NCBI GenBank assembly: GCA_016218065.1 | Contig: JACRFA010000033.1 | Location: 1-60,947 of the forward strand | DNA from: Ignavibacteriota bacterium | GTDB lineage: Bacteria; Bacteroidota; Ignavibacteria; UBA10030; UBA6906 | Reading direction: 5' to 3' | DNA: 60,947 bases | Part shown: piece by piece, positions 1 to 60,947 of the stretch | How the letters are laid out: each line of letters begins with the position of its first letter | How positions within the stretch are numbered: position 1 is the stretch's first letter | Program-made: the position numbers and the translations under genes | The notes under the pieces: model-generated | The model's database searches: none | Seen by the model: only the letters and a program-made list of their open reading frames with translations | Told to the model about the DNA's origin: nothing

Positions 1-1
1 T

Positions 2-1150
2 CAGGTGCTCGATATTACTGCTGCACGCAACGAAGGCCTGTTCGAGGGAAACGCCGAAGTAGCAGCCGAAGCATGCGCTGATCGCACGCTCAATCGGTTT
101 CTCTCACTTGAAAAGACTCACTGGTCGGACTTCCGCAAGCGACTGAGTTTCCTTCTCTCCGACGCATCCGAGCGCGCAAAAGTCGAGCGATGTCTTGTGC
201 CGATTGAAGAAGTTGAGATGCAGCTCCCGGTCGCAATCGGAGACTACTCTGACTTCTATGCGTCCATCTATCACGCGACGAATGTGGGAAGCATGTTTCG
301 TCCCGACAATCCACTTCTCCCAAACTACAAACACGTTCCCATCGGGTATCATGGTCGCGCATCGTCCATTGTCGTGAGCGGCACAAATATCAAGCGGCCT
401 GATGGGCAGACGAAAACCGACGCAGCCGATACGCCAACGTTTGGTCCGAGTGCGCAGCTTGACTATGAGTTGGAAGTTGGATTCTTCGTGGGACCGGGAA
501 ATGAAATAGGGAAACCAATTCCCATCAACGAGGCCGAGGATCACATCTTCGGACTCTGCCTCGTGAACGATTGGTCGGCGCGAGACATTCAGAAATGGGA
601 GTATCAACCGCTCGGACCCTTTCTCTCGAAGAGTTTCGCGACAACCATCTCGCCCTGGATTGTGACGCTCGAAGCGCTCGAGCCATTTCGTTGCCCCGCG
701 TTCAATCGCTCAGCGAACGATCCGCCATCGTTGCCGTATCTGACTTCACAAACACACTCATCGTTCGGCGGCGTGGATCTCAAGCTCGACGTTTTCATCA
801 CAACGCAAGATATGCGTGAGCGAAAGATCGAACCGATGCTCGTCAGCAGCGGAACGTTCGCCGACATGTACTGGACGATAGGTCAAATGCTGACGCATCA
901 CACGAGCAACGGCTGCAACTTGCGTCCGGGAGATTTGCTGGCAAGCGGAACGGTGAGCGGGCCAACAAAAGAATCGCGCGGCTGCCTGCTGGAACGAACC
1001 TGGCGCGGCTCTGAGCCTCTGCAATTGCCGAGCGGCGAGATTCGGAAGTTTTTGGAGAACGGCGACGAGGTTGTTATTCGAGGATTCTGCAGCCGGGAAG
1101 GGTACGTGCAGATCGGTTTTGGGGAATGCCGCGGAAGAGTCAGTGGTTAA
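2..1150 (+). CDS. fahA: fumarylacetoacetase (fumarylacetoacetate hydrolase), 5' end cut by the window edge
   Basis: The translation carries FAH-family blocks (IGDYSDFYASIYHATNVGSMFR, PIGYHGRASSIVVSG, DYELEVGFFVG, FGLCLVNDWSARDIQ). The alignment to eukaryotic FAH starts about 40 residues in, so the N-terminus lies upstream of the window. Confidence 0.88.
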   Translation, partial: QVLDITAARNEGLFEGNAEVAAEACADRTLNRFLSLEKTHWSDFRKRLSFLLSDASERAKVERCLVPIEEVEMQLPVAIGDYSDFYASIYHATNVGSMFRPDNPLLPNYKHVPIGYHGRASSIVVSGTNIKRPDGQTKTDAADTPTFGPSAQLDYELEVGFFVGPGNEIGKPIPINEAEDHIFGLCLVNDWSARDIQKWEYQPLGPFLSKSFATTISPWIVTLEALEPFRCPAFNRSANDPPSLPYLTSQTHSSFGGVDLKLDVFITTQDMRERKIEPMLVSSGTFADMYWTIGQMLTHHTSNGCNLRPGDLLASGTVSGPTKESRGCLLERTWRGSEPLQLPSGEIRKFLENGDEVVIRGFCSREGYVQIGFGECRGRVSG

Positions 1151-1394
1151 CGAATCACTGTCACGCAAACAAAATTGTTGTTTCTGAATGTTGCGCTTCC
1201 TATCTTTGGGCGCAGGTTTTGAAGGTCGGGCCTGCCAGTTCCGAGCCAGTTCTGTGAGAATCCCTACCGTTCTTTATTTTCATCACACGTAGAACTTTTC
1301 CGGACCCTTCAGTTTCCGGAACTCATGCTCGCTGCCTGTCATTCTGCCGGAGTTTTTTCCACTTAATTCACTCTTTCACATTCTTGGAGTAGTT

Positions 1395-2609
1395 ATGAAC
1401 AAAACGATACACTCTCTTGTCGTGTTTTTTGTTTGTTCAGTGATGACTTCCGCGGTATTCGCGAGCGGATTTCAATTGAATGAACATGGCGCTCGCGCGA
1501 TGGCTCAGGGGGGGGCATTCGCTGCACGCGCAACCGATGGCTCGGCGATCTTCTTCAATCCCGCGGGCTTGGCTTTTCAGACGCGGCCTTCATTGTATGC
1601 AGGTACAACACTGATCTCGCCTGTATCGGAGTTCTACGGACCAACGCAGCTCAACACAAATCAGAAGTCCGAGCTTCAGAGTCAGCTCTTCACGCCGATC
1701 AACATTTATTTCTCGTATCCGATCATGGAAGGATTGACAGCTGCTGTTGGCGTAAATAATCCATTCGGCCTCGGAACGAAGTGGAACGAAAACTGGGCGG
1801 GCAAATATCTTACGACGAAAGTGTATCTGGAGACGTTCTTCATCTCGCCGACACTTGCATACCAGATCACGGATCAACTTGCGATTGGTGCTGGCGTCAA
1901 CTATGTAACCGGCAGTGTGCTCATCGAACGCGCGGTGTTCACCGGCGCAGGCGATCCGCGTGTCAGTCTTGACTTGAGTGCGAGCGGTTGGGGCTTCAAC
2001 GTCGGCGCGATGTATAAGATCACTCCTGAGCTGTCAATCGGCGCATCGTATCGCAGCACGGTGAAAGTCGATGCAAAAGGGACGGCAAAATTCACTCCCG
2101 CGCTGAGCGTCCTTCCCGCCGGAGACGCGACAACGAAGATCAAACTTCCGGCGGTAGCATTTGTCGGCCTTGCATACAAGGTATCCGAAGAGCTGGAGCT
2201 GGAAGCAGACTACCAGTACAATGGTTGGTCATCCTACGATGAGCTTGCGATCGAATTCAAATCGAACAACTCCAAGAGTGTTGCCCCGAAAAATTATCAA
2301 GACTCATTCATCCTTCGGTTCGGTGGAGAGTATAAGTTGGATGCGCTTCGATTGCGCGCAGGTTATCTGTACGACAAGTCGCCGGTCAAGGATCAATTTG
2401 TCGAGCCGATGTTGCCTGATGCAAATCGGAACGGCATCAATGTTGGATTCGGATACAATTTCAATGAGAACTTCAGTCTGGACTTCGCGTACCTGCTCTT
2501 ATTGTTCAACGAACGGAAGGTTGAGAGTACGATTCCCGAAATCAACTTCGACGGAACGTACAAGAGCTACGTGAATCTCTTTGCCATCGACTTTGGCTAT
2601 ACATTCTAG
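1395..2609 (+). CDS. outer-membrane transport protein, OmpP1/FadL/TodX family
   Basis: Signal peptide, then the conserved FadL N-terminal hatch (SGFQLNEHGARAMAQGGAFAARA..SAIFFNPAGLA). The sequence has beta-strand periodicity and ends in a C-terminal aromatic (GYTF). Confidence 0.85.
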   Translation: MNKTIHSLVVFFVCSVMTSAVFASGFQLNEHGARAMAQGGAFAARATDGSAIFFNPAGLAFQTRPSLYAGTTLISPVSEFYGPTQLNTNQKSELQSQLFTPINIYFSYPIMEGLTAAVGVNNPFGLGTKWNENWAGKYLTTKVYLETFFISPTLAYQITDQLAIGAGVNYVTGSVLIERAVFTGAGDPRVSLDLSASGWGFNVGAMYKITPELSIGASYRSTVKVDAKGTAKFTPALSVLPAGDATTKIKLPAVAFVGLAYKVSEELELEADYQYNGWSSYDELAIEFKSNNSKSVAPKNYQDSFILRFGGEYKLDALRLRAGYLYDKSPVKDQFVEPMLPDANRNGINVGFGYNFNENFSLDFAYLLLLFNERKVESTIPEINFDGTYKSYVNLFAIDFGYTF

Positions 2610-2626
2610 AAGGGAGAAAGAAAACC

Positions 2627-4108
2627 ATGAAGAACCTATCATTAAGGAATTCGACCATGAAGGCTTTGACCATTGGTGTCGCCCTTCTCACCGCAGCAAT
2701 CATCGTTACGATGGGCGGCTGCACGATTTCAACTCCGAACGGCCCCGCATCGAACCTGGGGAGCCAAACAGTAACGCGGTACGTTGCCATCGGGAACAGC
2801 TTAACGGCAGGCTATCAATCAAACGCGCTCTATGCGTCGGCTCAGGATTTCAGTTTTCCGAATCTGATTGCACGACAGTTGCGCCTTGCTGGAGCAACGA
2901 TTCCGAATTTTGAGCAACCGCTCTACGGCGACCCTGGGAATGCCGATCCCACGACCGGGAAGGCTGCGCGCTATGAATTGATTTCGCTCGTGGGCCCGGT
3001 TATCGGTCCCCGCGGCTTGACCGCAGGCGCTCCGCTCAATACCGGACTCACGCGTCAGTACGACAATCTCGGAATTCCCGGAGCAGTGATTTTTGATTTC
3101 CTCGATACCACAAGCTTCACGATCAAGGCTGGCCCGCCGCGCAACAATGCGTTCTTCTCGCTTGTGCTTCGGCAGTCGGCGCTTGGGAAGACAATTCTCG
3201 CGCAAGCGCGTGCGCTGCGCCCCGATCTCGTCACGTTCTGGCTTGGCAATAATGACGTGCTCGGCTATGCAACGAGCGGCGGCGTATCACCATCAGCGCC
3301 TACTTCGGCGGCGATTTTTGCGGCCTTGTACGCCCAGGCGTTCGATTCGCTGCGTGCATCATTGCCTAATGCAAAGATCGTCGTTGCCAACATCCCCAAC
3401 GTAACGGCGATCCCATTCTTCAATACATTAGGGCCCAAAGTGAAGCCGCTGATTCCCCCGGGTGTTTACCTTCGCTATCAGAAGCACGGCAACACGAGTC
3501 TTGCATTCGATTCGACTCGCTTCACGGAAGCCAACGCTCCACTGCTGACACTTACGGGCAGCGCGTATGCAACCTTGCTCGGCGCCAACACAGGCAAATG
3601 GTATCGCGACAAGGGAATTCTCCCGCCACCTGCCGGCATCGACACAACTAAGCCATTCGGTTTCCATCCGCAAAATCCGTGGCCGGATGCGCTGACGCTT
3701 GACGCCGATGAACAGGTTGTTGCAGGTGCCGCGGTGAACGCGTTCAACGGCACCATTGCAACTCTTGCAGCAGCAAAGGGCGCAGCTCTTGTTGATATGA
3801 ATGCATTCTTCACTAGCGTGAAGGCGAACGGGTATTCCTCGGGCGGCCAGAAATTCACAGCGGACTACATCACCGGCGGTTTGTTCAGTCTTGATGGCGT
3901 TCATCCCAGCTCGAAAGGCGGCGGGGTTGTTGCAAACCAGTTCATTAAAGTCATGAACGCAACCTGGGCGATGAGCATTCCGATGGTTGACATTTCGTCG
4001 ATTCCGTCGATTCCCGTGCCGTTCGGGAAAATTTCAGGCAACGGCATTCCCGCCATCCCGGCGAGTTCATTCAAAGATTTCGATTGGCTCTGGGGACAGA
4101 GTAACTAA
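2627..4108 (+). CDS. SGNH/GDSL-family hydrolase lipoprotein
   Basis: The N-terminus has a hydrophobic segment ending in MGGC (lipobox-like). SGNH blocks are present: AIGNSLTAGY (I), GNNDVLGY (III) and DGVHPS (V). It starts 17 nt downstream of the FadL-like gene. Confidence 0.75.
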   Translation: MKNLSLRNSTMKALTIGVALLTAAIIVTMGGCTISTPNGPASNLGSQTVTRYVAIGNSLTAGYQSNALYASAQDFSFPNLIARQLRLAGATIPNFEQPLYGDPGNADPTTGKAARYELISLVGPVIGPRGLTAGAPLNTGLTRQYDNLGIPGAVIFDFLDTTSFTIKAGPPRNNAFFSLVLRQSALGKTILAQARALRPDLVTFWLGNNDVLGYATSGGVSPSAPTSAAIFAALYAQAFDSLRASLPNAKIVVANIPNVTAIPFFNTLGPKVKPLIPPGVYLRYQKHGNTSLAFDSTRFTEANAPLLTLTGSAYATLLGANTGKWYRDKGILPPPAGIDTTKPFGFHPQNPWPDALTLDADEQVVAGAAVNAFNGTIATLAAAKGAALVDMNAFFTSVKANGYSSGGQKFTADYITGGLFSLDGVHPSSKGGGVVANQFIKVMNATWAMSIPMVDISSIPSIPVPFGKISGNGIPAIPASSFKDFDWLWGQSN

Positions 4109-4128
4109 TCTGCCACTGATCTATACTC

Positions 4129-4170
4129 CTTCACCCCGACAGTTGCGAGATTGTCGGGGTGAAGTGTTTA
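4129..4170 (+). terminator. Rho-independent-type terminator hairpin after the SGNH gene
   Basis: A 13-bp perfect stem (cttcaccccgaca / tgtcggggtgaag) is followed by tgttta. It lies about 20 nt after the stop codon. Confidence 0.6.
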
Positions 4171-4256
4171 TGGAGTGAAGCCAAACGTTGAGTGCGTACC
4201 TGAGTTTTTTTATATTGACACGTCATTTTTCGACCACAAGCGGATAACAAACAACA

Positions 4257-5459
4257 ATGCTCAAAGCGCTTCTTCTCGAAAACATCCACCCCAACGCAAT
4301 CAAGCTGTTGCGTGATCACTCAGTAGAGCTTGAGTGTCTCAAAGAAGGCCTCACCGAGAACGACCTGATTGCGCGTCTCGACGGCGTTGATATTCTCGGA
4401 ATTCGTTCGCGCACACATGTTACTCAGCGCGTACTCGAGCGCTCCGATCACTTGCTTGCAATTGGCGCGTACTGCATCGGAACGAATCAGATCGATCTGG
4501 ACGCGGCCTCGCTGAAGGGAATTGCCGCGTTCAACGCGCCATACAGCAACACGCGCAGCGTTGCCGAGCTTGTCATTGCTGAGACGATTTTTCTACTTCG
4601 TCGGCTGTACGACAAGATTCTGAATGCGCATCAGGGCATCTGGGACAAATCCGCGGAGAATGCTCGCGAAGTGCGCGGGAAGAAGCTGGGCATTATCGGC
4701 TATGGCAACATCGGCTCGCAGGTCTCGATGCTTGCTGAGAGCATGGGCATGGACGTGTATTACTACGACGTTGTCGATAAACTGACGATCGGAAACGCTA
4801 CGCGCACTCGCACGCTCCATGAGCTTCTCGCCGTCGCCGAAGTTGTCACGATTCACGTTGATGGCAATTCCAGCAACACGAATCTCATTGACGAGCGGGA
4901 GTTCACGGTCATGAAGGACGGCGTACTTTTGCTGAATCTCAGTCGGGGACACGTTGTGAATCTGGAAGCGCTGCGCAAGAATCTTGAGAGTGGAAAAATT
5001 GCCGGAGCGGCGCTCGATGTTTTCCCTGTCGAGCCGAAAGACGCAAATGAACGCTTTGTCACGCCATTGCAGAATTATCCGAATGTGTTGCTTACGCCGC
5101 ATATCGGAGGGAGTACGGAAGAGGCGCAGGAGAACATTGCCGAGTTCGTAACATTAAAACTTCTGGAGTACATCAGAACCGGCAACACATTCACGAGCGT
5201 GAACTTTCCCAAAATCAACGCGCCAAAATCCGACGATGCGCTGTCGCATCGCTTGATGCATGTTCATCAGAATGTGCCGGGCGTCCTCTCGCAGATCAAC
5301 GGCATCTTCGCGAAGAATAATGTCAACGTCCTCACCCAATACTTGCGGACGAATGAGCTGATTGGATATGTGATTGCAGATGTCGATCGTGAGTACAAGG
5401 ATTCGCTGTTCGACGACTTGAAACACGTCGGCCACACAATCAAAGTGAGAATCGTGTGA
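4257..5459 (+). CDS. serA: D-3-phosphoglycerate dehydrogenase with a C-terminal ACT domain
   Basis: Rossmann motif GIIGYGNIGSQV, 2-hydroxyacid dehydrogenase catalytic blocks (LSRG..V, TPHIGGST) and an ACT-like tail (HRLMHVHQNVPGVLSQINGIFA). At 400 aa it is close to E. coli-type SerA in length. Confidence 0.88.
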   Translation: MLKALLLENIHPNAIKLLRDHSVELECLKEGLTENDLIARLDGVDILGIRSRTHVTQRVLERSDHLLAIGAYCIGTNQIDLDAASLKGIAAFNAPYSNTRSVAELVIAETIFLLRRLYDKILNAHQGIWDKSAENAREVRGKKLGIIGYGNIGSQVSMLAESMGMDVYYYDVVDKLTIGNATRTRTLHELLAVAEVVTIHVDGNSSNTNLIDEREFTVMKDGVLLLNLSRGHVVNLEALRKNLESGKIAGAALDVFPVEPKDANERFVTPLQNYPNVLLTPHIGGSTEEAQENIAEFVTLKLLEYIRTGNTFTSVNFPKINAPKSDDALSHRLMHVHQNVPGVLSQINGIFAKNNVNVLTQYLRTNELIGYVIADVDREYKDSLFDDLKHVGHTIKVRIV

Positions 5460-5462
5460 GGC

Positions 5463-5494
5463 ATTGCACCATTGCACGATTGCATCATTGCACC
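5463..5494. repeat. four tandem copies of an 8-nt unit (ATTGCAYN)
   Basis: Read directly as attgcacc attgcacg attgcatc attgcacc, immediately after the serA stop codon. Confidence 0.8.
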
Positions 5495-5738
5495 TCGAAG
5501 CAAACTTGGGTGAGACAAACCTGCCTGTCGGTAGGGAGGGGGCGACCGCCTTTGCACCGATGTAAACTGTTTCGCATCGCGGCATCATCCGTCGTGTTGA
5601 CGGGGAACACCCGCCGGAAGCCCCATACTCACATCGCGCTGCACACTAACAGTGATTTTGCAGGTGCATCGTATTTTGTTATATTGACACACCGCTCTCA
5701 CATCGTTCGTCCCTATTTCTGATTGAGAATTGTAAAGC

Positions 5739-7412
5739 ATGAGTGACAACAAGATCATTTTCTCCATGGCTGGAGTTGGGAAGGTCGTCAAGCCCAACAG
5801 ACAAATTCTGAAGGATATTTACCTGTCGTTTTTCTACGGCGCAAAGATCGGAGTTCTTGGACTCAATGGCGCCGGGAAGAGTACGCTGCTGAAACTGATC
5901 GCAGGCGTCGATACTGATTATCTCGGATCGATCACTGCGCAAAAAGGAATTACGTTTGGCTATCTGCCGCAAGAGCCGCAGCTTGATGCGACAAAGACAG
6001 TGAAGGAAATTGCCGAAGAGGGCGTTGCCGATACTGTGAAGCTGCTGAAGGAGTTTGAAGAGATCAGCGCAAAGTTTTCCGAGCCTGATGCAGACTATGA
6101 CGCGCTGTTGGAGAAGCAGGGGAAGCTCCAGGAAAAAATTGATCATCTCAACGCGTGGGATCTTGATAGCAAACTCGAACAGGCGATGGATGCATTGCGT
6201 TGCCCGCCCGGCGATACGTCCGTCTCGGTCTTGTCCGGCGGCGAGCGTCGTCGCGTTGCGCTGTGCAGATTGCTCTTGCAGGCGCCGGATGTGCTTCTGC
6301 TCGACGAGCCGACTAACCACCTCGACGCCGAATCGGTTGGCTGGCTTGAACAACATCTCGCCCAGTATGAAGGCACTGTCCTCGCGGTAACGCACGATCG
6401 TTATTTTCTCGATAACGTTGCAGGCTGGATTCTGGAACTGGATCGCGGCGAAGGAATTCCGTTCGAGGGAAATTACTCTTCCTGGCTTGATCAAAAGCGT
6501 CAACGGCTCGCGGTGGAGGAGAAGCAGGAATCGAAACGCCAGAAAGCATTGGCGGAAGAGTTGGAATGGGTGCGCATGAACCCCAAGGGACGTCATGCAA
6601 AAAGCAAAGCTCGCATCGCGGCATACGAGAAGATGCTTGCCGAGCAAAAAGACAAGCGCGATGAGGAGATCGAGATTTACGTTCCTCCGGGACCGCGGCT
6701 CGGCGATGTTGTCATTGAAGCGCAGAATGTCTCCAAGGCGTACGGCGACAATCTGCTCTACGAAGAGATGAGCTTCATGCTGCCGCCGGGAGGCATCATC
6801 GGCATTATCGGACCGAACGGCGCGGGGAAGACGACGCTGTTCAAGATGATCATCGGAGAGGAGAAGCCCGACGCGGGCACATTCAAAATCGGCGACACGG
6901 TAAAGTTGGGCTACGTCGATCAGAGCCGACCGCTCGATCCGGAGAAATCGATCTGGGAGGAAATCTCCAGCGGCGAAGATCTGATTCTGTTGGGGAACCG
7001 CGAAGTGAACTCTCGCTCCTACGTGGCCCGATTCAATTTCAGCGGAACCGATCAGCAGAAGAAAGTCGGCATTCTCTCCGGCGGCGAACGGAATCGCGTT
7101 CATCTCGCCAAAGTGCTGAAGTCGGGAGCGAATGTGTTGCTGCTTGATGAGCCAACGAACGACCTGGACGTGAATACGCTGCGCGCTCTTGAGGAGGCGC
7201 TCCAAAATTTTGCCGGATGCGCGGTCGTGATCTCGCATGATCGATGGTTTCTTGATCGCGTCTCGACGCATATTCTCGCGTTTGAAGGAGACAGCAAAGC
7301 GATCTGGTACGACGGCAACTATTCCGAGTACGAAGCCGACAGGAAAAAGCGGTTGGGCATCGAGGCGGATCGTCCGCATCGCATCAAATACAAGAAGCTC
7401 ATGCGGGCATAG
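5739..7412 (+). CDS. ettA: ABC-F energy-dependent translational throttle protein EttA
   Basis: Two ABC cassettes (GLNGAGKST / LSGGERRR; GPNGAGKTT / LSGGERNR), no TM domain, 557 aa, and an N-terminus (MSDNKIIFSMAGVGKVV) typical of EttA. Confidence 0.9.
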   Translation: MSDNKIIFSMAGVGKVVKPNRQILKDIYLSFFYGAKIGVLGLNGAGKSTLLKLIAGVDTDYLGSITAQKGITFGYLPQEPQLDATKTVKEIAEEGVADTVKLLKEFEEISAKFSEPDADYDALLEKQGKLQEKIDHLNAWDLDSKLEQAMDALRCPPGDTSVSVLSGGERRRVALCRLLLQAPDVLLLDEPTNHLDAESVGWLEQHLAQYEGTVLAVTHDRYFLDNVAGWILELDRGEGIPFEGNYSSWLDQKRQRLAVEEKQESKRQKALAEELEWVRMNPKGRHAKSKARIAAYEKMLAEQKDKRDEEIEIYVPPGPRLGDVVIEAQNVSKAYGDNLLYEEMSFMLPPGGIIGIIGPNGAGKTTLFKMIIGEEKPDAGTFKIGDTVKLGYVDQSRPLDPEKSIWEEISSGEDLILLGNREVNSRSYVARFNFSGTDQQKKVGILSGGERNRVHLAKVLKSGANVLLLDEPTNDLDVNTLRALEEALQNFAGCAVVISHDRWFLDRVSTHILAFEGDSKAIWYDGNYSEYEADRKKRLGIEADRPHRIKYKKLMRA

Positions 7413-7415
7413 CGG

Positions 7416-8081
7416 ATGCCTCTACACATACAGGCAGTCATCTTCGATCTCGATGGCCTCATGCTCGACACGGAACGCATTGCTGCGAATGCGTGGGTGC
7501 GCGTCGGAGAAGAATTCGGCATCCCGATTTCCGAGACGATCGTGCTCGACATGATCGGCAGAACGGGCCCCGACTCGGACGGCATTCTCATGCGAGAGTT
7601 CGGTCCCGACTTTCCTCTGCAGACGATCAAGCAGCGACGGGTGGAGCTGACCGACAATCACTTCACGGCAATCGGCATTCCGGTGAAGGCAGGCTTGTTG
7701 CCTCTACTGGATTATCTGGACGGCAGAAGTATCCGCAAAGCAGTTGCAACATCATCCACCCGCGAACGCGCATGGATGAAGCTTTCGCGCGGCGGACTTG
7801 CCGATCGCTTTCCTGTTGTCGTATCGAGTGATGATATTGCGCGAGGAAAACCACAGCCGGATATTTACCTGCACACCTCGCATCTGCTCAATGTGCCGCC
7901 TGAGAATTGTCTGGTGTTCGAAGATTCAGACGCCGGGGTTCGTGCTGCCGCGAGCGCGGGCATGCACGTGATCATCATTCCGGATTTGAAACAGCCATCT
8001 CCCGATGTCGTGCCGCTGGCGCTGCGTGTCGAGTCATCGCTGACGCAAGCGCTGGAGTACTTGGCGGAGCTGACCGGGTAG
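7416..8081 (+). CDS. HAD-superfamily hydrolase (subfamily IA, beta-phosphoglucomutase/phosphatase-like)
   Basis: All four HAD motifs are intact: VIFDLDGLMLDTE (I), ATSS (II), RGKPQPD (III) and FEDSDAG (IV). Confidence 0.85.
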   Translation: MPLHIQAVIFDLDGLMLDTERIAANAWVRVGEEFGIPISETIVLDMIGRTGPDSDGILMREFGPDFPLQTIKQRRVELTDNHFTAIGIPVKAGLLPLLDYLDGRSIRKAVATSSTRERAWMKLSRGGLADRFPVVVSSDDIARGKPQPDIYLHTSHLLNVPPENCLVFEDSDAGVRAAASAGMHVIIIPDLKQPSPDVVPLALRVESSLTQALEYLAELTG

Positions 8082-8107
8082 TCATTCATCAACAAATCTA
8101 CATTCAC

Positions 8108-8824
8108 ATGCCGCGACGCAATTTCTACAAGGCCGTGATCTTCAATATCGAAGGTCTGGTGCCGGAGGCGGAGCGGATAACCTGTGATGCGTGGAAACGC
8201 GCAAGTGGGGGGCTGGGATATCCGATGCAGGAGGTCGTTGCTCGAACGGCGGCGGGACTTCTACCCGCAGACGCTCGACGCTTTTTGAAGAATTTCTTTG
8301 GGCCGGAGTTTCCGTTCGAGCAGGTGTACGTGCGGATGACGATTGTCCGGGATGCGTATATTCGCAACTGGACTATTGCAGTTGCTCGCGGAGCGCGGGG
8401 TGTGCTTGCCGCATTGAGAGCTTTGCAAATCCCGAAAGCGATCGCGTCGTGGAGCGACGCACAGGCAACAGAGATGTTGCTCGGCAGGACGGATTTGTTT
8501 CAGCATTTTGAGGCGGTGGTGAGTCGCGACGATCTCACGTTCGGCGGAGGGTGGGAAGACATGTACACCATCGCGGCGCTGCGGCTCGGCGTGGCGAATG
8601 AGCAGTGCCTCGTCGTGGAGAAATCTGATTCCGGCGTTCGCTCGGCGCACTCTGCCGGCATGACGGTTATGATGTTGGCCGATGCAAGAACGCCGACGGA
8701 GCCGTTCCCGCACGCATACTATGCCGGCAAATCTGTAACAGGCGTTGCGCGAGATATGATTCCGTTACTCGACACACAACGCTCAACCGGTCTGATTCCG
8801 CGTTCTCAGTTTGCGCTTCCTTAA
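8108..8824 (+). CDS. HAD-like paralogue with degenerate catalytic motifs (probable pseudoenzyme)
   Basis: Collinear with the upstream HAD gene but motif I is VIFNIEG, motif II is ASWS, motif III is FGGGWED (no Lys) and motif IV is VEKSDSG. I chose the ATG at 8108; the ORF-track start at 7907 overlaps the previous gene. Confidence 0.65.
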   Translation: MPRRNFYKAVIFNIEGLVPEAERITCDAWKRASGGLGYPMQEVVARTAAGLLPADARRFLKNFFGPEFPFEQVYVRMTIVRDAYIRNWTIAVARGARGVLAALRALQIPKAIASWSDAQATEMLLGRTDLFQHFEAVVSRDDLTFGGGWEDMYTIAALRLGVANEQCLVVEKSDSGVRSAHSAGMTVMMLADARTPTEPFPHAYYAGKSVTGVARDMIPLLDTQRSTGLIPRSQFALP

Positions 8825-8835
8825 GTGGAGTTGCT

Positions 8836-9210
8836 ATGCCATCAACAACAATTCTCTTCGGCGTTGCCCTGATCATTATTGGGCTTGTGGGATTTTTTGG
8901 AACAGGACAGTCAAGCCCGACGGCACTCATCCCGGCGGCGTTTGGCTTTCTACTCGTCGCGCTGGGAATGATCGCTCGAAACGAGAAGCTGCGGAAGCAC
9001 GCAATGCACGCGGCTGCTGTTGTCGGATTGCTCGGCTTCCTCGGGTCTGCATCCGGACTCTGGCAAATGTTGAAGATGATGATGGGGGAAGACATCGAGC
9101 GTCCTGAGGCGGCAATTGCCCGTTCCGTGATGGCGATCGTGTGTTTGATTTTTGTAGGATTGACCGTGCGGTCGTTCGTCGCCGCCCGCCTGACGAAAAA
9201 GAACGCGTAA
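8836..9210 (+). CDS. small integral membrane protein (about 4 TM), function unknown
   Basis: Four hydrophobic stretches in 124 aa. It starts 11 nt after the preceding gene. Confidence 0.55.
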   Translation: MPSTTILFGVALIIIGLVGFFGTGQSSPTALIPAAFGFLLVALGMIARNEKLRKHAMHAAAVVGLLGFLGSASGLWQMLKMMMGEDIERPEAAIARSVMAIVCLIFVGLTVRSFVAARLTKKNA

Positions 9211-9224
9211 CGTGCGCTGCTGCC

Positions 9225-9881
9225 ATGCTTTCCGTCACTGCCGTCATCATCAACTACCGAACGCCCGACCTCACATGTCAGGCGGTCGAGTCATTCCGCT
9301 CATTCTATCCCGACGCTGACCTTTTGCTGATCGACAACGGCTCTGCCGATCAGAGCGTTCAGCTACTCAAACGATTCGAGACGGCGACGCCGGCGCATAC
9401 GCGCTTCATCATCAATTCGACAAACCTGCATCACGGTCCCGCGATGGATCAGGCTATCAGGGCGAGCAAGAGTGAGTTAGTTTTCTTTTTGGATTCAGAT
9501 TGCATTGTGAGAGGCGGAGGTTTTCTGGAGACTATGCAACATATCTTGTCATCTCAGAAAGAGAACTACGCGATTGGAAAGCGCATCTTTATGAACTCAC
9601 GCGGCTTCGACATCGCTGAAAGTCCGGCGGCGATTCCCTACATCAGACCGTATTGTCTGATGATCAAGCGTGAGCTGTATGTCACGCTGCCGCCATTCAA
9701 CAAGCATGGCGCGCCGTGTCTGGCAAACATGCAGATGGCGTGGGAACGTCGGTTTGCGCTTCACCACTTTCCTGTTGATGAGTATGTTGAACACAAAGGC
9801 CGCGGCACTGCGTCGCGCCACGGCTATCATCTGGGTCTGCGCGGAAAAATGAATCATCTGCTTAACAAATTTGGGTTGTAA
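9225..9881 (+). CDS. glycosyltransferase family 2
   Basis: GT2 N-terminal pattern VIINYRTPDL..LIDNGSAD..FFLDSD (DxD). I chose the start at the ATG at 9225. Confidence 0.7.
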   Translation: MLSVTAVIINYRTPDLTCQAVESFRSFYPDADLLLIDNGSADQSVQLLKRFETATPAHTRFIINSTNLHHGPAMDQAIRASKSELVFFLDSDCIVRGGGFLETMQHILSSQKENYAIGKRIFMNSRGFDIAESPAAIPYIRPYCLMIKRELYVTLPPFNKHGAPCLANMQMAWERRFALHHFPVDEYVEHKGRGTASRHGYHLGLRGKMNHLLNKFGL

Positions 9882-9900
9882 ACTAATCTTGGAGGAACGT

Positions 9901-11265
9901 ATGCCTACCCGTCGTGAGTTTCTTCAGAAGTCCGCGCTGGCAACTGCCGGCGCCTTTCTTGCGCGCACGGCGCACAGCGCCGCGATGCCCGATCGTCCTC
10001 GCGTGATTGTTCTTGGCGCCGGTCTTGCCGGACTCGCGGCTGCGTACGCGCTGACGAAGGAACAGTGCGAGCTTGTTGTGCTTGAAGCGCGCAACCGCAT
10101 CGGCGGACGCGTTCTCTCGCACGACATCGACAGCGGCAAGAAGCTCACCGTTGAGCTGGGCGCGGAGTGGGTTGGCAACTCTCATGAGCGAGTGATCGCG
10201 CTGTGTAAGGAATTCGGCCTTGAGTTGTTCAACAACCAATTCGAAACCCATCTGATCTACAAGAACGAGTACTTCCCGCAGGGTCGATGGAACTTCTCCG
10301 AGTCATGGAACACAACGTACGCGAAGCTGCTCGCCGGCTTCGAGCACTTTTCAGACGTTCAAAAGCGCACGCTCGACAAGATGGATTGGTGGCGCTACCT
10401 GATGAACAATGGCATCGCCGAACGCGACCTGGACTTGCGCGAGCTTGCGGATAGTACGGACTTCGGCGAGAGTATTCGCCACGTGTCGGGGTACGCGGCC
10501 ATGACGGAGTATGCCGAATCGAGTCCCAAGAACGAGATGGACTTGAAGATTCGCGGCGGCAACAGCAGACTTCCGGAGGCGCTTGCTGCAAAAGTCGGTC
10601 GTGATCGAATCAAGCTGCAACACAAAGTCGCCGCCATCAAGCAAGAGGCGAAGGAGATGACCGTGACGTGTGAGAATGGCGCGTCGTTCACCGGCGACTT
10701 TGTCATCTGTACGCTTCCGACTTTTGCTCTGAGCAAGATCGAGTGGCTGCCTGCTTTGTCCGGCGAAAAGGTTGAGGCGATCAATGCCCTTCAGTATTGC
10801 CGCATCAACAAGCACGCTGTGTTGTTCAATGAGCGCTTCTGGAAGGATGAAGCATTTGATCTGTTGACCGACTCGAATGCACACTATTTCTATCATGCGA
10901 CGAAGAGTCAGAAGTCGGGGCAGGGTGTGCTGATATCCTATTCTGTGGGAGACAAGGCCGACGTGCTTGCGCGGCAGAACAATGCGTATCGAAAGCGGAT
11001 TATTGTCGATGCGCTGCGTCGGGGCTTCGGCGATTTGTCGCGGAGGTTTGTGCGACAGGTGAACTACTACTGGGGCAATGATCCGCATTCGATGGGAGCG
11101 TACGCGATCTATGGAAAGAATCAGTGGTTCACTCTGCAGCCGATACTGGCGAAGCCTCACGAACGCGTGTTCTTTGCCGGTGAGCATCTTGCCGACTGGC
11201 AAGGATTCATGGAGGGCGCCGTGGTCACAGGTGAAGACGCCGCGCGTGGCGTGCTTGAGTTCTGA
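9901..11265 (+). CDS. flavin-dependent amine oxidase family protein with a Tat signal
   Basis: Twin-arginine leader MPTRREFLQKSALATAGAFLA, FAD dinucleotide fold VIVLGAGLAGLAAAYAL and EARNRIGGR, and a GGAGG-type SD upstream of 9901. Confidence 0.8.
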   Translation: MPTRREFLQKSALATAGAFLARTAHSAAMPDRPRVIVLGAGLAGLAAAYALTKEQCELVVLEARNRIGGRVLSHDIDSGKKLTVELGAEWVGNSHERVIALCKEFGLELFNNQFETHLIYKNEYFPQGRWNFSESWNTTYAKLLAGFEHFSDVQKRTLDKMDWWRYLMNNGIAERDLDLRELADSTDFGESIRHVSGYAAMTEYAESSPKNEMDLKIRGGNSRLPEALAAKVGRDRIKLQHKVAAIKQEAKEMTVTCENGASFTGDFVICTLPTFALSKIEWLPALSGEKVEAINALQYCRINKHAVLFNERFWKDEAFDLLTDSNAHYFYHATKSQKSGQGVLISYSVGDKADVLARQNNAYRKRIIVDALRRGFGDLSRRFVRQVNYYWGNDPHSMGAYAIYGKNQWFTLQPILAKPHERVFFAGEHLADWQGFMEGAVVTGEDAARGVLEF

Positions 11266-11390
11266 CAGCATTCAGGGTTCTCTTTGGTGGGGAGATTTCA
11301 ACGTAGTGATTCTTCAGAGATTCTCGTACAGGTTGCGGCAGCCATTTTTTCTTAGTCAACTTTCTGAGGAAGAAACCCGTGCAAGCCTTG

Positions 11391-11598
11391 GAGATTCCCG
11401 AAAACGCCAGAAAATTATCTCGGCATCTTTTGATTGTCATTCTGAACGGAGTCCAGACTGCTTCCCAAGTCGGGACGGAGTGAATGCCGCTTCGCAGGCA
11501 TCCCCTTGGGAGAATCCAGTACGGGTTTCTGGATTCTTCGCCTCTGTAAGGCGAGGCTCAGAAAGACAGTTCATAAGCAGTTTCGATGGGGAATCTCC
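11391..11598. repeat. composite palindromic intergenic element (compact copy of the family also seen at 28921, 38456, 50437 and 56493)
   Basis: Terminal inverted repeats gagattccc(g) / (g)gggaatctc. Internal modules ttgattgtcattctgaac, actgcttcccaagtcgggacggagtgaa and cgcctct..gcgaggct are shared with 38456-38906. Confidence 0.75.
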
Positions 11599-11664
11599 AC
11601 TGCAGGCCATCTTGACGAAGGGTTCACTTTTGAGTAGATTCGAACTGTAAATGGAGAACAGCAA

Positions 11665-11892
11665 GTGCACGAACGAATTGAAATCAACCCAGACATTATG
11701 ATGGGCAAACCGGTAATTCGTGGCACAAGAATCCCGGTTGAGCTTCTGCTTCGCAAATTGAGTGAAGGAGCTTCGGCGGCTGATCTGTTGGATGCGTATC
11801 CGCGTTTGACAACGGAGGATGTTCATGCTGCACTTCGATACGCGGCTGATATGCTGGCCCACGAAACGATTCTGATTCAACCCGCCGCCTGA
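11665..11892 (+). CDS. DUF433-domain protein (putative antitoxin)
   Basis: INPDIMMGKPVIRGTRIPVELLL..YP.LT.EDV.AAL.YA is the DUF433 signature. GTG start. It is paired with a DUF5615-like gene 8 nt downstream. Confidence 0.75.
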   Translation: MHERIEINPDIMMGKPVIRGTRIPVELLLRKLSEGASAADLLDAYPRLTTEDVHAALRYAADMLAHETILIQPAA

Positions 11893-11899
11893 GAATCTT

Positions 11900-12259
11900 A
11901 TGCTCCGCTTTCTTGCTGATGAGAGCTGCGATTTTGCAGTCGTTCGAGCACTGCGCGAGGATGGTTATGACGTGCTAGCCGTTTCAGAAATTATGCGGCG
12001 TTCTGACGATCGCGAATTGATTCTTTCGGCAGACGACGAAGGGCGAGTCCTGCTTACGGAAGACAAAGATTTCGGGTGGTGGGTTTATGTCAGCAGTGAA
12101 AATTCTCCTGGTGTTATTCTCATCCGCTTTCCCGGAAATCTTCGATCTACGCTGGCGCAAAGCGTGAGGAACGTGGTTCGAGATCAGGGTACGAAACTGC
12201 TCGGGATGTTTGTTGTGGTTCAACCGGGCATGACTCGGATCGGACGCACACGATCGTGA
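11900..12259 (+). CDS. DUF5615-family PIN-like protein (putative toxin)
   Basis: The N-terminus MLRFLADESCD plus conserved acidic residues (TEDKDFG) are typical of the PIN-like DUF5615 partners of DUF433. Confidence 0.65.
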   Translation: MLRFLADESCDFAVVRALREDGYDVLAVSEIMRRSDDRELILSADDEGRVLLTEDKDFGWWVYVSSENSPGVILIRFPGNLRSTLAQSVRNVVRDQGTKLLGMFVVVQPGMTRIGRTRS

Positions 12260-12330
12260 GCCTTCCACAAATTGGTTTGGTCGTCTCTCTTGTATTCTGA
12301 TTGCCATTAGCATATATTTCTTCCGCAAAA

Positions 12331-12413
12331 CCGTTAGGGGTGTCCCGCAAAAAGTCGGGACTGAGAACACACCCTAAAAACCTGATCTGGACAATACCAG
12401 CGTAGGGAAACGG
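12331..12413 (+). promoter_or_regulatory. TPP (THI-element) riboswitch aptamer
   Basis: The near-invariant THI-box core is read directly: ccgtt-aGGGGTGtcccgcaaaaagtcgggaCTGAGAacacACCCtaaaaACCTGATCTGGacAATaCCAGCGTAGGGAa-acgg. P1 pairs ccgtt with aacgg. Confidence 0.92.
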
Positions 12414-12441
12414 AGACAAGATCTTCTTCTTGATTTCTCAT

Positions 12442-12490
12442 CAGCCGTTTTCCTTTCGATCATCGATCAGGAAACGGCTGAAGTGTTTTA
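12442..12490 (+). terminator. riboswitch expression platform: terminator hairpin with an alternative antiterminator pairing
   Basis: cagccgttttcc (12442-12453) pairs with ggaaacggctg (12470-12480) and is followed by aagtgtttta. The same ccgttttcc can instead pair with ggaaacgg of the aptamer 3' strand (12406-12413), giving mutually exclusive structures. Confidence 0.7.
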
Positions 12491-12502
12491 TGGAGGAATA
12501 GT

Positions 12503-14986
12503 ATGAAGAAGTTTCTTGACGACTTTACGTTTCGGCGGCTTGCCTTGTTGGGCACGCTCGCAATGCTCGCGACGTTTGCACTAGCGGAGACATCAGCAAT
12601 CAAAGGCGCCGTGATCGATGACGCGACGCGACGACCGCTCTCCGGCGTGAATGTGCTGGTCGAGGGAACCGGACTTGGGGCCACGACCGATGAACGTGGA
12701 GAGTACTTCATCGGCGGGCTTCGCGAGACAACGTACGTTGTGAAGGCATCGCGGGTTGGTTATGCAACGCAACGATTCCGCACAGTGCTTGGGGAAGGAG
12801 CCACGCAAATCGATTTTACGCTTCGTGTTTTGGAAATACTCGGCGAACCCATCGTCGTCACCGCGACGCGGGGCAGGCCGGGCGAAACACCCGAAACGAA
12901 TTCGACGCTCGACAAGCGCACGATTCGCGAACGCTACACGACGCAAGACATTCCGATTCTCCTTTCCGAACTTCCATCGATCACGACCTACAGCGAAGCG
13001 GGGAATGGCATTGGGTACACATATCTCAACATTCGCGGGTTTGACGCGCGGCGCGTCGCGGTGATGGTGAACGGTATTCCGCAAAACGATCCGGAAGATC
13101 ACAACGTGTACTGGCTCGACATGCCGGATATCGCATCAAGCGTGGAGGATATTCAAGTGCAGCGCGGCGCGGGGAGCGCATTTTACGGCCCGCCGGCGAT
13201 CGGCGGCTCTGTCAATCTGGTGACGAACAACTTCGGACGTGAGCGTTCGCTGCAACTCTCGGCGGGCGTCGGCGGCTTCAACACGCGAAGGTACGCGGCA
13301 TCGTTTTCCTCGGGACTCATTGATAACCAGTATGCCATTCATGGGAAGCTTGCTCACATCCTGAGCGACGGCTATCGCGAGAAATCCTGGGTGGACTTCA
13401 GCAGCTACTTTCTTGGCGTGATCAGGTACGATGAAGACATGACGACGCAGATCAACTTCTACGGCGGTCCCGTTGCCGATGGTCTGGCGTACTATGGAAA
13501 TCCGAAAGCGTTCGTGAAGGATCGTACGCTGAGAAAGAAAAACTTCAGCTACTGGGAGCCGGGCTATTTCATCGAACGCCGACGAGATGAGATTGAAAAC
13601 TTCTCGCAACCCCACTACGAGCTTTTCCACGAATGGCGGCTCAGCGATTCGCTGGCGCTCAACAACACGCTGTTTCTCGTCTTCGGCGATGGATTCTTTG
13701 ACTACGATGGCTCGTGGGCGCCGTACTCATACTATCGCATCACGAGAGAGAACGGATTCAACTTCACAGGTGATCCCGACGCACTCTACTTCCCGAACGC
13801 GCTTATTCACGCCGTTGCGAGCAACAAACAGTGGGGCTGGCTGCCGCGCATAACCGTGAAGCATGACAACGGAGAGTTTATTGCCGGCGCTGAACTGCGC
13901 ATTCATCGCTCGGATCATTGGGGAAGCCTGAAGCGCGCCGACGCGATTCCGGTGAGCATTCCGGAAAATTACCGCTACTACGAGTACAAAGGAGCGAAGG
14001 ACATCCTTTCTCTCTACGCGCAAGAGTTGTATCGATTCACGCCGGCTGTCACAGGCCTGGTCAGTCTGCAATACGCCTATAATCGTTATCGTGTGTATCG
14101 TGAGAAGTATTTGGGAACGGATTTCTCGATGCCGTATCACTTCATCAATCCTCGGATCGGCGTCAACTACAATTTCGATCGTAACTGGAGCAGCTATCTT
14201 AGCGCGGCGTTCACGTCACGAGAACCACGACTGAAGAATCTGTACGACGCGGCTGAGTCAAGCGGCGGCAGCACGCCGCAGTTTGCAGCGGCCAACGCTG
14301 GGCAATTCGATTTCTCGTCGCCGCTGGTCAAACCTGAGCGACTGTTTGACATCGAAGTCGGCGGCGCGTTCTCAACCGAGAATGCTCATGTGAATGCGAA
14401 TCTCTTCTGGATGGGATTCTCGGATGAGATCGTCAAGAGCGGGCAGGTGGACCGGTTCGGTCAGCCGATTACCGGGAATGCTGAACGCACGCGTCACGTC
14501 GGCGTTGAGCTGGGCGGACGCGTTGCCGTGGCGGAAGGTCTGGAGTTCAGAGCAAACACGACCATCAGCCGGAACCGATTTGTTCGCCACACCGAATACG
14601 TCAAGCAAACAAACCCTACGACAGGCCAGCGGGAAGTAGTGCCGATGAATGTCAAGGGCAACCCGATTGCCGGATTTCCGGATTTTATGGCCAACGCGAG
14701 CCTCACCTATCGCGCGGCGAATCTTGTTTTGTACCTTTCGGGAAAGTACGTCGGCAAACAGTACACGGACAACTTCAAAGATGAAGAGAACACCGTCGAT
14801 CCGTATTTCGTGAGCGATGCGTCGGCTTCGTACAAATTCGAATGCTTGCCCGGCAACACGTCGCTGGAATTGAAATTACAGGTGAACAATCTCTTCGACC
14901 GGCTGTATGCAGCATACGGCGAAGGCAATCAGTTCTTTGTCGGCGCTGAGCGAAATGTGTTCTTCAATGTCGCATTCAATCTCTAG
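12503..14986 (+). CDS. TonB-dependent outer-membrane receptor (CarboxypepD_reg N-terminal domain), probable thiamine/TPP-precursor receptor
   Basis: Signal peptide, a CarboxypepD_reg-like segment (IKGAVIDDATRRPLSGVNVLVEGT..TDERGEYFI), plug blocks (NIRGFDARRVAVMVNGIPQND, VQRGAGSAFYG) and a long beta-barrel. It is the first gene after the TPP riboswitch. Confidence 0.85.
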   Translation: MKKFLDDFTFRRLALLGTLAMLATFALAETSAIKGAVIDDATRRPLSGVNVLVEGTGLGATTDERGEYFIGGLRETTYVVKASRVGYATQRFRTVLGEGATQIDFTLRVLEILGEPIVVTATRGRPGETPETNSTLDKRTIRERYTTQDIPILLSELPSITTYSEAGNGIGYTYLNIRGFDARRVAVMVNGIPQNDPEDHNVYWLDMPDIASSVEDIQVQRGAGSAFYGPPAIGGSVNLVTNNFGRERSLQLSAGVGGFNTRRYAASFSSGLIDNQYAIHGKLAHILSDGYREKSWVDFSSYFLGVIRYDEDMTTQINFYGGPVADGLAYYGNPKAFVKDRTLRKKNFSYWEPGYFIERRRDEIENFSQPHYELFHEWRLSDSLALNNTLFLVFGDGFFDYDGSWAPYSYYRITRENGFNFTGDPDALYFPNALIHAVASNKQWGWLPRITVKHDNGEFIAGAELRIHRSDHWGSLKRADAIPVSIPENYRYYEYKGAKDILSLYAQELYRFTPAVTGLVSLQYAYNRYRVYREKYLGTDFSMPYHFINPRIGVNYNFDRNWSSYLSAAFTSREPRLKNLYDAAESSGGSTPQFAAANAGQFDFSSPLVKPERLFDIEVGGAFSTENAHVNANLFWMGFSDEIVKSGQVDRFGQPITGNAERTRHVGVELGGRVAVAEGLEFRANTTISRNRFVRHTEYVKQTNPTTGQREVVPMNVKGNPIAGFPDFMANASLTYRAANLVLYLSGKYVGKQYTDNFKDEENTVDPYFVSDASASYKFECLPGNTSLELKLQVNNLFDRLYAAYGEGNQFFVGAERNVFFNVAFNL

Positions 14987-14991
14987 CAATT

Positions 14992-15660
14992 ATGCATACA
15001 ACACGTCGCAAGAAGAACGCTGAAGCTCTGCTGATTTGCAACGGCGAACCGCCGGGCAAATTGCTTGCAGCAAGCTGCGCCAGGAATGCCTCGATCATTG
15101 TCGCGGCTGATGGCGGGGCGAACGTTGCCGCACAACTCAACGTCTCGCCTGATGTCATCATCGGCGATCTGGATTCTGTTGCGAAGAAAACCCTGCGCCG
15201 CTTCACGTCGGCGGAGTTGATTCAAGTGCGTCGTCAGGACAACACGGACATGGAGAAGGCGTTGGATTTTCTTGAGAAGAAGAAGATCGGCACGGTCACG
15301 ATCATTGCAGCAACGGGGAAGAGACTTGACCACACGCTCGGCAACCTCTCTGTTCTTTGGAACTACACTGCGTCGATGAGGATCAGAGTTCTTGCCGATG
15401 ATTGGATTGGAATTCCCTTCAGTGGAAAGCTTCGTGTCGCAGCGAAGGTCGGAACGACTGTCAGTCTGCTTCCGTTCGGCGCGTGCGCCGGCATTACGCT
15501 TCGTGGAGTGAAGTACGCGCTGACGAATGCGTCGATGCGCGTCGGCGAGATTGGCGTTAGCAACGTTGCTGTGAAGAAGCAATTTGCCCTCGAGGTGCGG
15601 AAGGGAAAGATGTTGGTGATTCTGCTCGCCGCGCCGTCCACCGTGAATATTCTCTCCTGA
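14992..15660 (+). CDS. thiN: thiamine diphosphokinase (thiamine pyrophosphokinase)
   Basis: TPK blocks LICNGEPP, VAADGGAN, PDVIIGDLDS and DNTDMEKAL, plus a C-terminal thiamine-binding domain. 222 aa. Confidence 0.85.
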   Translation: MHTTRRKKNAEALLICNGEPPGKLLAASCARNASIIVAADGGANVAAQLNVSPDVIIGDLDSVAKKTLRRFTSAELIQVRRQDNTDMEKALDFLEKKKIGTVTIIAATGKRLDHTLGNLSVLWNYTASMRIRVLADDWIGIPFSGKLRVAAKVGTTVSLLPFGACAGITLRGVKYALTNASMRVGEIGVSNVAVKKQFALEVRKGKMLVILLAAPSTVNILS

Positions 15661-17090
15661 TGATCACTCTCTCGCCAATCGATATCGCGCTTATTGCCGC
15701 GTACTTTGTTTCTGTTTTGGTGATTGGATTTCTCTCCGCGAAGAAAGGCTCCGACTCTGCGGAGTTCCTGCTGGCAGGACGCTCACTCACGCTGCCGATA
15801 TTTGTCATGACGTTGGTTTCGACATGGTACGGCGGCATTCTTGGCGTCGGGGAGTTTTCGTATCTCTACGGCATTTCGAATTGGATCGTGCAAGGAGTTC
15901 CGTACTACATTTTCGCGGTCGTGTTCGCATTGTTTCTCGCCAGAAAAGTACGCGCAGCGAATCATCTGACGATACCGGATAAGCTGCATGAAGCGTACGG
16001 CGTGAAAACTTCGCTCCTCGGCGCTGTGCTTGTGTTCATTCTGATGACTCCCGCTCCGTACATGCTCATGCTTGCCGTGCTGCTGCAACTTGTTACCGGA
16101 TGGAGTCTTGCGCTCTGTCTTCTCATCGGAACAGTTGCGACGACGGTGTATCTTTTTGTTGGTGGATTTCGGTCCGATGTCAACACCGACGTTTTTGAAT
16201 TTGTGTTGATGTTTGCGGGCTTCGCCGTGATTCTTCCGTTTGCGTTCGAAAAGTTCGGCGGGGTAGAGTTCATCCGGCAGAATGTTCCTCCGCCTCACCT
16301 CACATGGAATGGAGGTAACTCAATTCAGTTCGTCATCGTCTGGTTCTTCATCGCGCTCTGGACGCTGGTTGATCCCGCGTTTCATCAGCGTTGCAGCGCG
16401 GCGAAGTCGGGCGCAGTCGCGCAGCGGGGAATTCTCATCTCGATCGTCTTCTGGTTTTTCTTCGATGCGATGACGGCCACCGCCGGACTGTACGCGCGTG
16501 CGGCGCTGCCTTCGTTGCAACAACCGATCATGGCGTACCCGCTGCTTGCCGAGCTGACATTGCCGCCGATTGCGAAGGGGTTATTCTACATCGGCATGCT
16601 GGCAACAATCATGTCCACGCTCAATTCGCTTCTGTTCATTTCGGCGACGACATTCGGGCGTGACGTTGTGTGGAGACTGCGTCGCAGCGCGGATGATGCG
16701 AGCGTGAAGCGCTATACTAAACTCGGGTTGGCGGTGACGGGAATTCTCTCGATTGGATTGAGCCTGCTCATTCCGTCGGTGATCAAACTCTGGTACACGA
16801 TCGGCACGATCGTCATTCCCGGATTGCTCGTGCCGCTGCTCGCGAGTTACAGTCGGCGATTTACCATGAGTCCGCAGATTGCTTTTGCCGCGATGCTGGG
16901 CGGGTGGCTCGCATCGACGGGATGGCTGATCGTCGGCTGGCGGACCGGAATGTCCACGCCAAGTTATCCGCTCGGCATCGAGCCGATGTATCCTGGGCTG
17001 ATGGTTGCTCTTCTCTGTTGGATGTTTGGGATGGCGGCGAAACCCGAAGCATGGATTTGGAGCAAGTATCGTGAGGATGGGAGGTCGTGA
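15660..17090 (+). CDS. sodium:solute symporter (SSS) family permease, candidate thiamine or thiamine-precursor importer
   Basis: About 13 hydrophobic helices with an SSS-type N-terminus (FLLAGRSL..STWYGGILGVGEFSY). Its start overlaps the TPK stop (TGATG), placing it in the riboswitch-controlled operon. Confidence 0.7.
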   Translation: MITLSPIDIALIAAYFVSVLVIGFLSAKKGSDSAEFLLAGRSLTLPIFVMTLVSTWYGGILGVGEFSYLYGISNWIVQGVPYYIFAVVFALFLARKVRAANHLTIPDKLHEAYGVKTSLLGAVLVFILMTPAPYMLMLAVLLQLVTGWSLALCLLIGTVATTVYLFVGGFRSDVNTDVFEFVLMFAGFAVILPFAFEKFGGVEFIRQNVPPPHLTWNGGNSIQFVIVWFFIALWTLVDPAFHQRCSAAKSGAVAQRGILISIVFWFFFDAMTATAGLYARAALPSLQQPIMAYPLLAELTLPPIAKGLFYIGMLATIMSTLNSLLFISATTFGRDVVWRLRRSADDASVKRYTKLGLAVTGILSIGLSLLIPSVIKLWYTIGTIVIPGLLVPLLASYSRRFTMSPQIAFAAMLGGWLASTGWLIVGWRTGMSTPSYPLGIEPMYPGLMVALLCWMFGMAAKPEAWIWSKYREDGRS

Positions 17091-17174
17091 ATGACGGTGG
17101 ATAAATTCCAAATCGCGAACAAATTGGAAAATCCAAATTCCAAAAATGGAAAACGGGACTTTGCGATACCATTT

Positions 17175-18410
17175 TCAGAACGTCGCTCGTTTTTCCCTTG
17201 AGCGGAAGTATGCGGCAGCAGCTGTTGCTGTGAGGGAGGGAATCAGAACGATGGAGAAGCGCGCGATCGCGAACACGGGCAGATGCGCTGCGACGTACGC
17301 GAGCGCCGCGTAGAACGGAATCAACGCGTCGCTCGGCCAACGCTCTGCACGGAACATGCGCCACGCGCCAACAAGTGAGAAGACGAGTAAACTCCCTTGC
17401 GCCAGCGCCATGACGAACGTAATGCCGGGCGTACTTGCCAGCGACCAAATCCAGACGGAGTTGATGGAAATTTTCTTCATGAGGAAAAGCGGGTCGCGCA
17501 TATAGCGATCTGTGCTTTTGCGGAACAGCTCAGCGTCGCGTTCCGTTTCAAGCCAACCAAGTGTGTGCGTTGAGTCCCGTGCGTCGATCCATTGGCGCAG
17601 GCCCGTGTCGTTCACGCCGTAGATTAGTGGTATGTACGCGAGCGGCGACTCCGGGGCATGATCCACAAAATAATCGGACACGGTGAGATTGTAGCCGACT
17701 AGCGCTTGCAGCACGGGCCATCGACCGGTGAGAGAATAATTCCGGACAATCCAGGGAGCGATGACGACTACCGCGACGGATACGAGCGCGGCTGCATGTC
17801 GCCACCGACTGCTAAAGCCACGACGCGTGACAATCAGAATCGGAAACAAAATCAGCAGCGGAATAAACACTGCCTTGCACCACAATCCGACTCCGATCAC
17901 GAGACCTGCGAGAGCCGCGTTCTTCAGTGATGGCGACTGCCAATAGCGCACGAACGTGAACACTGTAAGACTGAAGAGAAACGTCAGAAGCGTTTCGACG
18001 ATCAAGCGTCCTGAGTACCAGAGCAGCAACGGATGTATCGCGCAGATGAGACCGGTGAGCACACCAGCCTGCTTGCCGCCCAAACGGAAGCCCAGGCGAA
18101 CTGCAACGAGAACTGTGAACGCGTGAATAATTGCTTGCACGATGAGGGCAACGGGTTGATAGTTCTCGCCGCCAATGGCCATCGACAACGCAAGCAACAG
18201 AGGATGCAGCGGCGGACGAAGAACTGTCGGAGAAGAGTCGGGGTAGTATGACAACGTACCGTAGCGCAGCAATCCTTCGGCAAGCGCGTCGTAGCGGTCA
18301 CTCATTGGCGAGCTGCCGAGCGGTTCGGCGATGAGCGGGTAGATCAAAAACGAAATCGCAAGTGAGGCCGCGAGGCCGACAATGGGGAGAATGAGAAACA
18401 GCTTCTTCAT
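17175..18410 (-). CDS. polytopic glycosyltransferase, GT39/ArnT-like (PMT_2) family
   Basis: Multi-pass membrane protein with the family-typical RPPLHPLLLAL block after the first loop. 411 aa. Confidence 0.6.
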   Translation of the reverse strand: MKKLFLILPIVGLAASLAISFLIYPLIAEPLGSSPMSDRYDALAEGLLRYGTLSYYPDSSPTVLRPPLHPLLLALSMAIGGENYQPVALIVQAIIHAFTVLVAVRLGFRLGGKQAGVLTGLICAIHPLLLWYSGRLIVETLLTFLFSLTVFTFVRYWQSPSLKNAALAGLVIGVGLWCKAVFIPLLILFPILIVTRRGFSSRWRHAAALVSVAVVVIAPWIVRNYSLTGRWPVLQALVGYNLTVSDYFVDHAPESPLAYIPLIYGVNDTGLRQWIDARDSTHTLGWLETERDAELFRKSTDRYMRDPLFLMKKISINSVWIWSLASTPGITFVMALAQGSLLVFSLVGAWRMFRAERWPSDALIPFYAALAYVAAHLPVFAIARFSIVLIPSLTATAAAAYFRSREKRATF

Positions 18411-18601
18411 TTACGTTGATATATGTGCGTTACGATGTCTGGATTCTTTCGCATTTGTTGAAAGAACCTTGATTCTTTATCCACGAAGTTCACGAAGGAC
18501 ACGAAGGGTTGTTTTTGGGATAGCATTTGAAAGACCTTCGTGCATGGATTGAGTTTTTTTCAACAACCTGCCAGATTGTTCCCGGCTCGGAAAAACGAGC
18601 C

Positions 18602-19534
18602 TCAGAGTGAGCGCCTCATGAGCGCGTGAACTCGGCGTGCAAGCTCATGCATCCGGGGACGAACCTGTTCTTCCGCGACAGGTATGAAGCAGGCGATAAC
18701 GTATCGCACACGGCCATCATCAACAATTCCAACGTCGTTCGTCCAGTACGAGAACCATCCGGTCTTGTGATAGAACATTGCGTCCCCGGGAAGTCCCGCC
18801 GAGAGTTTTGTCGTATCAAGCTGACGCCCTAGCAGCGACTTCATTTGCATACTCACCCACGGATTGACGAGTTGGTTGGCGTACACGCGGTACATGAAAT
18901 CCGCTGCATGCAAAGCGCATGTCTCGGTGCCGCGGACGGAGACGTACGCCGAGTCCTCGTATTTCCGTTTGAGAAACTTCCGCGTCACTTCACTCCCAAT
19001 CCAGTTGTACTCTTTCATCAGGGCGTTGATATTCTCGCGTCGCGCAAGATCGATCAAACAATTTGCTGCTGAGTTATCGCTTCGCGTGATCATCAGATCG
19101 AGAAGATACCCAACGGTCACCGTGTCGCCATCATGCAGCAGCGGGCGAGGATCCCAGTCGAGTTCCCGCGATCTATCGACGTCATTGGGTGATCTCACAA
19201 CGAAGGCACTCGTCAAACCGTACTTTCCCTCCGAAACCTGATGAAGAACTTCTGCAGCGACGTACATCTTGTACACGGAGGCCGGATAGATGAAGTTGGT
19301 TGGATTGACGCCGCCCAATTTTGGCTCAGTACTATTGAGGTCGATGACCGCGAGAGAAATCTGTTCAATACCATCTTCACCGACATCAAAGTCCTTGTCA
19401 AGCGCCAGGTCGGCGACCATCTCATGCAACGCTGCACTGAGCGTGCTATCGACGCGATAATACGACGGAATCGATTGACCGAGCGCGACACAGGGCAGAA
19501 GAACAAGAGCAGGGAGAAGATAGTTGAACGTCAT
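18602..19534 (-). CDS. class A beta-lactamase-related serine hydrolase (secreted)
   Basis: Signal peptide, then SxxK (ASVYK), SDN (TRSDNSAAN) and KTG (HKTGW) motifs in the canonical order. Confidence 0.75.
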   Translation of the reverse strand: MTFNYLLPALVLLPCVALGQSIPSYYRVDSTLSAALHEMVADLALDKDFDVGEDGIEQISLAVIDLNSTEPKLGGVNPTNFIYPASVYKMYVAAEVLHQVSEGKYGLTSAFVVRSPNDVDRSRELDWDPRPLLHDGDTVTVGYLLDLMITRSDNSAANCLIDLARRENINALMKEYNWIGSEVTRKFLKRKYEDSAYVSVRGTETCALHAADFMYRVYANQLVNPWVSMQMKSLLGRQLDTTKLSAGLPGDAMFYHKTGWFSYWTNDVGIVDDGRVRYVIACFIPVAEEQVRPRMHELARRVHALMRRSL

Positions 19535-19566
19535 TGGTAGATTCTCATGAAAGAGGGTTGGTAAAT

Positions 19567-20139
19567 TTAGTAATGCTTCGCGATGCCGCCGAAACCAAAC
19601 TGCTTGTTCTTCTCGCTCATCTTGACAAGATAGCGCAGTCGCTTCTTGAACTCTGCCGGTCGTTTGCGTGCGCCATCAACGAAGCCGATACGGATGCGCT
19701 TGTACGCAGCCGAGAATGCACGAAAATTTCTCCACGCAACCGGATTCTTCTTCATTTCATCGACAATATCCGACGGAGCCCTCAACGTACCCAGTGCGCC
19801 CTCAGGGAGTGTCGCGAGCACTTCGCGCCTAACCTTTTTCGCGGCTATGAGCTTCCGGAGACGTTCTTTGTTTGGCTGTGAGTAGGGGCGCTTGGGTCTT
19901 CGCGGAGAGAATCTCTGTGCGAATCGATCTTTGTCGAGACTCTTCGCTTTGCTGTCAATCCAACCAAAGCAGAGCGCTTCCTCGACCGCATCGTTGTATG
20001 AGATGCGCGGCCTTCCCGTGTGTTGTTTGTAGAAGATCAGCCAGACTTCTTTCTCGGACTTGAAGTGTTTGCTCAGCCAGGAGCGCCATGCCTTTCGTGT
20101 GGTGAGATGAACGGAATTTGCTCTCGTGATCGGCTCCAT
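19567..20139 (-). CDS. YdeI/OmpD-associated family protein
   Basis: WR.WL..H....EVWLIFYK......ISY..AVEEALCFGWIDS is the characteristic YdeI/OmdA N-terminal pattern. Confidence 0.65.
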   Translation of the reverse strand: MEPITRANSVHLTTRKAWRSWLSKHFKSEKEVWLIFYKQHTGRPRISYNDAVEEALCFGWIDSKAKSLDKDRFAQRFSPRRPKRPYSQPNKERLRKLIAAKKVRREVLATLPEGALGTLRAPSDIVDEMKKNPVAWRNFRAFSAAYKRIRIGFVDGARKRPAEFKKRLRYLVKMSEKNKQFGFGGIAKHY

Positions 20140-20142
20140 TGT

Positions 20143-20961
20143 TCATCCTCTGTTTCTTCTTGCTTCATACAACATCACGGCGCTTGCGCTCGCCACATTG
20201 AGCGAGTCGGTTGACTTGTGCATCGGAATACTGATTCGGTCGGTAGCCACTTTTTCCACGTCAGCCGACGTGCCGGCGTCTTCGTTGCCGAGCACGACGC
20301 AAATGTTGCCGCCAAAATCTGCCTCGTGAATCGTCTGTGTTGCATGTGCATCAGCGATGATGATGCGCGTGCCGTGATTGCGCTTCAACTCATCGAGAGC
20401 CGCCGCGAGATCTTCAACGTGGAGAACGGAAATTTTGAACACGCCGCCCATTGAGTTGCGCACTGCGCGCCGCAAGTACGGACTCGCCGATGTTGGTCCA
20501 ACAAGGATGCCATCGACTCCGAATCCGGCAGAATTGCGAACAACAACACCAACGTTTTCGGCATGAACCAATCCGTCGAGCGCCACAAGGAAATGGGGAT
20601 TCGGAAGACTTCCCGCTACATCTGCTAGCGATCGTTCAGACGGAACTTTGCCAACCGCCATGATGCCCTGATGCAGAGGAAACCCGACGATGGTCTCAAG
20701 CAATTTTTTGTCGCCGACAAAAATGTCCGTGCTTTCGAGTCTTCGCTGATCAGTGTCGGGCAGCAGCGCATCGAACCACTCTTGCGTGAGAAGCAGCGAG
20801 ACAAGTCCCCACTTTGACGCGAGAAAACGCCGAACGACTTTTTCGCCTTCAGCGACAAAAATTCCTTGCTGCAAATGTGCGAGCGGTCTGCGCAATGTAC
20901 GGTAGGGAAGAAGTTCCGGCAAGTCGAGCGTTTGAATTTTGTGAATTGCGTACGAAGGCAT
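20143..20961 (-). CDS. TrmH/SpoU-family RNA 2'-O-methyltransferase
   Basis: SpoU methylase blocks (LDGLVHAENVGVVVRNSAGFGVD, VLGNEDAGTS, IPMH...DSLNVASASAVMLYE). Confidence 0.8.
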   Translation of the reverse strand: MPSYAIHKIQTLDLPELLPYRTLRRPLAHLQQGIFVAEGEKVVRRFLASKWGLVSLLLTQEWFDALLPDTDQRRLESTDIFVGDKKLLETIVGFPLHQGIMAVGKVPSERSLADVAGSLPNPHFLVALDGLVHAENVGVVVRNSAGFGVDGILVGPTSASPYLRRAVRNSMGGVFKISVLHVEDLAAALDELKRNHGTRIIIADAHATQTIHEADFGGNICVVLGNEDAGTSADVEKVATDRISIPMHKSTDSLNVASASAVMLYEARRNRG

Positions 20962-20962
20962 G

Positions 20963-22030
20963 TTACACTATTTGTTTGATGCGGTACGGTTGGCGAAGGT
21001 AGGAAAAGAAAATCGTATGCAGCCCAAGGAACGCTACAATCGGAACTACCTCATAGAAAGCTCTTAGCTCGGGGATCACACCGAAAAAGAAAACCAACGC
21101 TCCGAACACCGCGACGAGTATCAGACTGCGGCGAAGCAGTTCGGGTTTGGTGTGAAAATCGTGAAAGAGCAGCGCCGCTGTAATGCCGACGATGAGAACT
21201 GAACTCCAATCATATCCCAGCAGTAAGATGTGGATGTTGCCAAACACGTGAAACTCCATTGCACTTCCGGGATTCGCACGGAAAGCGTAGCTGATAGCCG
21301 TCTTGATGATCAGATACGCTGCCATCTGCAATCCGAGATGAAGCGCCAGTTTGCCGCGGGCTTCCGTCTTGCCACAAACGATGACATAGGCCAACGTGAG
21401 AATGATGATCGTTTCTTTGTTTATGCACCCGATGATGAAGATCGGATAGTAGATCGTCCAACGGCGTTTGAGGAGGAGGAGAAATCCGAGTGTGAAGAAA
21501 AGCAGAGCGGGAAAGTCATAGATGTAATGCGGCCCGGACGAAAACAAAGTGGGCAGCAGCAGCAATGTCAGAATAGGGACCATTGCTTTGACGCTATCCG
21601 CGGTTTCATACAAATGATCCCACAGCCCTCGCACGACAAACGGAAACGCGGTCAATGCAAGGAACGCAAACGTCAACGCGATCATGTACTCGGCGAGGAA
21701 TTCGTTTTCCCAGCCAAGGCGGGCTAATTCTTTTCCCACTTTCGGATAAGCAAGGAGATTCTCTTCCAGTGAACTCCATGTGTTCTCGGGAATGATGGAG
21801 TACACACTTCTCGTCAGGATAGGAATCAAAGCCCGTTGTACATAGGGCTTATGCGCGGCGCCGTAGATCAGGTCGGAGAGTTTGGAGTGCGGATCGCCGT
21901 TGAAGGATGTTATCGGAGTTTCAGCGGTCCACACCCACACAGCGAAGACGAATGCCGCAACGAAAACGTACAAGATGCGAACGAATGTACGGTTCAGCAG
22001 GAGTTCAGGGAAGCGAATCATCACAAGCAA
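20963..22030 (-). CDS. polytopic membrane protein, function unknown
   Basis: 355 aa with at least 8 hydrophobic helices. It is separated by 1 nt from the downstream TrmH-family gene. I recognised no family motif. Confidence 0.5.
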   Translation of the reverse strand: MLVMIRFPELLLNRTFVRILYVFVAAFVFAVWVWTAETPITSFNGDPHSKLSDLIYGAAHKPYVQRALIPILTRSVYSIIPENTWSSLEENLLAYPKVGKELARLGWENEFLAEYMIALTFAFLALTAFPFVVRGLWDHLYETADSVKAMVPILTLLLLPTLFSSGPHYIYDFPALLFFTLGFLLLLKRRWTIYYPIFIIGCINKETIIILTLAYVIVCGKTEARGKLALHLGLQMAAYLIIKTAISYAFRANPGSAMEFHVFGNIHILLLGYDWSSVLIVGITAALLFHDFHTKPELLRRSLILVAVFGALVFFFGVIPELRAFYEVVPIVAFLGLHTIFFSYLRQPYRIKQIV

Positions 22031-22126
22031 AGAATTGACAGACTGAAGAGCTAATTGAATATACCCTTTAGCTCTTCAATCGTCAATGACCAGAAGTGGG
22101 GGAAGTATGATCTGCAGCTGAGTGGA

Positions 22127-23494
22127 TCAGTTCCACCGCAGCTGGTATTGCTGAATCTTCGTGTACAACGTCTTGAGGCTTATGCCCAGAATCTTTGCCG
22201 ACTCTGTCTTGTTGCCTCTGAAGCTTCGCAGCACGCCTTCGATGTGCAAGCGCTCGATATCTTTGAGCGGCATCGCGGTGCCCAGCTTGCTCTCGTGTCC
22301 GTTTGAGTTTGGCAACACCATCGGCGAATTCGGCAGCGAGAGGTCTCGCGGCTCAATGACATTGTTCTGACAGAGAATGGCCGCTCGCTCGATGACGTTC
22401 TCCAGCTCGCGAATATTGCCGGGCCACTCGTAGGCGAGAAGTACCTCCATCGCCTTCGCCGAAATCGATTTTGGCGTCTTCGTCTTCATGCGTGTCGTGA
22501 GGAACGACTGCACGAGCAGCGGGATGTCTTCGCGCCGCTGGCGCAACGACGGCAGCTCGATGGTGATGACGTTCAACCGGTAAAGAAGATCTTCGCGGAA
22601 TCTTCCTTCACGAACTTCATCCTTCAAATTCTTGTTCGTCGCTGAAAGAATTCTGCAATCGGCCTTCAGCACCTGATTGCCTCCCACTCGTCGGAACTCG
22701 CCGCTCTGAATGAAGCGCAAGATTTTCGGCTGCACGGTGGGGCTGATGTCTCCGATTTCATCGAGGAAGAGCGTACCCTTGTCGGCAATCTCGACGATGC
22801 CCGGTTTGGTGACGCGTGCATCGGTGAATGCGCCTTTCTCATGCCCGAACAACTCGCTTTCGATCAGCGTGTCGGGAATGGACGCGCAGTTCACCGTCAC
22901 AAACGGCAGTGAGGCTCGTTCGCTTCTCTGATAGATAAAGTTGGCGACGAGTTCCTTCCCCGTTCCGCTCGGTCCCTGAACGAGAACCGTCGATTCAGTC
23001 GGAGCAACTTTCGCTGCAATCTCCAGCGTTCGGCGCAGCGCAGTACTGTCGCCAATGATTTCGCCGTTGCCGTGCAGTCGCTCGAGTTCATTCTTCATCA
23101 CGGCATTATTACGCAACAGTTGCTGTCGTTCCAACGCGCGCTCAATCGTCGTGAGCAGATCGTCGGACGTTGTTGGCTTCAAAATATGATCGTATGCGCC
23201 GGTCTTCATACACTCCACCGCAATCTTCACGTCGGCAGTGCCCGTTAGCATGACAACCTCAGTGGTGGGATAATTGGATTTGATGAATTTTAGGACTTCG
23301 ATGCCGTCGACCTTGGGCATCTTGACATCGCAGAGCACGACGTCAAAAAGCCTCGTCTGAATTGCATTGATGGCGGCGACACCATCCTGCGCAGTTTCTA
23401 CTTGATAGCCGGCTCCGGATATCAAGCTCGACAACATGTATCGAAATGTCTCCTCGTCATCAACGACAAGGATTGAAAAGTCTCTTCGTGCCAT
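22127..23494 (-). CDS. sigma-54-dependent response regulator (NtrC/Fis family)
   Basis: REC domain (ILVVDDEE..LCDVKMP), AAA+ domain with Walker A GPSGTGKE and the GAFTGA variant EKGAFTDA, and a C-terminal Fis-type HTH (AKILGISLKTLYTKI). Confidence 0.88.
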   Translation of the reverse strand: MARRDFSILVVDDEETFRYMLSSLISGAGYQVETAQDGVAAINAIQTRLFDVVLCDVKMPKVDGIEVLKFIKSNYPTTEVVMLTGTADVKIAVECMKTGAYDHILKPTTSDDLLTTIERALERQQLLRNNAVMKNELERLHGNGEIIGDSTALRRTLEIAAKVAPTESTVLVQGPSGTGKELVANFIYQRSERASLPFVTVNCASIPDTLIESELFGHEKGAFTDARVTKPGIVEIADKGTLFLDEIGDISPTVQPKILRFIQSGEFRRVGGNQVLKADCRILSATNKNLKDEVREGRFREDLLYRLNVITIELPSLRQRREDIPLLVQSFLTTRMKTKTPKSISAKAMEVLLAYEWPGNIRELENVIERAAILCQNNVIEPRDLSLPNSPMVLPNSNGHESKLGTAMPLKDIERLHIEGVLRSFRGNKTESAKILGISLKTLYTKIQQYQLRWN

Positions 23495-23830
23495 TTCCTT
23501 CCCTCTGTGAGCTATGTTTACTGACCGCTACCCACGCTATGCCTTATCTCCCGCACATAATACCTACGTTGAACTCGTTTGTACAACCTACTCTCTAGTT
23601 CTGTAAGTATTATCGGCAACCGATGAGTACAACTTTAGTAGTTTTTACAAAGATATGGCGAAAAAGTCAAACGACAAAACTATAAAGAACGTTTAACTTT
23701 CCTTCAAAGTGAAATGGACTTAATGAACTTTACTCCATGCAGTGCACGCGACGGAGTTATTGAATATCACCAATATTTATCTATCTTTATCAGACGAACA
23801 GACCCACTTTATCTACGATTTGGAACATTC

Positions 23831-25927
23831 ATGTCTTCATCACCGACTCTCGCTTCACCGTCCATTGGAATAGAACAGCTTTCGACCATCAACAAACTCG
23901 ATCGTCATCCCAGCCAGTCAACGACCGACGAACTTTGTATCAACACGATTCGGTGTCTTTCGATTGATGCGATTCAAAAAGCAAAATCCGGTCACCCGGG
24001 CTTGCCGATGGGAATGGCGCCTGCGGCATACACACTCTGGACAAAGTATCTCAAGCACAATCCGAAAAATCCGAAGTGGGCGAATCGTGATCGCTTCGTC
24101 CTTTCGGCTGGCCACGGCTGTATGCTGCTGTACTCTCTGCTGTATTTGACGGGATACGATCTTCCGTTTGAGGAGATCGAGAAGTTCCGTCAGTGGGGAA
24201 GCAAAACACCCGGTCATCCTGAGTACGGCCATACGCCCGGAGTGGAAGTGACCACCGGACCTTTGGGGCAGGGCATCTCGAATGCAGTCGGCATTGCGTT
24301 GGCGGAGAAATATCTCGCGGCGTATTTCAATCGCGAGAATCTTCCGGTCATTGATTTCACAACGTATGTGATTGCTGGTGATGGATGTATGATGGAGGGA
24401 GTTTCTTCCGAAGCCTCGTCGCTTGCAGGAACACTCGGCCTCGACAAGCTTATCGTCATTTATGACGACAACCATATCTCCATTGATGGGCGCACCGATC
24501 TTTCGTTTACAGAAGATGTGGCGAAACGATATGAAGCATACGGCTGGTTCGTGCAGAGTGTCGTTGGCGACGGGACAGGCAATGACATCGCTGCATTCGA
24601 AAAGGCGCTCGTCGCGGCGCAGAACGAGAACTCCAGGCCGTCGCTCATCAAGTTGCGGACGAAGATCGGCTACGGAAGTCCCAACAAGATCGATACGTCG
24701 GATGCGCACGGCTCGCCGCTTGGCGATGATGAAATCAAGCTTACCAAGAAACAGCTCGGCTGGGATGCCGACAGGAAGCTTTTTGTCCCTGATGAGTCAT
24801 TGAAGATTTTCCGCAAGGCGATTTCCGAAGGCGCTGCGCATGAGGAAAAGTGGCGGGCGTTGTTTAGTGAGTATGAAACCAAGTACCCTGAGCTTGCCAA
24901 GGAATTCTGCCGCGCAACCGAACGGAAGCTTCCGGAGAATTGGCAGACAATCTGGAACGAGAATGTTCCCAAGTTCGATCCCGCAACGTCGCTCGCGACT
25001 CGTGAGGCGCAAGGCAAAGTGCTTGACGCAATCATGCCGAAGCTTCCACTCGTGCTCGGCGGCTCGGCCGATCTGACTCCTTCGAACAATACCAGGTTCA
25101 AGGGATCATCGGATTTCAGCAAGGCAAATCGCCTTGGACGTTATCTCCGATTTGGCGTTCGTGAGCACGCAATGGGCTCGATTATGAACGGCATTGCGGT
25201 GACCGACATGCTCATTCCGTATGGTGCAACGTTCTTCGCGTTCACTGATTACATGCGACCGGCGATTCGCCTCGCTGCTCTCTCAAAGTATCCGACGATC
25301 TTTGTGTTCACGCATGAAAGCATCGGCCTCGGTGAAGACGGACCGACACATCAGGCTGTGGAACATTTTGCCGCGTTGCGCGCAATACCGGGGCTGATCA
25401 CTCTTCGTCCGGCTGATGCGAACGAAACGGCGTACGCGTGGAAGTTCGCGCTCGAACATCGCGATGGCCCAACAGTGATTGCGACGACGCGCCAGAAGCT
25501 CCCGATTCTCGACCAATCGAAATTTGCTTCAGCGGAAAACGTCTCGAAAGGCGCTTACGTTCTGACAGGCGACGCGAGTCCGCAGTTGTTGCTGATGGGA
25601 ACCGGATCGGAAGTTCAACTCGCACTCAAGGCGCACGAGCAACTGCAGTCGGAGGGCATTCGCTCACGCGTAATCAGCATGCCATCGTGGGAGTTGTTTG
25701 AGAAGCAATCTGCAGAGTACAAGGCAAGCGTTTTGCCGCTGACTGTCACGGCGAGAGTCGCGGTCGAAGCGGGAGTGAAGTTGGGCTGGGAACGCTACAT
25801 CGGGTGCGACGGTGAATTTGTGGGGATGACAACGTTTGGCATGTCCGCTCCGGTCGATGTGGTCTTCAAAGGTTTCGGCATCACCTCAGACGCGGTCGTC
25901 GCGGCCGCGAGGAAGGTGCTGGGATGA
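23831..25927 (+). CDS. tkt: transketolase
   Basis: Motifs [25 protein letters not shown] and EDGPTHQ. I chose the ATG at 23831; the 39-codon upstream extension in the ORF track is not conserved-looking. Confidence 0.9.
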
Positions 25928-26373
25928 AAATCGCAGTTGCAGGCGATCACGCCGGCTTTACTCTGAAACAATGTCTTGTTGCCGAGTTGAAGAAATCCGG
26001 ACATCAGATCGTCGATCTCGGGGCGTTCGACGAAACGCCTTCCGACTATCCTGATTTTGCGCGCAAAATCGGGCGGGCAATCATTTCGAAAGACGCAGAT
26101 CGCGGCATCCTCGTTTGCGGAAGCGGCGTCGGAGCGAGCATCGCGGCGAACAAGATGAAAGGCATTCGCGCAGGTTTGGCCCATGATACCTACTCGGCCC
26201 ATCAGGGAGTTGAGCATGACGACATGAATGTGCTCTGCCTCGGATCGCGGGTTATCGGAGTTGCGCCGGCTCTGGAAATTGCGAAAGCGTTTCTTGCGGC
26301 GCGCTTCACGAACGAAGAACGGCACGTCCGGCGTGTCAAGAAAGTTTTGGAGATTGAAAGCAAACAGGAGTAA
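25924..26373 (+). CDS. rpiB: ribose-5-phosphate isomerase B
   Basis: [11 protein letters not shown]..., [13 protein letters not shown] and ARFT..ERH blocks. 149 aa. Its start overlaps the tkt stop (ATGA). Confidence 0.9.
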
Positions 26374-26416
26374 TACTGACTTTGAAATCGACAGGAGAGA
26401 GCAAGGAGAAAGTGAA

Positions 26417-27532
26417 ATGACCAACATTCAGAAATTGGAACAACTCGGACAGAGTATTTGGTATGATAACATCAGCCGTTCGATGATTACGAAGGGCGAG
26501 TTACAGCAGCGCGTTGATGAAGGCCTCCTGGGCGTTACGTCGAATCCCACGATCTTCGACAAGGCCATCTCCGGCAGCGCCGACTATGACGATCAGATTC
26601 GAAGTCTCGTCGAATCGAAACCCGACATTGATGTCGCGGAAATCATCCAGTCCCTGATGGTGAAAGATATTCAGATGGCGTGCGACGTGTTGAGGCCGGT
26701 GTACGACAGAACCGGAAGCCGTGACGGATATGTGAGCGTCGAAGTCACGCCGAGCAAAGCACGCAACACGCAAGCAACAATCGAAGAAGTCAGATTGCTT
26801 TGGAAACTCATCGACAGAAGAAATCTGATGGTAAAAATTCCGGCCACGAAGGAAGGTCTGCCGGCAATCGAACAGGCAATCAGTGAAGGCATGAACATCA
26901 ATGTCACGCTGATCTTTTCCGTTGACCGCTACAAAGAAGTTGCGCAAGCATACATTAGCGGGTTGGTGCGAAGAGCCGGAAGTGGCTTGCCTGTTGATCA
27001 TGTTGCCTCAGTGGCGAGCGTGTTTGTCAGCCGCATCGACACGTTGGTGGACGACCTGCTTGCAAAGAAGAATGATCCGCGCCTCAAATCTCTCATGGGG
27101 AAAGCGGCGGTGGCAAACACAAAGTTCGTGTACAAAGCGTTCACGGAAATCTTCGTCGGGCCGCGCTGGGATGCATTGAAGGCGAAGGGCGCGACGGCGC
27201 AGCGGCCGCTTTGGGGAAGCACTGGCACGAAGAATCCGGCGTACAGTGATTTGCTGTATGTCGATACGCTGATTGGGGCGCACACGGTCAATACCGTTCC
27301 GCCGCAAACCTACTCGGCAATTCTCGATCACAGTAAGCCTGCGCTCACAGTCGAGACGGATCTTCGCGAGGCGCAGAAGATCCTTGACGACGTGGCCGCG
27401 GCGGGGGTTGACATGCGTTGGGTTCTTCAGAAGCTTGAAGAAGACGGCGTAGCAGCCTTTGAAAGATCCTTCGACGGATTGTACAAGAACCTTCTCGACA
27501 AACGCAACGCGTTCGCTGCTGTTGCGGTGTGA
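26417..27532 (+). CDS. tal: transaldolase (long type)
   Basis: GQSIWYDNISR, GVTSNPTIF and KIPAT (catalytic Lys) blocks, with the ATG at 26417 preceded by a GGAGA-type SD. Confidence 0.88.
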   Translation: MTNIQKLEQLGQSIWYDNISRSMITKGELQQRVDEGLLGVTSNPTIFDKAISGSADYDDQIRSLVESKPDIDVAEIIQSLMVKDIQMACDVLRPVYDRTGSRDGYVSVEVTPSKARNTQATIEEVRLLWKLIDRRNLMVKIPATKEGLPAIEQAISEGMNINVTLIFSVDRYKEVAQAYISGLVRRAGSGLPVDHVASVASVFVSRIDTLVDDLLAKKNDPRLKSLMGKAAVANTKFVYKAFTEIFVGPRWDALKAKGATAQRPLWGSTGTKNPAYSDLLYVDTLIGAHTVNTVPPQTYSAILDHSKPALTVETDLREAQKILDDVAAAGVDMRWVLQKLEEDGVAAFERSFDGLYKNLLDKRNAFAAVAV

Positions 27533-27552
27533 CGCGCATACGGCAATCTGAA

Positions 27553-28875
27553 ATGAAACTACGCCATTTCCTCGCGATTGGTTTTCTGATGGAGATGGCG
27601 TATTTCAGTTTCTACTGGATTGATCCATCCGCCAACAGAGTTCTTCTGTTCATCGCTGTACACGTTCTTGCCTACGCACTTCTTGCGCTGCTCATCTGGA
27701 GGGTCGGGGTCCTCCACGCATCAGCCGATAGTGGCGCGCTCCCGAGCGCGCCGTCAACGCGTACCTGGGTTCTCGGCTTCGCCATTCTGTTTCGCCTCAC
27801 GTTGATCTTTCATCCGCCGGTTGGTTCGGATGACATCTATCGCTACGTTTGGGATGGGAAAGTTGCGGCTCACGGCATCAATCCGTACAGGTACGCGCCG
27901 AGTGACTCAGCGCTGACATCGCTTCACTCCGAGCATCTCCCATCGCGCGTCAACCATCCGACCATGCATACGATCTACCCGCCGCTTGCACAAGGATTCT
28001 TCTTGGTCTCCTATAAAATATTCGGCGAGTCGCTCACCGGCATGAAGTTCCTTCTCGTGTTGGCAGATATTGTGTCGATACTGTTGCTCATGCGAATCGC
28101 CATGTTCCTCACGACGCAACAATCACATCGTCCCGGCCACGAGTTGATCGCGATTCTTTACGCCTGGTCACCATTGCCGATTCTGTACTTCGGACTTGAC
28201 GGACATATTGATGCGCTGGGAATTCCGTTCTTTTTGCTCGCGATCTACTTTGTTCTGAGAAGCAGGCGACTTGCGAGCGCAGTAACGCTTGGCATTTCTG
28301 CTCTCACCAAAGTGTACCCGCTGATTGTCGCTCCGTTCTTTTTCAACTTTAGAAAGAATTGGAAAACGATCTTCCTTGTCCTCGTCGCGCCCGCGATTCT
28401 TCTGTTGGGGTATGTTCCTTTCTGGGATTCAGGCCGCGAAGCGTTTACTTCCTTTCGCGTTTTCAGTTCTGAGTTTGCCTTCAATGGCTCTTTGTTCAAG
28501 CTCTTCTATCTTCTGACCGGCTCCAACGCGCAAGCACATCTTATCAGCTCAATTGCATTCTGTTGTTGGCTCGGAGTTGTGTTCTCACTTGATCGACCAT
28601 TCATTGAGCGATGTTTTCTCGCGTTTGTCGGCTTCTTCGTCGTCTCGCCGCTTGTGCATCCCTGGTATCTCACGTGGCTCGCCGTATTGCTTCCGCTTCG
28701 ATGGTCAACCTCCGTCTTTGTTTTTCTGGGACTTTCTGTGCTGAGCAATGTCACCGTCTATCAGTACAGACTCGGCGGCATCTGGCAAGATAACATCTGG
28801 GTACTGAAGCTTGAGTACATTCCATTCTATTTGCTTCTTGTCCGGGAAGCCTTCTTTCACCGACATAAGTTGTAA
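27553..28875 (+). CDS. polytopic membrane glycosyltransferase, GT87/DUF2029-like
   Basis: SDDIYRYVWDGKVAAHGINPYRY loop motif, many TM helices, and coupling to the end of tal. The start is uncertain (GTG 27529 or ATG 27553). Confidence 0.6.
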   Translation: MKLRHFLAIGFLMEMAYFSFYWIDPSANRVLLFIAVHVLAYALLALLIWRVGVLHASADSGALPSAPSTRTWVLGFAILFRLTLIFHPPVGSDDIYRYVWDGKVAAHGINPYRYAPSDSALTSLHSEHLPSRVNHPTMHTIYPPLAQGFFLVSYKIFGESLTGMKFLLVLADIVSILLLMRIAMFLTTQQSHRPGHELIAILYAWSPLPILYFGLDGHIDALGIPFFLLAIYFVLRSRRLASAVTLGISALTKVYPLIVAPFFFNFRKNWKTIFLVLVAPAILLLGYVPFWDSGREAFTSFRVFSSEFAFNGSLFKLFYLLTGSNAQAHLISSIAFCCWLGVVFSLDRPFIERCFLAFVGFFVVSPLVHPWYLTWLAVLLPLRWSTSVFVFLGLSVLSNVTVYQYRLGGIWQDNIWVLKLEYIPFYLLLVREAFFHRHKL

Positions 28876-28920
28876 AACAGATTGACACTAAACGATTTCG
28901 TGTCGATCTGTGAAATCTGT

Positions 28921-29270
28921 GGAGCGCACATCATATCGAGATTCCCGAAAACGCCGAGAAAACATGTCGATAGTTTTTGATCGTCATTCTTTGGTATCTC
29001 ACCCTTTCAGGGTTCCCTCGCTCTCGCTCGTTGTTTGACGTCGGGCCGTTGCCCCGACCTGCAGTATTTGACCCTTTCAGGGTCAGCCATTGTCCCCAAC
29101 GGGGACATATACTACAGCCGAGGGCAACGCCCTCGGAATGAAAACAACACAAGGAGCAAACCCTGAAAGGGTGACATCCGATTGTCCCAGCTCGAATAGC
29201 GACGCCTCTTGGCGTGGTCAATGAACTCAGAATGACAATGGTCGGACGATTCCCGATTGGAATCTCTACC
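28921..29270. repeat. composite palindromic element / hairpin array (same family as 11391 and 38456)
   Basis: It begins ggagcgcacatcat..gagattcccgaaaacgcc and ends cagaatgacaatggtcggacgattcccgattggaatctctac. Its interior is a string of perfect short hairpins: accctttcagggt, gaccctttcagggtc, tgtccccaacggggaca, ccgagggcaacgccctcgg, accctgaaagggt. Confidence 0.75.
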
Positions 29271-29339
29271 ACATCGTCTCTTTTCCTTTCACCGCGAAGT
29301 CTTTATCTTGTCCGAAACACAATTGCCTATCTCGCCGAA

Positions 29340-29756
29340 TTGAATACAATCGTGAACGACGCCGAGCTTCAGTACTTCTACTTCGGACTCTATCGAGTTC
29401 TGAAACGATACCGCGCCACGTCGATGTTGGGCTGGGCGATTGTCTTTGTCGCCTGCGCGAGTATTCCGTTTGGATGGAAACTCGGCAGAGCGACGGGCTT
29501 CATTGAAGTAATGCTGACCGTACTGACATTGCTCGCCGGACTTGCGGTCGTGTGGCAGAATATTTCCGCGCTCGAAGAGTACTTGCGGATGCCATTTCAA
29601 CTCACATCATCGCTCGATGATGCAGGACAGGCTTTCATCCATGATGTTCGTGATCTCATGAAGGACATCGATGAAGGCGGCTGGCGGGAAGCGTACGCGG
29701 CCTTGAAGAAGCTGGAGCAGCTTCAAGAGAAGTACGGATTGCCCAAGCTGCAATGA
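29340..29756 (+). CDS. hypothetical membrane protein (2 TM); 5' end uncertain
   Basis: The ORF-track start at 29214 lies inside the repeat element. In-frame candidate starts are TTG 29340, GTG 29352 and ATG 29424. There are two hydrophobic helices followed by a charged C-terminal helix. Confidence 0.4.
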   Translation: MNTIVNDAELQYFYFGLYRVLKRYRATSMLGWAIVFVACASIPFGWKLGRATGFIEVMLTVLTLLAGLAVVWQNISALEEYLRMPFQLTSSLDDAGQAFIHDVRDLMKDIDEGGWREAYAALKKLEQLQEKYGLPKLQ

Positions 29757-29775
29757 CACAATCTGAAGGAGCCTT

Positions 29776-30132
29776 ATGTCACGAGTAAAGGAATTCAATG
29801 ACTTCCGCACGAAGATGAACGAGAGGATTCTGGCGATCGAGAATCGTCCGATCAAACGATTCTTCGGCGTCGACACGCTCACGTACGAGCCTGGGGCGTT
29901 GGACGCAAAGACGAAGGAGATGCTCGGTCTTGTTGCATCGATGGTGTTGCGCTGCGACGATTGCATTTCGTATCACGTTCAGCAATGTAAACAGGAAAAC
30001 GTGACCGACGAGGAGATGTACGACGTGTTCAGCGTTGCGCTTGTTGTGGGAGGATCGATTGTCATTCCGCATTTGCGCCGTGCGGTCGCCTTCCTTGATG
30101 AATACAATTCGTTGCAGAAGGATCAACCATAG
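29776..30132 (+). CDS. carboxymuconolactone decarboxylase / AhpD-like family protein
   Basis: AhpD-core pattern with CxxC-type RCDDCISYH. 118 aa. Confidence 0.75.
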   Translation: MSRVKEFNDFRTKMNERILAIENRPIKRFFGVDTLTYEPGALDAKTKEMLGLVASMVLRCDDCISYHVQQCKQENVTDEEMYDVFSVALVVGGSIVIPHLRRAVAFLDEYNSLQKDQP

Positions 30133-30146
30133 TTTAAGAGTGCGTC

Positions 30147-30815
30147 ATGGAAAAACGTGAGCATGTTCCCGTCAGAAGAATCGTCCTCGTGGCGCTCTTC
30201 GGTATTGCCTTTGGCTTCGTCGAGTCAAGTGTGGTCGTGTACCTTCGTGCGCTGTATTATCCTGATGGCTTTACGTTTCCGTTGAGGATTATGCGGGACG
30301 ACCATATTGCCGTTGAGTTGCTTCGCGAAGCCGCGACAATCATCATGCTTGCAGCAATCGGAGCCGTTGCGGGAAGAAAAGGTTGGCAGCGGTTCGGATA
30401 TTTTTTGCTGGCTTTCGGCGCGTGGGATATCTTCTACTACATCTGGCTGAAGCTCGTACTGAACTGGCCGCTTTCACTTGGCGATTGGGATGTGTTGTTT
30501 CTGATTCCGTTGCCGTGGATCGGTCCCGTGATTTCGGCGGCGGCGATTGCTTTGCTCATGACCGTCTGCGGCGTCGATATCATCATTCGGATTTCTCAAC
30601 AGCGGCGCTTCTCGCCGACTCTCCTAAGTTGGATCATGGCGATACTGGCCACAGCAAGCATTCTCTACTCGTTCATGTCCGATACAAATGCGACGCTGAG
30701 AGGAAGCTCGCCGCGTGCATATCGCTATGAGCTGCTGATTGCCGGACTCCTTCTGTACATCGTCGGGTACGTGTTGGCCATCAGAACGAGCGGAAGCAGG
30801 CAACTCGCGAAATGA
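30147..30815 (+). CDS. integral membrane protein, function unknown
   Basis: 222 aa with about 6 hydrophobic helices. Its stop overlaps the downstream EamA gene start by 4 nt. Confidence 0.5.
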   Translation: MEKREHVPVRRIVLVALFGIAFGFVESSVVVYLRALYYPDGFTFPLRIMRDDHIAVELLREAATIIMLAAIGAVAGRKGWQRFGYFLLAFGAWDIFYYIWLKLVLNWPLSLGDWDVLFLIPLPWIGPVISAAAIALLMTVCGVDIIIRISQQRRFSPTLLSWIMAILATASILYSFMSDTNATLRGSSPRAYRYELLIAGLLLYIVGYVLAIRTSGSRQLAK

Positions 30816-31702
30816 CTTCCACCACAAAATCGGAGGAACGACGAGCGCAGTTGCTGTTGCTGCTTGTTGTCTTTATCTGGGCGACAAATTATCCCATCGC
30901 AAAGTTTGCGATTGCCAAACTCGATGTCTTCCTCTTCAACGGCATTCGATTCGTCGTTGCCGCCGGCGTGCTTGCCGCGATGTTCTTCTCGCAGTCGGAT
31001 TGGATTCCCGTCAACAAAGCAGATTGGCGAAGAATTCTTCGCGCCGGCATTATCGCGAATGTGTTTTATCAAGCGGCGTTCATCATCGGGCTGAGTCTGA
31101 CGACCGCGGGAAACTCCGCCGTGCTGATGGCGACGTCTCCGCTGTGGACTCTGTTTGTGAATGCGAAGCTGCACAAAGAAAGAATTCAGCCGCAGATGTG
31201 GTTAGGGATGGCGATTTCGCTGGCGGGCGTTATCATGATCATCGCGGGAAGCGGCAAGAAGCTGGAGTTGGGCGGACTTGAAATCGTCGGCGATCTTGTT
31301 TGCGTCACGGCCGCGGTGCTCTGGGCGTTCAACACAAATCTTCAGAAGCCGCTGCTCGTTCATTATTCGTCGCTCCATCTCGCGTTCATCATGATCTCGA
31401 TTGGCGCAGTGGGTTTGACCATCACGGCAATTCCGTCGGCGCTGATGCTCGATTGGTCATCCATCGGGTGGGAGTACTGGGTTGCGACGATTGTCTCCGG
31501 CGCGCTCTCGATTGGAGTTGCAAATGCGCTGTGGTCTCATGGCGTGCAACGGCTCGGGCCGGGCCGCACGGGGAGTTTCAGCAATCTTGTTCCGGTCATC
31601 GCACTCATCACATCGTCTCTGACGCTGAATGAATCTGTGTATCTCATTCAGTTCATCGGATCGGGATTCACGATTGCCGGCGTGTGGCTTGCACGGCGGT
31701 GA
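30812..31702 (+). CDS. DMT-superfamily transporter (EamA family)
   Basis: Ten predicted TM helices in two EamA halves (WATNYPIAKFA...; ..LWAFNTNLQKPLL..). Confidence 0.75.
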   Translation: MTSTTKSEERRAQLLLLLVVFIWATNYPIAKFAIAKLDVFLFNGIRFVVAAGVLAAMFFSQSDWIPVNKADWRRILRAGIIANVFYQAAFIIGLSLTTAGNSAVLMATSPLWTLFVNAKLHKERIQPQMWLGMAISLAGVIMIIAGSGKKLELGGLEIVGDLVCVTAAVLWAFNTNLQKPLLVHYSSLHLAFIMISIGAVGLTITAIPSALMLDWSSIGWEYWVATIVSGALSIGVANALWSHGVQRLGPGRTGSFSNLVPVIALITSSLTLNESVYLIQFIGSGFTIAGVWLARR

Positions 31703-31811
31703 CGTTGCGGCTGTCATCCGGCATGCGCCTGATGCATTCTGGCTCACGCATCTGCATTCCGTCGCAGTCGCGTAGCAACTTGGCTTTCGAATTTCTACAT
31801 TGCAGACACGC

Positions 31812-32888
31812 ATGAGAACGATACCATGGAAACCGATCATCGCCGCATGGACTGCCTACGGCTTGTTCATGTCAACGCAATCGTACGTCGTCAGCTTGCG
31901 TGCAGGCCGCCCGGTTACAATCGCGTATGCGCTGGTGAACGACATGACGTACGCGTCCTGCTGGGCGTTGCTCACGCCGCTGATTCTGCTGCTCGCTCGC
32001 CGATATCCTCTTGGCAATCTCACTCTGCTCCGAAACTTTCTTATTCATCTGGGATTCAGCTTTGCACTTGCACTCTCACAGAAGTTCGTCCATGGCCTGC
32101 TGATTAGTTCGTATCGACTGATCGTCGAGGGCGTTGCGTTCTCCTGGGATTTTCAAGTCCGCAATTTGATTGCCTACTTCGATTACGGTATTCCGCTGTA
32201 CTGGATTGTGCTGCTGTTGAATTACGGGTATGACTACTACTCGCGTTATCAGGAACGAGCAGTCCGTGCAGCTCAGCTCGAGACTCAGCTCGCGCAGGCG
32301 CAGTTGAATGCGTTGAAGATGCAACTGCATCCGCATTTCTTGTTCAACACGCTCAATGCAATTTCCGTCCTGATCCAAAAAGATCCTGAGTTGGCGAAGA
32401 AAACTGTTGGACGTTTGAGTGAACTGCTACGCTACACACTCGACAACGTCGGCTCGCAGCAGGTGACGCTACGAGAGGAGTTGGCTTTTCTTGAACGCTA
32501 TTTGCAGATCGAGCAAACGCGTTTCGGCGACCGGCTCACTGTGAGGTTCGAAGTCGATGAGGAGATCAAGGACGCGACAGTTCCCACTATGATTCTGCAG
32601 CCGCTTGTAGAAAATGCGATCAAGCATGGCATCGCAAAGCGCCGCGGCGATGCACGCATTGAAGTGAGTGCAAACAGAGACAACGGAAGTCTTCAGCTTC
32701 GTGTGAAGGATAACGGAGTGGGTCTTGCCTCCGAGTCGGAGGTGAAAGATGGCGTCGGGCTTTCCATGACGCGGGCGCGACTTCGCGAGTTGTACGGATC
32801 GCAGCAATCGTTTTCGCTCAACGCGTTGCCCGAAGGCGGAACGGAAGCAATCGTGATGATGCCGTATATGGTTGGAGGAGAGAACTAA
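31812..32888 (+). CDS. LytS/YehU-type sensor histidine kinase
   Basis: N-terminal TM helices, the His_kinase block LKMQLHPHFLFNTLNAI, and an HATPase block (QPLVENAIKHGI..V.DNGVG). Confidence 0.85.
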   Translation: MRTIPWKPIIAAWTAYGLFMSTQSYVVSLRAGRPVTIAYALVNDMTYASCWALLTPLILLLARRYPLGNLTLLRNFLIHLGFSFALALSQKFVHGLLISSYRLIVEGVAFSWDFQVRNLIAYFDYGIPLYWIVLLLNYGYDYYSRYQERAVRAAQLETQLAQAQLNALKMQLHPHFLFNTLNAISVLIQKDPELAKKTVGRLSELLRYTLDNVGSQQVTLREELAFLERYLQIEQTRFGDRLTVRFEVDEEIKDATVPTMILQPLVENAIKHGIAKRRGDARIEVSANRDNGSLQLRVKDNGVGLASESEVKDGVGLSMTRARLRELYGSQQSFSLNALPEGGTEAIVMMPYMVGGEN

Positions 32889-33150
32889 TATTGCGTCTCG
32901 CACTTATCTTCAGTTTACTTATTACTCTGGCAGCAGTATCGCTCACACGCGGTCAAACCGACTCTTCGATTTGCAACGACTTTTAACAAACAACTCGCTC
33001 GCGAGCTATTCGAGAGCGTTTTCCACTTCTCAACAGAGAGTAGAAATGAAAAATGGTTTGTGGGAATTTTGGGTGAGGAAGAACCTTATTCCGTTTCCCC
33101 TGAGCAAGATGACCGTCACAACAGATTTCAACGAAGGCGTCAATTAGTTC

Positions 33151-33924
33151 ATGTCCAGTCATATTCGAGTACTCATTGCCGACGACGAGCCGCTCGCCCG
33201 TGAAGGCATCAGGCAACTTCTCCGGCACGACTCCGATGTGGAAATCGTTGGCGAGGCAAAGGACGGCATTCAGGCCACGGAGATGATCGAAGAGATGACG
33301 CCTGATCTGGTTTTCCTTGATATCCAGATGCCGGAACGCGATGGGTTTGGCGTCGTCGAGGAAGTTGGACCGGACAACATGCCTGTGGTTATTTTTGTGA
33401 CTGCGTTCGATGAGCATGCGCTTCGTGCATTCGAGATTCATGCTCTCGATTATCTGCTGAAGCCTCTCGATCCGGATCGGTTTGCCGAAGCGCTGCAACG
33501 CGCAAAGAATCAGCTGAAGCTCAAACAATCTTCCACGCTCAGCGGCAAGCTGCTTAAGCTGATCGAGTCGCTGCCCGCACCGCGACCTGCGCTTCAACGC
33601 ATTGCAGTGAAGGTAACAGGGAAAGTCTTCTTCGTCAACACGTACGACATCGATTGGGTTCAGGCAAACGGCGATTACGTTGTGCTGCATACGCAGGGAA
33701 AGAAACATCTCGTCCGCGAAAAGATCGGCGATCTGCAACAGAAACTGGATCCACAACAGTTCGTCCGCATTCATCGCTCGTCGATCGTGAATATCGATCG
33801 CATCAAAGATCTTGAGCCAATGTTCTACGGAGACTATGCGGTGAACATGGTCGATGGAACCAAGCTCACGCTCAGCCGGTCGTACCGAGACGCCGCCTTT
33901 GCCCGCCTGAATCTCAAACACTGA
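33151..33924 (+). CDS. LytTR-family response regulator
   Basis: REC domain (VLIADDEP..FLDIQMP) plus a C-terminal LytTR DNA-binding domain (FVRIHRSSIVNIDRI). Confidence 0.88.
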   Translation: MSSHIRVLIADDEPLAREGIRQLLRHDSDVEIVGEAKDGIQATEMIEEMTPDLVFLDIQMPERDGFGVVEEVGPDNMPVVIFVTAFDEHALRAFEIHALDYLLKPLDPDRFAEALQRAKNQLKLKQSSTLSGKLLKLIESLPAPRPALQRIAVKVTGKVFFVNTYDIDWVQANGDYVVLHTQGKKHLVREKIGDLQQKLDPQQFVRIHRSSIVNIDRIKDLEPMFYGDYAVNMVDGTKLTLSRSYRDAAFARLNLKH

Positions 33925-34060
33925 ATTCTGCATTTCATCGTCTCCCTCCAGCAGTTCAACACATTGCCGCTCGTCTTGCCGCATCTTTGTTTTAATCGCG
34001 CCGTATCTGACGTAGATTCATCGCACAAACCTTCATCTCCACACATCAAGAAAGGCTGCG

Positions 34061-35890
34061 ATGAACAAAATCTTCTTTCTGATTTCTGCGGTCATCATGG
34101 TGGTATTCCAGTTACATGCACAAACATTTACGCGCATAACGTCGGGAGCAATCGCCACTGATGTCGGCGCTTCGCGCAGCGTGAACTGGATCGATTACGA
34201 CCGGGATGGTTACCTCGATCTTTTCGTGAGCAAGGGACTCGAGGGCGGTGATTTCAATCTATTGCATCGAAACAATCGCGACGGATCGTTCTCAAAAATC
34301 ACCGCCGACCCGATCGTCTCGTTTCGTCAACCGTATGATGGCGCCTCATGGGCTGATGTCGATGGCGACGGAGATCTTGATTGCTTTGTTGTCGCGTGGT
34401 ATGACAGCAACAACACGTATTTCCAGAACAATGGCGACGGCACGTTTGCACGAACGAACATCGGCCTTCCCGTCAGCGACAGAGGATTCTCTGAGACGTG
34501 TAGCTGGGGCGACTTCGACAACGATGGCAAACTCGATCTCTATGTCACGAACAGCGGCTCGCCGTCGCTTGGCGCGAAAAGAAATTTTCTGTATCGCAAT
34601 ACAGGCGCCGGCTTCGCGAAGATCGACACGGGCGCCATCGTCACCGACACGTACTATTCTCGCGGCGCGAGTTGGGTTGACTACGACAACGACGGCGATC
34701 AGGACATGTATGTTGTCAACGAACGAAATCAGGTGAAGAACCTGTACAAGAATATGCTGAAGGAGACAGGAGCAGCATGGTTCACGCGTATCACCGCAGG
34801 TCAATTCGTGAGCGATGTGTCGTCGGCACTGAGCGCGAGCTGGGCCGACTACGATAACGATGGCGATCTCGATGTATTTGTAGCCAACGGCTGGCCGCAA
34901 GGGCAGAACGATTTTCTCTACTCCAACAACTCCGACGGCACATTCACAAAGATCACAAGCGGCGATGTTGTGACTGATGCCGCGTTCTCGATGTCCAGTG
35001 GCTGGGGCGATTTCGATAATGATGGCGATTTGGATTTGTTTGTCACGACTGCCTATTCGGGAGCGGCGACGAAGAATCTTCTCTACAAAAATCTCTTGAG
35101 CGAATCGGGAACTCCGACGCTTCAAAAGGCGACGTCGGGCAGCATCGCGAACGACGTCGGCTACTCATACGGGGCGGCCTGGGGTGACTATGATCGTGAT
35201 GGGGATCTGGATCTGTTTGTTGCCAAGACGTTCAACGAAAACGAAAGCAGTGCATTCTACAGAAATGACAATCCCAACGGGAATCACTGGTTGTCGCTGA
35301 ACTGTGTCGGAACGACATCGAACAGATCGGGCATTGGAACCAAGATTCGGATCAAGGCGACTGTCGGAGGAGTTGCGAGATGGCAGCTGCGCACCGTCGA
35401 TGGACAAAGCGGATACTGTGCTCAAAACCTACAGCTTCACTTCGGACTCGGAAACGCGACGATGATCGACTCAGTGAAAATCGAATGGCCATCCGGTCTC
35501 ATCGATGTTCACACGAATGTATCGGTGGATCGAATCGCGAATGCAGTCGAGAATGGGGGACTGACGTCGATTGGGGAAACAACTCCGTTGCCGCCTTCGC
35601 AGCATCGTCTCTTCCAGAACTATCCCAATCCGTTCAATCCAACAACGACAATACGCTATAGCGTAAAGCACGTCCCCTTTCCCATAGGCAAAGGGGAGAA
35701 AGGGGTGAGGGTGTCATTGAAAGTTCACGATCTTCTCGGCCGCGAAGTCTCAACACTCGTCAATGAATTGAAGACTCCCGGCCTGCACTACGTTGAGTTC
35801 AATGCAGCGAATCTCGCGAGCGGCGTTTACTTCTACCGGTTGACCGCAGGATCATTCAGCGAAACAAAAGCAATGATCATCTCAAAGTGA
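34061..35890 (+). CDS. FG-GAP/VCBS-repeat protein with an ASPIC/UnbV domain (CRTAC1-like) and a T9SS C-terminal sorting domain
   Basis: Repeated D.D.DG.LD calcium-binding-type motifs (DYDRDGYLD, DVDGDGDLD, DFDNDGKLD ...), an UnbV/ASPIC block (NHWLSL...NRSGIGTKIRI...DGQSGY...LHFGLG) and the CTD FQNYPNPFNPTTTIRY...YFYRL. Confidence 0.85.
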   Translation: MNKIFFLISAVIMVVFQLHAQTFTRITSGAIATDVGASRSVNWIDYDRDGYLDLFVSKGLEGGDFNLLHRNNRDGSFSKITADPIVSFRQPYDGASWADVDGDGDLDCFVVAWYDSNNTYFQNNGDGTFARTNIGLPVSDRGFSETCSWGDFDNDGKLDLYVTNSGSPSLGAKRNFLYRNTGAGFAKIDTGAIVTDTYYSRGASWVDYDNDGDQDMYVVNERNQVKNLYKNMLKETGAAWFTRITAGQFVSDVSSALSASWADYDNDGDLDVFVANGWPQGQNDFLYSNNSDGTFTKITSGDVVTDAAFSMSSGWGDFDNDGDLDLFVTTAYSGAATKNLLYKNLLSESGTPTLQKATSGSIANDVGYSYGAAWGDYDRDGDLDLFVAKTFNENESSAFYRNDNPNGNHWLSLNCVGTTSNRSGIGTKIRIKATVGGVARWQLRTVDGQSGYCAQNLQLHFGLGNATMIDSVKIEWPSGLIDVHTNVSVDRIANAVENGGLTSIGETTPLPPSQHRLFQNYPNPFNPTTTIRYSVKHVPFPIGKGEKGVRVSLKVHDLLGREVSTLVNELKTPGLHYVEFNAANLASGVYFYRLTAGSFSETKAMIISK

Positions 35891-36042
35891 TGTGCCCGGT
35901 GACCAATCCCACCGAAGGCGGGAACAACTGACTCGACGTTGGATGGTGGCGTTGAGTTGGTTGTGCCGGGCACAGTTCTTTCAAATCCCAAACAACAAAA
36001 ACCAAATTCCAATTGAGTTCTTGACTATTGAATGAGGCTCCT

Positions 36043-37521
36043 ATGAAAATTCTTTTGTTACTGACTGCTGTGCTTGTCTGCTTCACGACTTCATCGGCTC
36101 GCATCCTTCACGTTCCGGCAAACTACACGACGATTCAATCGGCGATTAACGCGTCGGTAAACGGCGATACGGTTTTGGTTGCGCCCGGAACGTATCAGGA
36201 GAACGTGATCTTTCGCGGAAAGAGGATTGTGCTAACGAGCCGGTTCTATCTTGATGCGAATCCGTCATCGATCATCCAAAGCACGATCATCGACGGAAGC
36301 AATCCTTCACATCCCGACTCAGGAAGTTGTGTTCGCATTGCCAACGGCGAAGACTCGACGACGATTCTTCAGGGCTTCACACTCACCCGCGGATACGGTA
36401 CATTGTGGCAGGATGAAAACGGCGCGGGGCGTTACTGGGAAGGCGGCGGCGTGTTGATTGCATTAAGCTCGCCGACCGTGCGACACAACATTATTCGGAA
36501 CAACGACGTGAACAGAACCGGCGGGCAAAGCACGGGCGGCGGCGGCATCAGGCTTGGCGACGGCTCGCCCTACATTCTGAACAATATCATCATCAATAAT
36601 GCGGGCATGTACGGAGGAGGCATTGTCTCGAACTACGCGTCGCCGACAATCCGCAACAACATTGTCGCGTATAACGTCGTCTCGCCCGCAGTTGCCGGAC
36701 GCCCAACGTATGGCGGCGGTGGAATGTGGGTGAACGGCAGCCGCCCGGGCGCGACGTTTCCGAACAGAATCGAAAACAACACGATCGTCGGCAACTCGGC
36801 AACAGGCTCAGGCGGGTCGGGTGCAGGCGGAAAGGGTGGAGGAATGCTCGCTGCGTTCTCCGCGACAATCAACTCGCGCAATAACATCGTGTGGGGTAAC
36901 ACGCAAACAACGGGCGGGCAATTGAATATCGCGAGCGGAAGCAGCGTGATTGCGACATACAGCGATGTCGAAGGCGGATACGCGGGAAGCGGCAACATCA
37001 ACGTCACTCCGAATTTTGCGCCGACAAGTTTCTACTTGCAGACGGGAAGTCAATGCATCGATGCCGGAGACACAACTGCTGCGTTCAACGATCTTCCTGA
37101 TCTGACGAATCCGGGCGTGGCTCGCTGGCCATCGCTCGGCGGATTGCGGAATGATATCGGTGCGTACGGCGGTCCGGGCGCGGTAGTGATCGCAACAATT
37201 CTCACATCGGCGCCTGCACGAGGAGATGGAATTGCGGCTGAGTTCTCCCTCGAACAGAACTATCCGAATCCGTTTAACCCAAGCACTAGCATCACATACT
37301 ATTTGCCGGAAGTCGGAGGTCGGAAGTCGGAGGTCGGGTATGTCACGCTTAAGGTTTTTGATATGCTCGGTCGTGAAGTCGCAACGTTGGTGAACGAAGT
37401 CGAGGAGCCGGGGACGTACACGGTGCAGTGGAATGCCTCGAGCATCGCGAGCGGCGTGTATCTGTACCAACTCAGCGCAGGAGAATTTGTGCAGACGAGA
37501 AAACTGATGGTCGTTCGATGA
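36043..37521 (+). CDS. right-handed parallel beta-helix repeat protein with a T9SS C-terminal sorting domain
   Basis: Signal peptide, 'VPANYTTIQSAINAS.NGDTVLVAPGTY' (a typical beta-helix cap), repeated N-N-I/G-G-G rungs, and the CTD LEQNYPNPFNPSTSITY...YLYQL. Confidence 0.8.
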   Translation: MKILLLLTAVLVCFTTSSARILHVPANYTTIQSAINASVNGDTVLVAPGTYQENVIFRGKRIVLTSRFYLDANPSSIIQSTIIDGSNPSHPDSGSCVRIANGEDSTTILQGFTLTRGYGTLWQDENGAGRYWEGGGVLIALSSPTVRHNIIRNNDVNRTGGQSTGGGGIRLGDGSPYILNNIIINNAGMYGGGIVSNYASPTIRNNIVAYNVVSPAVAGRPTYGGGGMWVNGSRPGATFPNRIENNTIVGNSATGSGGSGAGGKGGGMLAAFSATINSRNNIVWGNTQTTGGQLNIASGSSVIATYSDVEGGYAGSGNINVTPNFAPTSFYLQTGSQCIDAGDTTAAFNDLPDLTNPGVARWPSLGGLRNDIGAYGGPGAVVIATILTSAPARGDGIAAEFSLEQNYPNPFNPSTSITYYLPEVGGRKSEVGYVTLKVFDMLGREVATLVNEVEEPGTYTVQWNASSIASGVYLYQLSAGEFVQTRKLMVVR

Positions 37522-37562
37522 GAGTCGCAAACCAACTACAATCATCACAAAGGAATTTGACG

Positions 37563-38447
37563 ATGAAGTTCTGGACTTTGATTTCGCTGATGACATTACT
37601 GTGTGCAACACGAACGGTCTTCGGGCAGAACGCGCCGACAAATGCGCTTACAACTTTGGTGGAGACAGAAAAGGCGTTTGCGGCGATGTCTCCCGAGAAG
37701 GGAATGAAGGCAGCGTTTCTCGCGTACCTTGCCGATGATGGAGTTCTCTTCCGTCCCGGGCCGGTGAACGGAAAGGAAGTCTGGCGAAAGCGACCGGACA
37801 GCACGAGCATGCGGCTGGATTGGGAGCCGACATTCGCGGACGTCGCGGCGAGCGGCGAGTTAGGGTACACGACAGGACCATGGACCCTCACGCCCGGACC
37901 TAATCTTGATCAACCGCCGAAGTACGGCTTCTTCGTCTCGGTTTGGAAGAAGCAACGCGATGATCAGTGGAAGTTGGCTGTCGATTTGGGGATTGAGAAT
38001 CCGCACCCCGAAAAAGTTGAGCGAACATTCGCGACAGGGGAACCGACGGCCTCGTCGCGGGGACGCGGCAGCATGAAGACTGAGTTAGCTCGTCTGCTGC
38101 AGGCCGAGCAGAAGCTCGCGCGGTTGGCAAAAGCCGGTTCATCGGCGGCGGTACGTGAACTTGGCGGAGAGAACATTCGCGTCTATCGTGAAGGCGACGT
38201 TCCAAGCGTTGGACGCGATGCATCAATCGCGAAGCTGACTTCGATGAATGAGAAACTGAAATTGCAGGTAGAGAAACGTGTCGTTGCCGCGTCTCGCGAT
38301 CTCGGATATGCATACGGAAAGTATGACGATCTCGCGAGGCAATCGACCGAAGCCTTTGCAGGATACTTCGTGCACATCTGGAAGAAGGACTCTGCAGGAA
38401 ACTGGAAACTCGTGCTTGACATACTGAATCCGCCGCCGACAAAATAG
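37563..38447 (+). CDS. secreted protein with two NTF2-like (DUF4440/SnoaL-like) repeats
   Basis: Signal peptide MKFWTLISLMTLLCATRTVFG. Both halves end in a W-K-K-x(3-6)-W-K-L pattern (VWKKQRDDQWKLAVD / IWKKDSAGNWKLVLD) typical of DUF4440. Confidence 0.55.
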   Translation: MKFWTLISLMTLLCATRTVFGQNAPTNALTTLVETEKAFAAMSPEKGMKAAFLAYLADDGVLFRPGPVNGKEVWRKRPDSTSMRLDWEPTFADVAASGELGYTTGPWTLTPGPNLDQPPKYGFFVSVWKKQRDDQWKLAVDLGIENPHPEKVERTFATGEPTASSRGRGSMKTELARLLQAEQKLARLAKAGSSAAVRELGGENIRVYREGDVPSVGRDASIAKLTSMNEKLKLQVEKRVVAASRDLGYAYGKYDDLARQSTEAFAGYFVHIWKKDSAGNWKLVLDILNPPPTK

Positions 38448-38455
38448 CGCGTGTT

Positions 38456-38906
38456 TTTGATTGTCATTCTGAACGCCTGCCCGCCTCATGCTTCATGATG
38501 GCAGGCGGGGAGTCCCAACTGCTTCCCAAGTTGGGACGGAGTGAAGAATCTAGAACAGGTTACTGGATTCTCCCGAAGGGATGCCCGCCTGCCTCGCTGT
38601 CCAAACAAGGCGGGCAGGCCTTCGGCATTCGCCTCTGGGAAGCGAGGCTGCTAATGACGTACATGAACTTGTCATTATGAAGCTCGTTCTTCAGAGCTGA
38701 AGAATCCAGAACCCTAGTGGTGCTCTGATCTGGTCGAAGACTCGTCGAGATTCTTCACTTCGTCCCGATTTGAAATGCAATCGGGACTCGTTCAGAATGA
38801 CAAATGGGAGCGCACGTCATTGCCTCAAATAGCCACGCTTGCTTTCGGCGTGGTCATTGAACTCAGAATGACAATGGTGGGGCGATTTCCGATGGGGAAT
38901 CTCTAC
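38456..38906. repeat. expanded copy of the composite palindromic element carrying nested insertions
   Basis: It shares modules with 11391-11598 but contains extra segments at 38475-38508 and 38571-38627 and a 3' extension. It ends cagaatgacaatggtggggcgatttccgatggggaatctctac, as at 29230-29268. Confidence 0.8.
38571..38627. mobile_element. 57-bp GC-rich hairpin insertion element (filled site; the empty site is at about 11547 in the compact copy)
   Basis: ggattct[cccgaagggatgcccgcctgcctcgctgtccaaacaaggcgggcaggccttcggcat]tcgcctct compares with the uninterrupted ggattcttcgcctct at 11541-11555. The termini are inverted (cccgaagg / ccttcgg). Confidence 0.65.
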
Positions 38907-38958
38907 TCAGTGTCTGTTGTTTCCAGACGGCTGAATTGATATATTGTCTCACGAAAAA

Positions 38959-39033
38959 GGACGCTTAGCTCAGCTGGTTCAGAGCGCCTGCCTTACAAGC
39001 AGGAGGTCACTGGTTCGATCCCGGTAGCGTCCA
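38959..39033 (+). tRNA. tRNA-Val (anticodon UAC)
   Basis: Manual cloverleaf: acceptor ggacgct/agcgtcc, D arm gctc/gagc, anticodon arm cctgc-cttacaa-gcagg, variable loop aggtc, T arm actgg-ttcgatc-ccggt, discriminator A. CCA is not encoded. Confidence 0.92.
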
Positions 39034-39150
39034 CTGCCTTATCCCGACACGTGCAACGTCGACCTGCCTGCCGTAGGCAGGGATTCTCATTTCGACATCG
39101 AAGTCAGTGCGCAGATTGTTCGGTGTTTGTTAACTCGGTCGAAATGAAAC

Positions 39151-39345
39151 AAGCAGGAGGTCACTGGTTCTGCCAAAGGCCTGCCCGCCTTGTTTGGACA
39201 GCGAGGCAGGCGGGCATCCCTTCGGGAGATCCCGGTAGCGTCCACAGGTTCCTTATCCCGACAGACAGCGTCGGGATTCTCATTTCGACTTCGAAGGTAG
39301 CGCGCAGATTGTTCGGTGTTTGCTAACTTCGGTCGAAATGGAACT
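39151..39345 (+). repeat. tandem second copy of the tRNA-Val 3' half plus its about 115-bp downstream flank (pseudo-tRNA half)
   Basis: aagcaggaggtcactggttc ... atcccggtagcgtccac ... ccttatcccgaca ... ggattctcatttcgac ... gcgcagattgttcggtgttt ... tcggtcgaaatg repeats the order found at 38997-39150. Confidence 0.85.
39171..39228. mobile_element. second copy (inverted orientation, 57/58 identical) of the GC-rich hairpin element, inserted in the T-loop of the duplicated tRNA-Val half
   Basis: The reverse complement of 39171-39228 matches 38569-38626 with one mismatch. The uninterrupted T-loop ttcgatc is present in the genuine tRNA 150 bp upstream. Confidence 0.7.
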
Positions 39346-39411
39346 TCGGTCGGAATAAATCTAGATGCCCTGAGGGGCATTTTCTTTTGGTCATCAACTT
39401 TTCGGAATTTC

Positions 39412-40023
39412 ATGTCCGGCATCAAAGCAATTATCTTCGATTACGGCAACGTCATAGCGCATGTTGATCACGGCATTTTTCTCCGACGAATCGCCCAACG
39501 TTCCGCCCTCAGTCTCGACGATCTGAAAAATCTCGCGACGGTCCATCAGGATCTTCTTGTCGGATATGAGAGCGGAAAAATGTCGTCAGCGGCATTCGGC
39601 GCGACTATCATCGAGAGATGCAAGCTTACCATGTCGCTCGATGAACTGCGAGATGCCTTTGTCGATATTTTCAATCGCATCGAGCCAACAATCTCGCTTA
39701 TTAGAAATCTCAAATCGCACTACAAAGTCGCATTGCTGTCGAATACCAACGAGTGGCACTTCAGGTCCGAGATCAAGACAGTTGCCGCCTATCCCTATTT
39801 TGACAGCGTGACTGTCTCGTTCCAAGTGGGGGCGATGAAACCTTCTGCCACGATTTATCAGGATGCGTTGAGCAAGCTGGGCGTTACGGGAGGCGAGTCA
39901 CTCTACATCGATGACATCCCGGCGTACGTCGATGCTGCGCGCCAGCTTGGCATGAGCGCCGTTCAATACACTTCGCATGATGCACTCCTCGGCGATCTGC
40001 GCACACACGGAGTTGAGATCTAA
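39412..40023 (+). CDS. HAD-superfamily hydrolase (subfamily IA)
   Basis: Motif I IIFDYGNV, motif II LLSNT, motif III K (GAMKPS) and motif IV IDDI. I chose the ATG at 39412 because the upstream ORF extension lies in repeat DNA. Confidence 0.75.
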   Translation: MSGIKAIIFDYGNVIAHVDHGIFLRRIAQRSALSLDDLKNLATVHQDLLVGYESGKMSSAAFGATIIERCKLTMSLDELRDAFVDIFNRIEPTISLIRNLKSHYKVALLSNTNEWHFRSEIKTVAAYPYFDSVTVSFQVGAMKPSATIYQDALSKLGVTGGESLYIDDIPAYVDAARQLGMSAVQYTSHDALLGDLRTHGVEI

Positions 40024-40107
40024 CCGGTTGCCGGTCTTCAGTGTTGCAGTTGGATCGTTGACTGAATTTTCCTATGTTCAGTGAGAATCACCATTCTTCC
40101 TGTTCCT

Positions 40108-41325
40108 ATGACACTCAATAGTGATATTCTGAAGCAGACCGAAGCGTATGCCACGGCGCTCCTCACGGAAAAGCTTCCGAACTGGGCGGTGTACCACAAT
40201 CTCGTTCACACTCAACAAACCGTCGATGCGGCCCGAGAAATCGGCGAAGCAGCCAACCTCGGCAAATCGGATCTCGAGAGCGTGTTGATAGCGGCCTGGT
40301 TCCACGATGTGGGCTACACCGAAGGAGCCGACAATCATGAGGAGAGGAGCGGCGAGCTGGCTACTCAGTTCTTACGATCGAGAAACCATCCGCAATCGCG
40401 AATCGATCAGATCGTGGGATGCATCCGCGCAACGAAAGTGCCGCAGTCGCCGAAGACTCTGTTGGAGCAAGTCGTCTGCGACGCGGACACCGTGCATCTT
40501 GGGAAGAAGAGGTTCTTCGAACGAAGCTCGCTCTTGCGCATGGAGCTTGAACTGAAATCCGGTGAAGTGGCGAGCGATCTCGAGTGGCTGAAGAAGAATG
40601 TTGCCTTCGCCGCGGGGAACAGCTTTCACACTGAGTACGCCCGCACGCGGTTTGCGGACCGGCGGCAGAAGAATCTGATGTCGCTGCAAGAGCTTCTGCG
40701 CGAGGAACGCGAGCGTTCCGAGCAGGCGGCCGCCAGACACCAGAAGGCGCTACTCAAAGAGGAAAAGGAGAAGAAGCCCGAGCGCGGCATCGAGACGATG
40801 TTTCGTGTTGTGCCGAAGAATCATCTGGACCTCACGGCGCTTGCCGATCACAAATCGAATATCCTCATCGGAACGAACGGTACAATTCTCGCCATCGTGT
40901 TTAGTCTTCTCGTCAGCAAGCTCGATACGCATCCGTATTTGCTCATTCCGACAATCATCATTATTGCCGTGACGATCGTGACCATGGTGTTCGCGATTCT
41001 CGCAACGCGTCCCAACGTGACTGGTGGAACATTCACTCGCGAAGATATCCGGCAGAAGAAAGTAAACCTCCTGTTCTTCGGGAACTTCCACAAATCATCG
41101 CTCGAAGATTTCGATTGGGGCATGCGTGAGATGATGAAGGACAGCGACTACCTCTACGGAAGCATGATCAAAGATCTCTACTTCCTCGGAAAAGTTCTGG
41201 GCGCGAAATTCCACTACTTGCGGATCGCGTACACGGTGTTTATGTGGGGATTGATTGTTGCCGTGATAGCATTCAGTATCGCGATGCTGACTGCGCCTGT
41301 GGCCGTGCCGATGCCGGTGCAATAG
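40108..41325 (+). CDS. HD-domain phosphohydrolase fused to a C-terminal multi-TM module (DUF5706 / Pycsar-effector-like, from memory)
   Basis: HD motifs (HNLVHT, AAWFHDVGY, CDADTVHLG), a charged linker, then a module beginning FRVVPKNH.DLT.LADHKSNILIG with 3 hydrophobic helices. Confidence 0.65.
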   Translation: MTLNSDILKQTEAYATALLTEKLPNWAVYHNLVHTQQTVDAAREIGEAANLGKSDLESVLIAAWFHDVGYTEGADNHEERSGELATQFLRSRNHPQSRIDQIVGCIRATKVPQSPKTLLEQVVCDADTVHLGKKRFFERSSLLRMELELKSGEVASDLEWLKKNVAFAAGNSFHTEYARTRFADRRQKNLMSLQELLREERERSEQAAARHQKALLKEEKEKKPERGIETMFRVVPKNHLDLTALADHKSNILIGTNGTILAIVFSLLVSKLDTHPYLLIPTIIIIAVTIVTMVFAILATRPNVTGGTFTREDIRQKKVNLLFFGNFHKSSLEDFDWGMREMMKDSDYLYGSMIKDLYFLGKVLGAKFHYLRIAYTVFMWGLIVAVIAFSIAMLTAPVAVPMPVQ

Positions 41326-41328
41326 TCC

Positions 41329-42579
41329 GTGGTACCCGTTAACATTTCGATCATTACGCTCGTCGGCGTTTTTCTTCTGATTGCCATTCGCCAGATAGGG
41401 GCAGTCCGTTTTCAAATTTGGCAGGTGATGGTGATGGGCGCCGCGGTTGTGCTTCTGACATCTCAAATCTCCATTTCGTCGGCGCTGCAGGCAATCAATC
41501 TTGATGTGATGGTGTTTTTGTTTGGGATGTTCGTTGTCGGGGAAGCGCTCGTTGAGAGCGGTTTTCTCGCCCATTGGTCGTACAAGTATTTCCGCCGTGC
41601 AAAAACGCGTGATGCACTTTTGCTGCTGGTGCTGTTCGGCTCAGGGATCGCATCGGCCTTCCTGATGAACGACACGCTTGCCATCATCGGCACTCCCGTC
41701 GTACTTCTACTCGCTCGCAAGCATCAGATGTCATCGAAGCTGCTTCTCTGTGCTCTGGCGTTCGGCGTCACTATTGGCAGCGTGATGAGTCCGATTGGTA
41801 ATCCTCAGAATTTGCTCATTGCGATGAATGGCGCGATCCCCAATCCGTTCGGCACATTCTTTCGATGGTTATTTGTCCCGACAGTTGTAAACCTGTACGT
41901 TGCCTTTCTGCTGCTCCGCAAATTCTATCGCGATGACTTTCATGACGCAGAGATGTCTCACTCGCAGGAACCGATTCGCGATCATGAGTTGGCCTTTCTC
42001 TCGCGCATCTCGTTGTCAATTCTTCTTCTGTTGATTGTCGTGAAGACCTCTGCTTCCGTTGTCGGGATGTCGGTTAACCTTCATCTTTCACACATTGCCG
42101 TTGCAGCATCTCTGCCGATTCTTGTCGGCAGCAGAAAGCGATTTCATATTCTTCGCAGGGTCGATTGGCGCACGCTGGCATTCTTCGCAGCGATGTTCGT
42201 GTTGATGGAAAGCGTCTGGCAGAGCGGCGCTTTTCAATCAATGATCAGTGCGACCAACGTACGCGTGACTTCCCTCGAAAGCATTCTCACGGTGAGCATC
42301 GTGGTGAGCCAGCTGATCTCCAACGTGCCGCTTGTTGCCCTGTATCAGCCAATACTCTTGAACGCAGGCGTGACGCAAACCGGAATGATGGCGCTGGCGG
42401 CGGGAAGTACGATCGCGGGAAATGCGTTGATTCTCGGAGCGGCCAGCAATGTCATCATCATTCAAGCCGCCGAACGAAGAGCTCACGAGACGATTACGTT
42501 TTGGGAATTCGCGAGAGTCGGCGTGCCGTTGACGATTGCGAACGCCGGCGTGTATTGGCTTTTTCTCCACTTCATCTGA
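41329..42579 (+). CDS. ArsB/NhaD-superfamily anion permease (CitMHS/SLC13-like)
   Basis: 416 aa with about 11-12 TM helices and family-like blocks (VMSPIGNPQNLLIA, GSTIAGNALILGAASNVII). GTG start 3 nt after the HD-TM gene. Confidence 0.6.
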   Translation: MVPVNISIITLVGVFLLIAIRQIGAVRFQIWQVMVMGAAVVLLTSQISISSALQAINLDVMVFLFGMFVVGEALVESGFLAHWSYKYFRRAKTRDALLLLVLFGSGIASAFLMNDTLAIIGTPVVLLLARKHQMSSKLLLCALAFGVTIGSVMSPIGNPQNLLIAMNGAIPNPFGTFFRWLFVPTVVNLYVAFLLLRKFYRDDFHDAEMSHSQEPIRDHELAFLSRISLSILLLLIVVKTSASVVGMSVNLHLSHIAVAASLPILVGSRKRFHILRRVDWRTLAFFAAMFVLMESVWQSGAFQSMISATNVRVTSLESILTVSIVVSQLISNVPLVALYQPILLNAGVTQTGMMALAAGSTIAGNALILGAASNVIIIQAAERRAHETITFWEFARVGVPLTIANAGVYWLFLHFI

Positions 42580-42626
42580 AGGGATCAATTCTTTTTGCGG
42601 TGCGTGTCGAAGGTATGAGGGATTGG

Positions 42627-43055
42627 TTACGGTGTCGGCGGAAGATTGTATCGCGCCAGAATCACACTGTAAAATTCTTCGAGGTCGGGGAGATTAGTAA
42701 CGAGGATTGACTTCAGAATCTCGGGATCGATGCTTTGATAATCGTGAATGGCTACGTTGCGAAAACCAACCATCGCCGTCATTCTGCGGCTCAGAGACTC
42801 AGGGATGATCCCCGACTGCCGAAGAATAGAGAAATGCTCCTTCATGTTTGCAGGCAGGCCCAATCCTTCCGACGCTATGATATGCGCAGCAAGATCAATC
42901 GTGGACTGGATGGCTCGCTGCAGATTCAGAACAAACACATCTTGAATGTCGAAGTTCTCGAGCCGATCAGGCTCAAGGTTCGTGATGTCGCGAATGCGTC
43001 GCAGACATCGTTGGATGTTTCCAATCTTGGCGAGGACTACGTTCTTATCGGGCAT
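42627..43055 (-). CDS. hepT: HepT-family (DUF86) RNase toxin, type VII toxin-antitoxin system
   Basis: Rx4HxY motif (FRNVAIHDY). 142 aa. It overlaps the upstream nucleotidyltransferase gene by 11 nt. Confidence 0.8.
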   Translation of the reverse strand: MPDKNVVLAKIGNIQRCLRRIRDITNLEPDRLENFDIQDVFVLNLQRAIQSTIDLAAHIIASEGLGLPANMKEHFSILRQSGIIPESLSRRMTAMVGFRNVAIHDYQSIDPEILKSILVTNLPDLEEFYSVILARYNLPPTP

Positions 43056-43464
43056 AGATCCGGCCGTTCAATATGTTGTCCTCGATGGGCTTCCTCATTC
43101 TCTTCAGGTCGTCGTACTCGTTGATGGTTCTGACAAAAAACTCATTAGCCTTTGATTGATTCCGCGTGAACACACGCACTCCTGTCTTCAAGACTTGCAT
43201 TCCGAGAATCGGTGATGCGCCTTCGAGATCGACGATGTCCGCCTCAATACCGAGCGCATCGGTGAACTCCGCTTGAAGCTGCAACAACTCGCCAGCCGAT
43301 GGTCGTCGTTCAAACAGCAAGCCAATATCGATATCGCTTTCCGGCGTGAGACGTTGTGGAACTGCAGAGCCGAAGAGATAGGCCGCGGCGATGTTTCCGT
43401 TTGATTCTGCAAACGTGGAAATGGCGCTCGTTATTGATTCGAGTGTTCGATCCTGCTGCGACAT
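43045..43464 (-). CDS. mntA: MntA-family nucleotidyltransferase antitoxin, type VII toxin-antitoxin system
   Basis: Minimal NTase motif LFGSAV....ESDIDIGLL. 139 aa, immediately upstream of hepT. Confidence 0.8.
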   Translation of the reverse strand: MSQQDRTLESITSAISTFAESNGNIAAAYLFGSAVPQRLTPESDIDIGLLFERRPSAGELLQLQAEFTDALGIEADIVDLEGASPILGMQVLKTGVRVFTRNQSKANEFFVRTINEYDDLKRMRKPIEDNILNGRIYAR

Positions 43465-43619
43465 GTGAGTTCTTTCAGTCCGTCAGAAAGAATCTAACGA
43501 ATCACGCTCGGATTTCCAATCACAACGGATTCAACGACCCACGATGAACTCTGCCGAGCAGAGGCGACCGCCTGACTGCCGTCAGGCAGGCCCGTTGGAA
43601 GCCCCAAAATATCTTCTGC

Positions 43620-45353
43620 CTACCGCGTCGAATCTTCCTGCTGAATCAAGTAGCGTTTGATTTTCTGTGTCGTCGTCTTCTCGAACTCTTTGTCTCGGAT
43701 CTTCACCTTCTTGATTTGTTGGTGACCGAGCAGTTGTGTGTTCAGCCTTCTGATCTCATCGTTGATGATTTTGTCGATCAGCTCCGTTGTTACTTCGACG
43801 TTGTTCTTTTGAGCGTACTCGATGAACGTCTCGGCGTTCGGCACAATCATCACGCGAATTTCTTCGTCGTTCTTCTGATCCTTGCCGCCATAGATCACCG
43901 ACTCAAGCACGAACGGAATTTTGTTCACTCTGTCCTCAATCTCTTCAGGATAGACGTTCTCGCCGTTGCGCGCAACGATGACATTCTTCTTTCTGCCGTT
44001 GATGTACAGGAACCCTTCCCTGTCGATATAGCCAATGTCGCCGGTGTAGAACCAGCCGTCGTGCATTACTTCACTTGTTCCTGCTTCATTCTTGTAATAC
44101 CCCATCATGACGGACGGTCCTTTGGCGATGATCTCACCGTGTCCTGTTGCATCAGGGTTCGCGATCTTCAGCTGCACGTTCGGCAGCGCCAGGCCCGCCG
44201 ACTCGTCCTTGTGCTGGAATTCTCTGTTGACCGTGAGAATGGGCGATGTCTCTGTCAGTCCGTACCCCTGAATCATGTTGAAGCCGAACGATCGCAAACC
44301 TTTCATGACGCGTGGGTCGGGCGCAGCTCCGCCGGCGATGAAGAGCCGCACTGCGCCGCCGAACTTATGATGAATCTCGGAGAAGATTTTTCTTCGTACA
44401 CCCTGAGCGCCGAACACTTCAAGCCAGGCAGCAATCGTCTTCATCGGAGGCACGAGCGCTTTGCTCAGTTTCTTTTCCTGGATTGCCGCGTTGATGCGGC
44501 GATACATCTTATCGTACATGAGCGGAACGCCGAGAAAAATCGTGGGACTTGCGCGCTGCATGTCCTCAACGACGGTCTTCAGGTTGCGCGCATAGTACAC
44601 GGTCGCACCGCCATAGACCGGGCAGAGGAATCCACAAGTTCCTTCGTATGTGTGATGCATCGGCAAGACGGAGAGAAACCGATCTGTCGGCCCGATGTCG
44701 ATCATCTTGCGCATGTCCATCAGATTGGTGCAGAGATTCTTCTGGGACATCATCACGCCCTTGGCCCGTCCCATGGAACCAGATGTGAACACGATGACCG
44801 CCACCTCTTCAGGGTTCGTTTGAGGGAAGCTCGCCTTGTGAGCATCGTGCTTCGCATGTTCCATCATCTCCATCATCGAGAAGGCGCCGTTTTCCCGCTT
44901 CGGCAAATCCATATCGATGAGAAATTGGAGCGCCTTGACAGAGTGTTTGAACTCGAGAAACATATCACGGAACGACTCTGAGAACACGGCTGCCTTCGAA
45001 TCGGACACGTGAAGAATGTTGACGATATCATTCTCCTTGAGATTCTTGTCGATAGGCACGGCGACGAAGTTGAATGTCACGCAGGTAAGGTGCGTAATTG
45101 CCCATTGCACGCGGTTCTCGCCAATGAACGCGATGTGGTCGCGTTCTTTGAGTCCCAGCTTCTTGAGCGCTGTTCCGAATGTCAGCACGTGATCACGCAG
45201 CTCGCTGAAAGTTGCTTTGGAAAGAGGCGTGGTGTTGAGGTCCTGAAGCGCAAGCTTGTCGGGGAACTTGGCTGCCGACTGGTGAAGCACGTCAACGATC
45301 GCCGAAAGAGGCTCGACCTCGCAGTAGGGATACGGGGCGTTTGTTGTTTTCAT
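43620..45353 (-). CDS. fadD: long-chain-fatty-acid--CoA ligase (AMP-forming)
   Basis: AMP-binding motifs FTSGSMGRAKGVMMS, GYGLTE, GWFYTGDIG and NGRKKN. Confidence 0.82.
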   Translation of the reverse strand: MKTTNAPYPYCEVEPLSAIVDVLHQSAAKFPDKLALQDLNTTPLSKATFSELRDHVLTFGTALKKLGLKERDHIAFIGENRVQWAITHLTCVTFNFVAVPIDKNLKENDIVNILHVSDSKAAVFSESFRDMFLEFKHSVKALQFLIDMDLPKRENGAFSMMEMMEHAKHDAHKASFPQTNPEEVAVIVFTSGSMGRAKGVMMSQKNLCTNLMDMRKMIDIGPTDRFLSVLPMHHTYEGTCGFLCPVYGGATVYYARNLKTVVEDMQRASPTIFLGVPLMYDKMYRRINAAIQEKKLSKALVPPMKTIAAWLEVFGAQGVRRKIFSEIHHKFGGAVRLFIAGGAAPDPRVMKGLRSFGFNMIQGYGLTETSPILTVNREFQHKDESAGLALPNVQLKIANPDATGHGEIIAKGPSVMMGYYKNEAGTSEVMHDGWFYTGDIGYIDREGFLYINGRKKNVIVARNGENVYPEEIEDRVNKIPFVLESVIYGGKDQKNDEEIRVMIVPNAETFIEYAQKNNVEVTTELIDKIINDEIRRLNTQLLGHQQIKKVKIRDKEFEKTTTQKIKRYLIQQEDSTR

Positions 45354-45403
45354 GGCTGTGTTTGCAAGTTGTGAAGGTGGGTGAGGGTTGTGTTCGAGAA
45401 TGT

Positions 45404-46249
45404 TTATGGATTCAGTGGATCAAATGATGCAAGGCGATTGAGGAAGTTGCGCAGTTCTCTATCCCAATACGCCCATGTGTGTCCCCCCGGTGTCTCGTGA
45501 TATTCGTAGAGCGCGCCTTTCGATTGGAGTTTCTCGGCGAGGAGTCGATTGTTCTCAACGATGCGCGGAAGATTATCATCTTTTCCTGTTGAGATGTAGA
45601 AGTACGGAAGCGATGTTGCAACTCTGACGCTATCCAACAACTCGAACGGATCGTTCCGTGTCCATTGCTCCGACCGCTCTTCACCAAACGCGAGGCGGAG
45701 CGATTCTGAAAGGTCCCGGTTGTCCGGACGCGCCGTCTTGGGAACGTAGAGCGCCCCGCTGAACGAGCCGGCAAAGTAAAACATCCACGGACGCTTCAGC
45801 GCAAATCGCACCGCGCCATAGCCGCCCATCGAAAGTCCGGCAACAACGCGACCGTGCCTCGTGCTCAGTGTCCGGTATTTTTTCTCGATGAACGGAATGA
45901 GATCGCTGAAGACGTAGTCTTCGTAGTTTCGTTTCTTGTCGATGGAGTTTGTGTACCAACTGTTCCTTCCGTCCGGACAAACGACAATGTAGTTGTAGTT
46001 CTTCAGGTATTTGACAAGTCCGGAGTATTTCACCCAATCTGTCTGGTTGCCGCCAAAGCCATGAAGGAGATACAGCGTGGTGTAGCGTTCCTGACTCTGG
46101 GCGTACTTCTTCGGGAGGAGGACGAGCATCTTCGTCTGCACCTGAAGTGCATGCGAGTACAGACTATCCTCCGTGACGGTGATAAAGTCTTGGGCCGAAG
46201 AGGTGAACGAACATAAGCTAACGAGGAAAGCGACGGCAAATCGTTTCAT
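45404..46249 (-). CDS. secreted esterase family protein (esterase D / CE1-like)
   Basis: Signal peptide, the LYLLHG block, and the nucleophile elbow GLSMGGYGA. Confidence 0.75.
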   Translation of the reverse strand: MKRFAVAFLVSLCSFTSSAQDFITVTEDSLYSHALQVQTKMLVLLPKKYAQSQERYTTLYLLHGFGGNQTDWVKYSGLVKYLKNYNYIVVCPDGRNSWYTNSIDKKRNYEDYVFSDLIPFIEKKYRTLSTRHGRVVAGLSMGGYGAVRFALKRPWMFYFAGSFSGALYVPKTARPDNRDLSESLRLAFGEERSEQWTRNDPFELLDSVRVATSLPYFYISTGKDDNLPRIVENNRLLAEKLQSKGALYEYHETPGGHTWAYWDRELRNFLNRLASFDPLNP

Positions 46250-46337
46250 AGGTTCTGCATGAATGGTTAGAACGAACAGCTACAGACACAGAAGTGAGGA
46301 TGGATGATCCTCGGACAGGAAAGGGCTTGAACGTTAG

Positions 46338-46473
46338 GAGCCGGAGACGGGACTTCCCGATTCCATCGGGACGACGTTCAGCTCACGCGGTCAATCTACA
46401 TTCGAGAGCGGGAGACGGGACTTCCCGATTCCATCGGGACGACGTTCAGCTCACGCGGTCAATCTACATTCGA
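46338..46473 (-). repeat. two tandem 68-bp units, each a degenerate copy of the tRNA-Gly 3' portion with the T-arm replaced by a hairpin
   Basis: The units at 46338-46405 and 46406-46473 differ at one base. Each starts (on the + strand) with gagc(c/g)ggagacgggact, which equals the tRNA 3' end, and contains gacgttcagct, which equals the anticodon-stem/variable region. Confidence 0.88.
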
Positions 46474-46474
46474 G

Positions 46475-46546
<72 letters not shown>

Positions 46547-46794
46547 AGGTGAATTTCTGCCAGATGCCGTGAGAAATATACCACTTCGGACTTGGAGTTA
46601 CAAGTTTCGTCATCCCTGACTGCCGGCGCGTTCCCATTACTTTTCTGAACCAGAATTCAGGGAAATCCGCTTGCATGAAAGATTGAGAACGTCTATCTTC
46701 TTCGGGGATTGGTCTCACTTCTACTACCTAATTCATTTTTTCCTCCTGCAATCTTCAATTAAGCTGTTTTGCATTTTTCTTGTCTTAGTAACGT

Positions 46795-47649
46795 ATGACG
46801 ACGCATTTTCTTGGACTTATTTCGCTTCTGATGACGCACGGATTTTCACCGGAGGATTCAGCTATTGGCTCAGTACAGCCAACCGTTGCAGAGGTAACCT
46901 CGCCATTGCACGTCATGGCGTCAGGCTTCGGAACACTTGGCAGCTACTCGACCGGAACCGATCTACGTTCCGCTAGCGGCTATGTCTCGCTCAGCAATTC
47001 GTGGCGCGACTATTACACGGTCGGTTATGCCAATCTCTGGCTCGAGCGCTCCGACGCCGGAGGCAAGTACTACTCACAGAATTTCGTTTCTGGTCGAGTA
47101 ACAAAGTTTGTAAGCCAACGCGTCTCGTTGACGGGCCTCTATGGATTTCTTGATGAGGGTGAGATTGAGTTCTATTCGGGGGCGGCGGTATTCCATTGGA
47201 TCGGCGCCGGCGCAAACTATTGGTTCTCGTACACTCACGTCGCAGGCGCATCAGCGGCTGTCTCGCTCTCGAAAGGCAACCTCGCTGCCTCTGCGCTCCG
47301 CGGATACTTCTCGTTCGACGTACTCAATGGTATTTGGACAACGTCGACCATCGTGGTAACCGGCGCTGAGTGGTCCCCGACGTTCCTGACGTTTCACCAA
47401 ACGCTGAGCGTCCCTCTTGGAAACGAAAACTACATCGTTGCGACGGCTGATTTCGGACGAAGAGGATTCTATCTTGACGACGAATCGTTGGTCGTGTACA
47501 ATCAAAGGGCGATTCAAACCGGCTCGTATGCCGCCAAAGCAACCATCAAGCTCACTTCCGGAATTTTTCTTATCCCTTCATTTGAGTACGATACCTTCGA
47601 TGACTTCAATGCAAAGTACGGTTCCATCGGCGTTCGTGCAGTATTCTAG
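46795..47649 (+). CDS. hypothetical outer-membrane beta-barrel-like protein
   Basis: Alternating hydrophobic/polar beta-strand periodicity and a C-terminal ...IGVRAVF. The N-terminal signal is weak. I recognised no family. Confidence 0.4.
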   Translation: MTTHFLGLISLLMTHGFSPEDSAIGSVQPTVAEVTSPLHVMASGFGTLGSYSTGTDLRSASGYVSLSNSWRDYYTVGYANLWLERSDAGGKYYSQNFVSGRVTKFVSQRVSLTGLYGFLDEGEIEFYSGAAVFHWIGAGANYWFSYTHVAGASAAVSLSKGNLAASALRGYFSFDVLNGIWTTSTIVVTGAEWSPTFLTFHQTLSVPLGNENYIVATADFGRRGFYLDDESLVVYNQRAIQTGSYAAKATIKLTSGIFLIPSFEYDTFDDFNAKYGSIGVRAVF

Positions 47650-47666
47650 CCTCTGAGTTCACCACC

Positions 47667-49277
47667 ATGAAAATCCAATTCTCAATTCTACTCTCTCTGT
47701 TGCTGTGGGCGTCGCAGTGGACATTCGGTCAATCGTTTTCTCCTGTGTGGCGGACTGCACCTTGGGACTCGGGCGGCGTCAGCCCGAGCAGCTTGGTGTG
47801 GTCGATGGTCCGATCCGAGCTTGATCTGGATAATGATGGAAAGAAAGAGTTCCTTGCAGTGAGTTCGTGGAGCAATTCGTACTACAATACTGTATATCTA
47901 TTCGAGGCGGCGGGCAACAATCGGTACGACAGCATCTGGAGCTACTCGTTCTATCCTTACAGCAATGACTACAGCGCTGTAACTGTTGCCGATCTTGATG
48001 GTGATGGACGAAAAGAAATTCTCTGTCTCATCGATCCGTCTGACTCAACGTATCACGGCTTTTATGTATTTGAATGGAATGGAACGAACAACGGATTTCC
48101 GTCGCTGCCGACGACAACGTGGACAATGAGCCTGCGCGGCGCGTTCGATGAGGGAGGCGCGATCATCGCAGGCGATTTCGATAACGATGGCCGCGACGAA
48201 GTTGCTGTGTCGCTGCAAGAGCGCTACTCGATTCCCAAAAGTCGCATCATGATCTTTTCGCTAGCGGCTGGATCATCATTTTCCAATCCGACGTGGAACA
48301 TCGAGATGAACGACTCGACGACGTTTCTGTATGCCGGCTACGCGCTTGAGTCAACGGATCTTGATCGCGACGGCAGAAAAGAAATCGTTACCGCGGGTTG
48401 GGAACGGCATACGTTTGTAGTTTACGAGAACACAGGCTCGGCCAATTCGTATGTGCTGGCCGCGTACATCACGGGCATTGATACCGCAGTTGATCTCTCG
48501 AACATGGGATTTGCAGAGGCGAACTTCGACAACAATGGAACGAACGAATTGTACATCGCCACAGCCGACGGCCGTTTCTACGTCATGACGAACCCCGGCG
48601 ACGTGAGTCAGATTACCGCGGCGAACGTGACCAAGCTTCAGCAATATAATCCCTACAAAGGAATCGCAGGCGTGTCGAAAGGAGATGTTGATGGTGATGG
48701 AAAACCTGAGTTGTACCTCGCGGGAAGCTATCACGAGGCGGTGTTTCAGTGGAAGTACAGCTCCGGCCCCGTGACTAATCCGGCAAGCTACGTCCGCACG
48801 ACAATCTTCCAGGACGACACAACAGATCAGCATACGTCAGGCTCTGATCAGGGATGGCTGCGTCCTTCGAAAGTTGCCGTCGGCGATTTTGATAGCGATG
48901 GCCGACCGGACATGGTAATTGCATCTGCGAGTCTCGCCCGCGACAAATCTGTGCTTACCGTCGTTGAGCAGATTCCGAACGATGTCGTGGAATCGGGTAC
49001 GGAACCGGAGGAGATCGCGCTATTTCAGAACTATCCCAACCCGTTCAACCCAACTACGACTATCGGGTTCAAGGTTCCCGCCTCATCGGCGGCATTGGTG
49101 TCGATGAAGATTTTCGATCAACTCGGTAGCGAGGTCGCAACACTCGTCAACAAGAGACTTGAACCGGGCGACCACACGGTGGTTTGGAATGCATCAACGA
49201 GATCGAGCGGAGTGTATTACTGCCGCCTCACGGTGGGGACGAGGACGTATTTGCGAAAGATGATCCTTGAGCGATAG
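47667..49277 (+). CDS. FG-GAP/VCBS-repeat protein with a T9SS C-terminal sorting domain
   Basis: Signal peptide, six D.D.DG+.E motifs (DLDNDGKKE, DLDGDGRKE, DFDNDGRDE, DLDRDGRKE, DVDGDGKPE, DFDSDGRPD), and the CTD FQNYPNPFNPTTTIGF...YYCRL. Confidence 0.82.
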   Translation: MKIQFSILLSLLLWASQWTFGQSFSPVWRTAPWDSGGVSPSSLVWSMVRSELDLDNDGKKEFLAVSSWSNSYYNTVYLFEAAGNNRYDSIWSYSFYPYSNDYSAVTVADLDGDGRKEILCLIDPSDSTYHGFYVFEWNGTNNGFPSLPTTTWTMSLRGAFDEGGAIIAGDFDNDGRDEVAVSLQERYSIPKSRIMIFSLAAGSSFSNPTWNIEMNDSTTFLYAGYALESTDLDRDGRKEIVTAGWERHTFVVYENTGSANSYVLAAYITGIDTAVDLSNMGFAEANFDNNGTNELYIATADGRFYVMTNPGDVSQITAANVTKLQQYNPYKGIAGVSKGDVDGDGKPELYLAGSYHEAVFQWKYSSGPVTNPASYVRTTIFQDDTTDQHTSGSDQGWLRPSKVAVGDFDSDGRPDMVIASASLARDKSVLTVVEQIPNDVVESGTEPEEIALFQNYPNPFNPTTTIGFKVPASSAALVSMKIFDQLGSEVATLVNKRLEPGDHTVVWNASTRSSGVYYCRLTVGTRTYLRKMILER

Positions 49278-50322
49278 CTCGCACACGTTGGTACCCGAGA
49301 ATCAAGAGCGACATGGAAAGTATCACGGAGACGAACCATAACGCCGCTTGCCCAAGCGCCTGAGTGCGATACAAGATTGTTGCCATATTTCCTATGATGA
49401 GCCACTGAATCACATACGCAGATGTCACGTTGCGTCCGAGCCACTGTAGATATTTTCCGACAGCGGATGCATCGAACAGACGGTTGAGCCATATAACTGT
49501 CATCAACCACACAAAAAGAAATCCGCTGATCCATAGCATGAGAAGTATGCCGTGATGATAGTAGAGCGGAAGGTTCGTGATTGTGTTGATGGCGAAAGAA
49601 GAAGTGGCAATGAGAAGACTCACGATCGTGAAGATGAGAAGTATTCTGACCTTTTGGTCCATTGCAGAGAAGCGCGAGTGGACGGCTGTGGCTTTCGCAA
49701 ACGCGACGCCGAACAGTGAGTACGAGAGCCACGGAACAAGCGGGAAGTACGACCACCAGTCTTCGCTCCAGATGAACGCGGCGACGTAACGGACGACATG
49801 ATTCTCGGTCGCCGGGACAGGAGAGAGAACAGAATTGAGCGCTGCGATCGCGAAAGCGAGAACCAGCGGAACGACAAAGCCGGTGGGCGCAAACGCTCTG
49901 AGCAGCGCAATGCAGATGATGCTCAGTCCTGCGACGGGAAGTATGTCTGCCCCGAAGATGAAGGCGAATGGGTCGAGCTGAAATTGTCCGCGGCTGATAG
50001 AGTACAAGAGGTTCGCGTTCAGTCCGACATTCAGCAGCAAGCCGCCTGCGACGAGCAATACACCGCGGCGCATGAGTTGTGCAAGCGACTTTCTTGAATG
50101 AACAACGAAGTAGCCCATGACCGCGAGAAACACGGGGGCCGCCGGCGGTCCGCCAAGAAAGAGCGAAACGCGGCCGATGGGACTGTGCAGAAGTTCTTCC
50201 GTAGCGAATTGCTCCATGATGTGAACCTGAACCATGAGGACAACTGCGATGCCTTTGAGAAGGTCGGCGAGGGTGCTTCGATGGGGTGACGTGGTCGAGT
50301 TGATGAGATTCATGAATGACAT
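49228..50322 (-). CDS. DUF1624 / heparan-alpha-glucosaminide N-acetyltransferase-like membrane acyltransferase
   Basis: The N-terminus R.STLADLLKGIAVVLMVQVH is typical of DUF1624, followed by about 10 TM helices. I chose the start at ATG 50322 because the ORF-track extension to 50736 runs through repeat DNA and the PqqD-like gene. Confidence 0.6.
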   Translation of the reverse strand: MSFMNLINSTTSPHRSTLADLLKGIAVVLMVQVHIMEQFATEELLHSPIGRVSLFLGGPPAAPVFLAVMGYFVVHSRKSLAQLMRRGVLLVAGGLLLNVGLNANLLYSISRGQFQLDPFAFIFGADILPVAGLSIICIALLRAFAPTGFVVPLVLAFAIAALNSVLSPVPATENHVVRYVAAFIWSEDWWSYFPLVPWLSYSLFGVAFAKATAVHSRFSAMDQKVRILLIFTIVSLLIATSSFAINTITNLPLYYHHGILLMLWISGFLFVWLMTVIWLNRLFDASAVGKYLQWLGRNVTSAYVIQWLIIGNMATILYRTQALGQAALWFVSVILSMSLLILGYQRVRAIAQGSSFANTSSSPP

Positions 50323-50436
50323 TACATTGTGAGGCACGCTTTCTCGTGCTGACCTACGGTCTTGTAGAGAAGAAGCTAGCAGGCCGCCAGAGTCGTCGGC
50401 CTCTTCGGTGTCCCGCGTATGAGATCCTTCGGCTCC

Positions 50437-50480
50437 GTCCCGATTGAGAAGCATCGGGACTGCGCTCAGGATGACACATG
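50437..50480. repeat. fragment of the dispersed element family (gtcccgat-N-atcgggac hairpin plus ctcagRatgaca box)
   Basis: gtcccgattgagaagcatcgggactgcgctcaggatgacacatg parallels gtcccgatttgaaatgcaatcgggactcgttcagaatgacaaatg at 38764-38808. Confidence 0.6.
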
Positions 50481-50500
50481 AAAGATGTTGAATAAAATGA

Positions 50501-50773
50501 TTGGATGCTATGGAGAATGCACGCAGTTTCGTCGTCCCCGATAGTCTCGCCGTGAGCGATTCGGGATTTCTGTTTCTTGCGTCGACGGGTGAGACGTTCA
50601 CGCTGAACCTGATCGGCAAGGAAGTGTTCACGATGCTCAAGTCGGGCGCAAGTCTCGCGACAATCAGAGAGGATCTCCAGTCTGCGTATGATGTCGATAG
50701 CTCGACGGTCGAACGCGACCTCGACGATTTTCTCAATCAACTCAAAACTTTCAAACTCGTCAGTGTGCCATGA
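50501..50773 (+). CDS. PqqD-family protein (RiPP-recognition-element-like peptide chaperone)
   Basis: About 90 aa with the PqqD pattern (...GFLFLASTGETFTLNLIGKEVFTMLKSGASLATIREDLQSAYDVDSSTVERDLDDFLNQLKTFKLV). The start is TTG 50501 or ATG 50510. Confidence 0.7.
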   Translation: MDAMENARSFVVPDSLAVSDSGFLFLASTGETFTLNLIGKEVFTMLKSGASLATIREDLQSAYDVDSSTVERDLDDFLNQLKTFKLVSVP

Positions 50774-51804
50774 ACATTGCCGTTACCGGACTGAACGCCC
50801 ACGACAATCCCGGCCCGGGGGTTCCCGTCATCCGCAGCATTCTTGAGAGCGGCGAGTTCACCGGCAGGATCATCGGACTCGCGTACGACTCACTTGAGCC
50901 AGGCATCTATCTCGAAAATATTGCCGCAAAGAGTTACATGATTCCGTATCCGTCGGCGGGGTTGGATGCGCTCTACGACAGAATCGCGGCAATCCACTCT
51001 AAAGAACACATCGATGTCATCATCCCGACGCTTGACTCGGAGCTGTACGGCTTTGTAAAGCTCGCCGACAAACTGCGCGCACTCGGCATCCGAACATTCC
51101 TTCCGACATTCGATCAGCTCAACCTGCGTGCGAAAGATAAGCTCTTCGATTTCTGTTCATCGCACGGTGTGAAGGTTCCAAAGAATCATCTCATCACGAC
51201 TGCTCACGACTTGTATATGCTGCAAGAGAAGTTCGAGTACCCGATTGTCGTGAAGGGAATTTTCTATGAAGCGTCTGTTGCTCACAGCTTCAACGATGTA
51301 ATGACGGCGTTCGAGAAGTTTCGCGCGAAGTGGGGTCTTCCGATCATCATTCAGGAGTACGTCGGAGGCGATGAGTTCAATGTCGTTGCGCTCGGCGACG
51401 GTACCGGTGCAACCGTGGGCGCTGTTGCGATGCGCAAGCTGTACATCACGGATAAAGGCAAAGGCTGGGCGGGCGTTAGCATCGACGACAAAAAGCTCAT
51501 CGAGCTTGCGCAGATCATGATGCAGAAGCTTCAGTGGCGAAGCGGGATGGAACTTGAGTTCATGAAGGAGAAGGAGACCGGCGAGTACTACCTGCTTGAA
51601 ATCAATCCGCGTTTTCCTGCGTGGGTCTATCTGGCAACGGCGACGGGACAGAACCTGCCGTACGCGCTCGTGAAGCTGGCCTACGGAGAACGCGTCGCGC
51701 CATTTACGAAATACGATGTCGGCACCATTTTCGTCCGCTATTCGTGGGATATGATTACGAAGATCAGTGAATTTGAAAAACTTGCCATGACAGGAGAGCG
51801 CTGA
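50770..51804 (+). CDS. ATP-grasp carboxylate-amine/peptide ligase, subfamily unassigned
   Basis: Pre-ATP-grasp domain plus the ATP-grasp core (YPIVVKG..., IIIQEYVGGDEFNVVAL, EYYLLEINPRFPAW). Its start overlaps the PqqD-like stop (ATGA). Confidence 0.8.
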   Translation: MNIAVTGLNAHDNPGPGVPVIRSILESGEFTGRIIGLAYDSLEPGIYLENIAAKSYMIPYPSAGLDALYDRIAAIHSKEHIDVIIPTLDSELYGFVKLADKLRALGIRTFLPTFDQLNLRAKDKLFDFCSSHGVKVPKNHLITTAHDLYMLQEKFEYPIVVKGIFYEASVAHSFNDVMTAFEKFRAKWGLPIIIQEYVGGDEFNVVALGDGTGATVGAVAMRKLYITDKGKGWAGVSIDDKKLIELAQIMMQKLQWRSGMELEFMKEKETGEYYLLEINPRFPAWVYLATATGQNLPYALVKLAYGERVAPFTKYDVGTIFVRYSWDMITKISEFEKLAMTGER

Positions 51805-51806
51805 GC

Positions 51807-53168
51807 ATGTCTGAGAAGAAGAAATACGAACGACCGGTTGTCACGAAACTGCAATCCGGCATCATGAACAAATTCGGGAGCGGGCCGGCGGTTTCCGTTC
51901 TCGAGTCGATCGACGGCGTGCCCATCAAGGACCTTCATGCGAAGTACGGTTCGCCGTTGTTTGTTCTTTCCGAAAACACCATCCGTTCAAATCAGCGCAA
52001 CGCGTATCGCATCTTCAAGAACAGGTACCCGAAAGTGCAGTTCGCTTGGTCGTACAAGACGAACTACCTGAATGCTGTCTGCTCGGTGTTCCATCAGGAA
52101 GGTTCGTGGGCAGAAGTGGTGTCGGAATTCGAGTACGACAAGGAGCGCAAGCTGGGAATTCCCGCGGAGCAAATTCTCTTCAACGGGCCGGACAAAAGCG
52201 CTGCCGCGCTCACGAAGGCGATCTCCGAGGGCGCGAAGATTCACATCGATCACTTCGATGAGTTGTACAGCATCACCGGCATCTGCGAGCGCTCTCAGTT
52301 GAAAGCTCACGTTGCGATCCGTGTCAACATGGACGTCGGCGTGTATCCACAGTGGGATCGGTTCGGACTCAACTATGAAAACGGCGAGGCATGGCAGGCG
52401 TTGAAGCGAATCGCGGCGAACAAACGCCTGAGACTCGTGGGACTTCATACGCATATCGGCACCTACATGATGACTGCCGAGGCTTATCGGATTGCCGCGA
52501 CCAAACTCGCCACGCTGGCAAAGAGTCTCAGAGACGAATTCGATGTGACGCTCGACTACATCGATGTCGGAGGCGGATTTGCTTCACACAACACGCTTAT
52601 CGGACAGTATCTTCCTGCGGAGGAAGTTGTTCCTTCGATGGAGCAATACGCCGATGCGATCGCGTCGGGCCTGAAGCAGGGATCATTCAAGCACGACGAG
52701 ATGCCGATGCTTATTCTCGAAACCGGGCGCGCCTTGATTGATGACGCGGGATTTTTGATTTCGAAAGTCATCGCCAACAAGCGCCTCTCAACCGGCAGAC
52801 GCGCGATCATTGTTGATGCGGGCGTAAACCTGATGTTCACGAGCTTCTGGTACAAACACAAGATTTCGCCTGCACAGCCGATCAGCGCGCATGCCGAAGA
52901 TGCCGTGATCTACGGACCGCTCTGCATGAATATCGACGTCATTCGCGACGGCATTCTTCTGCCGACGCTCAATCCGGGCGACAGTCTTGTGCTGCACCGC
53001 GTCGGGGCGTACAACATGACGCAGTGGATGCAGTTCATCACGCTGCGTCCGAATGTGGTGATGGTGATGAGCGATGGCACGGTGGAATTGATTCGCAAAG
53101 CAGAGACGCTGGAATCTGTTTCGGAGAACGAAGTGCTGCCGGAACAATTGAGAGCGAAACGTACATAG
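51807..53168 (+). CDS. PLP-dependent decarboxylase, fold type III (Orn/DAP/Arg decarboxylase family), substrate unknown
   Basis: Candidate PLP lysine in WSYKTNY, plus the HTHIGT, DVGGGF and GAYN blocks. It starts 2 nt after the ATP-grasp stop. Confidence 0.8.
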   Translation: MSEKKKYERPVVTKLQSGIMNKFGSGPAVSVLESIDGVPIKDLHAKYGSPLFVLSENTIRSNQRNAYRIFKNRYPKVQFAWSYKTNYLNAVCSVFHQEGSWAEVVSEFEYDKERKLGIPAEQILFNGPDKSAAALTKAISEGAKIHIDHFDELYSITGICERSQLKAHVAIRVNMDVGVYPQWDRFGLNYENGEAWQALKRIAANKRLRLVGLHTHIGTYMMTAEAYRIAATKLATLAKSLRDEFDVTLDYIDVGGGFASHNTLIGQYLPAEEVVPSMEQYADAIASGLKQGSFKHDEMPMLILETGRALIDDAGFLISKVIANKRLSTGRRAIIVDAGVNLMFTSFWYKHKISPAQPISAHAEDAVIYGPLCMNIDVIRDGILLPTLNPGDSLVLHRVGAYNMTQWMQFITLRPNVVMVMSDGTVELIRKAETLESVSENEVLPEQLRAKRT

Positions 53169-53188
53169 AAGATTCTTTCTTTGATCAC

Positions 53189-55321
53189 ATGACCTTCTTC
53201 ATCGACTCAATTCTGTATAGCTACGCGCAGATCTTCTTTTCCAACCGACGCTGGCTGGGAGCGGTTCTGCTCGCCGGAACATTTCTTGCGCCGCACATCG
53301 GGCTTGTGTCGCTGCTTGGGGTGGTCATTGCAAATCTCGTCGCGTATACGCTCAAATTCGACGAGGCGAAAATCAAAAGCGGATTCTATGGCTTCAACGG
53401 AATTCTCTTCGGCGCCGGAGCCGCGTTCTACTTTGAGTTGACGCCATTTCTTCTGGCGCTCGTGATTCTCTTCATCGTCATTACGTTTTTCATCGCGGCA
53501 GTGTTGGAACATCTTCTTGCGTCTGTGGTGAACCTTCCCGGACTCAGTCTGCCGTTCGTCATCTCGCTCTTCATCTTTGTCATCTTTCTTTCAAACTTCA
53601 ACACCATCAACCCGAATATATTGCAAAGCAATGATGAGGCGCTCTTCTCATTTCTTCCGTATGGAGTGAAGGCGTATCTCAGATCTCTTGCATTGATTTT
53701 CTTCCAACCGAATATTTTCACGGGCGCTTTGTTCGCGCTCGCTCTTCTCTTCCTTTCCCGCGTCATGTTCATCCTGAGCCTCACGGGATTCCTGATCGGA
53801 AGCCTCACGCTGCACCTGCTCTTTCCTGCTCCGTCGGATAGCATGACGATTCTCGCCGGCTTCAACTCGATTCTCACCGCGTGTGCCCTTGGCGGGAATT
53901 TGGTGATTCCGTCGCGCAAGTCTCTTGTGCTTACCCTGATAGCATCGGTGTTGGTTGTTGTGCTGACGGCATTCTTCTACAAATTGCTTGTGCCATACGC
54001 GCTGCCTGTGCTTGTTCTGCCATTCAACTTCTTGACGTTGTCGGTCATCTACAGTTTGAAATTCCGTCGCGAGCAGAGCGACATTGTTTTGCTCTACTTC
54101 CTGCCCGGCACGCCCGAGGAGAATTACTACTACCATCACAATCGTCTTGCGCGCTTCGAGCGATTCAAGACTGTGGTTCCTGAGCTTCCATTCTTTGGAG
54201 AATGGAGGATTTCACAGGGACACAGCGGAGCGCACACGCACAAAGACAGGTGGCGGTTCGCATGGGATTTCACGGTTGTGGATGAGACTGGGTCGGAATT
54301 CTCCGGCGATGGAAATCTGGCGAAGGATTACTATTGCTACAATCTGCCTGTCGTTGCGCCGCTCGACGGCACAGTAGTGCGTGTTGTGAAAGGCGTGCAG
54401 GAGAACGCGATTGGCGAAGCGAATCTCCAGTCGAACTGGGGAAACACCGTCGTGCTCGATCACGGCAGCGGCATCTTCTCGGCGGCGTCGCATCTCGAAC
54501 AATTCTCAATCAAAGTGTCGGTTGGCGATGTTGTGAAGAAGGGTGATCCACTTGGCGCTTGCGGCAACAGCGGACGCTCGCCCGTCCCTCACGTGCATTT
54601 CCAATTCCAACCGACAGACAAATTAGGCGACAAGACGACCGAATATCCGTTCGGTCAATACGTTGAGCGGAGGAATGGCGCTCTCATCCTTCACGCGTTC
54701 GATCATCCGACCGAAGGCATGCTCGTGCAAAACCTCGGCACGAACAAGACAATGAAGAAGGCGTTCGACTTCAAGCTGGGCGACAAGCTGCAATTTCACT
54801 GTGTGGCCGGGAAGACGGAGTTCGACGAAGAGTGGGAGGTGAAGGTCGATATCTACAATACGCTCTACATCGAATCTTCACGCAACGCAACTGTCACGGT
54901 TGCATTGGTAGGCAAAGTATTCTATCTGACGAACTTCGTCGGCAACAGACAGTCGGCGTTGTATCATTTCTATCTCACGGCTGTGCAGGTTCCGCTCAGC
55001 TACGAACCAAACCTGCACTGGACCGACCAGTACCCAATCTCCCGCATGCTCGCGAACCAAATTCGCTATCTGTCAGAATTCTTCATTCTCTTCGCGCCGC
55101 AGCTGCGTGCGCATGCTTCGTTCGCGTTCAAGAAGAACTCGGCGCCCGGTCAGTTCATCATTTCTAATGTGATCGATATCGTTGGCTCAGGAGTATTCGC
55201 TTCGTACAAGCGCCGACGGTCGGGAGAAATCTCGATTAGCGACGAAGGGCGGATAAGCCGCATTGATGTTCACGCGCCGTCAGAGTTTTCGGCAACAGCA
55301 ATCATTTCGGAGGAAGAATAA
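53189..55321 (+). CDS. fusion protein: urea-transporter (UT)-like membrane domain + M23 metallopeptidase + uncharacterised C-terminal domain of about 200 aa
   Basis: The N-terminal roughly 330 aa are UT-like (YSYAQIFFSN...GFYGFNGILFG..., about 9-10 TM helices). The M23 core is present (..HTHKD.., GNTVVLDHGSG, ACGNSGRSPVPHVHFQF). I recognised no motif in the last approximately 200 aa. Confidence 0.75.
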   Translation: MTFFIDSILYSYAQIFFSNRRWLGAVLLAGTFLAPHIGLVSLLGVVIANLVAYTLKFDEAKIKSGFYGFNGILFGAGAAFYFELTPFLLALVILFIVITFFIAAVLEHLLASVVNLPGLSLPFVISLFIFVIFLSNFNTINPNILQSNDEALFSFLPYGVKAYLRSLALIFFQPNIFTGALFALALLFLSRVMFILSLTGFLIGSLTLHLLFPAPSDSMTILAGFNSILTACALGGNLVIPSRKSLVLTLIASVLVVVLTAFFYKLLVPYALPVLVLPFNFLTLSVIYSLKFRREQSDIVLLYFLPGTPEENYYYHHNRLARFERFKTVVPELPFFGEWRISQGHSGAHTHKDRWRFAWDFTVVDETGSEFSGDGNLAKDYYCYNLPVVAPLDGTVVRVVKGVQENAIGEANLQSNWGNTVVLDHGSGIFSAASHLEQFSIKVSVGDVVKKGDPLGACGNSGRSPVPHVHFQFQPTDKLGDKTTEYPFGQYVERRNGALILHAFDHPTEGMLVQNLGTNKTMKKAFDFKLGDKLQFHCVAGKTEFDEEWEVKVDIYNTLYIESSRNATVTVALVGKVFYLTNFVGNRQSALYHFYLTAVQVPLSYEPNLHWTDQYPISRMLANQIRYLSEFFILFAPQLRAHASFAFKKNSAPGQFIISNVIDIVGSGVFASYKRRRSGEISISDEGRISRIDVHAPSEFSATAIISEEE

Positions 55322-55324
55322 GCC

Positions 55325-55963
55325 ATGAAAAAGTTCGTCTTGATTAGCGTCTCCGCGATCCTGATTATCGTCGGTGTGCTTGCGACGAGCGTCCTCTCGC
55401 AGAAATCGTCCAGCATACTGACAGCGTTCCATGAGTCATTGAAGCAGGAGGACGCGAAGCAGTATCCCAAAGCGATTCAGAGTCTTGAAGCGGGTTACAA
55501 GCAGAGCAAAGATGACTACCTCGTGAACCTGCGGCTCGGGTGGCTGCATTATCTCGCGAAGAACTATGATGAATCGAAGAAATACTACGCACAGGCATTC
55601 TCGCTGAGCGGTAGCAAGAGCGTCGAAGCGCTGCTCGGAAGGACGCTGCCGCTCTCTGCGGTGAATGACTGGGATGCAGTGGTCGGAGCGTATATGTCGA
55701 TTCTGCGGCTCGACCCAATGAACTACTCAGCGAATCTGCGGCTCGGACAAATCATGCTCAACCGCGGCATGTATGCTGAAGCAAAAGAATATTTGGAAAA
55801 GGCGCATACGGCGTATCCCGGATCGTACGAGCCGAACCTCTCGCTCGGCTGGACACATTACTATCTCGGCAACAAGCAGAAGGCGACTAGCCTGCTCACA
55901 ACTGCGCTGATGCTGAGTCCCGGCGACTCGTTGGCGACAAGAGGGTTGAATCTCCTCAAGTAG
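55325..55963 (+). CDS. membrane-anchored/secreted TPR-repeat protein
   Basis: An N-terminal hydrophobic helix followed by several TPR-like repeats (..A...Y..A..L.P.N..A...LG......). It starts 3 nt after the UT-M23 stop. Confidence 0.7.
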   Translation: MKKFVLISVSAILIIVGVLATSVLSQKSSSILTAFHESLKQEDAKQYPKAIQSLEAGYKQSKDDYLVNLRLGWLHYLAKNYDESKKYYAQAFSLSGSKSVEALLGRTLPLSAVNDWDAVVGAYMSILRLDPMNYSANLRLGQIMLNRGMYAEAKEYLEKAHTAYPGSYEPNLSLGWTHYYLGNKQKATSLLTTALMLSPGDSLATRGLNLLK

Positions 55964-55994
55964 ATTTGACGAAATGAGTCTTGAAGGAGCCGCA

Positions 55995-56216
55995 ATGAGC
56001 CGGGCGTTCGTTCGCGAAAATGATGATCAGTGGCTGCACGATGTTGCGCCGACGATGAGTGCATTGCTTCTCTTTCTCACGCGAGAGAACAATGGCATCA
56101 GAGTGATTGAGGAGAGAAGTTATCTCGACGCTGATGGGCGCGAAGTGCACGTCATGAGCAACGGATTGTCGTACGCGAAAGATGCTGAGAACAAGTGGCG
56201 CGTCGTTGAGGAGTGA
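55995..56216 (+). CDS. small hypothetical protein (73 aa)
   Basis: The ATG at 55995 is preceded by GAAGGAG at a 5-nt spacing. The N-terminus is MSRAFVRENDD. I recognised no family. Confidence 0.45.
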   Translation: MSRAFVRENDDQWLHDVAPTMSALLLFLTRENNGIRVIEERSYLDADGREVHVMSNGLSYAKDAENKWRVVEE

Positions 56217-56492
56217 TTGTATAGCGATGGAACCGGACGCAGGCCCGGTTCATCACCGCGCGTTTTGCTCCCGCCGATTTTGTTCGTATGACTTGCGTGA
56301 ATATGACAGGAGAGCCTTTTTCAACACCCTGTTAGTAGCAAACTACCGACTACCGCAAGAATCACCCAAATCAATAACAGAATTCTTCTGGACATATCCA
56401 CCTCCCCGTTCACCCACTCATCAACACTTCACTTGTTATGACCTTCGGCTGGTAGTTTACACTTTTCCAACAGACATGCAAGAGAAGTTTTG

Positions 56493-56609
56493 GTAGAGAT
56501 TCTCCATCGGGAATCGCACTACCATTGTCATTCTGTCCCGACATAGTCGGGATCATAGAGGCGCCGTGCCTGCCGCCTGCCTGCCGGTAGACAGGGCAGG
56601 GCAGACAGG
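56493..56609. repeat. inverted-orientation copy of the element terminus plus GC-rich hairpins
   Basis: gtagagattctccatcgggaatcgcactaccattgtcattctg is the reverse complement of the cagaatgacaatggt..cgatt.ccgat.gggaatctctac ends at 29230-29268 and 38866-38906. It is followed by tcccgacatagtcggga and the cctgcc..ggcagg hairpins. Confidence 0.75.
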
Positions 56610-56931
56610 TATTTGCCTTTTTGTATTTGCGAGCGAACGGCGTTACCAACCGTGCCCTTCTAAATCGGATTTGAGAGCGGTCGATGCGTTGCTTTTTTAT
56701 AGCGCTTTGTGTATGATTCCTGCGAGTTCCATCTCATGCAAGGAAAACGGCCTTTTCCTCACTGCAAATTCTCCCGTTTCTGCTCGGCCGCGCTGATCGT
56801 TCTTTAAGATTTCAAGATCCGAGCAATTTTCCATTCAACCCTTTCACATTCGTCCACATCGCTGTCAAGCTTCTTGCTCGCGACGATGGTGCAAAATATT
56901 TGCCGACTTCAGCATGAAAAGCCCATAGACT

Positions 56932-59900
56932 ATGTTGAGGTTTCAGAAAATACACGCAGTTTCTTTTGTTCTCCTCTGTACAGCATTCACAATGGAATGC
57001 CCAGCGCAGACATCGCGTTTCTTCGATGCATGGCGTTGGGTGGAGTTCGACCTGGAATCCGGACTTCCGTCGAACCACACTTACGCGATCCTTGAAACCG
57101 AACAGGGAACTCCTTGGGTAATCACGAAGCTTGGCGTGGCATGGTACGATGACTACGTTTGGCATCAGGTTCCGTTTCCCGCGCGAACTCCCCTGAGCAA
57201 ACCGCAATCATTCTATTCTGACCGACTCGGTAGGGTGATTGTTGTTCACGATTCCTCTCTCTTCATCGGCGATACGACCGGCTTCGTTCGCCTTGATATC
57301 GCCAGTGTTCTCCAAGCAGCGCCGCTGACCGATGGCGGGGTGATGCTCGTACGCGGAGAATTGGGCAAGCCTAAAAGCATCGATATCTGGAATGGGACGA
57401 GATTAGTCGCTGTCGAGTCACCAGGACCAATTGCGGCTGGCGATGTGCCGGGACTTTGGCAAACTCAAACCGGAAGTGTGTGGCTCACCGCGGGGAATGG
57501 TCTCTTCTCTTTTGAGCGCGCAGCTTGGAGGCAACGATTCCGCGCGCAAGTAGCGGCTTTTTCTCTCGCCTGTGCGCGACTGGTAGAGAACGACTCCGGC
57601 AGCGGGTTGGCTCTCATTTATCGTCCGTTCGCTTCGCGCGGGCTGTGGGAGTGGAAGAGTGACAGAGAGTTTGTTTTGAATTCTACGATGAAGGGGGAAG
57701 ATATTGTTGGCGCTGATATCGCGCCCGATGGAACTGCATTTCTCGCCTTCAGCTCAGGATATTCTTTGATGCGGTATCACGGTCGGTGGTCTTCACCAAC
57801 ACTTGAACGACTCGCGCCTCGTCAGGTCGAGATGGTGAAGTTCAGACGAAACGGCGATCTATGGGTTTGCACCGAACGGGGGTTGCGCTTGTTCAAATAC
57901 TCATCCACTCGCTGGCAGTTTGAGTCGAAGCGATCCATGTCTCCCGATATGTATGTGAACGACATTCTGCTCGCGACAGACAGTTCACTCTGGCTCGCCA
58001 CTGGAGGCGGTCTGCGCGTAATCAGAAAAGACGGAACAGAGACAAGCATCCGGCAAATTCTCGGTCGAACAATCTACACGGCGACCGGATTGCTCGAAGA
58101 CAGAAATCGCAATATGTGGGTGTCCAGCGGATCCGATTTCACAGGCGCATACAGATGGAACGGCATACAGTGGAGGCGAGTCGGCATCGGCACTCCGCTC
58201 GACAGTACGCATATACACAGAATGCATCTTGACAAGAAAGGAAGAGTGTGGCTGCTTGGCATCTCGAAAAGTCTCGAACCGGCGCGCGATGAGAGAGAAC
58301 CCGGCGCCTTTGTTTTTGATGTTGGGAAGATTACAAGATGGGGCGTGCCCGAGGGCCTTTCCGGTGGTCGCGTCTATGCGGTAGAGGAAGGAAACGATGG
58401 ATCACTCTGGTTTGGAACGCTGGCAGGTCTGAGTTGCTGGAAGAATGGGGCGTGGCAGCATCGAAACCGGCAGCAACTCTTCTCAGCGCAGAAAGTCTTC
58501 GCGCTTGCATTCGACAAGCAGGGTCGATTGTGGTTCGCCGATGGCAAAGGCATTGTCGGCACGATTGATTCTACGGGCGTAGCGCGTCGCATCACGACGG
58601 ACGATGGCTTGCTTGACACGCGCGTGCTCGAGATTCGTGTCGATGAGAAGAACAGAGTCTGGTGCACGACTCCTGTCGGACTCGCGGTGTATGCCGATGG
58701 CGCATGGGGAGAGTTCGATGAATCGTCAGGAATCCTGAACGCCAATCTCTGGCCTGTGCTGCCGACACGTGATCGAGTATTTGTCGGGTCGCATTCCGGG
58801 CTTACGATTCTCACACTCACTCAAAATGATTTTGAAGCTCCCCGCGTCTACCTAGATCCGGCCATGACCAGCGGACGCACCGCGCTTTTGCGGTGGAAAG
58901 CGATCGCTCGTTGGAATGAAATTCCTTCTCGCCAAATCCAAACACGATATCGCATCGACGATCAGCCGTGGTCTCGTTGGTCAACGGCGCGTGAACTCAG
59001 CTTGCTGGACCTCGCGCCGGGTAATCACAACTTCGACGTGCAGACAAAATCGATTCTCGGCGGCGTGCGTTCATTCAGGACAGTGCAACAACCAGTGACC
59101 ATCACCATCCCGCTCACTGAAGATCCGCGCATCATGGCGCCGGTTGGAGTCGTGTTTCTGATCCTTTTGGTGTTTGCAATCGGAACGTCTGCCCGTGAAC
59201 GACGCGAGAAGCAACGGAGGCTCCGCGAAGAACTTCGCCTCGAACACGAGCATTCCGAGCGACTGGCGCAAGTGGACAAGCTCAAGTCGCGCTTCTTCGC
59301 GAACATTTCGCACGAGTTTCGCACCCCGCTCACTCTCGTGATCGGACCCATCGGGCAAGCGTTGTCGAAGATTGAAGATACCTGGGCAAGGGAGAAACTC
59401 GGCATGGCGCATCGCAACGCGGAAAAGCTGCATGATCTCATCAACCAACTACTCGACTTTTCCAGGATTGAATCGGGCACGATGAAGATAGCGGCGACTC
59501 GAGGAGACGTTGTTCCATTCGTGCAGCGAATTGTGCAATCATTTCACTCATGGGCTGAGCAGAAGAAGCAGAAGCTGGAGTTCATAAGCAGCGACGAAAA
59601 GATCGAGGGCCTTTTTGATCGGAGTAATCTCGAAAAGATTCTCAATAATCTCATTTCGAATGCGCTAAAGTTTTCGCCGGAGAAAGGTGAAATCATAATC
59701 CGGCTGTCGGTTGCAGAATACTTGGCGGAAGACCGAACACAGCGAAAACGAATGCTGATCTCCGTCTCGGATACGGGCATTGGCATCTCTGCGGATCATC
59801 TTCCACACATTTTCGATCGGTTCTACCGTGTGGATGATTCTCACGTCATCGAAGGAACAGGCATTGGTCTAGCGTTGACGAAAGAGTTGGTCGAGCTTCT

Positions 59901-60843
59901 TCATGGGCAGATGACCGTGGAGAGTGAGGTGGGAAAGGGAACGGAGTTTACCGTTCTGTTGCCGCTCGAATTCGATGCGAGTGAGATTGCAGCAGAGCTT
60001 GCTCCCGAACCGGAAAGGAGTCTGGTTTCACCATTGACAGAATCCAGCGGCGATCGACCGGCTGAAAAGGAGTCAGACGACAGCGCCGAGACAATTGTGC
60101 TGATCGTTGAGGACAGCGATGATGTCAGGGCCTACGTCAAGGAGTACCTCACCGATGAGTATTCGGTCATCGAAGCGCGAGATGGCAGCGAGGGCTTGGC
60201 AAAGGCGTGCGCCGTTGTGCCTGATCTTGTCATCAGCGACGTTATGATGCCGATGATGGATGGCTACGAGCTTGCCCGTGAGCTTAAGCGCGACGAGCGA
60301 ACGAGCCACATTCCCATCATTCTTCTGACTGCTCGTGCAGGCGCTGAAGATAAGTTGGAGGGTCTTGAACTTGGCGCCGACGATTATCTCACAAAACCTT
60401 TCGACGCTCGTGAGCTGCTTGCTCGCGCCAAGAACCTGATTGAGGGCAGGAGACGGCTCCGTGAGAAGCTCAGTAAGAGCGTGCCGCTGAGGCCAGGCGA
60501 AGTAGCACTTGCTTCGATGGAAGACGAATTCTTGAAAAAGGCGATTGACGTTGTTGACAGATGTATGGGAGATGAACGCTTCAGTGTCGATCAGTTCAGC
60601 CTGCAGATGAACATGAGCCGGATGCAATTGTACAGAAAACTTCGGGCGCTCACGAATCAGTCTGCTACCGAGTTTGTTCGCAGGCTTCGATTGCAGCGCG
60701 CGCATGATATGCTCGTCAAGAAGGTCGGTACGATCTCCGAAATCGCATACCAGACTGGCTTTGGAAGCCTGACGTATTTCGAGCGTTGCTATCACGAGCA
60801 GTTCGGCTGTACACCCCGCGACACCAGAGCCAAGCTCGCCTGA
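56932..60843 (+). CDS. hybrid two-component system sensor kinase/response regulator with an AraC-type HTH (HTCS architecture)
   Basis: Signal peptide, a long periplasmic region with regulator-propeller-like W-rich repeats and a Y_Y_Y-like segment, a TM helix, HisKA (FFANISHEFRTPLT), HATPase (GTGIGLALTKELVELLHG), REC (IVEDSDDV...ISDVMMPMMDG) and AraC HTH (..GFGSLTYFERCYHEQFGCTP). Confidence 0.88.
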   Translation: MLRFQKIHAVSFVLLCTAFTMECPAQTSRFFDAWRWVEFDLESGLPSNHTYAILETEQGTPWVITKLGVAWYDDYVWHQVPFPARTPLSKPQSFYSDRLGRVIVVHDSSLFIGDTTGFVRLDIASVLQAAPLTDGGVMLVRGELGKPKSIDIWNGTRLVAVESPGPIAAGDVPGLWQTQTGSVWLTAGNGLFSFERAAWRQRFRAQVAAFSLACARLVENDSGSGLALIYRPFASRGLWEWKSDREFVLNSTMKGEDIVGADIAPDGTAFLAFSSGYSLMRYHGRWSSPTLERLAPRQVEMVKFRRNGDLWVCTERGLRLFKYSSTRWQFESKRSMSPDMYVNDILLATDSSLWLATGGGLRVIRKDGTETSIRQILGRTIYTATGLLEDRNRNMWVSSGSDFTGAYRWNGIQWRRVGIGTPLDSTHIHRMHLDKKGRVWLLGISKSLEPARDEREPGAFVFDVGKITRWGVPEGLSGGRVYAVEEGNDGSLWFGTLAGLSCWKNGAWQHRNRQQLFSAQKVFALAFDKQGRLWFADGKGIVGTIDSTGVARRITTDDGLLDTRVLEIRVDEKNRVWCTTPVGLAVYADGAWGEFDESSGILNANLWPVLPTRDRVFVGSHSGLTILTLTQNDFEAPRVYLDPAMTSGRTALLRWKAIARWNEIPSRQIQTRYRIDDQPWSRWSTARELSLLDLAPGNHNFDVQTKSILGGVRSFRTVQQPVTITIPLTEDPRIMAPVGVVFLILLVFAIGTSARERREKQRRLREELRLEHEHSERLAQVDKLKSRFFANISHEFRTPLTLVIGPIGQALSKIEDTWAREKLGMAHRNAEKLHDLINQLLDFSRIESGTMKIAATRGDVVPFVQRIVQSFHSWAEQKKQKLEFISSDEKIEGLFDRSNLEKILNNLISNALKFSPEKGEIIIRLSVAEYLAEDRTQRKRMLISVSDTGIGISADHLPHIFDRFYRVDDSHVIEGTGIGLALTKELVELLHGQMTVESEVGKGTEFTVLLPLEFDASEIAAELAPEPERSLVSPLTESSGDRPAEKESDDSAETIVLIVEDSDDVRAYVKEYLTDEYSVIEARDGSEGLAKACAVVPDLVISDVMMPMMDGYELARELKRDERTSHIPIILLTARAGAEDKLEGLELGADDYLTKPFDARELLARAKNLIEGRRRLREKLSKSVPLRPGEVALASMEDEFLKKAIDVVDRCMGDERFSVDQFSLQMNMSRMQLYRKLRALTNQSATEFVRRLRLQRAHDMLVKKVGTISEIAYQTGFGSLTYFERCYHEQFGCTPRDTRAKLA

Positions 60844-60947
60844 TCACACCTTTCGCGATTTGGATCGCGATTCTCGCGGTTGACCAAATCCCCCCCATTT
60901 CGAGTCTTCCCTTCATGACAATCTTACTCGTGTTACATAGGTTCGCA

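Follow-up and report, generated by a model that had tools for sequence, protein, structure and literature searches.

A noncoding cassette lies directly behind a tRNA-Val gene of an Ignavibacteriota bacterium and is present there 1.5-2 times. In the window (the whole stretch of DNA analyzed, 60,947 nt), the intact tRNA-Val gene is followed by a 96-nt module with two hairpins, then by a pseudo-copy of the gene (tRNA positions 35-76) with a 57-nt hairpin element that splits its T-loop, and then by a second module. About half of the tRNA genes of the genome have this architecture, an intact tRNA gene accompanied by cognate pseudo-fragments with hairpins in the loops of the fragments, and all three types of component are repeated elements of this lineage. 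Our comparative analysis makes it somewhat probable that the locus is a nuclease-less member of a family of tRNA-gene-resident cassettes made of GIY-YIG nuclease genes and hairpins, and that it probably arose through nuclease-induced breaks in the T-loop followed by repair at microhomologies.

Structure of the tRNA-Val locus

The features of the locus, together with a second instance of the architecture in the window, are:

38571-38627, minus strand: second copy of the 57-nt element, 98% identical (BLAST), within a composite mosaic of palindromes that precedes the tRNA
38959-39034, plus strand: intact tRNA-Val(UAC), anticodon TAC (Aragorn; Rfam RF00005, 69.4 bits)
39035-39150, plus strand: module copy A, degenerate (match to covariance model R1 at 39056-39150, 75.1 bits)
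39050-39079, plus strand: 30 nt replacing 9 nt of the small hairpin in unit A (comparison of units A and B)
39149-39170, plus strand: pseudo-tRNA-Val piece 1, tRNA positions 37-58, ending in GGTTC (22/22 identical to the tRNA)
39171-39227, plus strand: 57-nt hairpin element that splits the T-loop of the pseudo-copy (an exact insertion when compared with the tRNA and with copy A)
39228-39245, plus strand: pseudo-tRNA-Val piece 2, tRNA positions 59-76 (18/18 identical to the tRNA)
39246-39345, plus strand: module copy B, intact (model R1 match at 39251-39344, 94.8 bits, E = 1e-21)
39346-39361, plus strand: extra partial repeat of the 3' arm of the module, TCGGTCGGAATAAATC (repeat family D2, 81%)
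39363-39390, plus strand: intrinsic terminator (terminator scan; comparison with locus L003)
46338-46546, minus strand: tRNA-Gly(CCC) with two 68-nt pseudo-3' units

An earlier note on this DNA had described a unit of about 154 bp that is repeated directly at 39151-39345, and the repeat is borne out. Unit A (38997-39150, 154 nt) starts at the position given there and runs, as claimed, about 115 bp beyond the end of the tRNA; unit B (39151-39345) is 195 nt. The tRNA-derived part of the repeat is exact: 38995-39016 matches 39149-39170 and 39017-39034 matches 39228-39245, so that tRNA positions 37-76 are repeated at 40/40 positions, up to the 3' end of the tRNA and split by 57 nt. An exact 22-mer is expected to recur within 200 nt with a chance of ~1e-11. 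Past the tRNA end, 39037-39049 is identical to 39251-39263 (13/13), 39080-39135 is 91% identical to 39273-39328 over 56 nt, and 39135-39150 is 94% identical to 39329-39344 (16 nt). The tRNA gene and its pseudo-copy are separated by 115 nt, and the junction of the two units has a 2-nt ambiguity (AC).

The two insertions reported in the repeat needed some correction. The palindromic element in the T-loop of the second copy does lie between GGTTC and GATCC, but it is 57 nt long rather than 58, and it was inserted without target duplication. It is composed of a mini-hairpin, a long hairpin and a mini-hairpin, TCCCTTCGGGA. The supposed insertion of about 30 bp in the first copy is indeed 30 nt within the small hairpin; however, it replaces 9 nt (gacagcgtc in copy B), for a net gain of 21 nt. 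The replacement places a hairpin, CCTGCCTGCCGTAGGCAGG, directly before GATTCTCATT and scores as terminator-like, and the same type of hairpin occupies the same position in modules of genome G040. Module copy A thus comprises a remnant of the small hairpin (ATCCCGACA..GTCGA), the substitute hairpin at 39063-39081 and the long hairpin, and its fold is weaker (z = -2.1). Copy B has the small hairpin ATCCCGACAgacagcGTCGGGAT and the long hairpin TTCTCATTTCGAC...GTCGAAATGGAA, with a DNA fold of -24.9 kcal/mol (z = -5.45). Copy A is also the more degenerate of the two by model score (75 vs 95 bits).

The neighbors of the locus encode DUF4440 and HAD proteins. The tRNA-Val is 99% identical to that of a related genome, G011, where tRNA-Val also precedes the same HAD gene, and the terminator at 39363-39390 has the same position and sequence as the terminator directly after the tRNA in G011. 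At tRNA-Gly(CCC), the second instance in the window, a TCCCGAT..ATCGGGA hairpin substitutes for the 5' strand of the T-stem and the T-loop. We also considered the upstream 57-nt element and a compact element at 11391-11598 as a possible filled and empty pair. The alignment is a mosaic and ambiguous, and we do not count it as evidence of insertion.

It is extremely improbable that the tandem structure is an artefact of assembly, either a repeat expansion or a chimera of strains. Such artefacts are a concern in a metagenome-assembled genome of 319 contigs from a single sample, but no exact run of 31 nt or more is common to both units, and the same architecture is found in assemblies of other species. 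In addition, an independent Logan contig, from the same groundwater sample and the sole metagenome with the organism, reproduces 38981-39500 with 0 differences. No joints at the locus were found among the Logan contigs of this sample. Because the units lack a long exact run and the Logan contig matches, we take the tandem structure to be real, as far as short reads tell.

The module, the hairpins and the tRNA genes

The 115-nt flank that is duplicated with the tRNA end is a conserved module of two hairpins, a small one (ATCCCGACA..GTCGGGAT) and a long one (TTCTCATTTCGAC-..GAAGTTAGC-loop-GCTAACTTC..-GTCGAAATGGAA). A regular expression for the long hairpin gave 51 matches, mostly spurious, and was superseded by covariance model R1, built from 11 copies. 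With this model the module was found in 137 of 201 genomes of the order, in 1-18 copies each and with E values down to 1e-22, and in none of ~270 genomes of the phylum outside the order. In an alignment of 55 distinct copies that was fitted to the model, which favors structure, 97.4% of cells are paired and 21 of the 26 pairs have compensatory changes. None of 500 shuffles reached the observed covariation, and register shifts also fell far below it. Since G-U pairs make up only ~1% of paired cells, a palindrome kept on both DNA strands fits better than an RNA. Rfam searches of 37500-40500 at E up to 1 found only the tRNA. We regard the 96-nt module as a well-supported new repeat family that is order-wide, strongly covarying and linked to tRNA genes, and annotating it together with the pseudo-tRNA fragments would improve the annotation of lineages known largely from metagenome-assembled genomes.

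The linkage to tRNA genes is strong. In three near-complete genomes, 36 of 62 module copies (58%) lie within 500 nt of a tRNA gene, vs ~1.3% expected, and for 16 of the 62 the distance is at most 30 nt. Modules most often stand immediately 3' of the tRNA on the same strand, as in the window (10 of those 16 copies); antisense copies and copies 5' of the tRNA account for 22 of the 36. For example, on contig C118 of this genome the module follows both tRNA-Arg(TCG) and tRNA-Arg(ACG), and behind the latter it is accompanied by a pseudo-3' fragment split after GGTTC. The module also occurs inside arrays of GIY-YIG cassettes. The two copies in the window have an identical 20-nt loop that differs from the loop of every other copy and thus arose by local duplication.

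The pseudo-copies are similarly widespread. Of the 43 tRNA genes of the genome, 20 (47%) have a match of 12 nt or more to themselves on the same strand and no farther than 600 nt away, vs none of the 43 on the opposite strand and 0.56% of random windows. The recurring layout places one to three tandem units behind an intact tRNA. The pseudo-units begin in the anticodon loop or the variable loop and extend to the 3' end of the tRNA, and a hairpin interrupts the T-arm of each. The shortest units at other tRNA genes are 62-82 nt; Ala-CGC, for example, has three units with a period of 82. At no fewer than ten tRNAs (Val-TAC, Val-CAC, Pro-TGG, Pro-CGG, Ala-CGC, Ser-GGA, Ser-GCT, Leu-CAA, Arg-ACG and Thr-CGT) the pseudo-copies are split exactly after GGTTC, and at Gly-CCC, Gly-TCC, Asp and Asn a TCCCGAY..RTCGGGA hairpin takes the place of part of the arm. 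The 5' side shows the mirror image: other tRNAs are preceded by 5' fragments whose D-loop holds a hairpin (e.g., on contigs C66 and C118 and in genome G011), and genome G020 has an array of five units of 5' fragments, 183 nt.

The 57-nt insert has two further copies in the genome, at 98% and 93% identity, the former 540 nt upstream on the other strand. It is an expanded member of a family of 22-nt double mini-hairpins (e.g., TGCCGAAGGCATCCCTTCGGGA) with ~55 sites, nearly all in the loops of larger hairpins and mostly before GAATC, a context that the T-loop site (GGTTC, then GAATCC) fits. Of the TCCCGAY hairpins there are 111, and 19% of them are within 600 nt of a tRNA vs 1.1% expected. The earlier note had suggested that the small hairpin elements might prefer tRNA-like structures, and both the recurrent split at one position of the T-loop and the loop context of the insert's family support that suggestion.

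GIY-YIG nuclease genes and loci in relatives

Several of the tRNA loci with this architecture contain a nuclease gene. A tblastn search with a small ORF located between tRNA-Asp and its pseudo-copy gave five matches in the genome. Three of these are at tRNA-Asp, tRNA-Arg and tRNA-Asn, beside the tRNA or between it and a pseudo-fragment, and a fourth, at the end of a contig, continues the tRNA-Asp array, so that four of the five are linked to tRNA genes. GIY-YIG ORFs are present at the tRNA loci on contigs C118 (3698-3967), C131 (3853-4092) and C167 (3981-4226) of this genome. The proteins behind these matches are single-domain GIY-YIG proteins of 85-97 aa that match PF01541 only; their nearest solved structures are the UPF0213 proteins 1ywl and 1zg2, and NCBIfam contains no informative family for them. 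The cassette nucleases as a group (~80-95 aa) are predicted to be UPF0213/Ssn-like.

The association extends to other members of the family. In 60 other family genomes, 26 of the 30 best GIY-YIG loci have a tRNA within 1.5 kb, vs ~4% expected. The genes are multi-copy in family genomes, and some are in arrays with a period of 347-412 nt. In some of the arrays (genomes G212 and G023), every unit combines a pseudo-5' tRNA, with the module in its D-arm, and a nuclease gene. TCCCGAY..RTCGGGA hairpins and module copies flank the GIY-YIG genes on contigs C131 and C167 and in G212 and G023. Looked at from the side of the module, the association is looser, which speaks against a role of the nuclease: only two of the 30 best module loci have a GIY-YIG gene within 1.5 kb, and presence of the module and of GIY-YIG genes across the family is weakly correlated (21/6 vs 8/8, not corrected for phylogeny). 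At the window locus, a tblastn search of 38000-39500 found no GIY-YIG ORF, remnant or 5' pseudo-fragment (best E = 0.14). Because the locus shares its architecture with several loci that carry a GIY-YIG gene, we interpret it as a nuclease-less member of the cassette family, either decayed or non-autonomous. The earlier note had recognized neither this link to GIY-YIG genes nor the flank as a module that itself looks mobile.

Homologous loci in relatives fit this interpretation. In a sister species (G001), the order at tRNA-Val is a pseudo-5' fragment with a hairpin in place of its anticodon arm, a GIY-YIG gene, the intact tRNA-Val, the module and a pseudo-3' fragment. The junction of the pseudo-3' fragment with the module has the same position there as in the window, and it recurs in two metagenome contigs as well. 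In metagenomes, two contigs of strain-level relatives of G001 have this locus but are missing ~210 nt of the nuclease ORF between nearly identical flanks, which is direct evidence that nuclease-less versions arise by deletion. Genome G006 represents the empty site for the upstream cassette of G001. Of the genes that flank the locus in the window, genome G008 has both and G011 only the downstream HAD gene. In these two genomes a plain terminator comes after tRNA-Val, and module, pseudo-copy and island are all absent. Thus, the cassette was gained or lost within the genus, and the polymorphism in presence that the earlier note had proposed to look for exists. The integrative element that it had suggested seeking at this site in relatives was not found: G008 and G011 are empty, and G001 has a GIY-YIG cassette and no integrase.

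Origin of the cassette

How might a nuclease have produced this arrangement? We postulate that the process begins with a nick or a cut that a GIY-YIG nuclease makes in a tRNA gene, either in or close to the T-loop or within loops that are exposed in single-stranded DNA. Repair of the break from a sister copy, with a junction at a microhomology (AC here), would produce a tandem partial duplication and keep one intact tRNA. The redundant copy could then tolerate hairpin elements that home to hairpin loops, or could arise together with them; an insert between GGTTC and GATCC would destroy the T-loop motif of the pseudo-copy. The nuclease genes would be lost later by deletion. We propose this sequence of events because the pseudo-copies are interrupted in the middle of a SegB-type motif (below) and because their starts are concentrated in the anticodon and variable loops. 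Counting against this scheme, the intact tRNA still has the presumed target motif and would have to escape repeated cutting. The pseudo-tRNA is identical to the tRNA at all 40 positions whereas the flank is 91% identical, a difference expected in ~2% of cases by chance, which suggests gene conversion or selection for tRNA homology, as would be expected if the pseudo-tRNA pieces are homology arms.

Two known nuclease systems resemble parts of this scheme. SegB is one of the free-standing GIY-YIG homing endonucleases that T-even phages encode among their clustered tRNA genes (PMC2330249; PMC13096335). Its cleavage site in tRNA genes is RAWTSGAAC, and cutting there leads to tandem amplification of tRNA-containing segments via microhomology (PMC13096335). 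On the other strand this sequence reads GTTCSAWTY, the T-loop motif, and the pseudo-copies described here are interrupted exactly in its middle. As in the phages, a GIY-YIG gene is found among tRNA genes. However, SegB is a two-domain phage enzyme with an extra DNA-binding domain, and is thus only an analogue, whereas the predicted nucleases here come from bacteria and have no domain besides the catalytic one. Also unlike the SegB products, the units here hold partial, hairpin-disrupted tRNA copies and palindromic modules, and the window locus is without a nuclease gene. The second system is SsnA and its Ssn relatives, single-domain GIY-YIG proteins of ~90 aa that cut single-stranded DNA beside multi-copy hairpins flanking their genes (Chenal et al. 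2025, PMC11893778). The hairpin repeats, NTS and SRM, are 20-50 nt long, and cutting is specific for structure or sequence (PMC11893778). The size and single domain of the nucleases and the flanking multi-copy hairpins are alike, although here the nucleases are encoded elsewhere in the genome and not at the window locus. Pseudo-tRNA scaffolds, placement in T-loops and D-loops, and tandem cassettes are absent from the description of Ssn, and the paper contains no occurrence of tRNA genes (PMC11893778). The candidate pairing of nucleases and DNA substrates described here would carry two themes over to bacterial chromosomes, the recently described Ssn nucleases of single-stranded DNA and amplification driven by SegB.

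A direct repeat of the 3' part of a tRNA gene, up to its 3' end, is the classical att footprint of integrase-mediated insertion, and the repeat at tRNA-Val has exactly this form. The earlier note accordingly suggested that it may be the scar of an excised or decayed integrative element; in this reading, an element that entered the 3' half of the gene by means of a tyrosine integrase would have left attL/attR. We consider this very improbable. Between the repeats there is no integrase, no ORF with a family match and no cargo: Pfam gave no match for the two ORFs that overlap the repeat region, and no recombinase was found near the locus in the window or near the homologous locus of G001. The spacer is the conserved structured module rather than decayed cargo, the duplicated flank runs 115 nt past the tRNA, and the shortest units at other tRNAs are too small for integrative elements. 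Furthermore, 5' pseudo-fragments upstream of tRNAs are equally common. The att duplications made by tyrosine-integrase islands and by integrase-less CIMEs likewise repeat the 3' part of a tRNA and keep an intact gene, but the locus described here differs in lacking integrase and cargo, in its units of 60-200 nt, in the hairpins inside the repeat and in the existence of arrays of 5' fragments. Thus, tRNA-linked repeats are not always footprints of integrases; here, a different process, leaving behind no recombinase, shapes the surroundings of almost half of the tRNA genes.

Other processes could also generate tandem copies and palindromes. Replication slippage in hairpin-rich DNA could have made an ordinary tandem duplication that later received independent REP- or MITE-like insertions, with the palindromes moved by Y1 (RAYT/IS200-like) transposases or by template switching and with no causal role for GIY-YIG proteins. 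The microhomology of just 2 nt at the junction, the 8-9% divergence of the units, the lack of a nuclease gene at the window locus and the fact that most of the ~55 double mini-hairpin sites are outside tRNA contexts are all consistent with this account. The genome also has two Y1 (IS200/RAYT-like) transposase genes, one on contig C288 with a TCCCGAAGGGA-like mini-hairpin nearby, and one on contig C106 flanked by its own REP-like hairpins. The latter, however, are of other sequence types than the elements described here. Slippage also leaves unexplained why self-matches, always on the same strand, occur at 47% of tRNA genes and 0.6% of random windows, and why GIY-YIG genes lie inside such arrays at 26 of 30 loci, and we consider it unlikely. 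A function for the host is less probable still. In that case the module and hairpin-bearing pseudo-tRNA would be selected, co-transcribed 3' trailers that serve as terminators, contribute to processing or stability, or act as decoys for enzymes that target tRNAs. The commonest position of the module, directly 3' of a tRNA and on the same strand, would suit such a role, as would the complete identity of the pseudo-tRNA segments to the tRNA; the small hairpin with TTCTCATTT is terminator-like, and the substitute hairpin of copy A restores this feature. Against it, many tRNA-near modules are antisense or 5' of the tRNA, the low G-U content fits a DNA hairpin on both strands, no Rfam family matches, and G011 and G008 manage without the cassette despite shared flanking genes.

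Returning to the nuclease-less cassette, some of its traits are shared with other families of repeats. REP and BIME sequences with their RAYT transposases and MITE-like elements such as Correia are also short, nesting palindromes in tens to hundreds of copies, and Y1 genes are present in this genome. In contrast to these, the elements here are 18- to 45-fold enriched at tRNA genes and sit in the loops of cognate pseudo-tRNA fragments, and the hairpins that flank the Y1 gene on C106 differ from them in sequence type. In Escherichia coli, the trailer of tyrT contains 178-bp tandem repeats, each ending in the last 19 nt of tRNA-Tyr. The tyrT trailer is thus alike in having tandem repeats behind a tRNA gene that include the tRNA 3' end, but it is a single locus that is not known to have a hairpin inserted in the T-loop, a dispersed family of modules or a link to a nuclease.

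We speculate, tentatively, that the hairpin-bearing pseudo-tRNA units and the module are non-autonomous parts of an undescribed type of mobile DNA that uses neither a transposase nor an integrase and is driven by catalytic-domain-only GIY-YIG proteins. If so, these nucleases would recognize DNA structure, both their own hairpins and the single-stranded loops of tRNA genes, and repair of the break would copy the cassette in while regenerating the intact tRNA. The tRNA genes would serve as universal safe harbors, and the pseudo-tRNA pieces as homology arms. This offers a testable pairing of tiny single-domain GIY-YIG nucleases with candidate DNA substrates (T-loop, D-loop and the lineage-specific hairpins).

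The literature we searched holds no description of tRNA-resident GIY-YIG/hairpin cassettes or of the module, although one may exist beyond it. New here are a form of the cassette that lacks the nuclease and lies on the 3' side, a 96-nt module that is order-wide, covaries and is enriched near tRNA genes, a polymorphism at the homologous locus in which part of the nuclease ORF is deleted, and the finding that the insertion point coincides with the motif published for SegB.

Tandem tRNA-derived units in the window and in other genomes

The duplication at tRNA-Val is not confined to that gene. Behind tRNA-Gly(CCC), on the reverse strand of the window, lie two pseudo-3' units of 68 nt, in both of which CGGGTTCG of the T-arm is replaced by the hairpin TCCCGATGGAATCGGGA. 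The phenomenon is the one seen at tRNA-Val. Elsewhere in the source genome (G000), two calls of tRNA-Arg(CCG) are spaced 207 nt apart, and the second seems to carry a 20-nt insertion at its D-loop region in a gene that is otherwise duplicated. Long tandem arrays accompany tRNA genes in three other genomes (G020, G212 and G214).

Repeated tRNA loci
Window 46338-46546, - strand: tRNA-Gly(CCC) and its two pseudo-3' units
G000 C18:48976-49258: tRNA-Arg(CCG) pair
G020 C6:480978-481951 (L132): 5 units of 183 nt
G212 C11:166324-168632 (L166): 6 units of 412 nt
G214 C12:121959-123835: 5-6 units of 356 nt

Each G020 unit contains a promoter and a pseudo-5' tRNA-Pro whose D-loop holds the 96-nt two-hairpin module, and each G214 unit carries one gene for a GIY-YIG nuclease. 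A GIY-YIG ORF is also located 5' of tRNA-Val in the sister species (G001 C13, L013:6436-6652). This ORF appears to be frameshifted in a T-run close to its start (MYFVYIIF* and then ...SESLNRYYVGHTDDL), and is either a pseudogene or the product of a sequencing error.

Hairpin elements

Upstream of tRNA-Val, positions 38450-38906 of the window form a composite palindromic mosaic (edges GTCATTCTGAAC and GTTCAGAATGAC) of nested hairpin modules, each found by BLAST on dozens of contigs; the 57-nt element has its second copy inside this mosaic. In the alignment of copies of the two-hairpin module from 34 loci (A3), compensatory changes are abundant, yet hardly any G-U pairs occur (~12 of ~1370 paired cells), a pattern suggesting that constraint acts on the hairpins as DNA, in both strands.

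The source genome encodes Y1 (IS200/RAYT-like) transposases at C106:1294-1638 and C288:10997-11341. An identical set of four REP-like hairpins lies on either side of the C106 gene, the classical arrangement of RAYT systems.

Other genes in the window

40081-41325, + strand: ORF combining an HD domain at the N-terminus with a PycTM (Pycsar effector) domain at the C-terminus (Pfam, 2.6e-36)
42627-43464, - strand: HepT-like RNase and MntA-type nucleotidyltransferase pair

No cyclase gene was evident among the scanned neighbours of the HD/PycTM ORF. The HepT-like/MntA-type pair is a toxin-antitoxin-like module.

Follow-up and report, generated by a model that had tools for sequence, protein, structure and literature searches.

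An uncharacterised six-gene system of Ignavibacteria and Bacteroidota with a PqqD-like protein, an ATP-grasp ligase and a PLP decarboxylase

A closely packed run of genes on contig JACRFA010000033.1 of an Ignavibacteriota bacterium (60,947 nt, analysed at full length and called the window here) raises the question of what a PqqD-like protein, an ATP-grasp ligase, a PLP decarboxylase, a urea transporter (UT)-like/M23 peptidase fusion and a TPR protein do together. A sequence-only reading had described these five modules and a following 73-aa ORF as an operon belonging to no described pathway, with a RiPP-like product or an envelope modification as possible roles. All junctions, coordinates and domain calls of that reading hold (Table 1). 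The stop codon of the PqqD-like gene and the start codon of the ATP-grasp gene overlap as ATGA (50770-50773), and gaps of 2 nt (ATP-grasp to decarboxylase), 20 nt (decarboxylase to fusion) and 3 nt (fusion to TPR) follow. For the PqqD-like gene, the ATG at 50510 is more likely the start than the TTG at 50501. The ATG of the fusion gene was set at 53189 by the N-termini of homologues, which rule out a 765-aa ORF from 53024 as this gene. For the DUF1624 gene, a 502-aa ORF was replaced by the model given in Table 1.

Table 1. Position and assignment of genes, domains and the tail motif in the window.
Feature	Position	Strand	Length (aa)	Assignment and support
Putative outer-membrane beta-barrel	46795-47649	+	284	Sixth core member; homology, signal peptides
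FG-GAP repeat protein with T9SS C-terminal sorting domain	47667-49277	+	536	Recurrent accessory; FG-GAP_3 E 2e-32, Por_Secre_tail
DUF1624 membrane acyltransferase	49228-50322	-	364	Accessory, divergent here; Pfam HGSNAT_cat / Acyl_transf_3
PqqD-like RiPP-recognition-element (RRE) protein	50510-50773	+	87	Pfam PqqD E 2.5e-11
ATP-grasp ligase	50770-51804	+	344	Uncharacterised family; Pfam ATPgrasp_Ter E 5e-12, ATP-grasp_3 E 1e-7
Fold-type-III (alanine-racemase-fold) PLP decarboxylase	51807-53168	+	453	Orn_Arg_deC_N E 2e-30, Orn_DAP_Arg_deC E 8e-14
Y-E-R-P-V-V, decarboxylase residues 7-12	51825-51842	+		Candidate PqqD docking site; conserved tail motif
Inner-membrane fusion UT-like + M23 + LolA-like	53189-55321	+	710	Pfam UT E 7.5e-55, Peptidase_M23 E 3.6e-16; PDB matches
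UT-like channel domain, residues ~4-312	53198-54124	+
M23 metallopeptidase domain, residues ~340-476	54206-54616	+
LolA-like C-terminal domain, residues 471-710	54599-55318	+
TPR protein, predicted periplasmic	55325-55963	+	212	N-terminal signal/anchor sequence; Pfam TPR_2, TPR_19
73-aa ORF	55995-56216	+	73	Neighbour only; strong SD

For the synteny count, 88 related loci from Ignavibacteria, Mucilaginibacter and Pedobacter, representing two phyla, were scored where the contig was long enough to show the gene order. Every such locus has the order PqqD, ATP-grasp, PLP decarboxylase, UT/M23 fusion and TPR, and the five modules thereby form a real, conserved and co-oriented unit. Tight packing is found in the window and in the Ignavibacteria-type loci, and ligase and decarboxylase are 51-61% identical between the two phyla. 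Pfam profiles support the domain calls, no protein passes a curated NCBIfam cut-off, and a description of the operon was absent from the literature in a full-text search, which bears out the earlier statement that no described pathway combines these modules. Membership had to be revised: the five genes stand, the 73-aa ORF drops out as it occurs in no other locus, and a sixth core gene coding for a putative barrel protein had been overlooked. The operon is an uncharacterised system of six core proteins, namely the PqqD-like protein, the ATP-grasp ligase, a PLP decarboxylase of the FigC/BtrK clade, the UT-like/M23/LolA-like fusion, the TPR protein and the putative outer-membrane beta-barrel.

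The TPR protein, with the N-terminal hydrophobic segment MKKFVLISVSAILIIVGVLATSVLS as read from the sequence, has orthologues of 39-61% identity in all complete loci, and in most relatives the barrel gene lies directly after its gene. The barrel protein of the window is without Pfam or NCBIfam match; it is 51% identical to its orthologue in locus L004 and weakly similar to ~280-aa proteins encoded downstream of TPR in L002, L005 and L006. Members of this ~280-aa family are Tyr-rich and have signal peptides and an aromatic last residue; the signal peptides and the terminal aromatic are typical of outer-membrane barrels and suggest a barrel fold. Using hhalign, the family was aligned to the C-terminal half of a ~390-aa protein of the Bacteroidota loci (prob 77.5%, E 2e-5), where a TPR-plus-barrel fusion takes the place of the barrel protein. 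In many Bacteroidota the system is missing.

Several neighbours recur without belonging to the core. The FG-GAP/T9SS protein has a 66% identical orthologue in L004, and over its C-terminal ~250 aa it matches (25%, E 4e-20) a T9SS protein of ~280 aa. The gene of this shorter protein immediately precedes pqqD in 19 loci of the Ignavibacteria type, among which the protein is 41-54% identical. Instead of T9SS cargo, a LytS/LytTR two-component pair is the recurrent neighbour in Sphingobacteriaceae; in Pedobacter, the histidine kinase (HK) and LytTR genes are located directly upstream, 6 nt from pqqD. The DUF1624 gene, present in 14 of the loci, is divergent from the unit in the window as described before, but in Ignavibacterium album and others it is located within the operon; the I. 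album protein, encoded after the barrel gene, is 45% identical to that of the window. The 73-aa ORF starts 31 nt past the TPR stop codon behind a GAAGGAG sequence (55983-55989). It had no tblastn match in any other locus and no Pfam, NCBIfam or PADLOC match. Its family comprises 91 representatives at an E threshold of 1e-3 and 47 at 1e-10, with all named members called 'hypothetical', and it is a real gene of a small-protein family outside the conserved unit.

Catalytic residues are intact in the enzymes of the unit. The ATP-grasp ligase is 63-79% identical across Ignavibacteria and 51-56% identical to the Bacteroidota proteins, with K162, E277, N279 and R281 invariant. Its AF2 model (pLDDT 91.7) was most similar in Foldseek to 2pn1, a structural-genomics protein, followed by biotin carboxylase, CPS and PurD (TM about 0.7); judged by this model, the neighbours are generic, without a characterised close relative. 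For the decarboxylase, the best PDB match was FigC/FslC (7kh2, E 1.4e-62), ahead of DAPDC (2e-38) and BtrK (3e-26), and all 66 orthologues share K84, T345, W348, Y349, C373-M-N-I-D377 and Q406-W-M-Q409. Members of the FigC/SbnH/BtrK/MccE/DAPDC clade, in which it falls, act on amino-acid moieties that are already conjugated (PMC7857480), and the analogy to BtrJ/BtrK drawn earlier is thereby reasonable. Where FigC, the N-citrylornithine decarboxylase, has the citrate-binding H357, R387 and N389, the 66 sequences invariably have I, Q and M, whereas the Cys-Met of FigC is kept, without an acidic residue to accommodate a free amine on the side chain. By sequence, the decarboxylase is nearest to FigC, yet has a neutral pocket.

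That the PqqD-like protein genuinely belongs to the RRE type was confirmed by the Pfam match and by the best PDB match, TbiB1, a lasso RRE that aligns without gaps over 70 residues (E 2.8e-7); the closest NCBIfam models, lasso PqqD chaperones, were below cut-off. Among 77 orthologues, N33 is invariant, D70 occurs in 91%, and the residues at F74 and Y60 are aromatic throughout; these are the residue types holding YxxP leaders (PMC13381572). A cis-encoded leader is absent: besides pqqD, no conserved ORF of at least 10 aa was found when the 88 loci were scanned together with flanks of up to 10 kb, and none of the short ORFs there contains YxxPxΦ. The earlier observation that no precursor gene is visible is thus extended to 88 loci and ORFs down to 10 aa, and a classical RiPP reading is left without its defining precursor.

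A possible ligand was found in the decarboxylase, whose residues 1-28 form a family-specific tail upstream of the part aligning to FigC and LysA. Across 66 sequences covering both locus types, its motif (K/R)YERPΦΦ..K...G.MNKFG is at least 90% conserved, and YERPVV fits the pattern [Y/W]xxPx[L/V/I/F/A] to which discrete RREs bind (PMC13381572, PMC13622209). It is the sole conserved terminal YxxPxΦ in the loci; the pattern recurs at buried conserved sites of the ATP-grasp and T9SS proteins, so that a chance origin is not negligible. PqqD D70 is combined with a Tyr tail in 64/64 loci and Ser or Ile at position 70 with a Phe tail in 4/4, a co-change that is confined to a single clade and probably represents one event. 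PqqD seems to grip the tail of its partner enzyme (KYERPΦΦ) and not a precursor peptide.

In the fusion protein, all 238 homologues share the M23 catalytic set H351, D360, H435, H468 and H470. The LolA-like domain was modelled with a pLDDT of 90.5 and matched LolA, RseB and YmcC-like proteins best in Foldseek (E 6e-5, but TM only 0.26-0.38). UT proteins have an N-in/C-in fold with both termini in the cytoplasm (PMC11589576). The distribution of K/R in the loops of 238 sequences agrees with this, and UT homology together with the positive-inside rule predicts a cytoplasmic location of the M23 and LolA-like domains. We know of no precedent for a cytoplasmic M23 domain. A role in processing at the outer face of the membrane is weakened by the predicted cytoplasm-facing M23 domain (PMC11589576). 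The UT call itself stands, although the Q(Pb)-T(5b)-T(5a)-Q(Pa) ladder, on which urea transport depends (PMC11589576), is partly lost: both lineages have Leu or Ala/Ser in place of Q(Pb), the Ignavibacteria type has Val for T(5b), and the Sphingobacteriaceae type has Ile/Val for Q(Pa). As the pore is narrow and the polar ladder degenerate, the UT domain may merely be an anchor. NCBI and JGI name the fusion 'urea transporter'.

Peptidoglycan stem-peptide editing or recycling, possibly on lipid-linked precursors at the inner membrane face, is an unlikely function. PqqD would then bind the stem peptide, the ATP-grasp enzyme add a residue in the manner of D-Asp ligase and Ddl-type enzymes, the DAPDC-like enzyme decarboxylate a DAP-like residue at its free end, M23 cleave stem peptides, the LolA-like domain hold the lipid carrier and DUF1624 acetylate across the membrane. 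M23 is indeed a peptidoglycan-peptidase family with peptidoglycan endopeptidases as best NCBIfam matches, the decarboxylase is related to DAPDC, very high conservation with invariant pockets points to one universal substrate, the LolA-like fold suggests a hydrophobic ligand, the cis precursor is absent, and Acyl_transf_3 relatives include peptidoglycan O-acetyltransferases. However, D-amino-acid peptides are, to our knowledge, not known as RRE ligands; mur, fem and glycosyltransferase genes were not found linked at the loci; absence of the system from many Bacteroidota argues against core wall synthesis; and the YERP tail with the PqqD co-change is left unexplained. Also, the decarboxylase is much nearer to FigC than to DAPDC and lacks the acidic residue beside the catalytic Cys, which in DAPDC, L/ODC and ADC contacts the substrate's side-chain amino group (PMC7857480).

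An unlinked, conserved YxxP-leader peptide presented by PqqD, extended or modified by ATP-grasp ligase and decarboxylase, cut by M23 and exported as a small product would make the system a PQQ-, mycofactocin- or pearlin-like pathway or a source of a peptide pheromone, which we consider rather improbable. The RRE is of the canonical lasso type and its leader-binding residues are intact, which fits this, and RRE plus peptidase plus modifying enzymes is the logic of PQQ and mycofactocin; the co-transcribed LytS/LytTR pair of Sphingobacteriaceae, so close to pqqD in Pedobacter, would sense the product. Against it stand the empty ORF search, the Tyr/Phe co-change involving the decarboxylase tail, and the chemistry, since PLP decarboxylases require a free alpha-amine and cannot use a normal peptide C-terminus. 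Very short precursors such as the 21/22-mer FzmZ are easily missed (PMC13622209), but comparable known systems have the precursor in cis. A urea channel with other genes using or making urea-related compounds is very improbable: the full-length UT domain, its database name and the resemblance of the ATP-grasp model to the bicarbonate-activating biotin carboxylase and CPS are opposed by the ladder degeneration, a urea_trans_yut score of 118 below the cut-off of 274.6, and the loci, where no linked urease, allophanate hydrolase, biotin carrier or ureohydrolase genes were found. Chance adjacency of unrelated genes without common function, for which nothing speaks beyond the absence of a known pathway, is effectively refuted by the synteny of overlapping or near-abutting genes across two phyla.

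The conserved unit, the RRE, the absent precursor and the BtrJ/BtrK analogy of the earlier interpretation are retained, without the 73-aa member. We tentatively propose a PqqD-scaffolded, cytoplasmic ligate-then-decarboxylate pathway coupled to an envelope-spanning module. The ATP-grasp enzyme would join a carboxylate to an amino acid via the side chain of the latter, so that the alpha-amino-acid end stays free, and the decarboxylase would strip the alpha-carboxylate to give an amide-linked primary amine, as in the logic of FigA/FigC, SbnH and BtrJ/BtrK. By holding the leader-like decarboxylase tail in place of a gene-encoded precursor peptide, PqqD may tether this enzyme to the ATP-grasp enzyme or present the tail to it. 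Attached on the cytoplasmic side to a repurposed UT-type pore, M23 and the LolA-like domain would trim or release the product at the membrane, and the TPR protein and the barrel would pass it on to the cell surface. The six-gene system is carried by thousands of Ignavibacteria and Bacteroidota.

For comparison with the operon of the window, 88 related loci were collected. Eighty metagenome loci were found with an ATP-grasp alignment, seven by exact-protein look-up (including Ignavibacterium album, Mucilaginibacter robiniae and Pedobacter fastidiosus), and one was taken from a species-representative genome, Mucilaginibacter calamicampi, the only locus obtained from that genome collection by a single-protein scan. 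A tblastn map and an all-vs-all gene-family census of the 88 loci showed that the order PqqD-like protein, ATP-grasp enzyme, PLP decarboxylase, UT/M23 fusion protein and then TPR protein is kept wherever the contig is long enough. The synteny of the five genes across related genomes, on which the sequence-only reading had made its operon depend, was thus found, and the genes almost certainly form one unit. As that reading had stated, no described pathway with this gene combination was found in the literature searched. The neighborhood census revealed no further enzyme naming the pathway in the 88 loci. The operon proteins fall into known superfamilies, but the curated NCBIfam cut-offs were reached by none of them.

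Two layouts were distinguished by the identity of the ATP-grasp enzyme to that of the window, which is at least 59% in Ignavibacteria-type loci and 52–56% in Bacteroidota-type loci. In the Ignavibacteria type, the genes are packed and the TPR gene is followed by a gene for a ~280-aa protein and then often by the DUF1624 acyltransferase gene. In 19 of these loci, a different ~280-aa protein, a T9SS cargo with weak FG-GAP, FlgD_ig and Por_Secre_tail domains (41–54% mutual identity), is encoded directly upstream of pqqD. In the Bacteroidota type, a ~390-aa protein is encoded between the UT/M23 and TPR genes, and a LytS-type histidine kinase and a LytTR regulator are usually encoded directly upstream. 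The window and its nearest relatives (loci L004, L008 and L009) represent a rearranged Ignavibacteria type, in which the ~280-aa gene following TPR elsewhere and the DUF1624 gene are shifted ahead of pqqD and, in the window and L004, are separated by an enlarged FG-GAP T9SS gene. Insertions were also observed. In three Bacteroidota-type loci, a T9SS cargo gene separates pqqD from the ATP-grasp gene and thus links T9SS cargo to the operon independently for a second time. Two loci carry a lipoprotein gene between the ATP-grasp and decarboxylase genes, which shows that Bacteroidota-type operons tolerate insertions. Further neighbors of individual groups of loci are listed in the table.

The ~280-aa proteins of the core have signal peptides, are rich in Tyr and end with an aromatic residue. 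Profile comparison showed that the ~390-aa Bacteroidota protein matches their family in its C-terminal half (probability 77.5%, E 2e-5) and resembles the TPR family in its N-terminal part (probability 94%). Because of these features and the profile link, we count a putative outer-membrane barrel as the sixth core gene; the five-gene core proposed before stands, but the unit is larger by one.

Relatives of the fusion protein numbered at least 981 for the window protein (E ≤1e-5) and at least 3377 for the Mucilaginibacter protein (E ≤1e-10), both at 90% clustering and each among 8000 candidates, and UT and M23 domains were both present in all matches listed. Named relatives of the window type belong to Ignavibacteria, Ignavibacteriaceae, Melioribacteraceae and 'Bacteroidota bacterium', those of the other type to many Mucilaginibacter and Pedobacter species and to Daejeonella. 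Named matches outside Ignavibacteriota and Bacteroidota did not occur among the matches listed in these protein searches. The labels in the source databases were 'urea transporter', 'peptidoglycan DD-metalloendopeptidase family protein', 'biotin carboxylase', 'carbamoyl-phosphate synthase large subunit' and 'ATP-grasp domain-containing protein'.

In the window, the ORF table and the junction sequence reproduced the overlap of the PqqD-like stop and the ATP-grasp start. The short gaps described before the following three genes and the ribosome binding site ahead of the 73-aa ORF were likewise recovered, and all earlier domain calls were upheld by Pfam. Orthologue alignment favored the PqqD-like start listed in the table, and homologue N-termini placed the UT/M23 start at the listed ATG and not at an upstream GTG. 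The divergent DUF1624 gene is present and has the extent listed in the table, not that of the 502-aa ORF. An RNA search upstream detected no riboswitch or other known RNA, a tRNA being the sole match, and promoter and terminator scans gave background level only. The 73-aa ORF, previously included in the operon, has no counterpart in any other locus. Its relatives, hypothetical proteins of ~72 aa, form a genuine family; judged from synteny, the ORF is a neighbor and not an operon member. Farther away, an HD/PycTM protein was found which may be a cyclic-nucleotide-related defense effector. None of the seven proteins submitted to PADLOC gave a match, so anti-phage defense was rejected as a function.

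Positions of features in the window and in related loci
Locus	Position	Strand	Feature	Remark
Window	34061–37521	+	Two T9SS cargo genes	609-aa FG-GAP/UnbV_ASPIC protein and 497-aa protein; sorting domains with 41–49% identity to the one in the FG-GAP protein linked to the operon
Window	40081–41325	+	HD + PycTM protein, 414 aa	Pycsar effector transmembrane domain, E 2.6e-36; no obvious adjacent cyclase
Window	46475–46546	-	tRNA gene	Rfam tRNA, 69 bits; just upstream of barrel gene; left edge of extended cluster
Window	46795–47649		Putative barrel (~280-aa) gene
Window	47667–49277		Enlarged FG-GAP T9SS gene
Window	49228–50322		DUF1624 gene
Window	start 50510		PqqD-like gene	ATG; 87 aa
Window	50770–50773		PqqD-like stop/ATP-grasp start	ATGA overlap
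Window	end 51804		ATP-grasp gene
Window	51807–53168		Decarboxylase gene	2-nt gap before start
Window	51825–51842		YERPVV of decarboxylase tail
Window	start 53189		UT/M23 gene	ATG; 20-nt gap before start
Window	53189–54148		UT part of fusion gene	Urea ladder degenerate at different positions in two lineages (with homologues P0121–P0360)
Window	start 55325		TPR gene	3-nt gap before start
Window	55983–55989		GAAGGAG	Before ATG 55995
Window	55995–56216	+	73-aa ORF, MSRAFVRENDDQW...	ATG 31 nt past TPR stop; strong SD; 91 ~72-aa family representatives (50% clustering, E ≤1e-3); not operon-linked elsewhere
Window	56217–56931		~700-nt stretch without convincing gene	Between 73-aa ORF and hybrid two-component gene; no Rfam match
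Window	~56569–56610		G+C-rich inverted repeat
Window	56598–56619		Terminator-like hairpin with T-run
Window	56932–60843	+	Hybrid two-component protein, 1303 aa	Reg_prop, HisKA, HATPase_c, Response_reg, AraC HTH; directly downstream; unrelated kinases at this position in L004
L012	4161–5603	-	Transglutaminase-core protein, 477–480 aa	Secreted, signal peptide; also in 7 other Ignavibacteria-type loci; divergent, ~1 kb upstream of T9SS gene
L063	6388–7188		T9SS cargo gene, 266 aa	Between pqqD and ATP-grasp gene
L069	7100–7900		T9SS cargo gene, 266 aa	Between pqqD and ATP-grasp gene
L075	7031–7831		T9SS cargo gene, 266 aa	Between pqqD and ATP-grasp gene
L061	4688–5431		Lipoprotein gene, ~250 aa	Between ATP-grasp and decarboxylase genes
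L075	9200–9967		Lipoprotein gene, ~250 aa	Between ATP-grasp and decarboxylase genes
L045	14605–16677		LysM-repeat/periplasmic-binding protein	Downstream; in 8 Bacteroidota-type loci

The assignment of the PqqD-like protein as a canonical, discrete RiPP recognition element (RRE) was strengthened by its matches to Pfam PqqD (E 2.5e-11) and to TbiB1 (5v1u; E 2.8e-7, ungapped, residues 14–83); the best NCBIfam matches were lasso PqqD chaperones, with scores of 37 and 31 vs cut-offs of 70 and 80. When discrete RREs bind their leaders, the Pro kink is fixed by an Asn at the third strand's end, the Tyr hydroxyl is hydrogen-bonded by an Asp of helix 3, and two pockets are kept apart by an aromatic residue (PMC13381572, PMC13622209). 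Among 77 PqqD-like orthologues, N33 is invariant, D70 is present in 70 and positions 74 and 60 are aromatic in all; for D70, F74 and Y60, the correspondence is supported by the TbiB1 alignment. The absence of a precursor-peptide gene, already noticed in the window, extends in cis to all 88 loci. Among ORFs of 25–120 aa, only pqqD and its shadow frames recurred, ORFs of 10–34 aa gave pqqD shadows only, no ORF of 10–70 aa carried [YW]xxPxΦ, and the intra-operon gaps contained no conserved small ORF. The RiPP-like product considered before lacks its defining gene in cis.

A motif of the type bound by such proteins was found elsewhere in the operon. In front of the part that aligns with FigC and LysA, the decarboxylases of this family have a tail of ~28 extra N-terminal residues, which carries a nearly invariant motif, (K/R)-Y-E-R-P-Φ-Φ-x-K-x3-G-x-M-N-K-F-G. 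It matches the pattern [Y/W]xxPx[L/V/I/F/A] of the leaders bound by the discrete RREs of lasso, LPP and fosfazinomycin pathways (PMC13381572, PMC13622209). The bare YxxPxΦ expression also matches buried conserved sites, WG.PII in the ATP-grasp enzyme and YSYP.F in the T9SS protein, so the motif by itself is weak evidence, and the case for docking is made by its location within a terminal tail together with the type of RRE and a co-change of both partners. In loci with Asp70 in the PqqD-like protein, the tail has Tyr in 64 of 64 (63 YERP, 1 YEKP), and FERP was found in all four Ser/Ile70 loci with tail data; the FERP/Ser70 pair is that of the L079-type clade. Since the non-Asp loci form one clade in the ATP-grasp tree, the co-change was probably a single event; it has been kept over 61–74% sequence divergence. 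That the PqqD-like protein would bind the decarboxylase tail is, in our estimate, an evenly balanced proposition.

The decarboxylase combines the domains Orn_Arg_deC_N and Orn_DAP_Arg_deC with a PLP lysine (K84) and a catalytic Cys (C373), as is general for PLP decarboxylases of the alanine-racemase fold. Its closest solved structure was the N-citrylornithine decarboxylase FigC/FslC (7kh2, E 1.4e-62), vs E 2e-38 and weaker for diaminopimelate decarboxylases and ~3e-26 for BtrK (2j66, 7ru7). The FigC clade comprises SbnH, AcsE, MccE, BtrK, DAPDC and D-ODC, and several of its members decarboxylate an amino-acid moiety that is already joined to something else (Li et al., PMC7857480). When FigC residues were transferred via a HMMER alignment, the specificity helix showed T345, W348 and Y349 vs T327, T330 and Y331 in FigC. 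A Met follows the catalytic Cys as in FigC, without an acidic residue for a free side-chain amine, and the citrate-binding residues H357, R387 and N389 correspond to I376, Q406 and M408. K84, C373 with the Met that follows it, the residues of the specificity helix and those at the citrate-binding positions of FigC are invariant in 66 orthologues of both layouts; therefore, the same substrate is expected throughout the family. An identity with FigC/FslC (NF041039) was rejected at 236 bits vs a cut-off of 500 and with the citrate-binding residues replaced. The same applied to LysA (TIGR01048; 234 bits vs 297.9), which has an acidic residue beside the catalytic Cys and a specificity-helix Arg for the distal carboxylate (PMC7857480), in place of which Cys-Met and T345/W348/Y349 were found. 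From these residues, the substrate is somewhat more probably than otherwise a side-chain-conjugated amino acid, and the conjugated group probably is not citrate and lies in a neutral pocket.

The ATP-grasp enzyme shows the typical motifs, and its model is confident, with a pLDDT of 91.7. In the PDB, 2pn1, an uncharacterized structural-genomics protein (E 1.5e-7), was the only relative by sequence, and the best 50 Foldseek neighbors of the model were generic and without a substrate clue (2pn1, biotin carboxylases, CPS, PurD). Graspetide ligases of the MdnB/MdnC type were absent from the Pfam, NCBIfam and PDB matches and from these 50 neighbors, and a LysX/RimK or Ddl-type enzyme was unsupported by every test applied. 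A RimK/LysW-like extension of an acidic C-terminus was also rejected: the UT/M23 protein of the window ends with EEE and the 73-aa ORF with EE, but the C-termini of 120 homologues are unconserved and many end with K, and the 73-aa ORF is not syntenic.

In the fusion protein, the UT fold is full-length (PF03253, E 7.5e-55 over 289 of 292 positions; dvUT, E 1.5e-25). Both termini of a UT subunit face the cytoplasm according to cryo-EM (PMC11589576), and no hydrophobic or transmembrane segment or signal peptide was found between the last UT helix and M23. In 238 homologues, Lys plus Arg averaged 1.4, 2.5, 1.0, 1.5 and 2.7 in alternate loops, among them the segment right after the last UT helix, vs 0.05–0.08 in three opposite loops. 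For these three reasons, the M23 and C-terminal domains are predicted to be cytoplasmic, unlike the catalytic domain of M23 peptidoglycan hydrolases, which lies outside the cytoplasmic membrane. Other M23 domains located in the cytoplasm are not known to us. The M23 domain itself (PF01551, E 3.6e-16) has the His and Asp Zn ligands, the catalytic His and the HxH of LytM-type metallopeptidases, with H351, D360, H435 (SHL), H468 and H470 invariant in the 238 homologues and a His-Asp spacing of H-x8-D, not H-x3-D. The C-terminal 240 residues (pLDDT 90.5) weakly resemble open barrels of the LolA, RseB and YmcC type, the best Foldseek match being LolA with E 6e-5 and probability 1.0, but a TM score of only 0.26–0.38. 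UT+M23 appears, with no function assigned, among the bacterial domain combinations of a 2026 survey (PMC12998343).

Urea transport requires a hydrogen-bond ladder, Q(Pb)-T(5b)-T(5a)-Q(Pa) (PMC11589576), the positions of which, aligned to human UT-A2, are L169, V276, S120 and Q14 in the window. In the Ignavibacteria type, Q(Pb) is replaced by Leu and T(5b) by Val; in the Sphingobacteriaceae type, Q(Pa) is replaced by Ile/Val and Q(Pb) by Ala/Ser. The loss at different positions suggests a relaxed or changed pore selectivity and not a single ancestral change. The partly replaced ladder and the urea_trans_yut score (118 vs a cut-off of 274.6) speak against membership in the urea channels. Since the ladder is degenerate, the database label 'urea transporter' is doubtful and probably wrong; the UT domain may pass another small solute or only anchor the peptidase.

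Several known systems share parts of the operon. Among the NIS-siderophore decarboxylases, to which SbnH and AcsE also belong, FigC of rhizoferrin synthesis has the Cys-Met loop and the specificity-helix Thr/Tyr in common with the operon enzyme, and the FigA/FigC (FslA/FslC) logic is the same, i.e. formation of a side-chain amide to an amino acid followed by removal of the alpha-carboxylate (PMC7857480). However, these NIS-siderophore systems use an NIS synthetase where an ATP-grasp enzyme is found here, they have no counterpart of PqqD, UT/M23, TPR or barrel, and the operon lacks an MFS exporter and a TonB receptor. The analogy with BtrJ/BtrK drawn in the sequence-only reading, an ATP-grasp enzyme and a DAPDC-like decarboxylase acting on a tethered amino acid, held insofar as BtrK is a detectable relative. 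Its match is much weaker than that of FigC, and no acyl carrier protein (PP-binding) or other btr gene occurs in any locus; speculatively, the carrier here, if any, would be the enzyme's own tail. TbiB1, a lasso B1 protein like FusB1, is the best solved PqqD relative, and its leader-holding Asn, Asp and aromatic residues are kept (PMC13381572). YERPΦΦ matches YxxPxL-type leaders, but here resides on a 453-aa enzyme, and a lasso B2 protease, a lasso cyclase and a precursor gene in cis are absent from all 88 loci. The transglutaminase-core protein found in 8 loci differs from a B2 protease of the transglutaminase-like kind in that it has a signal peptide and is encoded divergently. A periplasmic TPR protein and an outer-membrane barrel also occur together in the export modules AlgK/AlgE, PgaA, BcsC and PelB, and the Bacteroidota loci join a TPR-like N-terminus and the putative barrel in one protein. 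The TPR protein matched the PrsT, PgaA and BcsC models only weakly and far below the cut-offs, and the barrel (~260 residues) has no detectable sequence relationship to the exopolysaccharide porins. Synthase-dependent exopolysaccharide secretion was rejected, as no glycosyltransferase or synthase is linked in any locus. The chemistry of the operon would most resemble that of FigA/FigC or BtrJ/BtrK, combined with an RRE of the lasso type; there is a real, if minor, chance that docking of the RRE to an enzyme and the cytoplasmic M23/UT module set it further apart.

We propose a cytoplasmic ligate-then-decarboxylate pathway that would yield an amide-linked primary amine. The PqqD-like protein would hold the decarboxylase by its tail, beside the ATP-grasp enzyme made by coupled translation. 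At the inner membrane face, the product would be trimmed or released by the M23/LolA-like module, and the UT-like pore, TPR protein and barrel would lead outward. The odds are somewhat against this chain as a whole, and export of the product is a little less likely still. Very high cross-phylum conservation and invariant pockets point to one conserved substrate and not to a variable natural product. In its boldest form, for which we see a less than one-in-two prospect by a clear distance, the proposal would describe a new envelope-directed pathway without precursor peptide, in which an RRE is re-used as an enzyme-docking adaptor on the decarboxylase YERPΦΦ and a cytoplasmic, isopeptidase-like M23 on a repurposed UT pore releases the product. 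The PqqD-like protein could then either bring the ATP-grasp enzyme and the decarboxylase together in one complex or offer the tail as an internal arm that carries the product while it is made, both tentative options, and such a pathway, doubtful as it is, has so far been seen only in Ignavibacteriota and Bacteroidota.

Among other explanations, editing of peptidoglycan stem peptides is improbable, though it ranks before the rest. A little less probable again is a pathway of the PQQ/mycofactocin or pheromone kind that uses an unlinked precursor. Like PQQ, mycofactocin and pearlin synthesis, the operon has an RRE, modifying enzymes and a peptidase and is highly conserved across phyla, and such a pathway would give a small product; those systems, however, always encode their scaffold peptide in cis and employ radical-SAM or PEARL enzymes. 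Nothing of this kind was found here, and the 88 loci have no conserved small ORF in cis other than pqqD. Handling of urea would fit the full-length UT fold shared with the dvUT, UT-A and UT-B channels. It is very improbable, with a ladder for urea permeation that is partly lost and hydrophobic and a ~400-residue M23/LolA-like extension without described function. Chance adjacency of the genes is practically negligible given that their order is kept in all sufficiently long loci.

The system is widespread, comprising thousands of protein clusters from uncultured Ignavibacteria as well as from culturable Mucilaginibacter and Pedobacter, and the operon genes all have orthologues in cultured strains. 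RB-TnSeq fitness data are available for a Pedobacter strain and for Mucilaginibacter yixingensis. A cytoplasm-facing M23 domain on a degenerate UT pore would, if true, be a new use of two known folds. If the contact between the PqqD-like protein and the tail is true, RRE biology would extend beyond substrate peptides, and genome-mining tools in which each RRE counts as a sign of a RiPP would give too many calls.
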